Of a stretch of DNA of 64,000 nt, positions 1-64,000 are shown in pieces. Every line of letters starts with the position of its first letter. Position 1 is the stretch's first letter. The notes below the pieces were generated by a model. It saw nothing but the letters and a program-made list of their open reading frames with translations, was not told where the DNA came from and ran no database searches. Position numbers and translations under genes: made by a program. Source of the stretch: Neocallimastix sp. 'constans' (taxonomy: Eukaryota); NCBI GenBank assembly GCA_050613775.1, contig JBODTK010000102.1, positions 1 to 64,000 on the forward strand, read 5' to 3'.

Positions 1-407
1 AAAATGTTTATATAAATTAGCATTAATATTAACATTAATATATAATATAAACATAAATTTTTTTATATAAATAAATATATAATTAATATAATAATAAAAA
101 TTATTAAATATTAAATAATATATTCTCACACATATAATTCAAAACATATAAAAATTTTTATACCAATATAATATGAATTAACTTAATTTTTAATATACAA
201 TAAAATACCACCAAGAAAAATTATTAATTATTAACTTTGAAACTAGGAATAATCCACAGAAAATAATAATAATAATAGAAGTTTTAATTATTAAAGTTTT
301 ACACGAAAACTTTAACAAATAATGTTAAACAAATAAATTAAAATTTGAGTATCCGAGAAATTAATTTAATAAAACTTTTATAATATAAAATTTTAATTTA
401 TTATAAT

Positions 408-957
408 TGATATAAAATGAAATATTCAAACCTTAATTAATATAAAATTAGTTTTTATTATTCAAACATAAATTAATGTCATAAATCAAATTTAAATCTA
501 ATGATTTTACAACAATTTCAATATGTGGCTTGATTTTATATATTAATTATATATTTAATTAATAATAAATTTTATAGCATAAATCAATGTTTTAATTATA
601 TTCTTATCATTTTATATTTATATTTATATAGTTATTAAATATTTCCTTAAATAATAATTATTAATAGTTTATTCTAATCACAAGAACAATTAATTAAATA
701 GTTAATTATAACTAAATAACATAAAAATAAAGCATTTCTCTGAATTAAGAGAATAGCTGAGCAATAGTCGTCGTTGTTGTTTAAAAGTAATATTATGTTA
801 AGTTAGTTTGTAATTAAAAGAATAAGAAAGTTGTTAAATAGTCTCTTTAAATATATGTAGTTTCTATATAAAATTAAATAAATAAATAAATAATAAATTA
901 ATAAATTTAATAAATAAATCCCAACAAAAGTACATCGAACTTTTGAGTTGTATATCA
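408..957 (+). repeat. 5' LTR (550 bp)
   Basis: Same length as 4403-4952 with no difference found by eye; 7-bp terminal inverted repeat. Confidence 0.97.
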
Positions 958-959
958 TT

Positions 960-974
960 TGGTGGAGATATCGG
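960..974 (+). promoter_or_regulatory. Primer-binding site, probably tRNA-Ala 3' end
   Basis: TGGTGGAGATATCGG starts 2 nt after the LTR; complementary to a ...UCUCCACCA tRNA 3' end typical of tRNA-Ala. Confidence 0.75.
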
Positions 975-1141
975 CTCTTGTGGGAGGAAAAATATATTTA
1001 TTAAATTTTAATATTATTTTTTTTAAAATAAAATAAAATAAAATATAATATAATAATAATAATAAAAAAAAAAAAAAAAAAAAATTGTTTTCGATTAAAG
1101 AATTTTTCAGTCAATTAGAAAATAGAATTAAAGTTAAAAAT

Positions 1142-2008
1142 ATGACTGAAGAATTAATTAAAAATCAAAATAAACTAATGCAATTCCAATGCATTCAAGT
1201 CCTTTCAGATTCAAATAAGGATGTTGATGCTTGGTATAACCAGATGAAGGCTTGGATCACTCTTTACCAAATTACTGATGAAGAAGAAATTTTTAATAAT
1301 TGTAAATTTAAAGTGATTGGTAAAAGTATCCATTGTCTTAATGCATTAGTAACTAAAGATGTGGATAATAATATTGTTTATCCATCTTTAGAAGAAATAC
1401 GTGATGCTCTTCTAGAATTTCATGACTTATATATGGATCCAGAAGACATCATTGATAAACTTAAAAATATGGCAATATCTACCAGAGGGAATATAAAGGA
1501 ATTTAACAAAGAATATAAAGAATTATATAATAAACTCGATGAAGATGATCGTAGATGCATTTCTGTTTCGGATTATTTGAAGTCAATTTTTAACAAGAAA
1601 GAAGCATGGAAAGGTGTTAAACTTGCGGGAAAAAGAATTAGTCTAGCAAAAGCTTTTTCTACAGCTGAATTAATTGATGAAGTTGAAAATGAATGTGGAA
1701 AAAGAACTAGTAACTCTAATGGAAATTCTTCTTACAACCAAAAATTTAATTCACATAATAACAAAATTTTTAATAATAAACCAGTCACTCATGAATCACG
1801 TGATAATAATTTCAAAAATAATAATTTGAATAATGATGGAAATAAAGGTAAATATAGAGTCCAGATGTGCTATTTTTGTAACGAAGAAGGTCACAAGAAA
1901 TACAATTGTCCAAAATTTAATCACTTTGAATATTTGAAATACCAAAGAATGCTAAATGAAGAATCAAGTGGTTCTGCTAATGTCTCAAACGAACGTTTAA
2001 ACTACTAA
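1142..2008 (+). CDS. gag: Retrotransposon Gag with CCHC zinc knuckle
   Basis: First ATG at 1142 (the track starts at TTG 1085); CYFCNEEGHKKYNC knuckle; located just after the PBS. Confidence 0.9.
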   Translation: MTEELIKNQNKLMQFQCIQVLSDSNKDVDAWYNQMKAWITLYQITDEEEIFNNCKFKVIGKSIHCLNALVTKDVDNNIVYPSLEEIRDALLEFHDLYMDPEDIIDKLKNMAISTRGNIKEFNKEYKELYNKLDEDDRRCISVSDYLKSIFNKKEAWKGVKLAGKRISLAKAFSTAELIDEVENECGKRTSNSNGNSSYNQKFNSHNNKIFNNKPVTHESRDNNFKNNNLNNDGNKGKYRVQMCYFCNEEGHKKYNCPKFNHFEYLKYQRMLNEESSGSANVSNERLNY

Positions 2009-2047
2009 GAGGGAGTGAACGTTCTCCCTTAAATTCCAATAACGTTC
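1996..2047 (+). promoter_or_regulatory. -1 programmed ribosomal frameshift signal (UUUAAAC + H-type pseudoknot)
   Basis: T TTA AAC in gag phase at 1996-2002. Stem 1 AGGGAG 2010-2015 pairs with CTCCCT 2024-2029; stem 2 GAACGTT 2017-2023 pairs with AACGTTC 2041-2047. The -1 frame is open 1981-4380. Confidence 0.85.
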
Positions 2048-4380
2048 CTGAGAAGAAGAAATATTTTGTTGATGCTGCCAAAAGAAAGGAGTTTTCTTTA
2101 GATGCTGGAACGGAAATTAGGAAAGCTAAAGCAAATACAGCAAGTAAAAGCGATATTTTCCAAAAAGATGAAGAAGAAAAAGATGAAGTAGAAGAAGAAG
2201 TTGATTTATCTAAAAGGAAAATACTAAAACCTAAAGTTAGAAAGAATTTAAAGACGATTACCTTTAATGAGAGCATTAAAATAAATAAATCTTCTCCAGA
2301 TTTAAACAATAATAATAATCATGTTATTAATGATAATAAATTAAACAAAGATGAAGAAATTAAAAATAAAAATAAAATTAATAAAGAAAGTAATAATTAT
2401 GTTAACAAATCATCACGTGAAGACCAGTTGAATAACAAAAATAGAAATAATTTCAAAAATTCAAATATTAATAATTTACAAGGAACTGTAATTAATAAGA
2501 AAGTGGACTTTGAAGAAACAAAATTAAAAATTAATGAACAGGAAGGTAACACAAAACCAGAACGTCACATAAATCTAGCTAAATTAACCAATATGGAACC
2601 GTATGAAATTATTAAAGATTTAGCCAATACCAAATGCAATATTACTTTTGGTCAAATTCTAGATATATGTCCCAAATTAAGGTCCGAATTAACAAAAAAT
2701 TTAAAATTAGAAAAAATTAAATTTGTTAGCTCTTTGGATGCCATGAAACCTTTTATTATTAATGAAGAAGAAAATAATCAGAATAAAATAGAAAATACAA
2801 AATTTCATAGTGACGACTTGGGAATCGTAAATGCATCGGTAGACGATACCGAAGGAAGATTACTCATAGATTCTGGAAGTAATTTGAATCTAGTGAGTAC
2901 TATTTATATTAATAGTCTACCTGGTACTTATGAACAAGTTAATGTATGTAGAGGAAGAATTTATGAAGCTCTTGGGGATAGTACTATTGCGAATGCTATC
3001 GTGGTTCGACTAAAAGTTTCAATTAATAATTATACTTTCACAGCAGATTTCTGTGTTATTGATCATAAAGATATTTACTTTGATTTCTTATTAGGACTTA
3101 AATCAATTGCTGATAATTACCTTTTCATTCATCCGATGTTAAGATCGTTGTGTCGTTTTACTTCAGTTGAAAACTTTGATATCATTGCTCCTATCGTTGA
3201 GAACCAAGCTATTGAAATGAATTCGTGTGGTATCAATTTTATTAGACCTAATAAAAATAGTGAAGAAAATAGTATAAAAGAAATATCTAAGAAAAAGGAA
3301 GTATCATCTCAGGAGGGAAAGAATAAGGACTTAAAAAAAAAGGACATTATGAAAAGTAAAAATTTTAATAAGTCGGAAGAGTTAAAAATTTCTAATGCAA
3401 AAATTCCAAAAATTAATTTAGACAATAAAATTGAAAATTTAAAAATTATTTCAAATTTAAAAATTTTGAGGGAAAAAGCAAGGTATATAGAAAATCCTAA
3501 AATCATAGAAAATTCCAAAAATTCAATAAATTCTGGAGACATCAAAGATAATAAAATATATTATAATCAAAATATATATAGAAATAAATTGACTAATTCA
3601 TTTGATAATATATTAGAATATAATAATAATATGAAGAGTAATACAAATTGTAATAGGCATATACAAGAAATAAATCAAAATAAATTAAAAAAATTTTTAA
3701 ATCAATTAATTCAATTAAAATCCAATATCATTGAGTATAATAATAATATATTGAACAATATAAATTCTTATATATTACAATATAATGAAAGAGATGCTTT
3801 TATGGATGAAAAACATAAAATTAAAGATCTATGTCAATTGCAAAATCAATTATACCAAGTTTTCAATAATATAATATTATATATGAATAAAATATTAGAA
3901 AATAAAATAGATACATATATTAACAATAATAATTACCAAGTTAATGCTATAAATCATAAAGGTTCTAGTAGTAATGAAAGTGCAAATGAAATAGAAAAAG
4001 AACAAAATGAAATTAATACTAAAGATAACAAAGAAATTAGTGAATTTAAGAAAGAAGTTTTAGATGATCATTTTATAAATTTAAATGCAGAAGAATACAT
4101 TAAAGACCGAGATAACTCTAGAAAAATTATCATGAAAAATGAATTTTCAAATACTACAGAAAAATATGCAACAAAGAAACAAAATGAAATAAAAATTGGC
4201 GAGTTAGTCAAAGTAAAAAAATTTTCGAGATATAAATTAGACCCTTATTTTGTTGGACCTTATCAAGTAGTTAAAAAGAAATTTAATACAGTTCAATTAA
4301 TGGATCCTAACACACATACATGCTTAGAACGACCAGTACACCTTAAAAATATTATAAAATTTAATACAACTAATGTATAG
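1996..4380 (+). CDS. pol: Internally deleted Pol: aspartic protease + N/K-rich linker + integrase C-terminal GPY/F module
   Basis: Frame open from 1981; LLIDSGSNLNLV protease motif; KIGELV...KLDPYFVGPYQVV...VHLKNIIKF tail; no YxDD, RNase H or DDE motifs seen. Confidence 0.85.
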   Translation, partial: FKLLRGSERSPLNSNNVPEKKKYFVDAAKRKEFSLDAGTEIRKAKANTASKSDIFQKDEEEKDEVEEEVDLSKRKILKPKVRKNLKTITFNESIKINKSSPDLNNNNNHVINDNKLNKDEEIKNKNKINKESNNYVNKSSREDQLNNKNRNNFKNSNINNLQGTVINKKVDFEETKLKINEQEGNTKPERHINLAKLTNMEPYEIIKDLANTKCNITFGQILDICPKLRSELTKNLKLEKIKFVSSLDAMKPFIINEEENNQNKIENTKFHSDDLGIVNASVDDTEGRLLIDSGSNLNLVSTIYINSLPGTYEQVNVCRGRIYEALGDSTIANAIVVRLKVSINNYTFTADFCVIDHKDIYFDFLLGLKSIADNYLFIHPMLRSLCRFTSVENFDIIAPIVENQAIEMNSCGINFIRPNKNSEENSIKEISKKKEVSSQEGKNKDLKKKDIMKSKNFNKSEELKISNAKIPKINLDNKIENLKIISNLKILREKARYIENPKIIENSKNSINSGDIKDNKIYYNQNIYRNKLTNSFDNILEYNNNMKSNTNCNRHIQEINQNKLKKFLNQLIQLKSNIIEYNNNILNNINSYILQYNERDAFMDEKHKIKDLCQLQNQLYQVFNNIILYMNKILENKIDTYINNNNYQVNAINHKGSSSNESANEIEKEQNEINTKDNKEISEFKKEVLDDHFINLNAEEYIKDRDNSRKIIMKNEFSNTTEKYATKKQNEIKIGELVKVKKFSRYKLDPYFVGPYQVVKKKFNTVQLMDPNTHTCLERPVHLKNIIKFNTTNV

Positions 4381-4389
4381 TTGTATCTT

Positions 4390-4402
4390 AAGGTGGGACG
4401 AA
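4390..4402 (+). promoter_or_regulatory. Polypurine tract
   Basis: AAGGTGGGACGAA immediately before the 3' LTR. Confidence 0.75.
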
Positions 4403-4952
4403 TGATATAAAATGAAATATTCAAACCTTAATTAATATAAAATTAGTTTTTATTATTCAAACATAAATTAATGTCATAAATCAAATTTAAATCTAATGAT
4501 TTTACAACAATTTCAATATGTGGCTTGATTTTATATATTAATTATATATTTAATTAATAATAAATTTTATAGCATAAATCAATGTTTTAATTATATTCTT
4601 ATCATTTTATATTTATATTTATATAGTTATTAAATATTTCCTTAAATAATAATTATTAATAGTTTATTCTAATCACAAGAACAATTAATTAAATAGTTAA
4701 TTATAACTAAATAACATAAAAATAAAGCATTTCTCTGAATTAAGAGAATAGCTGAGCAATAGTCGTCGTTGTTGTTTAAAAGTAATATTATGTTAAGTTA
4801 GTTTGTAATTAAAAGAATAAGAAAGTTGTTAAATAGTCTCTTTAAATATATGTAGTTTCTATATAAAATTAAATAAATAAATAAATAATAAATTAATAAA
4901 TTTAATAAATAAATCCCAACAAAAGTACATCGAACTTTTGAGTTGTATATCA
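4403..4952 (+). repeat. 3' LTR (550 bp)
   Basis: Direct repeat of 408-957. Confidence 0.97.
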
Positions 4953-5140
4953 TAATATTCATTTTTATTTTAATACATTTCAAATTTTAATTTATAATAA
5001 TTTTAAAATGTTCAATTTTATCAATCCATTAAAAATAATATTAATGTTTTATTAAATGAAAATAAAATTAAATTCAATCCAATCCATAATATAAATTTCT
5101 TTATTTTTGATAAATTTTATTCAATAATATTTAATCCAAT

Positions 5141-5345
5141 CTTAAGGAAATATCCTAATAATCCAATATTAATTCGTGGTGACCATATCGTAAGAAAACA
5201 ATGATGTATAAAAATGTTTTTAGAAGAAAATAAAAAAATATCCTAATAATATAATTTTTGGTACTTCAAATCAATAATTAACACCTGAATATAAATGGAA
5301 ATCATATTAATATTTATATATAAAATTAGAAGTAGGTGAATTGTT
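5141..5345 (+). pseudogene. Decayed coding fragment, possibly a GT-A glycosyltransferase (cargo of family A)
   Basis: Reads LRKYPNNPILIRGDHIVRKQ*...KKYPNNIIFG, resembling a decayed DxD region. The homologous stretch in the other copy (~34430-34510) runs on into further coding remnants and a GT8 piece. Confidence 0.4.
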
Positions 5346-5720
5346 CTATTATATAAAATTAATAAAAAATAAAAACACACATTATTTAAATACAGTTATA
5401 TTCAATACGCTTAATATAATCTATATATAAAAAAATAAAAAAAAAAATTATATTATTATATATGTAATAATCAACAATAAACCAATATTATAAATTATAT
5501 ATTTTTATTGTTTTTGTAAATTATTTTATTTATTTTCGGAAAAATTTAAAAATAATAATTATAAATAATCTGACAAAACAAGACAAACCTAAAAAAAAAA
5601 ATAGAAATATAAAACTAAATTATAAAATGAATATAAATATATAAATAAAAATAAGAATTCTATTTTTTTAAAAAAAAAATTTTTTAGAAGTTAAAAAAAA
5701 AAAATAAAAAATAATTAGAA

Positions 5721-6468
5721 ATGGTTGAATCTAATATTTATTTTTAGTTTAACTTGGTTTAATCAAGCTTTTAAAGAACAAGTTAACGCATAATTTGGCT
5801 TTTTTTAACCAGTTAAAACTATTGATCCAAAGGTTGATACCGCTATTGATAAACTTAATAGATTAAAGAAATATATCAAACAAACTGAAGACAATGTTAA
5901 AAAGATGATTAATTGAATGAAAATTACCATGAATGCACAAAAGCAATTTGCCTTTGTTTCTAAAGATGCAAAATTAAAAGGAGATAAAGTTGTTTTAAAA
6001 CAAAAATTAAATCTTGTTAGTGATTCTTTAAGTTCAAATTCTAAGGATATTGAATGCTTATATTTAACAGCTCTGGAAAACTCCATAAATAGTTAAAAAC
6101 TTTATTAGATAAACGTTCTTAGATAAGGCTATTCGTCATGCCGAAGGTTCTGTTTACAATTATAATACTGTTCGTATTGAAATGGATATTACCACTCAAA
6201 TGATTGTTCAAACTAAACAAAAATTAAGTAATGAAATAAATGGTAGTCAGGAATATAGACAGGTTACCTTAATATTAAGGGAACATGAACAATTCTATAA
6301 AATAAAGTAGGATAAATATGAATTTTTATGTGAAGAAGTTATTCAAAGTTTGAATTATTAGAAACTAAGTGTAAGGATGATATATCATATTACCTTCAAT
6401 CTGTGTATGATTCTATGAATATTTTCTATCATCAAACAGTAAAATATTTCCCAGAAAGTGATTCATAA
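5721..6468 (+). pseudogene. Arfaptin-homology (BAR) domain pseudogene, intronless
   Basis: FKEQV..FGF..VKTIDPKVDTAIDKL, YNTVRIEMD and DKYEFLCEEVIQSL.LLE...YLQSVYDSMNIFY match the arfaptin/AH pattern; several stops and frameshifts. Confidence 0.7.
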
Positions 6469-6787
6469 AATTATAATTAAAAAAATTAATAATAATAATA
6501 ATAAAATAAGATAAAAAGACATAATAATAATTTAAGTAAAGAAAGATTAATTGATAATAGTAATGATAAAAAAAAAAAATAACACTAAACCAATTTGAAG
6601 GTAAGAGGAAATATATATATATAATTTATTAAATTTATAAATAATATCAAAATAACTTATTTCTATATACTTTCTAATATGTTAATTGTATTAGGATTAA
6701 AAATAAAAATATTATTTAATAATATAATACATTTGCCACATTTCTACTCAACTCTAACTTTCACTCAAAGTTAGATTTGAGGGGGAA

Positions 6788-6994
6788 TGTTAGAAACAAA
6801 AATGTAAAGATTTATAATTATTAATTAAAGGATAATGTTATATATATATTAATATATTAGTGTAAGGTATGTGACCAATAATAATAACAGGCCACATTTT
6901 ATGTTTAATATAAATACTATCAAAATGTACAAAATTATATAAATATACTATTCTTTATTCTTACGTAATAAACAAGTAATTCCTACTTTTCACA
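6788..6994 (+). repeat. Family A LTR (207 bp, 3' LTR)
   Basis: TGTTAGAAAC...TTTTCACA preceded by a PPT; homologous to 32555, 36131, 36720 and 49846. Confidence 0.9.
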
Positions 6995-7381
6995 AATATA
7001 ATTATAATTATAAAATTATATATTTATATTTTTAATAAAGAACATATTAAAATATACAAAAAAAAATTAAAATAAAAAATTAAAATAAAGTTATTTTCAT
7101 TCAAGATTTAAATTTTTATTATTCATAAAGTATTAAAAAAATAAGAAATAAAATACTAAATAGAAAATTAAGTTGTAAATAAATGTTTAATAAATACTTC
7201 CTTCTATTGGACCCAGTCACTATAAAATCTACATTGTAAATATTATTTGTGAATTGGTATTGGTAGTTATACCAAATATTAGGAAGGATTTCTTAGTTAA
7301 AGTAAATGCCATAATAATACAGAAAATAATAATATAGTATTAAGATAATTATAATAGTAAAATATATATTACTGTAAATTA

Positions 7382-7578
7382 AACAAGGAATTGTTTACCC
7401 TAAAGCAAGCAGGAGGAAAGAGGAATGAAAATTTGAATGACATATTGCTAGTAATTAAATTCAGAAGCCTAAAATGTGAACTTTTTATCTATGTTAAAGA
7501 AGGACACATTTAAAATACTGAATGCGACATTGCTCTATACACTAACGATATATTGATAGTTCGTAATGAAAATAAATA
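7382..7578 (+). mobile_element. Degenerate copia reverse-transcriptase fragment
   Basis: LFTLKQAGGKRNENLNDILL...IYVKE...IALYTNDILIV resembles the YGLKQ...YVDDIL region at 45770-45945. Confidence 0.7.
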
Positions 7579-8567
7579 TAATATATGTTTTTAATATATA
7601 TTACATTATTTTCTTTTTCTTTTTCAATATTTAAAAATAATATGCGAAATAGATTATAAATAAAATTTAGAAATAATTATCATATTTATCAGCGAAGATA
7701 ATTGACGGAATTAATAAATTGATATAAATTATTAGAAAGTACTCTTTTAAATTATATGACATTAGTGGAAAACAGAAAATCAATAAATATTAAAAAAATA
7801 TAATGTTTAGTAGGGATTGTGTTCCTATTTTATATTTATGTTTTTTTATTACAAAATATTTAATTATTTCATAAACTTCTTTAATGAAATTTTTATTATT
7901 ATTATAACATTAAATTATAAGACAATTGTATCAAATTAATATATAAAATAAAAATTTTTCATTTTTGAAAAACTTAACTTTTAGTACTTTTAGATATATT
8001 ATTTTAAGACTTTTATAAAATAATATACAAAAAAAGTGTTTTATAATAATATTCTCACAAAAAATTAAATTTAATACTTTGAAGAATGTTAATTTTAATT
8101 TACTTATTATTATAGTAAAAATTGATGAGTATATTTTCTACGGAAAAGAAATTTTTTTTTAAAAATTAAAATATGGAAATTTAGTATAACTTACATTTAT
8201 TACTAATGATGCATTTAAAAATTATGTTTAATTTAATATGGTTTATTCTTTTTATTATATTACAGAATGATATAAAAATAAAAAGAAAATAAATTATTAT
8301 TTAAAAAATAAATTAAAAAGAAAACAAAATCTATTTTTAATTGCTTTCATTATATAATAAAATGTCTTTTGTATTTAAATTTCTTATTTTTTTTCTTTTG
8401 TAATCTTTTTGACTCAGTTAATCAATAAATATAAAAAATAATTTTTACATTAACTCAATTAATCTATTTAATTTAATGTTTTTTATTTAAATAAAAAGGA
8501 TTTTAAATAAAAAACATTTTTTTTAAATAATAATAATTATAAATTATTAATAAAGCTAGAGAGTGAT

Positions 8568-8734
8568 TGTTAGAGACAAGATTATTATATTATTAACTTA
8601 TGTCAACCAATTATTAATCTCTAAGTAAATTAAATAATATTAAGATATAAAAATGTGAAATAAATTTAATATAAAAAATTATCTCTTCATAATAAAATAT
8701 TCTTAATAAACATTTTATAATATTACCCATAGCA
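8568..8734 (+). repeat. Family B short LTR-like repeat
   Basis: TGTTAGAGAC...CATAGCA with a purine-rich tract upstream; reverse-complement homologs at 29188 and 37262. Confidence 0.7.
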
Positions 8735-9296
8735 TAAAGTGCTTTGAGCTATTATTTTTTCTAGTTTAATGTTTTCCACTTAATATTATACTTTTTACCT
8801 TTCTCAGTTATTATATAATTAAGATTAAAAAATAAAAAAAATATATATTTCTTTCGTTGAATAGATATTTTAAATTTTTTTAACTTAATATAATAAAATA
8901 TTCACTATTTTAATTTTATTACTATAAAAAATTAACATATTTTATTACGTTTTATTACAGAAATATTTAATTATTATTAATAAATTTTGATTAGAATAAT
9001 ATATATTTTTAATAATTGAAATAAAATAAAGAAAAAATAATACTATTAAAAGGAATAAATATATTATTAATATTTATTATTAGCAGTAAAATATTTATTA
9101 TTAATAGTACAATATTTATTATTAGCTGTAATAATAATAATATTAGAAAAGAGATATTTTAATAATAGTAGAATTATTTAAAATTTTAATAATCTTTCTT
9201 ATTTCTCTATTTAAAGTAATCTAACCTTTATGAATCAAATTTTTACTACAGACAGTATTAATTAAATTTTATTTTAGTTTTATTTTTATTAAAATA

Positions 9297-9327
<31 letters not shown>

Positions 9328-9985
9328 ATTTTTTTACATTCCTAAGGAACAAAAGAAAATCGATAAAAAAGTATAAAAATTTAAAAATTTTCCATTTTTT
9401 ATTGTTTTTAATTCAAGACAAATAAAAATATTTCAATCCTTTAAATATATAAAAATATAAAACTTTTTTTTAACTAATTTATTTATTTATCTTTTATTTA
9501 TTAAGTATAAAGATAGGTATTCTTTTTATCTTTTTTCTTAGGAATTTAGATAAAATAAGAAGAACTATTACTATAGCCTTCATATTAAATAAAAAGGATA
9601 TTTAAATTATTAGTTAAAAAAGTTTTAATTTTTGTTATAAAGGACGATAATTTTTTATAATATACTTCATTAAAATAACTTATATAAACTGAAAATTGTT
9701 AAAATTTTTAATATTGTATATATTTATATTTAATATTATATTGTAAATAGTTTTGTTTTGAGAATACTTTAGAAATAATATTTATATTATTTTAAATTGT
9801 AAATTTCATGTTAAATATAAAAAAAAGAGAATTTAATTATATTTAAATTCAATACTAGAATCATCTTTTATCAAGACTAAAAACATATCATATTTATTAA
9901 AAAAAAAAGATATAAAAAAAAAAAAAAGACTGAACATTTAGTTAAATTTTGTATTAAAAAATATAATAATAAATAAAAGTTGATT

Positions 9986-12900
9986 ATGAATAATATAAAG
10001 TTTTTAATCCTACTACTGGTAGGATTTTTAGGTCTTAATTTAGGTATGAAATTTTATTTTTATTAATATTATTTTATATTAATATGAATAATAAGTATTT
10101 TTAATTAAAAATTATATATTTATATATTTGATTTAAATATTGAAATGTAAAGTTATAGGAGCCGATGCAGATGCAGAAGCGGATAAAGACCCAAATCCAG
10201 GAGCAGTTACAGAAGCAGATACAGATACAAAAACAGAAACCGGTACAAGTACAAGAGTAGCTGGTTTTTATTTTGTTAATGATAGTAATTACGAAAAATG
10301 TACAAGTGATGGTAAATGTGAAGAAGTCCCTTATCCCACTAATACATCAACATGTTCACATGATACAACCGGTACTATTATTAAAACAGCAGATGGAGTA
10401 TTTGAACTGTGTCTTGGAAAAATTGATGAAGATATCTATTCTTCAATTAAATTTAAGAATGAAATAGCAACTGAAGCGAAATACCTTGTAAAGCATACAC
10501 CCGTTGCAAACAATGTTTTTACTTTCGATGACGAAGCGTTTTACTACATTATCAAATTAACCAATAAAGGAATTGAATTTGATGCGGAAAGTACATTTAC
10601 CGATTATTGTGCAGATATTACTGGTAAAATAACAACTCGAATAGAAGACTTCTGTAGCTCTGAAGGTAGTGGTTTTTACTATACTTCTGAAAATGGTATT
10701 GTGAAATTGATTCACAGACAATCTGATTATTCAGAAGTACAGAAGTCTCTTGAAGATATTAATTATGAGTGTACAATTTCAATTTCAGAAAGTGATACTT
10801 GTACCACCAAAAAATGTGATAATTATTACATTAGTGAAGAAAATACTAACCCATCTTATTTGTTTGTTACTAGAGAAGGAAAATTCGTTTCCGATGTGAA
10901 TGGTAAAGGATTTCTTATTAAGGTGGTCAGTGACAAATCATGTTCAGTCGTTACAAAATCGTCGGCCTCCGGATATTATGAGAATCCTCTCTCCAATAAA
11001 AGTACCTATCCATTGATTTATTGTACTGGTGGATATTGTAGTTTGAAGAAAATTGAAGAAGCAAAAGGGAAGTACTATTACTTGGATGCCCAGGATAATA
11101 AGAAATTAATCTTATGTGATGAAACCAAAGACAATGAAAGTTCCATTATGACTTGTGAAACTAAAGAAATTGATAACACTTTTGTAGGATATTATAAGAA
11201 TGCCAATTCTAAAAACGAATTAATTTATTGTAGTGAAAAGAAGGAATGCAATCCAACCGTGGGAGTGAATCATTTTGCCTACATTACTAGTAACCCTTCA
11301 GAAATAATTATTTGTCAGAATGATGAATGTGAGATTGGGGATGGTTCACAAGACAAATTCTATATGAATGGTGGAAGCGATAAGATTACGAAACCTCTTC
11401 TTAAATATGACAGTAGTAATAAATGGGTCAGTACTGCAGCTGCAAAAGATTTCCTTTGTCTGAATGGTATCGAACCTTCTTCGGATAATCCAGGAGAAAA
11501 GGCATTAATTCTTTGTACGAACACCAATTCATGTAATGAAATTGATGCTGAGAATTCTCGTATCTTTATTAGTTATACAGATAATAAAATATATAAATAT
11601 GACGACTTAAATGAAAAATGGAAAGATAAAGATATTAATTTAACTAGTGCTAAAGCATATATTGTGAATTCAAACTTTGAATTATTAGAAAAAAATGGAG
11701 AAAAAGGTAAATTAGTTTACTGTACCGTAACCACTGATCAACAAGATACTAAATGTTCTATACCATCAAGTTATACTACGTACTATATTAATGCTCATGA
11801 CGAAGGTTTAATTAAGATGATATCAGGTATTCCAAATATTGTTTCAGGAGATGAATTGAAAGATGGTTTTTACGTAAACAGTGTTTCCGGAACATCACCT
11901 GATATTGTTGTATGTGGTACTGAAGTTTGCAGTAAATTTAGTGAGACAGAAGAAAATTGTAAAGATGGCGTCATCATTACCTCAAAGGGAAAATTTTGTA
12001 GTAAGAGGAATGATGATGGAAAGGGGTCAAGCTTTCCTACAACGACCTCAAAATATATTCTCAAAATTGGTAGTAGTAAAATAAATGGTAAAAGTGCTGG
12101 TAGTTATTTGTTCTCTGTGGATGGAAAAACTCTTCATATCATTGAAACGACATCCACTGATTATTACTTGGTAAGTTATACTACTAAACCCGGTTCTACC
12201 GATAAAATTTCGGAAAATATTTTTGTAACTAAAACAGATTCAGATGGTATTGTTTATGAATGTACTAATGGTCAATGTACAGCACAGTCTTTTTCGGATG
12301 GAGCCTATTATTCCAATAATGATATTAACACTGCCGGTAAATACGCATTTATTCATTGTAAAACAGATAATTCTGTAAGTAAATGTGTATTGGAAGCCAA
12401 TACCGATAAGACAAACTATTGTGTTAAAGACGATAAATTAATGTTATGTAACAGTTGTAGTGACTCTGCATCTAATTGTATAGGACAATCTGCGAAGGAT
12501 GGCTTTTATCTTAGTAATTCTGAAAAGAAGATTATTAGTTGCAATGGTAATATGTGTGAAGACTACTCTAATACAAGTGTAGGTTATTATTTAAATCAAA
12601 ATATCACAGCTCCTCTAGTACAATGTTACAATTCGATGGGTTCTATTAATTGTAAATATTCAATTACCATCAATGAAGGATACTATATTAAAGAGGATGA
12701 AAAATTAATTAGCTGTACTTCTTCTTCCTGTAAAGAAATAGATAATCCAGAGGGGTGGTACAAGAGTGGTGAAAACGGAAAAGCTATTATCCGTTGTACT
12801 AAGAGTACAAATGGTGATATTGAGAAAACTTTATGTACGGCATATCCAGTTCCAATTATTGGATACTATGTTAACGGTAATGGCCAAACAACAGATGGAA

Positions 12901-15900
12901 ATTATTTAATTAAATGTGTATTAGAAAGTACTAACGTTGTCTGTACTGAAACTAAACCAAACAGTTTGACAGGAGATATGTATTACATTAATTCGGCGTC
13001 CTTCTATGATGGAAAATCATTAATTAAATGTAACTTAAGTAGTGGATGTGAAACCGTAGAAGGAGAAAGTAAGAAATATTATATTAATGGTGAAACTAAA
13101 CAGTTGATATATTGTATTACAAAGAATATTTGTTCACCATTTACAGTATCCCAAAAGGGATGGTATGTTGATTCGACTGATAGTAGTAGTAATGTAAATA
13201 GTAGAAAATTGATTGGCTGTGATTCTAAGAAAGTATGTTCTGTTGTGAGTCCAAATAAAGGTTACTACTTAAATGGTGATCCATTAACATATTATAATCC
13301 TATAATTTATTATGATGGTAATAAATTACAAAGTATGAAAAGTAAGTCTAATGGATGGTATATAAACGCGGAAACTGATGTATCTAATAAAGAAGCTATC
13401 ATTCGTTGTACCGATAGAAACACTTGCGTCTATAAGGAAGTTAAAACTAATGCCTGCAGCCCTTCTAATGCAGGTGAATTCATTAAAATTAATGAAGTTA
13501 TTTCGTGGTGTAATGGTAAAGGAAAAACAGAAACCTTGGAAGCAAGTAATGGAAAGTACTCAATTCAATATTATGGTAAAAGTGATTTAATTCCAGGTGT
13601 AAAACTTACTTCCGGAACGAGTGGATATGCTGCTTTAATAATTGAAAAAAATTCAGTATTATTAGCCACCAATGTCGATGGTTATGTATATCATGAAAAA
13701 TCATTATATTACTGTCCTAGTGATAAATATGGAGTCTGCTCCTTAGTCACTATTGAAAATGGTTATTACGTTGAGTACAAAGGAAACACCATTTATAAAT
13801 GTACTTCAGAGAAAGTTGGAGAGGAAGACATAACTTCCTGTAAGGATATTAGTAGTAGTAGTTGTGAAAGTGCCAATATTATAAATAATGAAAAAATTAA
13901 GTTATGTAAGGATAATAATAATGATAATGCCATAAAAATGGAAAATATTAAAATTAATGAATTATATGCATTATCAAGTAAATTAAATAAGAAATTCCCA
14001 TTCCCGGGATCCAATAAAGATTACATTACTGTAAATGTTGATAAATATAAAATTATCTTTAAGGAAGATATAGAAAATAATCCTTGTAAATCCGAAGAAA
14101 ATTGTAAAAGGAAAAACGATGGAACAGCAGTTTCGGAGGAATATAAATATGATTATGATACTAACTATGGATATTGGGATTATAAAAGTGGAGCATTACA
14201 AAAAGTATTTATACCAAAATATGATAGTAATAGTGTTTTAATACATAAATTAGAATGTAATATTGGTAGTGTTTGTGTGGAAAGAGAAATTGCAGAAGAA
14301 CCAATCACGAGCTTTGTTGTGAAAGATGGTGTATTAAGTGCAAATACTCTCTCTGAAGAAAATAATGTTATTAATACAGTTATTAGTGTTGGTCGTTATT
14401 TAGATCCATTTGGAAAATGGATTATTTGTGGTGAGGATGGAGTGTGTGAAGAAGAAAAAGATTCAGATGAAGATACAAATGTTAAAGTTGAAGGTGGTGT
14501 TATTTCAGTCAGTATAGATACTGGTGATACTGAGAAACGTGAACCTATTAAAGCTAGTACAAAACATAAAAAGTACTTACCAAAATTACATAAAAGAAAA
14601 GGTAAGAAGATGAAAAGAAGTGATGATGAAGAAGAAGAGGAGGAAGAATATGTAGAAATTTATGAATTAAGTCATGTTTCCTATACTAATTCTTCAGAAA
14701 ATAAAAATATATTTATCTATATAAATGAAGAAGATGAAGAAAACAGTTACAAAATGATTAAAAGTAGTAAAGATGAAAATCTTATTGGAATGGGTTACGT
14801 TTGCAATAATGGAAAATGTAACATAATTAGTACTACTGGGACAGTAAGATATTATTTAAACACAGTTCAAATAGGTACTAATAAAAATGAATTGGTAAAA
14901 TGTGGAGGTAGTGAAGGAAAATGTGAATTTATTACTGTAGGTCAGGGAGAAAGTTTAATATATGAAAATGCTGCTTCTAAAAGTGTTGATGATGCTCTTA
15001 TAAAATGTGAAAGCAATGGATGTCAATTAATAGGAATTACTTCAGAATTTGGATTACCAAATTGTATGAAAGAGGAAGGAAAAGATGCACCAAAAGAGAA
15101 ATGTGATAGTAATAATGAAAATTGTAAATATGTTACTGATTCTGGTGTTGAACTTGAAAGTGATCAATACTGTATATATAATGAAGTTATATATGGTGAG
15201 GATGATGAAACCAACGAAGGAATTAATATGTTTGACGTCACATACAGATTAATTGATCATTCTTTAGTAAATGAAAGTCATGTATTTTCATCATTATATA
15301 ATTGTATCAGTGTAGGTGGAAGTATTAAATGTAATCAGACCTATGGTATTATTGCTAATAGTAATAAAGGATATTCAAAATGTACTTCATCTGGATGTAC
15401 ATATTATACATCTACAAAAATTACTACTTGTGATCTTGTAGGAACTGGTAATATAGCATTTGATGGAAATGATTATTCTATTTGTACAAATGAAGGCAGC
15501 CAGAAGTTTAAATTAGCATTGGAAGGTGGAGGTACCAAAGATAATGAAGGTGTTTATTTCGCAGACATTAATGTGAATAATGGATTTCCTGAAAGTAAAT
15601 TTGGAGATCAAGTTTTAATTGCTTTTAAGGATAAGGTAGCCTATTTAATAATAAATAATGGTTATATTTTAATAGATAATGAAAATAAGATAGTAATTGA
15701 AAATTCTAAAGAAGGAAAAATTTTATACGAATGTAATAGCTTCAACAACAATTGTGTAAAAGTAGATATTAATAATAAGACCTACGGTTACTATTATACA
15801 ACATTTAGTGAGAATTTAATTAGTTGTAGTAGTACTAAGTGTTCAGCTATAAGTTATACTGATGAAGATGGTAATGAAGATATTTTATTCCCAGAAGAAG

Positions 15901-18900
15901 GAATAATAACATATAAATACATTGAGAGTGGATTTCCAGGATATGAGAAAGTTAAAGTTATTGTACAAGCAACTAATTTAAAGCAAGTCGTATTCAGAGC
16001 GGATAACTATATATTATTAGATGAAAAAAATAATGAATTGGCGACTAAAACTACTTCATCCGATAAACTTTATCTTTGTAATTCACAAACAGGAAAGTGC
16101 GAATTATCCGTAAATGACAAAGGTAAACCATACAGTGGATGGTATATATCAGGAGATGATCAATTTGCTGCTATTAAATGTCAAGTGGGAGTATGTTCAA
16201 TGATTGTTGAACTTCCTAAATCATGTAGTAATTTTGGAGATTTAATATTTAATAAATTATACCAAATTTGTATTACCAAAAGTCCAAGTAATTTAAGTGA
16301 TATAGCGGGTACTATTAAAACAATTAATCAATCTAACACATTAAATAATTTCCCATACGATGTGAATAAAGGTGATATAAATATTATAATGATTGATTCT
16401 AAATCTAATTCTGTAATTGGAGTAGGTTATGAATCACCAGAAAAATCTGGTAGTAATTATAAAGTTGAAAGTAGCTTAGTTATTTCAGAATGTGTTAATA
16501 ATGGTTGCCCAAGTTCATTCACTGAAGCTAACATGTACTGTTTCTCAAAGGGTTCAATGTATTATACTGAAAACCTAAATGGAAGTGTTAGTTGTAGTGG
16601 TAGTAAGCTTTCAAATAAAGTAGTTGTATTAAATGGAAGCAAATTAGCAACAGAAAACGACGCTTCTATAGGTTCAAAAATGTATTATTGTGATTCAAAT
16701 TCAAGTTGTAGAATTACCACTGGTTATGCCAAAATTGATGAAACATGGTTTAAATGTGACAGTACAAAGTGTAGTAAAATAACTGAATCTACTAATACGT
16801 TACAAGGGGATTTAAATTCGAATGGAGAGTTGAGAGTATTAGATACTGATAATTTAATTTCAAATGGAAACTACTTCTATATTAGTGGTAGTAATAATTT
16901 CCCTGGTGCTGAAACAGTTGAATCATTTTTGGTAGAAATTGGTGAAAATTACGCCACTATATTTAAAGGAGATGGTTATTTCTTAATTGATAGTAGTAAT
17001 AATATGGCAAGAGATGATCCTGAAACAACAACAAGTAGTAAAAGAAAGAGACAGAGTAATATCGCTAATGGTAATAATTTATACTATTGTAGTAGCACTA
17101 CAATGGCTTGTGTTGAGCAAAATGAAGTTACAAATGGTTATTTCCTTAATGGTGGTGCAAAAACGACAGTAAAAGGACAAATTAATTCAATTATTTATTG
17201 TTCCTCTGGTAAGTGTGAACTTGCTAATTCTGAAAATAAATCAATAGAATACTCTACTACAACATGTTCAGATCAATTAATAGGTAGACTTATTCGTTCT
17301 CCGGACAGAAAGACCGTTAAACTATGTACAGGTAAAACCAGTACTGAACAATTTATTACCTCATCCTCATCCAATGCGAAATATAAACTTTTAACTCTTA
17401 CTAAAGGAAATACTTTTGGTGACGTTTCCATTGGAAGTACAGAAGAAAATACAAACGATAAAGCTGTAATCCTTATAAAAATTACAAATTTATCAATTAC
17501 ACAATACACTAAAGAAGGATATATAGTTTATAGTTCATCGAATGAAATTCTTGAAGGTAATGGAAAAGGTAATTTATACCTTTGTGAAAATAAAACTTAT
17601 AATACAGTTTCTGAAGAGGAAACAGTTCAATGTGGAGAAGTCAGCAATATAAATAGTGGATTTTATTTCAATGATAAATTTGAAGATAAGAGATATATTG
17701 AATGCGTTGAAAGTAATTGTAAGGTGGTAGAAGCGAAAGAAACAAATGAATGTACATCAAGTGGATCTCTTATATATAACAATGGAAAGTTTAAGCTTTG
17801 TCAAAGCTTGAATAAACAAGTAGTCATTGGAAATAACGATTATAATGCAATTATGAATGTGTCAAATATGAAGGAATTCCCAGGAATATCTGCAAATAAT
17901 ACTGAAATTATTGTTTCCTTAAACAAATTCAATGTTCATTTAGTTAAATGGAATAGTTTTAAAGTTGTTAATCCTGATGATATGAAGTTAATCGATGAGG
18001 TAAATCCTAATAGTGATTTCAGTTCTGGTGGTATTTTGTATAATTGTGAAAGTAATGGTGTTTGCAATAAAATAGTGGCGCCTTATGAAAATTGGTATTT
18101 AAAAAATAATAAAACTAATATAGCTGAAGAACTTGTGTATTGTTCAGGTGGACCTGGTAATGATAAATGTGTTGCTTATATGAAACCTAATGATGGATAC
18201 TATATTTCAGGTAATAAAAATAAACCAATTATTCAATGTATTCAAACCGGATATGAAACTGAAGAAAATAACTTCATAATAGACACTTCTGAAAACAAAA
18301 TAATTTGTACCGAAAGAGATTTCATTGAAGGATGGATGTTAAATGGTGAATTAAAAGGTGAATCTGAAATAGAAAGGCATAAACCAGATATTAAACCATT
18401 AATTAAATGTAATTCAGAAATGGGTTGTAAGGAGTCTAATATAGAAGGCAATGGTTGGTATATAAATTCTGCCTATAAATATGGAAATAATTATGGAACA
18501 ACTAAAGTAACTAATACAGTTATTTCACCAATAATTCAATGTACGACTTCTGAATGTGATGAATATAAGACTAATATTGGTAATACTTGTACAAAAGGTG
18601 GTGAATTAATATTAGTAAATAAAAAGTATAAATTATGTACAAAGAAAGGTACATCTGTAGATTTTGAAAATGTATCTGGTACAGTATATCAAATCGTAGA
18701 AATTGCGAACTATGGCGATTTCCCAGATGCTGATAATTCTAAAGGATATATATTAGTTAAAATTACAAAGAATGAAGTAGTACAAGATAGTAGAGATGAA
18801 ATTTTATATATATTAAAGGATAAAGTAATGTATATTTGTAATTTAGGAACATGTAGTATTATCAGTGAAGATTCCAATAATGGAAAAATTGTATTTGAAA

Positions 18901-21900
18901 CGCTTTCACAGAATTTGTATACAGCATCATGTTCCAATAGTAAATGTTCATGGACAAACTATAACAAAGAAGATGTTGTATTTGTAACCGACGAAAATGT
19001 CATTTTTAAAAATACTGAAGGTCAAGAATTTAGTAAAATTAAATATGTTTACAAATGTAAAAAGAATGACAATAGAGAGTTAGTGTGTATGGAACTATTT
19101 GACAGTGGAATTATTAATAATGAATCTAAATCTTACTTGTATAATTCAAATCATTATAATGCTGAATCTAAAAAAACTGTTAATACCCTTTATATTTATA
19201 ATAATGGGGCTTGGGGAGAATTTAAGGATGTTACAAAGTGTTCCCCATTAACATACAAACAAAATATATGTTATGTATCATATAGTGATGAATATTACAC
19301 CAAACAAATTGATGAAGATGGAAAGGAAAATAAAGTAGGCGCTGGAAATATTTGTGAAACAACAAATGGAAAATTCTATTTCGCATATAATGAAATTAAT
19401 ACAGGAATAGATAATATGAATTGTATAGCACTTCCAATTGATACTGCGGTTAGTTATTATAATATTAATGAAGAAGTATATACAGTTGATAAGTTTGGTG
19501 TTTACAAATTAAATGGAAAGAATTACATAAATAGTGTCACTTCAAATTTAATTAAAAATGAAAATGAAAGTAATAAATATATTAAAGGAATATGGCGAGA
19601 AAATAGTTTATATGGAAATGATAATATAGTTACATGCACAAATGATTCATGTAACGTAGATAAAACAACATCTTGTACATATGATAATATAAAAGAAAAA
19701 TGTAAATTGAAAACAGGAAATTTAAATGCAGGTCAAATATGTATATCATCAAATGGAATAACATATTTAGCTATTAATAAATTGAGTACGACTGAAGGTG
19801 ATTGTGTGAGATTCAATGAAGAAGAATATTCACTACCGGATGAAGAAAATTCTATTTATGAAAGAGAGACAAAATGGAAATATTATGTTATTGATGGGGT
19901 AATGTATAGGATTAATGAAAATGAGGTAGAAGTTTTGGGTGAAGGTGTATACGTTATTGATAATGCCCATTATTTGGTGTCAATGTATTCCTATTATAAT
20001 ATGGATATATCAATTAATTCTCAATATTCCTTATATGTCTGTAAGAGTGAAGGATGTGTCAAAAAGACTGCTTGTGAGAATGGAAGTAATTTCGAATACA
20101 TATATGATAGTTCAAAAAAGGATATCATTAAATGTAATCCTGAAACCAATACTATTACTCATGTACGGGATCCAGGATATTATCTTAATAAGCCATGGAA
20201 TGACATAGTGAAATGCTATAATGATGGAATATGTAAAGAATATGGAGTAAGTGAAGGTATGGAAGGATACTACATTAATGAAGGAAATGAAGACTATATG
20301 ATTATATGTAAGCGTGAAGGTGAAAAATTTGCATGTGTTGAAGACAAATTAATTGAATGTACTTTTAATGAAAGAGATAGTGTTTGTAGCTCTACCAGAG
20401 ATCTTTTAAGAAATAGTTATTGCTATTACAGTGTTGTCGACAAGACTTTGGGTAAAATAGAAAAATTAATATATGTTGAAAACTTTATTAAATCTGGAAG
20501 TGAAGGAAAATGTATAACAGGAAATGAAAATGAATATTTCATGAAATACAAAAAATCAAAATTCTTAGGGCACAGTGAACGCCCAGATCTCATAAGAGTA
20601 AATAAAGATTCAATTGTAAGTATTTATGAACCCACAATTGGATATTACATTATTGACACAAAAGAAGGAAAAGGTATTACGGAAGATAAATATTTGAAAA
20701 AGACTAGAATGTATATATGTCAAAAAGGTAATTGTGAAGAAGAAAGAAAACCGAAGGAAAATGAAATTTATATAAATAAGGCATCCTCAGAAAAGTTGGT
20801 TAAATATAGTAATGGAAAATGGGAAATTATGAAACAACGTTGTGATTTAATATCTGGAAATGCTAGTAAATGTAAAATTAATGGTAATCAAATTAATAAA
20901 GGTGATATATTATACACGGTGGTTAATGACGCAATAAATGTGTATGCAACTAAAGTAGATGTAAAAGGTAGTAGTGTCATTACTAATAATGAACTATTAG
21001 TAAAGAAAACATTTATTAATAATGGAAATTTATATCTATATAATGAAAATATGCAATCCTTTACAAGAAAAACTGGTCGTTATTATTTCTTTGAAAAAAG
21101 AGAGGATGATCTCGAGTATAATTTAACACCTTATAAATCAACAGTAAATGTTACTGTAAATGATGCTTTAATTACTAGTTCAAGTGAATATTATACTGAA
21201 GGATACTATTGGAATCAAGCCGATATTGATGGAAATGGTATTGTAATACAATCTATGATTATTCCGGATAAAGTGAAGGTAGAAGCCGTACTAGATAATG
21301 AAAATACAAATACAAGGGAAGAAATAAAAACTACTGCGGTAGTGAAAGCAATCTTAAATAAATGTATAATAAAGAGTAGAAATATTTGTATAAATACTCA
21401 GGAAGGTCAAACAATAAATAGAGGTAGTCCTTGTGTTGTAACCGAAGGTGATTATAAAGGACTATATATTGCGACAGCACCGATCACAAAATCTTCAGTT
21501 ACCACTAATTGTGTAAGATATGACTCAGGAGTATCCAATATATGTAATTATAATAATGGAATTTGTACTAAAGTGAGCGATGGAAAAGTATTATTAAATA
21601 ATGAATATTGTATTGTACCATCTGAAGGTGTCATGGTTGGTAGCCAAAATGGTATTTGTTCTTATACAAATATAAATAATTCATATCAATATATTGGAAC
21701 TGGAAAGGAAAGAAATGCATATGTATTTGGTGAATTATATGAAAATATTTTATTAAATATTAATAAATATTCCATTGTACCATTTAAACACGATTATTTA
21801 ACTGCAGTTAATGATGGTAGAGATGGTCACATTGATTATGGATATTATGTTTTTGATGAGGGTCAAACGGATGGTAAAATATTATTTAATTCGGAGACTC

Positions 21901-24900
21901 TTAAAACTGGAACTGCCTATAAGTGCGATTATAAGAAGGAAAAATCTTCTGACAGTGAAGATGAAATAGAAATTGGATATTCTTGTCAATTGTTTAATAA
22001 AGCTAATGGATACTACTATGTTGAAGGAATTGTTATGTATGGAAATAATGCCAAATGGAAAGTAGAAACTGCTGATGGTTATTACTTCTTTAATGAAAAT
22101 CATTTACCTGCTAAAATTTCAGAAGTAGATGGAATTGAGGATATTGATGAAATTAGTTCTAAATATAAAGTATTAGGAAAGGCAGAAATAGCATATAATG
22201 GTAAATACTTAAATAGTGCTGTTCCAGCAACTACTAAAAATGATAAACCTATAATTATTGTAACTGAGAACCATGAAGGTGGTGTCTCCTCTGATAATTA
22301 TCAAATATCAAAAGATTATAAATTGTGTGAGGCTAGTAGTAATGGATCATGCAAATCAAGAAATACTGATGAAAGCTTAACTTCTGATGACGTTTGTTAT
22401 GACTTTAAGACAGGAAAACTTTATGTAGTTGATGTAATAACACTTGATGATGAAAGTCAAACCCAAAATATAATGTGCTATACTGGTAATATGGATCATT
22501 ATAAATACAAATTAATTGGTAGTACTTTGTATCAATTGGATGGATTATCTGTACAAAAAGTTGATAAAGGCTACTATATATTAAATAGTTCCATGGAGAG
22601 ATTTAATAGTAATTATCCTGAAGTTCCATATACTATAATTTATTGTGAGGACGAAAGTTGTTTGGAAGTCACTGAAAAATTGAATAAAGATCAAACCGTA
22701 ATGGTTAATAATGCTAAAGTTGATAAATATAGTAGCTATGATATGTTAATGTATTATAATGAAAATACAGAAGAAAAGTTTAAAGATATTAGTAGTTCTG
22801 ATAATAAATGCTATTGCTTAAATGTAGATTATGAGGTACCATCAACCGCTAGTGAGAATAATAGTTGTAAATATCAAACTGGAGATTGTTCTGGTGCAAT
22901 TCATTTGAATTATGCAAGTACTGGAAGTAATATGATTTTAGAATCAAATTCAAATACAGATTCAGTAGATTTTAACTATAATTCAATTTTGGATGCTTTG
23001 GAATTCAAAGGGGAATACAATTTGAATTCCAATAAGAGAGAGTTTAAATTTATTGATAAATATTTGTATTTATTATATCAGAGAAAAATGGTACGTCTAG
23101 TGGAAGAAGGTATTTATTTAATGTTAAATGGTGTTCCATTTGATAGTGATGAATGGACATCGTTAAGTGGAGATACTGAAGTATGTTACTATACTTATCC
23201 AGGTTGCAATACTGATTATATTAAAACATATCGAAAGTATAAGTACAATTTGAATAGAGCCGTCAATGGAATTTCCATTATTGAATATGATGAAGAAAGG
23301 GATATGTGGCGGACAGTGAAGGAGGATGGATTCTACTTCTTCTTTGTTGATGAGTATTCCATTACTGCTGAAGATCGTAGAGTTGAAGCTGTGTATGAAA
23401 TAAAGAATGGTATTACTGAAGACGTTACCTCCATTATGAAGAATAATGGATTCCATATATTTAATGATTTAGTGGTTGAGAGAACTAGTAAGTCATGGGA
23501 AGATGGAGAAGCCGTTGTTGAAAATGTTGAAACTGAAAGTAGAAAGAAATGCAAAGCCATTGAGACGAATGACACAATTGAAAATGATGAGTTCTGTTAT
23601 TCAGGAAAGAATGGTCTCTGTGTCGTCAAAACAATGTTTAGCGATACTATTGTCAATGCAAATAATTGTATGTTTGGTGAGGAGAAGCCCTATTACTATA
23701 TTATTGATAATACCTTATATATTGTTAATGATAAATCATACCAAAAAGTAAATAATAAAGGATTATATGTTATTGGTAATGATAATTTAGCTTTTGATGA
23801 TAGAAAAGAAAGTCAAGCAAATGCCTACCTATGTGAAAATGGTAAATGTGAATTACTGAATGAACTCGAAACTCAATATTACTATAATAGTGCTAATGGT
23901 GATGTATTGTATTATAATGGAAATTCAAAATTATGGAAGAAGAACAATGAAAAGGGCGATTACTTCTTCAACGATTTAGGTAAACCTATTAACACTGGAG
24001 AAACTATTGTTAATAAAGTAATAAATAGTAAAAGTAGTAATAGATATGTAAACAAGAGTAATCCAAATAAAAATATTATGGTAAAAAAAGTAAATAGTTC
24101 ATATATTGCTATTGAAATTGCAGCATGTGAAATGAATGCAGGTATTATAAACTCAAAAATAAAGTTGAGTATTGGTGATAATTGTATTGCTGATGGAAAA
24201 TTAATTTTGATTAGTGGCATTCAATCTAATAAACGTCAAGAAGAAGCAGAAGCAGAAGAATATAGTTACACAGGTTTTGAAATTGATGACGAAAGTACCA
24301 CTGAAAAGATAATATATGATGAAAGTGAAAAGAAATTTATAGGCGTGGTTGGAAATATTGTAACTGATATTGATATCCCAACAGGAACGGTAATTTTGAA
24401 AAAAGAAGATTCATCCATATTAAGTGGTTATGAACCTACAGAAGCTGAAGCCTATGATTGCAATAAAGAAAAGAAGGTATGCACCTTGATTGACAATGAG
24501 AATTTAGTGATTGATAAATTGTATGTAAATGCCATCAGAAACAATGAATTAGTGAAGTATATTGGAGAAGGACAATGGAAGGTACATGATGAAATCGGAT
24601 ACTACTTCTTTGACAGTAAAATTAATCCAGTTACTGAAAAAGCTATAGCTCAATACGCCTATGAAATATACAAAGAAAATGGTAAAATTATTCAAAAAAG
24701 TATTATTGACGAAAATATTGTTGGTTACTTCTTAAATAACGCAAACAATAATAAATACTTAATAAGCAATAATAGCCATTATTGGTCTAAAGGTACTTTG
24801 ATGCATGCATGCAATGTAACAGTTGTTGAAGATGGTATTTTATGTAAGACGAATAATGAAACTATTTCCTATGCTACAGGTGATTATTGTTACAAATCCT

Positions 24901-27548
24901 CCACTAAAGAAATCTACCTTTTGCTTAGTGAGGCAAGTATATCAAGTGAAAGCGCCAATTGTATTTTAGCTAGTAATAGTCAACCAAAATACATAGATTC
25001 CAGTATGATTGGACATGAACTTAATAATGTTGAAGTTAATAATCGTTTGATTGAATTAACTGGAAATGCTATCAGACCGGCTAAAGCAGGATATTATATT
25101 GTTGACGGAAATTACACACTTACCGACAATAATAATGAAGAAACAGAGACCACCATATACAGCTGTACTAATTCCGAATGTGAAACGATTGCAAATCTTG
25201 AAGATGGAGAAAAGATAATTGTTAATGATGGTACCATGTTTGAAGTTGATGAAGAAGGACATTTAAAGAAGGTCACTGAAGATGGTCTTTACTTCTTTAA
25301 TTCCGAAGGAAAATTGTGTACAAATGAAGAATGTACCATTTCTGAAATTATTAGAATCACTGAAGGAGTATCTGAGGTGATCGAAAAAGATTTATTAAAG
25401 GAAGGTATATATGTAAATGCTGGTGATAAAAAATCAGTAGGTATTTATGATGGTAATGATTGGAGTATTTCTTCATTAGAATGTACCTATGTTGAAAGCA
25501 GTAAGAGTTGTAGTAATGATGATATTGAATTAGGTATTGGTAGTTATTGTATCGCAGATGGAAAAATATATGTTATCTATGAAATTAATGAGGAAATGAA
25601 TGAAAAGAAATGTATTCCAGGAAGTGATGAGAAACCATTATATATTACTAATGTAAATGGTGAATTAATGAAAATTAAGAAGGAAAACATTGAAATAATT
25701 GAAGTTGAAGGTTATTATGCATACAATGCAAAGACATTGGAAGCCCTTTCATCTGAAGAAGAAGTAGAAAGTAAATTAGTTCGCTGTAATAATGAAAAAT
25801 GTAGCATAGTAATTCCAAGTATTGGAAGCTACCTTAACAAATCACCAAATGAAAGTAATATTGCTCAATTTACTGAGAATGAGGTAGGTAAAGCAAAAAC
25901 TATTGAAAAAGAATGCAGTGTCAATGGTGAATCCTGTACTGTCAATGACGGTAATAGTTTAAGTGTCGGTGATATTTGTATCAATGAATCCACTCTCTAT
26001 TTAGTGGATGAACAGAGCAAATGTTATATGGTGGATAGAAATATAGATAACTACAGAGTAGTAGGTGGAAAATTATATATGTTAGCCGATGATTCAGTTA
26101 TTCAGAAATTCGATGGATACTACTTCCTTAATAAAATGAATCGTGCCATCACTAATAAGAAGGAATATAGTGAATCAGGTGTTGTTGGCTATATGTGTAG
26201 TAATGTAGGTGACTGCTTCCAAATTCAACCTCGACCAGATCGTCTATATCCTGATTACACCACAAAGAAAGGTAATAAATTTACTGTATTAAGATTTGAT
26301 CCGGATAAGCTCTCTAAACGTGATGAAGGTAGTAGTGGCTATGAATCAATTACTGAGGAAGGTATCTTCAAAATGGATGATGGAAGCTATGCAGAATGTG
26401 AATTTGATAATAATGATGAAATTACCTGTCATAACATTGAAAATGTCGGAACTTACAAGAGTGATGTCAGTGAAACTGGTGAAGGTGAATTGATTAATTG
26501 TACTAAGAATGAAGAAGGTGAAATTGAATGTATACAAGCTACAGAAGGTGGTTACTACGTTGTGAATGATAACTTGGTGTCCTGTGTTCCAAATGAAGAT
26601 AAGAACGAATTAATTTGTAGTGATATGGATAAGGAAGGTTACTTCATTTCAAACTCTAATGGTGATCTCTACAGATGTGATGAAATACAAGAAACAGAAG
26701 AAGTAGACACCGCCAGTATAAGTAGTGTGTTTGAAAAATTGGATGCAATGAATATAATGATAAAGCGCAGTGAAGAGGATCCTTTACCACCGGATACAAA
26801 TCCAGTTCAAGAGGATACAAATCCAGTTCAAGAAGATACAAATCCAGTTGAAGAGGCAGAAAACGAAAGTAATGATAGTACCAGTACTATTGAAGAAACA
26901 ACAGCAACTACAGAAGTACCAAATCCAACGCCAACGCCAAAAGATGTATCATGTGCAGTGGTAAAATGTGAAAACGAAAATGAAAAGATTACCTTCTTAA
27001 CGGAAGAAGGTGAAAAAGAGTTGTATATTTGTAAGAATGTAAAAACAATTGAACCTGAAACGGGTGAACCAAATACTGAAGAAGAAGAAAAAGAAGAAGA
27101 TATGAGATGGGTTGCTCAAGAAGATTGTACTTGCTACGTTATGTTAGGAGAATATTACAGTTGTGATGATGATAAGGGTGAAATTGAGAAGATTGATAAA
27201 CCCAATAAAGAACACACATCAACGAGTGCAGATTTCACCATAACTACAAAGAAAACTACGGTTACCGCCACCACAACAACATCGACGACAACTGAAAATG
27301 CTACAAATGAAGCATCCACAACTGATAAATCAACTTCCAAAACGAAGAAAGCGACTTCAACGACAACAAAGAAAAGCGAAAAAACTACGACAAGTACAAC
27401 AGCAGGTGGAGCTACTAGTAAGACAACAACTACAACTAAACCAGCTGCTACTACCACAACAACAGGTGGTGCTTTATCAATAAGAAATATACCATCGTTT
27501 ACTTTCTATCTTATTCTTTTAGTTTTTACATATTTTATTTTATTATAA
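9986..27548 (+). CDS. scaA: Fungal cellulosome scaffoldin (ScaA-like), ~5,800 aa, 2 exons (9986-10043; 10153 or 10159-27548)
   Basis: Exon 1 encodes MNNIKFLILLLVGFLGLNL followed by a GTATGA donor and in-phase AG acceptors. Dozens of GYY..N...LIxC-x(3-8)-C repeats, dibasic KR sites, a Thr-rich stalk and a terminal hydrophobic segment. The symbol reflects architecture, not confirmed orthology. Confidence 0.9.
26793..26855 (+). repeat. Coding 21-bp tandem repeat x3 (DTNPVQE)
   Basis: GATACAAATCCAGTTCAAGAG repeated three times with minor changes. Confidence 0.95.
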
Positions 27549-28361
27549 TTTAATACCACTATACTATTAATAAATTAATAATATATTAATATAAATTATA
27601 TATATGTAATATCCAAGAAAAATTATTATATTTAATAGAAATATTAATCTACACATATAATATTAATATTTAAAATATATATATAAGTAAAAATTTAATA
27701 TAATATAAAATGATAAAAAAAACCTTTACTTTATAATAAATTATTCTAGTTATATAATTTAATAATAATAATAATAATAATAATAATTAATACAATTGTA
27801 TTTAAAATTATAAAAAATATACTAAAATATTGTTTTTATAAAAATATTTATTAAAAATTTATTTACAAGAATTGAATGTTAGGATTAATGAAAAAATATA
27901 AATAATAATTATTTTGTTTTAAAAATTTTTAAAAAATACCAAATAATAATAATTAAAAATGTATTTTTTTAATATTTAATATGAAATTGAAATATAAATA
28001 AATAAGAAAATAGCAATTTAAAATATACATAAAATAATGAGTATTAAAGTGTTTTATAGTTATTTAAAATCAAAATTTATAAAGTTAATTTTATTAAAAA
28101 AAAAAAAAAAAATAGTTATTGAAAGTACAGTTATTTAAAACTTTTTATTACGAATTTAATATATTTAAAATATTTTATTAAATATAAACTAAATTTATAG
28201 TTAATATTAAAAGAGATAATTTTGATATAAATTTTTATAATTTTATTTGGATATACATAATTGATTGCTAAATTATTAGAGGTTGAATTAGAAATATAAA
28301 ATTAAAGTTTTATAAGTATATTAATTTAAAGAGTAAAGTTATACATTTTAATACATCTATA

Positions 28362-28493
28362 TAAGATATGTAATTAATAATAATAACAAGCCACATATTA
28401 TGATAACTATAAATACCATTAAAATGTATAATATTTTAGAAACATACTATTCTTAATTCTTACATAATAAAATAGAGATTTTTACTTTTCAAA
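28362..28493 (+). repeat. Diverged partial family A LTR
   Basis: AAGATATG...GCCACATATTATG...ATACTATTCTT...TACTTTTCA matches the 3' two-thirds of the 207-bp LTR. Confidence 0.7.
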
Positions 28494-29187
28494 GGTTGGA
28501 TAATTAATTTTATTTAATATTTGTTGAATAATATGATTAATACCATATTTATTAGTATTATATGTATTTTTATTATAGTAAGTATAATCTACTCTGATTC
28601 GTGATCTGGAATAAAATTTGAAATTTTGGATAAGCATTTTTAAGATAACTGTTTCCAGGATTGGATTTGAAAAAAACATCTAATCTTGATAGGATTATTT
28701 TATTAGTAGTAATATCTAAAATTTTATAAGCTGATAGATTTTCAGAGTATCCCTGGTTTAACATTGTTAACGAATTTTGATTTAAAGATTATAGGAATAA
28801 AAAAATAAATTTTGAATCTAAATAATTTAATATTTGGGTAGTTTATCTTTATTTTATTAATTATTTCTTAAGGGATTTTCAGATTTATACTTTTTTATGG
28901 AATACGATTATGGATATAAATAGGAGTAGATGTAGCATTTTCCCCAAAATTGGTACCTATTTTTAGAATCCCTCAGCATAGCTTTGACTGAATTTATTAA
29001 GGTGCCATTGAAACGTTCCATCCTTCCATTTTGTTGTGAATTATATTATACAGTTAGGTGATGTTTAATACCATAAGATTTGAAGAATAAATAAAGTCAT
29101 TATTACAAAATTTTCTACCATTATATATTTAATTCTATTATTATACTTAATTTTAATAATTAAAAGCCAACTATAAAATGAATTAAA
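28494..29187 (-). mobile_element. Copia integrase and post-integrase relic
   Basis: Reverse complement aligns with ~44025-44755 (QQNGRMERFNGTLINS, KILDITTNKIILSR, SNPGNSYLK). Confidence 0.85.
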
Positions 29188-29350
29188 TGTTATGAGTAAT
29201 TTTATAAAATGTTTATTAAGAATATTTTATAATAAAGATATTTCAAAGAGATAATTTTTTAAATTAAATTTATTTCACATTTTTATATCTTAGTTAATAT
29301 TATTTAATTTACTTATATATTACTTGTTGACTGATATAAGTTAATAATAT
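29188..29350 (-). repeat. Partial family B LTR-like repeat
   Basis: TGTTATGAGTAAT... is colinear with 37262-37430. Confidence 0.7.
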
Positions 29351-31320
29351 AAATAAATATATAAACCAATTTTATACTTTACAATTTTAATAATATAAAT
29401 GTAATATTTTTTTTACTAATAAATTATTAATAAAAAATCACTGAATAAAAATAATTTATTAAGAGGAAATATTTTTACAATATAAAAATTTAAATAAATT
29501 CTTTTTATTCTTAATATATATATATATAATTATAAATTTTATTAATCAGAGATAATAGTTTATAAATAAAATTAAATATCCATTATACTAAATATTTTAT
29601 ATACAATTAATTTAAATTTAATTTATATATTTACTAAAAATTATTTTTACAAGTTTTACATTATATTTTTATTTGAAAATGTTAAATGATAATATTAATG
29701 TGTTGAAAATAATATTTATTAATCATATTTTACATACAAACAAAATAAGATAAGAAATTTACAAAATAGTTCATAAAATTTGAAATCCTAAATATTCAAA
29801 GGAAATATAATAGAATGATAATTTCTTGTGTGAAGTGGATGCATTCTAACAATCATAGTTACTAAATGTGAAATTGATTTAAATAATAACTAACCTATAT
29901 AATTATAATACAAACCTTCGTAATAAAAAGTATGATAAAATAATAAATAATTCCACAAAGTTCTATATAAATGGAAGACATTTATTCATATATATACTAT
30001 ACTTATTAAATGTAAAGTAGTCAAGAGGTATAAATATTAAACCATTATGATTAGAATTTTAATAATGAAAAAACTCAAATATTTAAAATCCTTTTAAAAA
30101 TTTGGATTTTACGTAGGAGTGGACATAATAATATTAAGAGCATAAATATTAAAGGATAGTTACTTAATTAATTCATTGTTTTGATTATTTATTAATTATA
30201 TTTATTTAGGAAATGAATAAAAATAAATTTAAAGAGAAAATTAGCAAAAAATAATCCACAAGAAAAATTAATTAAAATTTAGAAATTTTATAAAATATGA
30301 AATAATCAATATTATTTACTAATAAGTTTAAATTGTTAGAATAATATGAATTGTTATAATTATAATTCAATTTTAATAACAAAGATTATTATTTTATAAG
30401 TAAAACAATATATAATGATTAATAATTTATTTTAATAGTTATTGTTAAAACTATAAAGCGAAAATACATAAAAATTAATGCCAATCTATAAAGAAGATTA
30501 TAATTGAAAGTAATATAAATCTTAAAAAATAAGAAACATTTGCTATTTATAAATTATCCTTTAAGAGAAAGATTTCCATTTTATTAATGATATTTAAAAG
30601 TCATAAATTATGATCTATTAGATACATCCTATATTAATTGTGTAATAATATTAGATATATATATTTTGGAAAAATCATTTTATTACTAATATATTTAAAA
30701 AATTATTTTAGTAATATATAATCTAATAAGAAATTAATATAAATTGAAATTATTTTATTAATATAAATTTAAATTAGATTAGAAAATAAATAATTCATTG
30801 TTTAATAATAATTAAATATATAATATTATAAAATATGATAAACTTAAATATATTTATTCACCAGTAAACCCATTTATTCGTGATAGAATAAGGAGGAATA
30901 TTAAAATATATAAAATAAATGAAAAATAATTTTCATTTGAATTGAAACATATAATAATATAGTTAATGTGTAAGTCACAATACAAAGTTATAATATAAAA
31001 GTATTTAATTTAAAATAATTAAATGAATAACTTTAAATCTTAAAATATATTAATAAAGTTAACATAATAATGGGCCATAAATTCCTGACTCTCGACAATT
31101 ATTATTATTATAATATTATTATTTCATTAACTATAATTGATATTTTTTTTATAAAATTTTAACTTTAATTTGAAATTATTTAAGTAAAGAAAATAATTAT
31201 TTATTAATAGAAATATTCTTTACATTAATGGTCTTTTTCTTATTATTTAAATTTTATAAGAACAAAATTAATGCTTAATTTTTGAATATAATTTAATTAA
31301 ATAATAAATAATTATATATA

Positions 31321-31580
31321 AAATAAAATAAAATAAAATAAATGGTAGAATATAAATATAAAGTATAGATTGAATAAAATAAAATAAAATAAAATAAAAT
31401 AAATAGTAGAAATATAAATATAAAGTACAGATTGAATAAAATAAAATAAAATATATTTTTTTAATAATATAAATCTAAATAAAATTACATAAATTTTTTA
31501 ATAATGTAAATTGAAATAAAGAGGAGTTAATTCGTAAATAATGTAAATTGAAATAAAGTGGAGTTAATTCGTAAATAATA
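31321..31580. repeat. Two small tandem duplications (~61 bp x2 and 37 bp x2)
   Basis: ATATAAATATAAAGTA.AGATTGAATAAAAT occurs twice; ATAATGTAAATTGAAATAAAG.GGAGTTAATTCGTAA occurs twice. Confidence 0.85.
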
Positions 31581-31918
31581 CAAAATAAATAAGCAAATAA
31601 CCTCTCTACTATAATATAAATAATAATAAATAATTTATTTATTATATAATAAATAAAATATATTATATGAAATAATTGTAGTAATGAATGAAAAGTTATA
31701 TATAATAATATTTAAAATAAACTGATTTTAATATATTTAATATATATATTAAATTATGTATTTAAAATAAAAATAAATAATCCAATTTTAATGATAAACT
31801 TTATAATATAATGAAACAATATTTTAAAAGTTTATTATTTAGTATTCAATTGAAATATATATAAATAAAATTTAAAATAATAATTAAATATAAATTAATA
31901 AATGTTTGATAGATTTAT

Positions 31919-31960
<42 letters not shown>

Positions 31961-32554
31961 TATAGAATAAGTAATACTCCAAATATTTTTAAATTAATTA
32001 AATTATATAAATATATTAAAATAATATTAATTTTCTAGATCTAAACAAAATTTTAAAAAATTATTTAATAATAAATAAAGTTTATTTTATTTTATTTTAT
32101 TTTATTTTGTTTTTGTTTTTGTTTTTGTTTTTGTTTTTTTATAATTAGATAATTAAAATTCCATTAAACAAATATATAAAAAGGTGAATGTATTATAAAT
32201 AAAAATCAAACAAACATCTATATAACTTTTATTATTATTTTATTTCAGCAATTTTTATTACTTTAACAAAATTTATATTATATGTTAAATTATAATGTAC
32301 TATAATGTAAAATAATAAAACACAATAAATTGATATATTATAAATAAAATCGAAATTTAATATATTTATATAGGTCTAATAATATACGTAAATTTTTTTT
32401 AATGAATTGAATTTATAAATTAATTCCGAAATAAACCAATTTGATAAAAATATAAATTTGTTTTATATTAACGTATAATTAATAAAAATTAAACTTATAT
32501 TTAAAAAAAAAAATAAAATAAAAATAAAAAAAAAAAATAAAAAAAAAAAGTTAT

Positions 32555-32761
32555 TGTGAAAAGTATAAATCTCTTTTTATTATATAAGAATAAAGAATAG
32601 TATACATACATAATTTTATACTTCTTTATAGTATTTATAATAAAAATAATATGTGGCTTTTTGTTACTATTGGTCACATATCTTACACTAATATATTAAT
32701 TTATATAACATTACTCCTTTAAATAATATAACTATAAATCTTATTATTTTTGTTTCTAACA
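32555..32761 (-). repeat. Family A 3' LTR
   Basis: 207 bp, TG...CA termini, adjacent PPT. Confidence 0.92.
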
Positions 32762-33066
32762 TTCCCCTTCAAATCTAACTTTGGGTGAAAGTTAGAGTTG
32801 AAGAGAAATATTGCAAATGTATTACTATATAAAATAATATTTTTAATAATAATACAACTAACATATTATTAAGTATATGAAAAGAATTATTTTTATTTTT
32901 ATTTGTAAACTTAAGAAATTTTTTTATATACTTTAAATTCTAACGTTTCCCCTTACTTTCAAATTGGATTGGAGTTATTTTTTTATTATTAAAATTATTT
33001 ATTAATCTTTCTTTACTTAAATTATTATTATGTCTTTTTATCTTATTTTATTATTATTATTATTTT

Positions 33067-33520
33067 TTATTTATATGAATCACTTTCTGGGAAATAATTT
33101 ATTGTTTGATGATAGAAAATATTCATAGAATCATACATAAATTGAAGGTAATTTGGTATATCAGCCTTACCCTTAGCTTCTAATAATTCAATATTTTTAA
33201 TGACTTCTTCACATAATAATTCATATTTATCCTTCTTTATTTTATAATTGTTCATGTTCCCTTAATATTGAGATAGCACGTCTACATTCTTGAATGCCAT
33301 TAATTTCGGTACTTAATCTTTATTTTGTTTGAGCAATCATTTGAGTAGTAATATCCATTTCAGTACGAACATTATTATAATTATAAACAGGATCTTCGGC
33401 ATCACGAATAGTTTTATCTAAGAAAGTTTTTAGCCATTCATGGAAGTTTTCCATAACAGGTAAGTATAAATAATTAATATCTTTAGAACTTGAACTTAAA
33501 GAATAACTAACAAGATTTAT

Positions 33521-33585
<65 letters not shown>

Positions 33586-33822
33586 CTTTATCTCCTTTTG
33601 ATTTTGCATCTTTAGATACAAAGGCAAATCGCTTTTGTTCGTTCATAGTTGTTTTCATACAATTAATCATCTTTTTAATATTGTCTTCGGTTGTTTGATA
33701 TATTTCTTCAATCTATTAAGTATATCAATAGTTGTATCAACCTTTGGATCAACAGTTTTAACTGGTTAGAAAAAGCCAAACTGAGCATTAACTTGTTCTT
33801 TAAAAGCTTGATTAAAGCAAGC
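33067..33822 (-). pseudogene. Second arfaptin/BAR pseudogene copy
   Basis: Colinear with 5755-6468; KKDKYELLCEEVIKNIELLEAKGKADIPNYLQFMYDSMNIFY; disrupted by stops and a ~53-nt homopolymer. Confidence 0.75.
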
Positions 33823-33912
33823 TGAAAAAATATAAAAAAAAATTACAAAACTATAACAATATATAATTTATAATATTGGTTTATTGTTGATTATTACATT
33901 TATACTAATATA

Positions 33913-33946
<34 letters not shown>

Positions 33947-34074
33947 TATATATTGATTATATTAAGAGTATTGTATATAACTGTATTTAAATAATGTGTA
34001 TTTTTTATTATTATTATTATTTTTTTTTTTTTTTTTTTTTTTTACTAATTATAAATAATAAAATTTAATTCATT

Positions 34075-34190
34075 TGATAAAATGCTGTATTTGTCATCAT
34101 GTATTACTAGAATATCTCCATTAAATTAATTATTATTTTTATAAAATAAATATAACACTGTTTCAAAATCTACAACGCATTTGTCATTTA
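34075..34190 (-). pseudogene. GT8 glycosyltransferase fragment (cargo)
   Basis: Ungapped 116-nt match to 57271-57386 with 21 mismatches counted by eye; FETVLY.FYK...FNGDILV. Confidence 0.85.
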
Positions 34191-35459
34191 TTTGTTAATT
34201 CAAAGTAATATCTTTTAAATAATAATAAATTGCGAAGGATAAACGTAACTTCTTATTTTCAATAATATTAAAACACCACTGCGAAGATTCATCGGATAAA
34301 TGAGTTAATTTCATAAAAAAAAATATTTTTCAAAAAATCTTTTATTGGTAAATATATTTATTAGTTATAAAATACCTCCAAATCTATTCATAGGTTTTCT
34401 GGTATTAACGATCATATTTTTAATAGCATTTAAATCTCCTTCTTCTTTTTTATATATAAATATATATATGATTCCCATTTATGTTTAGATGTTAAGCATT
34501 GATTTGGAGAATAATAAATAATTCAAATAATATATTTTAAATTTTTTTATATAGATTATCTAAATTTAATCTTCCCTATTATTGTTAATGATATATATAA
34601 ATGGGTTTTATATGAATAAATATGTTATAAAAAAAATTATATAAATATTTTAAATATCAAGTTTCGAGATTTAACAAAATTTAGATTAATAAATGATAGA
34701 TTAGATTTTTATAAATATTATATATTATTAATAATATAATTTTTTTAAAAATATTTTAAATTGTTATTAATATTGATGGAATGTATTAAATATTATTGAT
34801 TAAAGTTTAGCAAAAATAATGAAATTTATATTATTGATTGAATTTAATTAATTTTAATTTAATAAATCATTAATATTATTTTTAATAGATTGATATAATT
34901 GAACATTTTAAAATTATTATAAATTAAAATTTGAAATATATTAAATAAAAATATTATAATAAATTGAAATTTTATTGATTATAAAAGTTTTGTTAAAAAT
35001 AATTTCTCGGATACTTTAATTTTAATTTATTTCTTGAACATTATTTGTTAAAATTTTAGGGTAAAACTTTAATTATTAAAATTTCTATTATTATATTTTC
35101 TGTGGATTGTTTCTAGTTTCAACGTTAATTACTTGTTAATTTTTCTTGATGGTATTTTATTGTATATTAAAAATTAAGTTGATTCATAATAAATGTATAT
35201 TATATCTTTTAAATTATTTTGAATTGTATAATGTCAGAACGGATTTTGTGTGTAAGGATATATTATTTAATATTTAATAATTTTATTATTTTATTAATTA
35301 TATATTTATTTATATTAAAAATAAATTATGTTTATATTATTTATTAATGTTAATATTAATTTTTATAAATCATTTTTATTTGTCTCTTTTTCAATTAGTT
35401 GTTAATTTTTTATTTTATGTGTTTCATTAATATTTAGTTAAAAATAGTTATTATTAATT

Positions 35460-35820
35460 AACTTGAATAAACAGATTATTTGTAATTGATAATTCTTAGT
35501 CTTAATAACTTAAAATGACTATTATTTTAAATTTAATTATTCAAAACTTCACTAGTTAGACTATTATTTTTATTTTTATTTTCTATTATTTTCAATTTAG
35601 TTAGTCTAGTTGACAATCATTTTATACTTAATTATTTACAACTTAGATAAACTAATCAATAATTATTTTTATTTTTATTGTTAATCAACCTAGCTAGTTG
35701 ACAATTATTTTTATTCTATTATCAATTATTCACAACTTAGCTAGTTGACATTTATTTTTTATTTTCAATAATTCTCAACTTAGATAGACTAGTTGACTAT
35801 TATTTTATTTTAATATTTTC
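35460..35820. repeat. Degenerate ~45-50 bp tandem array in the 5' internal region of family A
   Basis: About 7 recurring AACTTAG(n)TAGTTGAC(n)ATTATTTTTATT units. Confidence 0.8.
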
Positions 35821-36099
35821 TTTTTATCTAATTATATGTATATGTATTTATATCATTTTTTATTTTTAATAATTAATAATAACTATGACCTATTACAATA
35901 AGCATTTTATTTTAAATTTTATATCCTTAACATTCTCACAATTGTTCTGTAATATTTTCTTATGGATATTGGTTATTACGTTTTGCTTCTATAATAAATT
36001 TTATAAAAATAATAAAAATATATATTTATTAGTTTGATTAGTAATAATTTTATATTTAAATGATTTTATATTTTATATATTTCAACTTAGCTTTATGGA

Positions 36100-36130
36100 T
36101 AGCTCAACTGAAGAGTTGAGACTCTTAATC
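36100..36130 (-). promoter_or_regulatory. Half-tRNA primer-binding site complementary to the tRNA-Lys(CUU) anticodon arm
   Basis: Minus strand reads LTR-CA|GATTAAGAGTCTCA...TGAGCTA; the plus strand TAGCTCA...AGAG.TGAGACTCTTAATC matches a tRNA-Lys(CUU) 5' half. Confidence 0.75.
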
Positions 36131-36337
36131 TGTGAAAAGTATAAATCTCTTTTTATTATATAAGAATAAAGAATAGTATATATACATAATTTTATACTTC
36201 TTTATAGTATTTATAGTAAAAATAATATGTGGCTTTTTGTTACTATTGGTCACATATCTTACACTAATATATTAATTTATATAACATTACTCCTTTAAAT
36301 AATATAACTATAAATCTTATTATTTTTGTTTCTAACA
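36131..36337 (-). repeat. Family A 5' LTR
   Basis: 207 bp, followed on the minus strand by the PBS. Confidence 0.92.
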
Positions 36338-36926
36338 ATTACCTTCAATCTATGTATGATTCTATGAATATTTTCTATCATCAAACAATAAATTTCTTCC
36401 CAGAAAGTGATTCATATAAATAAAAAATAATAATAATAATAAAATAAGATAAAAAGACATAATAATAATTTAAATAAAGAAAGATTAATAAATAATAGTA
36501 ATAATAAAAAAATAACACCAATCCAATTTGAAAGTAAGGAGAAACGTTAGAATCTAAAATATATAAAAATAATTTCTTTAATTTACAAATAAAAATAAAA
36601 TAAATATTTTTCATATAGTATTATTATTATTAAAAATAAAATATTATTTTATATAGTAATACATTTGCAATATTTCTCTTTAACTCTAACTTTCACCCAA
36701 AGTTAAATTTGAGGGGGAATGTTAGAAACAAAAATATTAAGATTTATAGTTATATTATTTAAAGAAGTAATGTTATATAAATTAATATATTAGTGTAAGA
36801 TATGTGACCAATAGTAACAAAAAACCACATATTATGTTTACTATAAATACCAGAAGAAGTATAAAATTATGTATATATACTATTCTTTATTCTTATATAA
36901 TAAAAAAAAGATTTATACTTTTCACA
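36338..36926 (+). mobile_element. 3' fragment of another family A copy (arfaptin 3' end, PPT, LTR 36720-36926)
   Basis: Aligns with 6390-6994; TTTGAGGGGGAA then TGTTAGAAAC...TTTTCACA. Confidence 0.88.
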
Positions 36927-36929
36927 TAT

Positions 36930-37200
36930 AATTATGTATATATATTTATATTATATTATTTTTTTTTAAAGATTAAAAATAACTATGGCCTATTACAATA
37001 TATTCTCACAATTGTTCTGTAATATTTGTCTATTGATATTGATTATTACGTTTTGTTTCTATAATGAATATTATGAAAATAATAAAAATATATTTTTATT
37101 AGTTTGGATATTAATGATAAATTGATTATATCTTTTATTTATTCCAACTTAGCTTTATTGATAGCTCAGCTGAAGAGTTGAGATTCTTAATCTGTGAAAA
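36930..37200 (-). mobile_element. Diverged family A fragment (LTR tip, PBS, start of internal region)
   Basis: Direct homolog of ~35830-36138, including TAGCTCAGCTGAAGAGTTGAGATTCTTAATCTGTGAAAA. Confidence 0.8.
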
Positions 37201-37261
37201 AAAAATTTATAAATCTAAGAAAAACACTGTATTAATAAAAACAATATAACAAAGTATTTTA

Positions 37262-37462
37262 TGTTATGAGTAATATTATAAAATGTTTATTAATAATTTT
37301 TATTATAAGGATATATATATTTTTTCTAAGAGATATTTTACATTAAATTTATTTCATATTTTTATATCTTAGTTAACATTATTTAATTTACTTAGAGATT
37401 AATTATTGGTTGATATAAATTAATAATATTAATAAATGTATGTAACAATTTCGTCTCTAACA
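37262..37462 (-). repeat. Family B LTR-like repeat (201 bp)
   Basis: TGTTATGAG...CTCTAACA; homologous to 8568-8734; adjacent minus-strand purine-rich tract. Confidence 0.72.
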
Positions 37463-37611
37463 TAAATCTCTTCAACAATAACTCCTTTTAATAAAAAGGC
37501 GAAATTAGATTTTCATTTTCTAAAATATAAATAAACGAACCTTTTACTTTTTAACATAATTTGAAAGAATTATACATGTCTATATTGAATATATATAATA
37601 AAAAAATATAA

Positions 37612-38800
37612 TTGCATAAAAATAAATTTCTTAAATATGAAATAAAAAAAAATAAACTATTATTTGTTTTAAAATTGATAACTTTGAGTATATCATTATT
37701 AGTTATATTTTTTATTAACATTAGTAATGATCCTTTATTATTACCATACAATAATGTTCCAGCAACAATTGCAGCTGGAAATAAAATCAGTATTCCAATT
37801 TCCAATAAAAAAATTTTTATTTCAAATTGGGCTGCTTTAGGAAATTCATATTAATCTATTGAAAATAATGAAATAACTGATTATTCACCAATAACATATT
37901 TCAGAAATTATACAACTTTAGAATTACATATTCTTAATGTTGGTGGTGATGCATATTACGCTACCTTTTATGGTAGTTCAGATACTAAATCCTTCTTGTG
38001 ATGGTAAAGGTCCAGATACTAAATATTATTTCTACCAGTTATGGCAACGATTTATGTGATTCATATGCCGTTGTTATGACCGCTGAAGCAGATGGTGAAA
38101 ATGATAGTATAATGGTTAAAGATTATTGATAGTTGTTATGAATGTGAATGTTCTCACATTGATCTTAGTAGATATGCCTTTGCTGATAAGATAGATGGTG
38201 AAATGAAGCTTATTTGGGTTGTTGCTAATTCCAAGGGTAAGATTACAAAAGATATCATTTAACCATCTTCCCAAACTGAAAAATTCGTTAAGAGTAAATA
38301 TGGTTTAACTAATCCTCAATTTGTTTCTATATACAAGAGTAAGCATTAAATATTATTAAAGAAAGTAAAGGTTATACTAGTTTCAATAAGTCTGAAGTTA
38401 TAGTTACTACTCCAAAGACTACTGTTTCTGCTAATGTTCCAGCCACAACTTCTGCTCCAATTGCAATCGCAACTCCAGCTACTAATTCTATTGTTAATGC
38501 TAAAGATAATTCTATTCCAGATGATGCTCTAATTTTTGGTCAAACCAAAATTATTGATCCAAACAAATCTGATTATACTGATGAAAATATTTAGATTATT
38601 AAAAATCAATTCCCAAATAATGAAGAATAAGAAAGTAGTTACATTTTCTTTCTGCCGCTTTAGCTGTTTCCGATGCCACTGGTATTGGTTTTATTTACTT
38701 AAAGAATCAAAATCCAGGTAAATACGAAGAATTAAATCAAAAATTCCCAGAAACTGCCAACGCTAAGAATTAAAGATGAAAATACATATTACAACTGTAA
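37612..38800 (+). pseudogene. Expansin-like/RlpA-like double-psi beta-barrel membrane protein pseudogene
   Basis: ATFYG...DLCDSYAVV...IIDSCYECECSHIDLSRYAF...LIW, then a T/A/P linker and a TM-like segment (ATGIGFIYLK); multiple stops and frameshifts. Confidence 0.7.
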
Positions 38801-40139
38801 TATAAGTTATACAAATAATATAGAAATGAGAAAAGATTTTAATTTTATAATAATAAAATAAAAATTCGAATTTTTTTTTTAAAAAAAAAAAAATTTCAAA
38901 AGTAAAAAATATTTATCATTTATTATTTAACAAATAATTTGAGTGAAAAATATTTTTTCTAAATAGTAAAGTAATTTAAATATATTATAACATATTTTTA
39001 AAATTTTATTTGTATTTAGAATAAAATAATTTATTTTATAAAAATTTGGGAGTAATTTATTTATTTATTTTTTTAAAAAAAAAGAAATTACTCTTGCTCT
39101 CTTATTTTTGTTATAAATTCAAATGAATTTGAAAAATTTTTTATTAATTAAGTTTTTGAAAAAAATATAAATTATTGATAAAAAAAAAAAATAAAAAAAA
39201 AAGAATATAAAAATAATTAATAAAAAAAAAGTTAGAAAATAAATTGTATATAAACTATTAATAATAAAAAAAAAAAAAAAAATCGATGAATGTGAAAAAC
39301 ACTCTTAGATTCTCAAATAAAGAAGCTGTTAGTAGTACCATAAATAAAAAAATTTTAAAACTAATAATAACGGTAATAATTTAAATGCAAGCATAATTTA
39401 AATAAAGACAATAACAATATAAATGCAAACTTAAATAATAATGTTAACAATAATAATGGAAATGAAACAAACAATATTAATGGAATAATGTTATAAATTA
39501 TAATAATTATGACAATAATAATATCAATAATAAATCAAACATTTAGCAGCAGAAAGTACAGCTGATATTACATCTAATGAAGAATGGTGGAATAAATAAT
39601 GCTGTTATTATCTCTTTGTCCGATACAAGTGTAGTTACTTAAATTGTCATTCAGTGGATTTATCTTAATAAAAAAAAATCATATATAATTCTGTGGCTAT
39701 GGTATTTCATATAATTCATTAAATTATGTTAGTCCAAAACCAAACTGCCCAGTAGGTGAAATTGTAAGATAATTTAATTATTTCAAATAATGACAATGAA
39801 CGTGGTTATCAATTAAGATTTTACAAAATAATAATCAATCTCAAGTTAGTTATCCATTTTCCTTAAATGAAGGTTCATGTATTAACATGAATAAAAAAAT
39901 TTCTGGTATTTTCTAAACTTCTGAAAATATTCCAGTTCTATGTTTATCAAAAGATTTACCTAGATATTTACCAAAAAATTCACCAAGGGAATCACTATCA
40001 AATGTTAATCATGAAGATTTACCAATTACTAAACATGTTGTTTAAGAAATTATTATTAACCCAGAATAGGTTTTAGGTGAAATTATAAACTCTAAAGCAT
40101 TCTTTGCTTTTGCTACAACTTAATAAAAAACAAAGGTTT

Positions 40140-40385
40140 AATTGAATACTTAATATATTATGGAGTAGATATTAATAATGAAAATAAATTTAGGGGAATA
40201 TCATTATTTTATGCATGTAAAAGTAAAAATAAAAATTTAGTAGAATACTTGATAGAACACTGAATATTTTATAAATAAACTAAATGAGTATAATGAAACA
40301 CAATTATATAATTAACATAAAAGTGGGAAATAAAGATATAATAAAATATCTAGTAATACTTGGAACAGATATAAATAAATAATAA
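40140..40385 (+). pseudogene. Ankyrin-repeat remnant
   Basis: LIEYLILYGVDINNENKFRGISLFYACKSKNKNLVEYLIEH, then a further decayed repeat. Confidence 0.7.
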
Positions 40386-41694
40386 TTATAAAAACAGAAC
40401 AAAAAGAAAATATGGTAATCTTGTACGAAAATCAAATAAATTTCTACATATATATTATAATAATAATAATTTACAAAAAGAGTTTGATTCTATTGAAAAA
40501 GATGTTATTACTGCGATTATTAATAAACCAAATTGTACCAATGAGAAACACAAGTAATGAAATTAATAATGAAATTCAACATTAAAAGAGAAATAATTAC
40601 TTCTGCATATTCTAATTCAAGTCTAACTTGTTACAAAAGTAGACATGAATATTATTCATGTATATAAGAAATTATGTTTTTCTTTATTTTATATTTAAAA
40701 AATCATATTTATAAATAAAAAGTAATATCTAAATAAAAATAAATTTAAAACATTATGAAATTATAAAATATATTAATATGTCTTAAATTATTCAACATTA
40801 AAATTAATTATTCTAAAATTTAAAAAAATAATTATAGGAATTTCTTAATAAACAAATTCAGATAATATATGTAGCTCCGAAATTATTATTAAAAATTGCG
40901 TTAGTTTAAATTTTTTTAAAAAATATAATAAATAAGTATAATTGAAATCTTAAGATGGTTTTATAAATAAAAATATATTTTTTTTAACATAAATAACAAA
41001 ATAATATATAAAAATATAAAAATTTAACGATAATACTTCAGAACTTATTATAAAAGATTCATTAATACATCTAGTATTTTTGATATATGTATATGATAAG
41101 TTTGCAGTCATAATTTTTAGCTAGGTGAATTAAATATTTGGTGAAGTCCGTATTCCAATATTTTGATTCAGAAGTAGAAACAAAATAATTCTGAATTGCT
41201 ATTTTGAAAACAAAATTGTTTATAGATTTTTTAATATTATTAAATCATTATTACAACAAAATGTGATTTATAATTATTGATTACATCATAATTTAAGTTA
41301 TAATTTAAAAATTTAAATTAAAAATTAAAATAAAAATTATTAAAATTTATTTGACATTTTATATACTTTATTTTTTCATCATTCAATGTAAAGTTTTAAT
41401 ATTAAATTTATATTGAACTTTATTATTTTTTTTATATTAAAAATAAATATAAAAATAAATACTTTTATTCTATGTTTAAATTTCAATGTATAGGTTAAAA
41501 ATAATTATAAAATAAAAATTCTATTAATACATAAATTTATATAATTCCATATGGAGTACTTTATTATGTGGGAATTATTGATACATTTAATAAGGTAAAA
41601 GAATTAAATTTTATGTAACTATTTAATATATAATATATTCATTTTGAAAAAGGACTATAGTAAAGTCTTAGTTGACAATTAAAACTTAAAAATG

Positions 41695-42627
41695 TTAGTA
41701 ATCTGATATATTTACTAAGATTTGATCATAATAATTTTTATCGGCAACATCATCTATATCTTTATCGCCATCTTTTACTTCATTAATATATTTATTTTCT
41801 ATTTTAATTTTTTCGGTTGCATTTCTTAAAAACCATTCGTACGATATATCGACATGTCCTATATCAATTGCCTGGTATCCAGCATTATGTAAATCATAAG
41901 CTAATATTGTGGCTGTAGGTCCTAAAGCTATTAAAACTAATTTTTCTTTGCTAATTTTTACAGCTTCATTGTATATCTTATCATACTTTTCATATGCATT
42001 TTTAGAAGGACATAATATTCTTTGAATTGACTTTGTATTGTTAAGTAAATCATTATTGATTCCAAATCTTGATTTTTCTCCTTCTATAATAATTATATCT
42101 TTTTTATCCCAAATCATCTTTAATTTATTTACATATTTCAATACATCAATTCTATTATTATTAAACTGATAAAATCTTGATATTCCAGCTGTACCATAAA
42201 TCTTATTAAAATCTAATAATTTCATTAAATTACATTTATATCTATTAATAAACCTTTTCCATGACTTACTACAGCTTTCTGGATGTTTTAATGATCCTGA
42301 TATTGCAATAATTAAGCCATTTTCACTACTTTTTAAGATATTTCTTAATCTTGTTGAGAGATCACTATTAAACTCTTGAAAACCAATTCCTATACCAAAA
42401 ATTATTTTAAATTCTCCATCACCGAATCTCGATATTGACTTATTATTATAAATAATCTCATCCAAAGTTTCTACTCTTGATAAAATATTTAAAGAATTTA
42501 AATTATTCAAAGTTGGACATTCGTTATATAATGTAGTTGCTTTTTCTGTATAAGCATATTTTAATTTTACTAATAATATAGTAAAAATAAGTATGTTGAT
42601 AATAGAATAATTATTATTTATGTTCAT
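41695..42627 (-). CDS. GT-D fold glycosyltransferase (DUF1792/GT101) with N-terminal signal/anchor, intronless
   Basis: SISRFGDGE, IIIEGEKSRFG.NNDL, RILCPSKNAY and ALGPTATILAYDL...QAIDIGHVDISYEW are hallmark DUF1792 motifs. Confidence 0.92.
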   Translation of the reverse strand: MNINNNYSIINILIFTILLVKLKYAYTEKATTLYNECPTLNNLNSLNILSRVETLDEIIYNNKSISRFGDGEFKIIFGIGIGFQEFNSDLSTRLRNILKSSENGLIIAISGSLKHPESCSKSWKRFINRYKCNLMKLLDFNKIYGTAGISRFYQFNNNRIDVLKYVNKLKMIWDKKDIIIIEGEKSRFGINNDLLNNTKSIQRILCPSKNAYEKYDKIYNEAVKISKEKLVLIALGPTATILAYDLHNAGYQAIDIGHVDISYEWFLRNATEKIKIENKYINEVKDGDKDIDDVADKNYYDQILVNISDY

Positions 42628-43799
42628 TTTTTCTTATATGTGTTACGATTTCGATATAAAATTTATTTATATAATACAATTGAATATATTTTTTAATTTA
42701 TATTCCTGACATAACATGTAATGATTAAATTTTATAATTTTAACACGCTTTATTTGGTTTCTAAATTTAAAATGTTTTATTTATTTATGGATATTTTGTA
42801 ATTTTTAATTTTTATATTTTGAATTTAGAAATTTTAAATATAAAAATTTCTTTTAATTTGCTAAATTTTTAAATTTTAATAATAAAAATTTATTAATTTA
42901 TATATAAATAATTTTAAAATATTTTTTATAATAAAATTTTAACCTTTCTGAATTTTAAATATACATTTTTTTATTTTTATAATAAAATTTTCAAATTTTA
43001 AATTTTAAAATTTTTAAACTTAAATATCTCTAAGATTAGTTAAAAATATAATTAAATTTATTTATATAATAAATTTAATTAAATTTTTTTTTTTACTTAA
43101 AGATCTTTTGTATTTATTTTAAAAGTATTAAACACCAAAAACAAATATTGAGACAATTAGATATATTTTTAGAGTAGCATTTTATATATAATACTTAATA
43201 TTTAATTTTATTTATATTTATTTTTTTATAATTACAAAAGTGTATGTTTTTAACAAGGTTACATTTTATTTCTTTTATAATTTTATTTAAATATAATAAT
43301 ATTCTGATTGGGTAAATTATATTAAAGTCATTATTAAGTATTTATTTTTTTTATATTCTAACAAAAAGAATAAATAATTTTATAATATTAAAAATATTAT
43401 TAAATGTTACGCAAATTTACATTTTTTTTGTAAAATTATCTCTACTTTTTTTAAATTAAAATAAATTTGCTTTTTGTATAATAATAATAAGAATTTAATT
43501 AGATTTCATAATTTACTTTTTAAAATATACCTTTATAAAAAATAGAAATTTCAAAAAAATTAAAATTTATCTTTTTCTAAATTAACAATATTTAATAACT
43601 GGTTATTAAGTGCTGTAATCATTCCTCTTCATCTAATTTGTTGAATTGTATTATAATTATGTGGTTCTTGTAAGTTACTTATTCCAAATAAAGGATAAAT
43701 TGTTTCAAATTTTTAAAATTTTATTTTATTTTTTATTTAATATTTATTATTTATTAATATTACTTAACAATAATTTTTAAGTATAATTTATAAGTATTT

Positions 43800-44983
43800 T
43801 TGGATTATTTATCATATTAAATCAATGCATAATTTGTATGAATTCAAAACTTAAAAATAAACCATATAGGCAAGCAATAAATAAATCGAAACATATATTT
43901 GAATTATTTCACATTGACTTGGTTGGTCCTCTTCCTAAATCGCTTTATGGTAACAAATATCTCTTTACAATTCTCGATGACTATTCACGCTATGGATGGA
44001 CTTTGTTTTTAAAATCTAAAAGTGACACCTTTAACTCATTTTACAATTGGTTTTTAAGTATTAAAAATAAGTATAATACTAGAATTACATATATTCGAAC
44101 AAATAATGGTACAGAATTTTGCAATAATAATTTTAATTTATTCTTTAAATCTTATGGTATCAAACATCAACTAACTGTACCATATAACCCACAACAAAAT
44201 GGAAGGGTGGAACGCCTCAATGGCACCCTAATTAATTCCGCCAAAGCTATGCTGAATGACTCTAAACTTAGTCACCAATTTTGGGAAGATGCTACATCTA
44301 CGGCTAGCTATATACATAATCGCATTCCACACAAGGGAAAAAATATGAAAATACCTTATGAAATAATTAACAAAACAAAGGTCAACTACTCAAATATTAA
44401 AGTATTTGGATGCAAAGTTTATTTCTTTATTACTAAAGTCTTTAGATCTAAATTCGATAGCAATACTTAACCAGGGATTTTTTTAGAATACTCTAAAAAC
44501 CCATCATCTTCCAAAATTTTAGATATTACTACTAATAAAATAATCCTATCTAGATCTGTTGCCTTTTTCGAATCCAATCCTGGAAACAGTTATCTTAAAG
44601 AATGCTCACCTGAATTTTCCAATTTTATTCCGGATCACGAAATCAGGGGAGATAATACATATAATACATACTATAATAAAAATACATACGATACCAATAC
44701 ATATAACATTAATCATAATATTCAACAAAGATTAAATAAAATTGATTATCTAGGTTCTAATGAATTTTTTAATTCAGAAAACATCCTAAGTAATTCATCA
44801 ATATTAAATAATAGCAATATACAAAATATATACGAAGATATAATAAATAAAAATAATTCTAAGAATAAAAGAAAATATAACAAAAAACAAAGAAATAATA
44901 ATTACAGTAACAATAATAGTAACAATAACAATGAAAATATCAATAATGATAACCATAATAATAATTTCATTAATAATAATACA

Positions 44984-45032
<49 letters not shown>

Positions 45033-47174
45033 TTGAAAATAATTATAATAGCCAAAATAGAGAAGATACTAATAATAAAATAAACGATAATACAGCCAAT
45101 AAAACAATCAATAACAATAAAAATAATGAAAATAGCAGAGTAAATGAAAACACAATTATTAATAAAAATTATATTCAACGTAATGGAAACGAAATTATAA
45201 ATACTTTATTGACTAATAACAATTCATTTAAATTAAATTATATCGAGACCAATAATAAAAAAAGAACTATGAATATTATAAATGAAAGTAATAACAAAGG
45301 AAGAAAGACAACAAATACCTTAAGAGAACCAGAAAATTATAAAGACATTCAAAATTTAACTGATAGAAAAGAGTGGATTAATGCAGTAAATGAAGAATTA
45401 AGTAATATGAAAAACTTAAATGTATTTAATACAATTAAATATATACCCAAAAATGCCAATGTAATTTCTTCACGATGGATTTTCAAATATAAAAGAAATG
45501 CAATGGCGAGATAACAAAAAGAAAGGCAAGATTGGTAGCACGAGGTTTTACCCAAGAATTTGGAATAGACTTTCATAATACTTTTGCACCAACGTTAAAA
45601 CACGACTCTATCAGAATTTTAACTTCAATTGCTGCCCAAAATAATTTTAATATAGAACAAATCGATATAAACGCTGCTTATCATAATGCCAAGTTAAGTG
45701 AAAATATTTATATGAAACCTCCAGAAGGTCATCCAGATTTTAATAGAAAATACTGGAAATTAAACAAGGCTATATATGGTCTGAAACAAAGCGGACGAGA
45801 ATGGAATAAAGAAATTAATAAATTCTTAACTAAAATAGGACTTAGAAGAATGGTAAGTGAACCATGTATATATGTAAAAAACGATAAGAATAAAAACATT
45901 TTATGTATCGTCGATATTTATGTTGACGATATTTTAATCGCTGGAAAGGAGAATGAAATTAAATGTATAAAAGAATACTTCAAAAGAAAATATAAAATAA
46001 AAGAAATTGGCGACGTGGATTTCGTTATCGGAATAAAATTTGTTAAACACAAAAATGGATATTATACACATCAAAGAAGATACGTTATACGTTATAGAGG
46101 TTTTAGAAAAATTCAATATGAATAATGAAAAACCATTAAGAAATACAAAACCAATTACAGACGACAAACTTAGAAATATAAAGTTTAATCAAACTACCTA
46201 CCGAAGTGCAATTGGAAAATTACTCTACATTGCTATATGCACCAGACCTGATATTCTATTTTCGGTAAGTAAAGCAGCACGAAAATCAAATAATCCGAAT
46301 ATGGAAGACTGGAACAATGTCGTAAGAATTCTAAGATATCTTAAAGGAACAACTATACAAGGAAACTAGGAATATAAGCCTTTGTTGATGCCGACTTTGC
46401 AGGAGACACTGAAACCAGAAGATCAATCACAGGTTTTTTAGTAACCATGGGCAACTCACCAATTAGCTGGTGTTCCAAGCTACAACACTGTGTGTCAACA
46501 TCTACTGCAGAATCGGAGTATTATAGTCTGAGTGAATGTGGCAAGCACTACATTTTGTATTTAAATTTAATGAAAGAATTATATTATAATATTAAATGTA
46601 TTAAAATAAAAATAGATAACAAAGCTGCTATATTCAATAGCAAAAATCAATCTATTAATCCGAAGACAAAACATATTGATATAAGAATTCATTATATTAG
46701 AGAAATAATAAATAAAAATTTTATAAATTTAGAATATATTCAATCTCAAAATAATTTGGTTGATGAATTCACTAAATATCTAAACAACACCCTTATGGAA
46801 AAATTCAGAAATTCTTTGTTATATAAAATTGAAGATTTAAAATTTTAATTCTAAAAATTAAAGTCAAAATTAAACAAATATAACATTTAGAAGGAGTGTT
46901 AAAATATATTTATTATATTTTATTTTATATTAACCAGTCAATTAGTTTAATAAATAATATTCATGTATAAAAGATTTCTAAATGAATATGTTTTTCTTCA
47001 GTTCTATTTTTATAAAAATATATTAATAAATAATATAATATTTACAACATAAATAAATTAAACTATTATTTAATTATATAAACATTAGTGTGTCTAAAAT
47101 AATTAAATATTAAAATTCTAGAATTTTTTATATATAAAAATAATTCTTTTCTAACCCTAACCCTTTCCAATACA
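43800..47174 (+). mobile_element. 5'-truncated, frameshifted Ty1/copia element (IN-RT-RNase H, PPT, probable 3' LTR from 46897)
   Basis: IN: HIDLVGP, LDDYSRY, QQNGRVER. RT: ARGFTQ, YGLKQSGREW, YVDD. RH: STSTAESEY, KHIDIR. AGAAGGAG precedes TG at 46897; LTR end is approximate. Confidence 0.92.
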
Positions 47175-47368
47175 TATTATTAGGATTGAAATAATTAAAA
47201 TTTATATCAATTTTTTAGTCACAAAAATTCCAATTAATTAAATATAATTAATTTATTAATATAAATATAATTTTTAAAATTTTATTCTAAAGGAAAAAAA
47301 GGAATTTTTATATTATTGAAAAGAAAATTATTTACTAAAACATATTTAATATATAGAGATAATTATAA

Positions 47369-47760
47369 ATGAAAATAAATAATAAATTTCTATTTATTAC
47401 ATTATTAATTTTATCTTTTTTATTCATTGATTCCAGCAAAGCTATTTCTAAAGGTAAAATTTAATAAAACGTTTATTAATAAAATTAAAAACAAAAAGTA
47501 AAAATTAGAATTTTAATTATAATTTGATAGAAAAAATCAAGATTATCATTACATTACAAAAGAAAATTTCATAAAAAAAAAAAGTAAAATTAAAAAAATT
47601 TAGTTTTAGATGTGTTTCTTTAGAAAAAAAACAATGATATTAAGGATAAAAAAATCATTGACATTGGAGAAGGGCAAAATTTTATGTCCCTTATTATCAG
47701 TTTGATCACATTCAAAATATTATTGTAGATGGTAAAATATATTATAATAAGGGTATACTA
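47369..47760 (+). pseudogene. Truncated secreted-protein remnant with an MKINNK-type leader
   Basis: MKINNKFLFITLLILSFLFIDSSKAISKGKI*; downstream FDHIQNIIVDG loosely resembles the GDSL block I lead-in. Confidence 0.35.
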
Positions 47761-48013
47761 CAAAAATTACATTCTTGTATAAAAAAAAAATTCTGTAATT
47801 TTTTTTATAATAATTACTCCATTTATTATGCCATAATGTCTAATCAAAAATAAATTTATAATTTAACAATAATTTTATTAAATATTTTTTTATTATAATA
47901 ATTAAAATTAAAAAAAAATTCTAATTTATCTATACTATATTATGATATATAATTGTTTAATTAATAATTTATTTAAATTTCAAAATTGTTCTTTTCATTC
48001 AAAGTACTAAAAC

Positions 48014-49180
48014 TTAATTTTTATTTAAAGATATTAGTAATTCATTTATATCTTCAGCGATGATTCTATTAGCCTTATTGGATATATGAGTATTATCTCG
48101 CCAAAAATAATCATCAAGATTACTGAATACCTTGTTTGTGCTTAGTTTCCATGCATTATTTCCAGAAATAAAATTATATTTTTTATAATTTTTCATAATA
48201 TATTTATATTCATTGTTAATATTGTATATAATAATATTTATATGTTTATATTTTTTATATAATACTTCAGCTTTCTTATTTAATAAATTGTTAAAAAAAA
48301 AATTTCATCTATAAAATAATTATATTTATTTTTAGAGTTAACTGGAGCTTTATCAAAAGGAGGAATATTAATTATTAAAAAATTATTTCCTCCAATTTTT
48401 TTTATACATTCAATTATATCAAAGATAATATCAACTATATAATTAATATTTTCATTAATAGTTCTATTATTATAAATAAAATTAATATCATTAATATCGT
48501 TAGATCCCATATATATGGAAAATAATATATTTTTACCATTCCATTCATTAAAATATATTTTCCCATGACTCATTCGTTCATAAAATAAATTGTATTGTTT
48601 TAAGAAATCTTTATATTTTTTTCTAAATTCACGACCTCTTAAAAAATGGAAAAAAAAATTATTAATTAAAAATAATTTTTTAAACTTAAATAAGTTTATA
48701 TAAATATTAATTACAATTCTAAAGTAACAACAGAACCATTTAAAGCAAAATTCCATAATTTCATTTTATGTATATTAGCAAGTTGTACTGGCCAATTTTT
48801 TTTATTAGCAAGTAACTTTTTTTATTTTTTAAAAAAATATCATATTAATTAAAAATATTATAAATTATTATTATCTTATTAATAAAGAAGTTAAAGTAAA
48901 CCTTCTTTGAAGATTCCATTGTTTTAAAATTTGTTTCAGAATATGAATGTGAATCTCTGTTTATTTAAAGAAATTTATATATAGTTAGTTATTTTTTAAA
49001 TTATTTAAGCAAAAATAATTATTACCCAAAAACAACTAAATTAGATATCTCATTGTAGTTAAACGTATTATTTTTCAATAAAAATGTCAATGAAGACTCT
49101 CTTCCAGGTATTTCAATTTTACTAGATAGACATTTTGAACTAATAATAAAAAAAGTTATTAAATTTAAAAAATAGTACAT
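48014..49180 (-). CDS. Secreted SGNH/GDSL esterase (CE16-like); 4 exons; one frameshift in a homopolymer
   Basis: Exons 49180-49026, 48956-48902, 48815-48715, 48637-48014 with GT-AG introns. LVVFG|DSHS, NWP, GSND and WRDNTH motifs. Frame break at the A-run ~48293-48302. Confidence 0.8.
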
Positions 49181-49269
49181 TTTTAGTATAATATTTATAT
49201 AAATATTTTAAGTTAGTTTTAATTATATACTTTGATAAAAAAAATATCTAAATATATTGGAATCATATT

Positions 49270-49482
49270 GAATTATAAAAAACTTTAATTCCTTCGACTA
49301 ATCAAAATTCAGTAAATAATTCTTCTTTTAGTTTAAATTGTTTACAGAAGATATACTCTAGAATTTGGAATGGAGAATTTCCTAGCACATGGAACGAAAC
49401 AAGTATTATATCTATTCCTAAAAAAGGAGATGATCTATCGGATTATGACAATTATCGAGGTATCACTCTGATTGATAATGAT
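49270..49482 (+). mobile_element. LINE reverse-transcriptase fragment
   Basis: IWNGEFPSTWNETSIISIPKKGDDLSDYDNYRGITLID. Confidence 0.85.
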
Positions 49483-50052
49483 ATAATTCTCAACTTAGAT
49501 AGAATAGTTGACTATTATTTTATTTTAATATTTTCTTTTTATCTAATTATATGTATATGTATTTATATCATTTTTTATTTTTAATAATTAATAATAACTA
49601 TGACCTATTACAATAAGCATTTTATTTTAAATTTTATATCCTTAACATTCTCACAATTGTTCTGTAATATTTTCTTATGGATATTGGTTATTACGTTTTG
49701 CTTCTATAATAAATTTTATAAAAATAATAAAAATATATATTTATTAGTTTGATTAGTAATAATTTTATATTTAAATGATTTTATATTTTATATATTTCAA
49801 CTTAGCTTTATGGATAGCTCAACTGAAGAGTTGAGACTCTTAATCTGTGAAAAGTATAAATCTCTTTTTATTATATAAGAATAAAGAATAGTATATATAC
49901 ATAATTTTATACTTCTTTATAGTATTTATAGTTAAAATAATATGTGGCTTTTTGTTACTATTGGTCACATATCTTACACTAATATATTAATTTATATAAC
50001 ATTACTCCTTTAATTAATATAACTATAAATCTTATTATTTTTGTTTCTAACA
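49483..50052 (-). mobile_element. Truncated family A copy (5' LTR 50052-49846, PBS, internal start)
   Basis: 570 bp nearly identical to 35768-36337 (~3 differences by eye). Confidence 0.92.
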
Positions 50053-51068
50053 AAATATTTATTTTATTTTCCGAAATTTTGAATTTTATTAAATAATGTT
50101 TATTATTTTTTTGAAGATAAAATTTTATTTTAGGTTTATTATTTAAATATTACCAAAAAAATGATTAATATATTGTTTTTTTTTTATAAAAATTTAATAT
50201 ATATTTAAATTCACTACACAATAATTATTAATAAGCAAATATACTAATTTTATATACTAACCCTTATTCTAAAATTAAATTCAATAATATCAAATATATT
50301 GGAATACTGATTTTTTTTTTTATAATTTTCAAATATTAATATGAAAATTATTTATTGAAATTTCTTATGTGATTTTTAAAGAAAATAAGAATCTTATATT
50401 CTAATAAACTAAATATTCTTATTTTTATAACACAAAAATAAATTATTACTAATAAAATAGATTTCATTAAAAGAATTATATTAATATTTATTTAAATAAT
50501 TTATGTAATTGTTTTATTTAAGTTATATAGAGTCATTTAGAAATATTATAATTTCAATTAATTTAATTAAAATGCTGAACTCATTATGAAGGCTTGAAAT
50601 TTCGTAAAAAAAAATTAAATATTTAAATAATGATTATAAATTTTCAAAAAAAGAAAATAAAAAATAAATGTTCTTTTCATTATTATAAAAATAAATTTTA
50701 ATTTATAATTTTGTAATATTAGTAATAATTAAACGATATTACTATGTTCTAATTGAATAAATAATATTTATTTTTTATTGTGTTTTTATTTTTAAAAAAT
50801 ATTCATCTAGTTAATAAATATAGTTATAACTTTCTATATAACGAAAAATAAAATATAATAAAAATAAAATATATATTTTTGAGCTTTCTATTTTCGCTAT
50901 TTTGTATTTTAATAATTTTTAATTAAAATATTAAATTACATAATTTAAATATTAATAATAAAAATAATTTTTTATATATTTAATTAATTGACATTGCAAC
51001 AATATAAATAAGGTTTGTTTTTTGAATATGAATTAATTCATTTCAATCAATAGAGTAATAATGATAAA

Positions 51069-53452
51069 TTATAATCTTTTTCCTATAGCTTCAACGGAAA
51101 AACCAATTTGTTTTAATTCCTTATGATTTAAAATTAGTCTTCCATCAAAAATAAAAGCAGGTTTTGTCATATGATTATATATTCTTTTATAGTCTAAAGT
51201 TTTAAATTCATCCCATTCAGTACAAATTACTATAGCATTGGCACCATAAGATGCTTCATAGCATGAATGGCAAACTCTAATATTTGAAATATATTCTTTT
51301 TTTTTTTTTATTGAAATAAGAAAAATATAAATAAAAATGTTTATAATTAATAATTTTTTATTAAATAATATAATGTTTAAAATTAAAAAAATATATTCGT
51401 TTTATCCGTACCATTATATTCTTGAAAATCACAATTTTCTTTAATATCATTTTTTATTTGATCTTCAGGAACTTTAGGATCAAATATTTTAATGATAGCA
51501 CCTTCTTTTAATAGCGATAAAATAACGGTTATGGCAGGAGATTCTCTAATTTAATATTTTTATAATTTTTTATTTTTATTTATTGAATATTTTATATTTT
51601 AATAAAAGTCATTTAAAATTGTGTGATTTTGATTGATTTACCTTGTATCTTTAGTATTTTTTTTAAATGAAAAACCATAAATTGCAATTATTTTACCAGT
51701 AATTGTATTAAAAAGTTTATTATAAATAGTTTTGACAAATCTTGTCTTTCTATAGTCATTCATGATAATTACTTGTTTCCAGTAATCTGCAACATCAGGA
51801 AGATTAAAATAATTAGAAAGATAAACTAAATTTAAAACATCCTTCTTGAAGCAACTCCCACCGAAACCTATATAATGATTTTTTTAAAATATAAATACAC
51901 TAGTTAATTATTAATGGGTTCATTTATTATCTTATTGAATTACTAGTCACCTACCAACACTAGCATTAAGAAATTTTGATCCAATTCTTGAATCTAAACC
52001 ACAGGCCAAAGCTATTTCTTGGATATCAGCACCTGTTTCTTCACATAAAGCACTTAGAGAATTAATACTTGATATCCTCTGAGCCAATAAAGCATTGGCA
52101 CTCTTAATAAATTTTTATAAAATTAATTAAAAAATAAAATTATTTTATGTATTTTTATAGAAATAAAATATTTGATAATTTGATGCAAATAAATTAAAAA
52201 ATTTGAAATATTTTATTATTTTTAGCAAAATAAATCTAATAAATAATAACTATATCATAATAAATTTAAAAAAGATTTTAAAAATATTACTAATTTTGAT
52301 AATTCTGCAGACCAGAGACCTATTTTTATAATTTTTTCTTTCGGTACCCAATAAGAATATAATTTACATAAAACATCTTGGGCTATCCCACCTTCCTTTG
52401 TTTCATTACCACCAATTAATATTCTATCAGGATAGAGAATATCATTAACGGCTGTTCCTTCAGCAAGAAATTCTGGATTGGATAATATTTCAAAATGAAT
52501 GGATTTATTTTTATCATCAATATCAGTAAATATTGGTTCACAATCAGACTTTAAATCTTCATTATTTAAAGTTGAATTACTACTTGAACGTGATATACTT
52601 AAATTACAAATATTTAAAATATCATTTTCTAGATTTTCATTTAATAATTTATTATCTTTCAAATTTAAATAAATTATTATAGGTATTTTAGTAAATTTAA
52701 TATTTGTTTTTTATTAAAAATTTTATTTAAAATTACTTGATATACCATTATTATTTTTGTTTGCATTTAATATTGTTCTTATGTGATCTGCCGTTTTACA
52801 AGGTACAGTTGATTTTTCTATAATAATTTTTGAATTTTTAGAAAATTTTGCAATTTTTCTTGCTGCCATTTCTATGAAACTTTATATATAAATAAAAAAA
52901 GTTATATTAGAATTTCCATAAGAAATTAATATTTTTTAATTTTACTTTTTTTTAAAAAAAAACCTTAGTTCAGCTGCTTGTCCAGCTCCAATTCCTTTTT
53001 TTTTAGTTGGAGTTCCTACTGAAATAAATATAATATCAGCTGAATAAATAGAGTTATCTATATCTTTCGTAAAGAATAAATTTTTTCCTCTTTTCTTCTT
53101 AACAATTTCTTCTAATCCTGGTTCATAGATTGGAAGCTTTAATATTCAATTAAAATAATAATTATGAGTATTATATTTTTAACTTCTTTTAAATAATATT
53201 ATAATTTACATTATCTGAATTCCAAGAATTTATTTTTTCTGAATCAACATCACAAACAGTTACAATAACTTCATCTTCTGGACATTTATATGCCATTACA
53301 GAGCTTGATGTTCCTCCTACATATCCAGCACCTATATAGCAAACATTTAAAGGTCTATTTAAATACTTTTTAAAAGAGAAATAATTTTTTTGTTGGTTAA
53401 TAGTTTTATTATTATCTTCATTTTCATTAAGAGAAAAAATATTATTTATCAT
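51069..53452 (-). CDS. UGDH: UDP-glucose 6-dehydrogenase, about 8 exons
   Basis: [65 protein letters not shown] and FDGR motifs, separated by AT-rich GT-AG introns. Confidence 0.95.
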
Positions 53453-55639
53453 ATTTTGTTAAGAAACTAATGTATAATTATGATACTAAAAAAAATGTAA
53501 TTTATAGAAAATTTAATTTATAAATATTAAATATTTAAATTCTTTACAGGTTCTATTTTCAGTAAATAGTCATTCTTTATATAAGAAAAATATTATTTTA
53601 GATAATTTTACTTTTATTTTATATATTTAACAAAAATATGACTTTCTGTTTATTTAGAAATCATATCAAATATTTTAAATTTTTTTATTTTAATTAAAAA
53701 TATATTTTTTAGTTTATATTTTTAAATGAATGGTAAGTTGATTTATTAATAATATAATTAAATATTTTCGGAGTTTTTAATATTAAATAAATATTTATAA
53801 GCAATAAAAATTTGCTATATTTAGAACATATTACAAAAATATACAATTATTAATATTTTTTATATGTTTACATTAAATCTAATTTATATAATAATTTTTA
53901 ATAATTTAATAAAGCTTAAAAAATTCAAAAAATTTGAACTAAACAATAAATAATAAATATGTATTTAAAAAGTAAATTTAATATTTAATTTCAAATAAAT
54001 ATTTATAAATTTTCAAATTATAGGACATTTTAATAATTTGTAAATTACATATTTATTTTATATATAAATAGAAATAATATACCATTTAAAAATAATAAAA
54101 TTAATAGAGTATAATTTCATTACCAAAATTTTTTATATAAAATATTAATATTAATTTCTTTATTATAATTTTTATTTTTTCAGTAATTAAAAATGAATTT
54201 AAAAAATTAAAAATCTTGTTATAAATTAATTATATATAATTATATTTATTTAATTAAAATTCATAATAAATTTCTTTTATTTTATTTATATTAATGCAGT
54301 ATAAAAATTTTAAAAAACTTAGGAATTGAAAATGCGATAAGAGAATTTATTTTATTGGTTGAATGTGGTGACAATATTAAAAAAGATTTTACCAAAATTG
54401 ACTTCAAAAATTAAATGATTATGTTATTAGGGTAGGTCAATTTGTACTTTGTGGTAGCATTTCTAAATTTATAATCAAAGTAAATTTGAATATTATTTAT
54501 TAATTTAAAATTCGATTTGTAGAAAGAAACTCTTAAAGAGAAAATATAAAGAAACTTTGAAAATTGGAAATGACCTTGCTTTTAAAATGTTAGCATATAA
54601 ATAAAATTAGAGAGTTTCAAATCTATCTGATGTAAGAATATATCATTATTATAACCGAAGAACATGTCCTCTCCGAAATTTTTCAAAAAAAAAATTAAAA
54701 ATATTTAATAAGAATGTTAATAAAAGTTTTAAAAATAGTAAAATATTATGTAAAAAAAAAAAAAAAGAATATTATTTAATTTTAATTTTAAATTGAATTA
54801 TAAAAGAAATAATAATAATTACTAAAAATTAAATTTATTATTTTTTATTATAAACATTATATATATTATTTCCTTATTATAAATGAAATTTATATATTTG
54901 ATTTTATATTTAATTTTTATTAAAAAAATTATCTATTGTAAATTAAATTAAATAATTATAAAGTTTTATTAAATATTTAAATTTTAATAATAATGCTAAT
55001 AATAAATACTTATTATAATAAAAAAAAATATTAATTAATATTAAAGAAAAAAAAAAGAAAATGTAAAAATTATATTAATTTGTGGAATAACGTTTCATAT
55101 TTAAATATTCCTGCCATAAAATATATGATTAATTCTATTATTCATATTATTATAAATACCATACTAACGTTTAATATTAAATTGCAATCTAATTTTATCT
55201 TATTATATAATAACAGATTAAAAGCCTCAATTTTGATTGAGGGAGAAATAATAGTCAAAAATAAATAAATTAATTTTATTTTTAGTTATTTCCTGCGTGT
55301 ACTGCCCTTTCTTTCAGCAGTGGAAATATTGAGTTAGTACACATTTCCTTTTTATAAAGGCAGAATTGTCATTAGTTCTAACATTGGCTCTCTGAAATAT
55401 ATTTCTGAAATAAATGGGTTAGGTTATACTGTCTACTTATAAAAACATTATAACCTAATCCAGTGTTTTTCGTACAAACTACATTGAAATTGTATAATTG
55501 TTAAATTTATTTTAATTAAATATAATATATCTACATAGACAAATGGAATAATATACTTAATCTGATTAGTATTTATTCTTATTATATATATATGAATGAC
55601 ATACTTTACCTGTAACCCTAACCATCATATTCTTTAAAA

Positions 55640-55745
55640 ACCTCTTTGTGGGGAAATCCTGGAAATGATCATACGGTTAGTTCGAACCTGGAACCTTTTA
55701 TATGCTTGTTCATAGATTAACAACCATTATATAATCTAGCTTGAC
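55640..55745 (-). other. Degenerate tRNA-like head (possible SINE or tRNA pseudogene)
   Basis: Minus strand has an A-box-like TAG...AATGG and a B-box GGTTCGAAC about 35 nt apart; no clean cloverleaf. Confidence 0.35.
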
Positions 55746-56493
55746 TAAATAAATAAAAGAAAATTATATCTATTAATATTAAAAATGAAAATTAAAATAT
55801 ATTTTATTGTAATATTCATACCATTATTAATTCATATTTTATTTCTAATATAAATCTCTAAATAGTTTAAAATTAGAATTTAGAATTTATTGTTATTTAA
55901 TATTAATATTAATAATATTTAAATTTCTTATAAATTAAATATATAATTAATATATAAATTCAAATGACAAATAATTTAAGAAAGAAATATTAAAATAAGT
56001 ATTATTTTTTATTTTTAATTTTTTTATTTCTAATATTTTTGTAATGTCTTACAAAATAATAATGAATGAAATATATTTTTATACAAAGAAATAATATAAT
56101 TAAATAAAATTGAACTAATTAATGTTAGATACTATATAAAAAAATAATTTTAAATTAAAACAATTTTAAGAAATAATTAAAAATCAAGAAAATATTTATA
56201 TAAAATATATAATATTCCTTTAATAATATTATCTTAAAAATATAAAGTGTGTTAATCCTATTAATTTTAAAAAAAGTAAATGCTTAGTTTGTTTGGATAA
56301 TAAAATACTTTAATTAAATTTTCTATATAAAAAATGTTTGAATTATCTATATAAAATTGACATTAGAGTAATTCTTTCATTCATAAATATTGAATATTCT
56401 AAAGTATAATCATGCTTAATATATGATATCATTTTATTTCAGATTAGCATTTATTTTAATAATATTATTATTTTTGATAATTTTACTTTTATC

Positions 56494-58530
56494 TTACATA
56501 TCTAATGAAAGACATTTTTTACATAATTTTCTTAATTTTATATTTTTATTTGAACATCTTTTCTTACAACGTAATAATAATTTCGGATTGTTTGACCTAT
56601 TTTTCTTTAATTTATATAATTCTTTAAATTCATCGTGATAAATATGCCATATGCTATTAATATATTCATATTCAGGTTCATTTGAATTCCAAGGCTTTTT
56701 TATAATATAATGAATTATTTTTTCGTCAGATACTTTCTTGTTATTACCATAAAATACTGTATTAATAGTATTATAGATATTAGGTCCTAAAGTTACTTCA
56801 ATATTGTTTTCAATGAAATATTCTTGCATAATATCTTGATCTGGATATTCATTATAATGTGCAGACGATTTATTATATTTATATGCTAAATTTAACATTC
56901 CGTCAACATGACTTTTATCTAACCTATTTTTATTTATAAATATTACACCATTATTGATATATGTATTTTTTGATCCATCAAAAATATTATTCCATATTTC
57001 TTTATCTTTAACTAAATGACTTTCATGTGTAAAGCATATTAAATCTTCGTTACTGTTAAATAATTCAAAAATATTTGATAAAACTAAGGTATCAGAATCA
57101 ATATATAAAACTTTATCATAATTTGTTAAACCAAAAATTTCAAATTTTATTAAGTGTGGTATATTTTTTTCTTTTATAAAGTTAATATTTACTTTATTAT
57201 ATTTTGTAGTATTAATTTTTAAAAATTTTATATAAGGAAATTTTAATAGTATTTCTTTTTGAGATTCTTCTGACAAAATATTGTAATTATCATCATACAT
57301 TACTAGAATATCTCCATTAAACCAATTATTATGTTTGTAAAATGAATATAACATGGTTTCAAATCCTATAACAAATTCATCATTTAATATTGTACATAAA
57401 CAATATTTATTATTTTTGAAATTAAATATTTCATCTAAATCTTTTGTATATCTATCGAAAAAATCTAATTTCTCTTTTGTAATTTTATTACTCCTAAAAT
57501 ATCTTTTCTTAATTGATTCTAAGCTAAAATTCCATGAACTTAATACACCATGAGCTGCGGATGTCCTTTTATATTTCCTTTTAATATATTCTTCTGTTGA
57601 TTTACTGTAAAAATGATCTAAATAAACTGGCAAATTTGTATAAATGTCAATATCATTCATAATGTCCATTACTCTTTCCTTTTTTAAATTTACAATATAA
57701 AGGTCTTCATTCATAGCAGTATGAGCATTAAATTTTAAATTGAAGTTATATTTTTTGGATTTTAATATTGTTTTAATTCGGTTAAAGTATCCCTTATTTT
57801 TTTTATTTTTAAATCTTTCAATCACCGGTTTATTTTCATAATATAAATTTCCATTATCTCCATACATTCTCCATTGAACTTTTATTCCATCATAATTATT
57901 AAAATCTTTTAAAAATTCATAGATATCATTATATTTATAATCAATTGAAAGGAATTCATCAATATCAAAAAAGGCTATCCAATCATAATTTTTAAAATTA
58001 TTATAATAACAATTATTGTAAGTTTGTCCTTGTAAAGTCGTTCCATTCATTTGTTCTTTATAATTTTTAGTTGTTTTAACTTTTCCTCTCCAATTAAGTA
58101 TCGTAACAAATCCACTAGTTACGTAATCATTAATTACTTCTTCAAATCTTTCACCGTTCAAATCATTATTATCATAAAGGAATATTTTATTTATTCCTAA
58201 ATTTTTATAATATTCTACCCATTCCCTAATATATAGATTTTCATTTTTTCCAATAGCACAAACAGCTATTTTAAGAGGTATATCCCTTTTTCTTTGTGTT
58301 ATTACATTTATATTTGATTTGTTATTGTTTCTTTCTGAAGATAGGGAAGACAATTTGGTTAGTATTTTATCTGTATAACATTTTTTACAATATTTAATTT
58401 TATTTTTATTATTAAATTTTTGGCATCTCAAACAGTGTTTAAATAAAGCATTTCTAGAAAAGGTATTGATTTTTTCAATCAAAAAACAAAATACGTAGAC
58501 TATTAAAAACACTTTAAAGGAAATTTTCAT
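56494..58530 (-). CDS. Two-domain glycosyltransferase: GT92/GT2-like + GT8, signal/anchor, Cys-rich ends, intronless
   Basis: AVCAIGKNENLYIREWVEYY...LYDNN...WIAFFDIDEFL; then YDKVLYIDSDTLV, NNGV, DQD and IIHYIIKKPW. Confidence 0.92.
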   Translation of the reverse strand: MKISFKVFLIVYVFCFLIEKINTFSRNALFKHCLRCQKFNNKNKIKYCKKCYTDKILTKLSSLSSERNNNKSNINVITQRKRDIPLKIAVCAIGKNENLYIREWVEYYKNLGINKIFLYDNNDLNGERFEEVINDYVTSGFVTILNWRGKVKTTKNYKEQMNGTTLQGQTYNNCYYNNFKNYDWIAFFDIDEFLSIDYKYNDIYEFLKDFNNYDGIKVQWRMYGDNGNLYYENKPVIERFKNKKNKGYFNRIKTILKSKKYNFNLKFNAHTAMNEDLYIVNLKKERVMDIMNDIDIYTNLPVYLDHFYSKSTEEYIKRKYKRTSAAHGVLSSWNFSLESIKKRYFRSNKITKEKLDFFDRYTKDLDEIFNFKNNKYCLCTILNDEFVIGFETMLYSFYKHNNWFNGDILVMYDDNYNILSEESQKEILLKFPYIKFLKINTTKYNKVNINFIKEKNIPHLIKFEIFGLTNYDKVLYIDSDTLVLSNIFELFNSNEDLICFTHESHLVKDKEIWNNIFDGSKNTYINNGVIFINKNRLDKSHVDGMLNLAYKYNKSSAHYNEYPDQDIMQEYFIENNIEVTLGPNIYNTINTVFYGNNKKVSDEKIIHYIIKKPWNSNEPEYEYINSIWHIYHDEFKELYKLKKNRSNNPKLLLRCKKRCSNKNIKLRKLCKKCLSLDM

Positions 58531-59643
58531 TTTATTATTATTGAATATTAATTTCTATATAAATGAATTTATAGATAAAATTATTCAAGTAAGAAATCAT
58601 TTAATAATTTATATTATTTTTAAAAAAAAAGTTTAATGAAATTAGACGTTAAAATTCTAAAAGTTTAATTTGAATTTAAAAATACAATAATTACTAAATT
58701 AATTACGTAATTGAATTGTTCCATTTCTTGAATTATTAATTTAAATTAAATATATTATATTTTAATTTTCTTTTATTTATATTTTAAAAATAAAGTTTTA
58801 TTCTATTTTAATTTTTTTGTTTTAAATTTAAAAGTTTATTTATTTTCTAAAATTTAATTATACTTTATTTTATTTTAAATAATTAGCAAAAACTTGACTT
58901 TCTATTTATTTTAAAATTATTATAAATATTATAACATTTTTTACTAAATTAATAAATATTTTTTAGTTTATAATTTTGAATAACTTATAAAATAATTTTT
59001 TAAATTTAAATATAACAAAATATAATTAAATTACTGTTGTATTATGTATTAAAAAATATGAAAAGATTAATATTTCTATTACCAAAGAAAATATTAATAA
59101 ATATATTAAAATATTAAATGTATAATAAAATATATTCAATAATTTAAAATTTAAAATTAAAATTCAGATAATTACAAACAAATTTAAACTTGAAAAATAA
59201 ATAAATATGAATTTTAAGAATTTGGAAAAACAAATTAAATGAATTTAAAGATTCTCAAAAATACGGATTTCAAACAAACAATTCTCAATAGTGGTAAAAT
59301 AATTTATTTTAAAAAATCAAAAAATCAAAAGTAAATTTAATATTTTTTAAAATTTAATTAAATTAACAAAATTTTTAATAAGAATTTCATAATTAATAAG
59401 AAAAATACGTAATAAACAAACATTTAGATATTAAAATAATTCAACAGTACAATTATGTAAACAATTAAAATTTATAAATTATTCAAGAAATAAACAATAT
59501 AACTTTAAAATTAAATGAAACTTAAATTTCTAAAATATTATTTCTAATGTCTACAATTGATATAAATTAAAAAATGGATTTAAACATATTATTCTATTTT
59601 AAAAATAATTTTCCTTTTTAAATTATAACATATAAATATATAT

Positions 59644-60789
59644 ATGAATATAAACAATAAATATTTATTAATTACTATATTAATTTTTACTATATTATTA
59701 CCTAAATTAAACTACGCTTTAACAAGAAGAACATCGAAGAATCAAAGATCATTATTTCGTTGAAAGAAAAGATGTTCCAATAAAAATATTTATAGAAAAT
59801 TAAAATGGTTTTGTAAAAAATGTCTTTCATTAGATGGATTAGATAAAAATAAAACTTCTGATAATAATAAAATACATGAAAATAATGAAAATTTTAAAAA
59901 TAATAATATTTCTTATAATAATATACTTTTTCAAAGCAAAAATTTTTCATTAATACTTTTATCTAATTCCAGAAAGTTCGACTACAATAGAATTGAAAAT
60001 TTAATTGTATTTGGAGACTCACATTCAGCAGTTGGTACAAATTATACTGATATGACATATACTGGAAGGAATCATTCCGGTGGTAAAAATTGGCCATTAT
60101 ATTTAAAAGATTTTAATAATATGAAGTTATGGAATTATGCAACCCCTAGAGCCCCTATCTATGAAAAATTATTTAATGATTCCAGAGACTTAAAAACCCA
60201 GTGTGATTATTTTTATGAAAATATGACAAAAGGAAAGAAATTTTGTAATACATGGAATGAAAATAATTCTCTATTTGCATTTTGGTTTGGTACAATTGAT
60301 ATAGGATTCAGAAATCATAATTATAAGACAATTGAGGAACTTTCAGAAAATTTTTTTAATTTAATTAAGAGAATGTATGATTACGGTCTAAGAAATATAT
60401 TAATACTTAGTGCCCCTCCTTTGTATATAATACCAAGTCATAGAAACTTCAGTAAATGTAGAGGCATTTCAGATGAAAATTGTATCAAATTTTTAAAAAA
60501 TGAAGTTTTAACATTTAATGATGAAATAATTGCAAAATCGAATATATTTTTTAATAAACATACCGATATAAATCTTATTTATTATAGCACTGTTGATATA
60601 TTTGAAAATATAATATCAAATTGTAATGAATATAAATTCAAGGATTGCATTAATACATGGGGACGTAACAAGAAGAAGAACGTTAATGATTATTTCTGGG
60701 CTAATTCACATATATCAGATTTAGCAAATAAAATTTTAGCAGAAAATATTAATAATTTACTCAGTTCTTTAAATAAATCAACTTCCTAA
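59644..60789 (+). pseudogene. Intronless SGNH/GDSL esterase with shared leader and Cys cassette; premature TGA at 59761
   Basis: One frame from ATG 59644 through LIVFGDSHS to 60789 with a single internal stop. Block III reads GTID and block V WANSH, both deviating from the GxND and DxxH consensus. Confidence 0.8.
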
Positions 60790-61559
60790 CAATTTTAGTC
60801 TAACAGATCAAGCAATAAATTCTAATTTCATAAAATAGTTTAACAATTAAATATAAAGTTTTTCATTACAAATTACATTCATAAAAGAAAATATTATTAT
60901 CTATACTAAAAATTAATAAATTCACTATTAAAAAATTATGTCACCTATTAATAATTAATAATTATTGTATTATATATTAATTAATAATAATTATTATTAA
61001 TATTAATATTAATAATATAATTATTATATTATATTATAAAAAGTTCCATTAAACTCAATATAAGTACATAACTAAGTCATTGTTTATATTAGAGCTCAAA
61101 ATGATTTTAACCTTAGACAATAATCATAATAATACAAATCTAATTATATAAAAATTTAACCAAATATAAGCATTGAAAAAGTATAAATACATGTAATTTG
61201 TAATAATTTAATCTTTGTAACCTATTATTATAAAGAACATTAATAAAGTTGACATAGTTAATAAATTTAATTTTTATGATTTTTAATTATATTAATTATT
61301 TCTTTCTCTTTATTGAAAATTAAAATTAATTTTATTTTTTATGATTTTTTTTTTAAAGCAGCAATTATTATGAATTTTAATTTTTACTTATATATTTATT
61401 TATTAATTATATAAATATTGTTTAATTTAAAAAATAAATATAATTAACAAAAAAAAATATTATTTGCTCAAATAGAATATAATAATATATAAAATAAAAC
61501 ATGAAATATTCAAAAGAAAGTGCATTTTAAATTTAGAAATAGTAGTTCCTATTCAACGA

Positions 61560-62830
61560 AACTCATTTCTTTATGGTTAGGGTTGTAATAATCTTTCTGA
61601 AAAAAATTATAGTCTTCTCCTTAAGATTGAGGCATTGGCCCTACTAGTCCGTCTTACTGCATTTTCAGTAATGTTGCTCCTGGTTAGTTTAAGCCTTTAC
61701 TTTCGGAATAGCAACACTTGTCGAGTACTAGCTCGAGACATAATTGGTGTAAAGAGAGCAGCAGAATGGCGTTTTTTAATAATAAATAATATACTTCATA
61801 ACTACTATCAGAATCTGTACTTTATTCTAAATTATTCATATTTATGATAACAGAGCTTGCATTACTATTAGATATTAGGAAATATTTAGTTATTATAAAA
61901 AATTTTCATAAAGAATTTAAATATTTTTAAAATATTTCATTTTAAATTCATAGCAAAGATAGCATTAAGAAAACTAATCAGGGATTCCTAAGTACCTATT
62001 GAAATTTTTTTTAGACAGGGAAGAGAATACGCTTCCATAATTTTATTAAATTTTATTATAAAAAATACATATGGAACTTCATTTAAAGCTGAAGTTCCAC
62101 CAAGAAGAAACATGTAATTAAAATGTTTGATATAATCTTCAAAATCAGAAGTAGAGTCATAGGAATAAAGAGGATTAAACGCTCTAATCTTCCTAACGAA
62201 CAAAACATAGAGATCATCGATAAAATTTAAATAATTTCATCTGAAAAATACAAAAGTATTTCATTTAAAAATCCAATGCTCAAAAAATTGATTACTTTTA
62301 CCACAACAGGGGCAAGTCGTAGGAAAATATTCTGAAATTCTACCCATTCTAATAGCAATAGTAGTATTGTATTTATAACCACAGTGTAAACGTATAATCC
62401 ACCAAAATCCTAAGTTGATTTGGGGATATTTTAAGCTAAGCTTTATTATAATTTTATTATTTGAGAACTTGTTACTATTGTAATTTTGACCTGTAATACC
62501 TTGAAATTTGGAAACTGAATTCCAGTAACGTTCTATAATATCATCATATTTCATACATTTATAATTTTTGATTTTTTTGTAAAGTGTTCTAGATCTTTAG
62601 TCCAGGAATAATAAAGCATTTTGGGAATAGACTTAATAAGATCCTTTATAATACAATTTGATTTACTACATTTTGCATAAGATTTAACTTATAAGGCTGC
62701 GCAGATACCAGCAATAGGAGGGATGCATAGATCACGAGATAAAGCTATAGTAGAATTATGTCTAATATAGTAATTGTTTTCTGAATTTGTTTTGCTATTT
62801 TTAAAGTACCCATCGAAAGCTAATGTTAAA
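61560..62830 (-). mobile_element. Degenerate LINE 3' portion
   Basis: RDLCIPPIAGICAA, RLHCGY and CPCCGK...EHWIF zinc-knuckle-like C-terminus; many stops. Confidence 0.7.
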
Positions 62831-64000
62831 TTCAGATTATTTTAAGTTAATCTTTAGGTAGTCTCTAGTTTTTTCAAATTTATTTTTATTATTAGCTTTA
62901 ACCTTGATTAGTTTTACTGTCATATCTCTATTCCAGTAAATGCTTAAAATTTCCTTTTTTGATGAAAATTAATCTAAATCTGATATATACTATTCATTTT
63001 CCATCAACTGTCCATGGCCCTTGAAAAACAATCCATATCATTGTGGGGTTTTGTTCAGGGTAATATAGAATTTTCAAAACTTTTAAATATAAGGAGAGAA
63101 TATAAGCTACATTTTAAAAGAATAAAAATATATAATTCGTAATAATTTTATATTTGTAACTTTTTATTATAAATAATATTAATAAAGTTGACATAATTTT
63201 TAAATCTAGTTTTTATAACTTCAATAATATTAAAATATTCTTCTTCTTTAGTGAAATTTAAAATAAATATTATTTTTTTTTGAATTAAAATTTTTTATTA
63301 ATAAAATTTAAAATTAAAAATTTTTGGAATTTAAATTTAATAAAGAAATTTTATAGAAAATAACCAAAAATTAAAATAACATATAAAAAATAATATAAAA
63401 AAAAATATAAAACATAAAAAAAAATTTCGAATTATAGAAAATTTAATATAATATAGATTAAAAATCAGTTCATAATTAAAAAAAATTTCAGTATGACTTA
63501 GATTAATAAATAGTAACATGATAAGTAATAAAATTTAATATAAGTAAAATAACCCCTTTAAAAAAAACTGTGTGGTGTCCATTAAACTCTTACTTGAAAA
63601 TAAAAAAATTTTCTCATTGAGAGAATTATTATTTATAGTTTCGTTGAACGAAAGTAGATTGAAAAATATTACTATTATAAAAACAAAAAGTAAATAAATT
63701 TGTTTATAATAAAATAATAAATTATTTAATAATATATTTTCATAAAAATAATAAAAAACATTATAATATATATATAATATAATGTTTGACTTGAATAATC
63801 TATAAGACAAATACATTTTTTTAATTAAATAATTATATAATTTTAAAGATATGCCTTTATAAATAATAAATATTTTTATTTAACTTTAATGACAGAAGTG
63901 AAAAAAAAAATTATAAATTTTAGTTTTAAATTTTTTTATTTATTAATAAATATTCAATAATTAAATATTTTTAATTTTTTATTAATCATCAAATTAATAG

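What the first reader, a model, noticed from the sequence alone, without database searches (positions are those of the whole stretch)
32555..36337. Recently mobile non-coding LTR element ferrying host gene pieces, including glycosyltransferase domains ('Pack-LTR')
Seen: near-identical 207-bp LTRs, a PBS and a PPT enclose 3.4 kb with no gag/pol. Instead it holds same-strand remnants of a probable GT domain, a GT8 piece 82% identical to the intact gene at 57271-57386, and an intronless arfaptin/BAR gene. At least five full or partial copies lie in this window (1-6994, 32555-36337, 36338-36926, 36930-37200, 49483-50052). Inference: a family of transducing elements that could spread and recombine enzyme domains in this fungus.
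Basis: partly seen in the sequence, partly recalled or inferred. Interest (0 to 1): 0.85.

Follow-up and report, generated by a model that had tools for sequence, protein, structure and literature searches.

The report
Fungal jumping gene carrying dead retrocopies
In a rumen fungus, a jumping gene that has lost its own enzymes carries broken pieces of two host genes (an arfaptin and a sugar transferase); it likely picked them up once by copying host RNA and likely kept jumping afterwards, a known process that is seldom recorded in fungi.

Summary
The element is real and lies on the minus strand of a Neocallimastix genome. It has 207-bp LTRs (205/207 identical), a polypurine tract, and a primer site matching the 5' half of tRNA-Lys(CTT), which points to copia. 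There is no gag/pol. The cargo is one chimera. The first part is an internal piece of a GT2-like+GT8 gene family, not of the window's GT92-GT8 gene. The second part is an arfaptin copy that lacks the parent's intron. Window copies share a stop codon, a 3' deletion and the intron loss, so the cargo was captured once and was already dead when it spread. LTR and cargo diverge together between copies (11-13%), while this element's two LTRs differ by 1%, which indicates later rounds of retrotransposition. Nineteen N. lanati gene models on at least 10 contigs hold the same cargo. Copies also cluster with GT8 genes, so block duplication may add to the spread. It works like maize Bs1 and Drosophila LTR-mediated retrocopies: a new member of a known kind.

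The parts
36131..36337 (-). 5' LTR of copy A, 207 bp, TG...CA
   Evidence: 205/207 to the 3' LTR
36091..36130 (-). Primer-binding site matching the 5' half of tRNA-Lys(CTT), ending at tRNA position about 40
   Evidence: 113 of 120 loci holding its two motifs are tRNA-Lys(ctt) by ARAGORN; Rfam gave only a weak tRNA match from 36093 (13.3 bits, E 2.5)
34521..36090 (-). AT-rich non-coding leader with degenerate 43-47 bp tandem units; no coding remnant identified
34069..34510 (-). Cargo 1: broken internal fragment of a GT2-like+GT8 gene (residues 181-373 of P0068, 46 codons deleted, frameshifts and stops)
   Evidence: GT2-like is an Atlas lead only (score 0.97, PF00535 on 45% of the cluster's members)
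33824..34050 (-). Cargo 2a: upstream (5' UTR) sequence of the arfaptin parent; about 240 bases including the start codon are deleted in A but kept in copy D
33079..33823 (-). Cargo 2b: processed arfaptin (AH/BAR) pseudogene, 89.5% identical to the parent mRNA, intron at codon 93 absent, stops at codons 34 and 167, about 46-base poly-A expansion
32975..33078 (-). Cargo 2c: arfaptin 3' UTR after a deletion shared by copies A, C and D; the match ends at an A-run
32762..32974 (-). Element 3' tail ending in the polypurine tract
32555..32761 (-). 3' LTR of copy A
36338..36926 (+). Copy C: 3' part (arfaptin tail, PPT, LTR). A's 5' LTR end abuts its cargo, and its own LTR end abuts the sister element's leader
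49483..50052 (-). Copy B: 5' LTR, PBS and 363 bp of leader, 99.5% identical to A, truncated
1..6994 (+). Copy D: older copy (GT residues 139-207, arfaptin with start codon, PPT, 3' LTR 6788-6994), interrupted by a gypsy-like element at 408-4952; 5' end outside the window
36927..37462 (-). Sister element 5' end: a different 270-bp LTR (LTR-2, 37462-37193), the same half-tRNA-Lys PBS and a 76% identical leader
   Evidence: an A-like leader joined to LTR-2 also stands in runs X1 and X3 (table 5)
28288..28491 (+). Lone diverged LTR of the same family (79%), without PPT or PBS

Best explanation
This is a non-coding LTR element of a Neocallimastix fungus that carries a dead chimera of a glycosyltransferase fragment and an intron-free arfaptin copy; it is likely a copia-type retrotransposon that captured both host RNAs once by template switching and was likely copied again many times by a helper element. 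Shown: LTR pair, PPT, PBS motif, identity of both parents, decay of the cargo, shared lesions among copies, five distinct LTR flanks. Shown at protein level only: the parent's intron. Inferred steps: a tRNA-Lys(CTT) cut near position 40 primes minus-strand synthesis. In the particle, reverse transcriptase left the element's 3' tail at an A-run and copied the spliced arfaptin mRNA through to its 5' UTR. It then copied part of a GT mRNA and returned to the element's leader, so gag-pol was replaced. The chimera lost function early (shared stop at codon 34). An autonomous copia, possibly the LTR-2 sister family that shares the PBS and leader, kept mobilising it, which reset the two LTRs to near identity. 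Nested insertion and later recombination or deletion left the fragments and the unmatched flanks in this window.
For: LTRs 205/207 with PPT. PBS motifs are tRNA-Lys(ctt) in 113 of 120 loci; the last matching base is tRNA position 40 in 86 of 113. Half-tRNA priming is described only for copia lineages (PMC6317226 passages; PMC10886601 section 3.6). Intron: unspliced gene calls of the parent, P0021 and P0022/P0023, break at codon 93 in the way a GT..AG intron requires, while A and D run straight through. One capture: 24 of 695 sites are A=D but not parent, a stop at codon 34 is shared, and a 3' deletion is shared by A, C and D. Neutral decay: mismatches by codon position are 25/19/29 in A and 26/19/19 in D, against 51/31/82 in an intact relative. 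Later transposition: A5-A3 LTR 1.0%, A-C LTR 4.4% with tail 5.6%, A-D LTR 13% with cargo 11-12%. Two 5' ends and three 3' ends stop at the exact LTR terminus with five different flanks. Spread: 19 N. lanati gene models on at least 10 contigs, plus N. constans and N. californiae models. Of 28 models tested, 12 join GT piece and arfaptin and 3 run into the PPT/LTR edge.
Against: Copy A has no TSD, and no 5' flank matches any 3' flank in the window. No gag/pol remnant marks the switch points. The GT parent appears intronless (a full-length 602-aa call in metagenome contigs), so RNA capture of the GT piece is not shown. No genomic DNA of the arfaptin parent was seen. All 4 N. lanati contigs on which my searches found a GT8-family gene also hold cargo copies, copies often lie a few genes apart, and one model (P0030) repeats D together with its flank, so block duplication or haplotigs explain part of the count. 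LTR gene conversion could also homogenise A's LTRs. No autonomous partner was tied to this LTR. None of the 32 listed pieces (of 5519 laid) bridges the A/C junction.
Confidence: 0.78

Rival explanations
1. A LINE first retroposed the arfaptin mRNA into or beside a GT gene. This DNA chimera later came to lie inside a copia-derived element, by insertion, recombination or read-through, and was then amplified. The element would still be mobile, but the capture would not be a template switch in the particle.
For: The arfaptin match ends at an A-run. A LINE-like reverse-transcriptase fragment abuts copy B (ORF 49279-49584; family named from recall). Cargo copies cluster with GT8 genes.
Against: No GT sequence resumes after the arfaptin: tblastn finds nothing for residues beyond 373 in the element tail. 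The parent contig L004 continues past the A-run, so it is an internal A-run rather than a clear poly(A) tail.
Confidence: 0.1
2. The pattern comes from segmental duplication of a GT/arfaptin-pseudogene block, with solo LTRs inserted afterwards or LTRs kept alike by gene conversion.
For: No TSD. Copies are clustered, truncated and inverted. They co-occur with GT8 genes on 4 of 4 contigs, and P0030 shares D's flank.
Against: The PPT and LTR are fused at the same base in A, C and D, and the PBS and LTR in A and B. Homology stops exactly at the LTR termini with five different flanks. A's LTRs differ by 1% against 13% to D's. The intron loss needs an RNA step anyway.
Confidence: 0.07
3. Copy A as assembled is a hybrid or misassembly of two loci joined through near-identical LTR or leader sequence. 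The family is real, but this unit never existed as one insertion.
For: Unmatched flanks. B is 99.5% identical to A's 5' part 13.7 kb away. No listed contig spans the stretch or bridges 36337/36338.
Against: Both junctions fall exactly on the LTR termini. A N. lanati model (P0039) matches A's arfaptin peptides at 100% in both of its matched stretches. The colinear copy D has the same order of parts.
Confidence: 0.05

Closest known systems
LTR-mediated retroposition (Tan et al. 2016, PMC5131818; passages read)
   Same: Partial retrocopies between LTRs, a chimera of two parent genes, intron loss, and secondary rounds of retroposition as a non-autonomous element.
   Different: There the flanking internal ORF pieces of the element are recognisable and microsimilarity was shown against simulations. 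Here no gag/pol piece is left and microsimilarity is untested. The host is an early-diverging fungus; that paper describes the yeast cases as induced or screened in assays.
Maize Bs1 (as described in PMC5131818 passages)
   Same: Pieces of unlinked host genes fused inside an LTR element, with copies sharing the switch points.
   Different: Bs1 has three parents and 1-5 copies. This has two parents, at least 19 annotated copies, and a cargo dead since the common ancestor of A and D.
Half-tRNA-primed copia elements: Ty5, Drosophila copia, Candida Tca2-type, plant Osser/Bianca, Puccinia copia and fungal Helenus (PMC6317226 passages; PMC4139406 passages; PMC10886601 passages and section 3.6)
   Same: PBS directly behind the 5' LTR, complementary to the anticodon arm of a tRNA. 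[quoted passage not shown]
   Different: The half-tRNA primers named in the passages I read are iMet, Ile, Arg, Tyr and Asp/Asn. Half tRNA-Lys(CTT) was not among them (supplements not read). There is no tRNA sequence inside the LTR, and it is too long for a TRIM.
Pack-MULE, Pack-CACTA and Helitron gene capture (search listing only; mechanism recalled)
   Same: A non-autonomous element carrying host gene fragments.
   Different: Those are DNA transposons that capture genomic DNA. This one has LTR, PBS and PPT, and spliced cargo, so the 'Pack' label is only an analogy.

Membership tests
Non-autonomous LTR retrotransposon | Two direct LTRs with TG...CA ends | tested here: met
   205/207 identical
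Non-autonomous LTR retrotransposon | PBS behind the 5' LTR and PPT before the 3' LTR | tested here: met
Non-autonomous LTR retrotransposon | No functional gag/pol | tested here: met
   longest stop-free run 84 codons; no hits
Non-autonomous LTR retrotransposon | Target-site duplication at this copy | tested here: not met
   flanks GTAAT and ATAAC; copy A is not an untouched insertion
Non-autonomous LTR retrotransposon | TSD-flanked copies at other loci | not testable with these tools
   no genome held; LTR scans found 0 in metagenome and genome collections
Copia superfamily (half-tRNA primed) | PBS complementary to a tRNA cut in the anticodon stem | tested here: met
   113 of 120 loci are tRNA-Lys(ctt), boundary at position 40 in 86 of 113; tested with viral tRNAs, not the fungus's own
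Copia superfamily (half-tRNA primed) | Pol order and phylogeny of an autonomous partner sharing the LTR or PBS | tested here: inconclusive
   LTR-2 shares the PBS and leader, and an LTR-2 copy lies directly upstream of a copia integrase fragment; no intact partner seen
LTR-mediated retrocopy (Tan et al. 2016; Bs1 type) | Cargo lacks the parent's intron | tested here: met
   arfaptin codon 93; intron inferred from unspliced gene calls, parent DNA not seen; no test possible for the GT piece
LTR-mediated retrocopy (Tan et al. 2016; Bs1 type) | Partial copies, possibly of several parents, in the sense of the element | tested here: met
LTR-mediated retrocopy (Tan et al. 2016; Bs1 type) | Microsimilarity at the switch points | tested here: inconclusive
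   A-run at the 3' junction and a 7-8 base shared word at D's GT-arfaptin joint; not tested against chance in about 85% AT DNA
LTR-mediated retrocopy (Tan et al. 2016; Bs1 type) | Secondary retroposition | tested here: met
   LTR pair 1% against 11-13% between copies; five distinct flanks; conversion not excluded
LTR-mediated retrocopy (Tan et al. 2016; Bs1 type) | Co-transcription from the LTR | tested here: inconclusive
   short low-depth pieces in one RNA run; DNA carry-over not excluded
TRIM / Helenus | Under 1000 bp; tRNA-derived sequence inside the LTR | tested here: not met
   3783 bp; the tRNA match lies outside the LTR

The most novel reading that the evidence does not exclude
A still-active, half-tRNA-Lys-primed copia system in anaerobic gut fungi homes to glycosyltransferase gene clusters. 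Its non-autonomous members carry varied cargo, some of it intact, and their cDNA recombines with resident GT genes to build the domain-swapped GT2-GT8 and GT92-GT8 architectures seen in these clusters.
Probability: 0.1. Interest if true: 0.75.

Novelty: new member of a known kind. Interest (0 to 1): 0.42.

Why it matters
It is a natural, multi-copy case of LTR-mediated capture of spliced host mRNA in an early-diverging fungus. The review and the paper I read list natural cases for plants and animals and induced ones for yeast, and my searches for a fungal or Neocallimastix case found none (an open-licence library only). It adds a likely half-tRNA-Lys primer. It also explains about 19 spurious 'hypothetical protein' models in one Neocallimastix annotation. 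Because the cargo is dead and of one kind, it shows a route for enzyme-domain shuffling but no product of it.

Tried and rejected
Whole-genome survey: no genome is held. LTR patterns gave 0 in metagenome contigs, 0 in prokaryote genomes, and 1 match on a 180-kb viral contig that I take as chance and did not examine. The parent's genomic intron was not fetched: all three identical loci (L002-L004) are intron-free and look like transcripts, and the extra bases in L007 are a short repeat of coding sequence, not an intron. The idea that the 3' tail is an older degenerate LTR was rejected (218 of 500 shuffles and 127 of 200 background windows score as high). LTR-1 versus LTR-2 homology is not significant (126 of 368 background windows), and LTR-2 versus the LTR of the copia at 46897 is weak (11 of 368). 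Gag remnants: no Pfam hit for 3 of 3 pieces, no homolog. Rfam did not identify the PBS (tRNA E 2.5), ARAGORN finds no tRNA in the window, and the first tRNA pattern found nothing. A fold of the GT parent failed (mean pLDDT 38.5), so no fold search was run; NCBIfam gave 0 families. Laid contigs were too short to show flanks or TSDs, and depth is no copy number: one LTR contig in X3 had depth 518 against 31-54 for most other listed pieces, a hint only. Earlier findings: none for this genome or sequence.
Full report
Setting. The window is about 10-35% GC by kilobase. Its best protein relatives are all from Neocallimastix, so it comes from an anaerobic gut fungus of that genus. No whole genome is held, so evidence on other loci is indirect.

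Anatomy. The element (copy A) reads on the minus strand. The 5' LTR is 36337-36131 and the 3' LTR is 32761-32555; they are 205 of 207 identical and have TG...CA ends. A polypurine tract abuts the 3' LTR at the same base in copies A, C and D. The 3369-bp interior has no stop-free run longer than 84 codons. Two candidate gag remnants and the GT piece gave no Pfam hit, and one remnant gave no homolog. The flanks are GTAAT and ATAAC, so there is no TSD.

Primer site. From memory, the bases behind the 5' LTR looked like the complement of a lysine tRNA, so I tested this. ARAGORN called tRNA-Lys(ctt) 113 times and no other tRNA, and the last matching base was tRNA position 40 in 86 of 113. The 11-mer occurs three times in the window, each time directly behind an LTR; 0.73 are expected by chance. 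Half-molecule priming is described as confined to copia lineages (PMC6317226, passages; PMC10886601, section 3.6; PMC4139406, passages). Lysine was not among the half-tRNA primers in those passages; I did not read their supplements. The fungus's own tRNA was not available.

Cargo 1. A search with the read-through piece found a 602-686 aa family with an N-terminal domain of no Pfam family and a C-terminal GT8. The Atlas places the N-terminal part near GT2-like clusters (0.97; PF00535 on 45% of members; a lead). Copy A holds residues 181-373 of P0068 with a 46-codon deletion; copy D holds 139-207. The window's gene at 56494-58554 is GT92+GT8 and shares only the last 41 residues of the piece (81.3% over 123 bp). 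The stretch of P0068 that matches most solved GT8 enzymes, 410-446, is not in the cargo.

Cargo 2. The parent is a 262-aa arfaptin, identical in three named Neocallimastix annotations (P0017). Three contigs encode it without intron (L002-L004). Copy D matches L004 from about 390 bases upstream of the start codon into the 3' UTR; A has lost about 240 bases including the start. Unspliced metagenome gene calls of the parent split at codon 93: P0021 runs on from KLKG with a glycine codon, and P0022/P0023 enter with leucine then aspartate. That is what a phase-1 GT..AG intron gives. A and D read straight through. This is protein-level inference; I did not see the parent's genomic DNA. A is 89.5% and D 91.2% identical to the parent. 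Changes are spread evenly over codon positions, unlike in an intact relative. A and D share 24 of 695 differences from the parent and a stop at codon 34, and A, C and D share one 3' deletion. So there was one capture, and the cargo was dead before the copies diverged.

Movement after capture. LTR and cargo diverge together: A-C 4.4% (LTR) and 5.6% (tail); A-D 13% (LTR) and 11-12% (cargo). A's own LTRs differ by 1.0%. With DNA duplication alone, A's two LTRs should be about as far apart as A's and D's. Reverse transcription resets them; gene conversion is the alternative. The two 5' ends and three 3' ends in the window each stop at the exact LTR terminus with five different flanks. A's 5' end abuts the interior of C's arfaptin, and C's 3' end abuts the leader of a sister element, as nested integrations would. 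The expected other half of C is missing on A's left, so a later deletion, recombination or misassembly must be assumed.

Other copies. Four of the five listed places are this family. The fifth, 36930-37200, follows a different 270-bp LTR (LTR-2, 37462-37193) that shares the PBS and a 76% identical leader. LTR-2 recurs at 29372-29154, directly upstream of a copia integrase fragment, and near 8568-8806 as a solo LTR with flanks GTGAT/GTTAT. Runs X1 and X3 each hold a contig that joins an A-like leader to LTR-2. The LTR-2 family is the best lead for the helper, but no intact helper was seen.

Genome-wide spread, indirect. Searches list 19 N. lanati gene models with the decayed arfaptin on contigs of 10 different lengths, models on 6 N. 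constans contigs, and one N. californiae model. Of 28 models aligned to A, 12 join the GT piece and the arfaptin (one further 'GT' hit, a poly-lysine artefact, was dropped) and 3 run into the PPT/LTR edge. No full-length cargo protein appeared besides the parent cluster and its 71% paralog; an intact copy could hide inside those clusters. These are predicted proteins, not DNA, so LTR pairs and TSDs cannot be read from them. Against pure dispersal: copies often lie a few genes apart, all 4 N. lanati contigs on which I found a GT8-family gene also hold cargo, and P0030 repeats the D-like model with its flank.

Runs. Twenty-four runs from 19 studies hold part of the element. I laid 4 of them on 35700-37330. 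Thousands of short variant contigs map there, which fits a repeat family. None spans the stretch, and none of the 32 listed pieces bridges the A/C junction. The RNA run X18 has three listed pieces of 86-170 bases on A's leader and LTR at depth 5-14, against 166 for a piece of the parent-like arfaptin; transcription is not shown.

Comparison. The features match LTR-mediated retroposition as defined by Tan et al. (PMC5131818, passages) and reviewed in PMC5470649 (passages): partial copies, several parents, LTR flanks and secondary rounds. Maize Bs1 is the closest single case. Tan et al. describe the yeast cases as induced or screened. My searches for a natural fungal or Neocallimastix case found none; a LINE-made chimeric retrogene in Magnaporthe appeared in a listing only. 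The library lacks most subscription papers.

Verdict. The feature is real and the mechanism is known. The new points are the host lineage, the copy number and the likely half-tRNA-Lys primer. The claim of enzyme-domain shuffling is not supported: one dead chimera, no catalytic GT8 core, no second cargo. Interest 0.42.

Noticed in passing
window 408-4952 (+): Very young gypsy-like element inside copy D: identical LTRs of about 550 bp, 4-bp TSD TAAT, intact gag (zinc knuckle) and a 799-codon frame with a protease and a weak integrase SH3 tail, but no RT, RNase H or integrase core. A non-autonomous gag-protease element.
   Followed up: partly
window 37193-37462, 29154-29372, 8568-8806: Second LTR family (LTR-2, 270 bp) sharing the half-tRNA-Lys PBS and leader. 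One copy precedes a copia integrase fragment, one is a solo LTR with a 4/5 matching 5-bp flank. Summed contig depth over it is several times that over LTR-1.
   Followed up: partly
window 43787-46848 (+), LTR from 46897: 5'-truncated, frameshifted copia (integrase, RT, RNase H) with a third LTR type; a fragment at 28499-29190 is 81% identical to its integrase.
   Followed up: partly
window 10137-27548 (+): Uninterrupted 5803-codon ORF, Cys-rich repeats with a Thr-rich tail; resembles the giant scaffoldin-like proteins of anaerobic fungi (recalled, not tested).
   Followed up: no
window 41695-42633 (-), 56494-58554 (-), 51069-52710 (-): Sugar-metabolism cluster: an intronless GT-D gene, an intronless GT92+GT8 gene and a UDP-glucose dehydrogenase. 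The GT8 module occurs behind two different N-terminal domains in this genus.
   Followed up: partly
window 49279-49482: LINE-like reverse-transcriptase fragment (family recalled from its motif) fused directly to the truncated end of copy B.
   Followed up: no
window 33524-33576: A run of 53 A (element sense) has expanded inside the arfaptin frame of copy A; a metagenome call of the same copy type (P0033) implies a much shorter run.
   Followed up: partly
window about 37870-38790 (+): Frameshifted gene remnant that looks by eye like an RlpA/expansin-type protein (recalled, not tested).
   Followed up: no
P0029 (named records in three Neocallimastix annotations): A second intact arfaptin, 71% identical to the parent; the cargo derives from P0017, not from this paralog.
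   Followed up: partly
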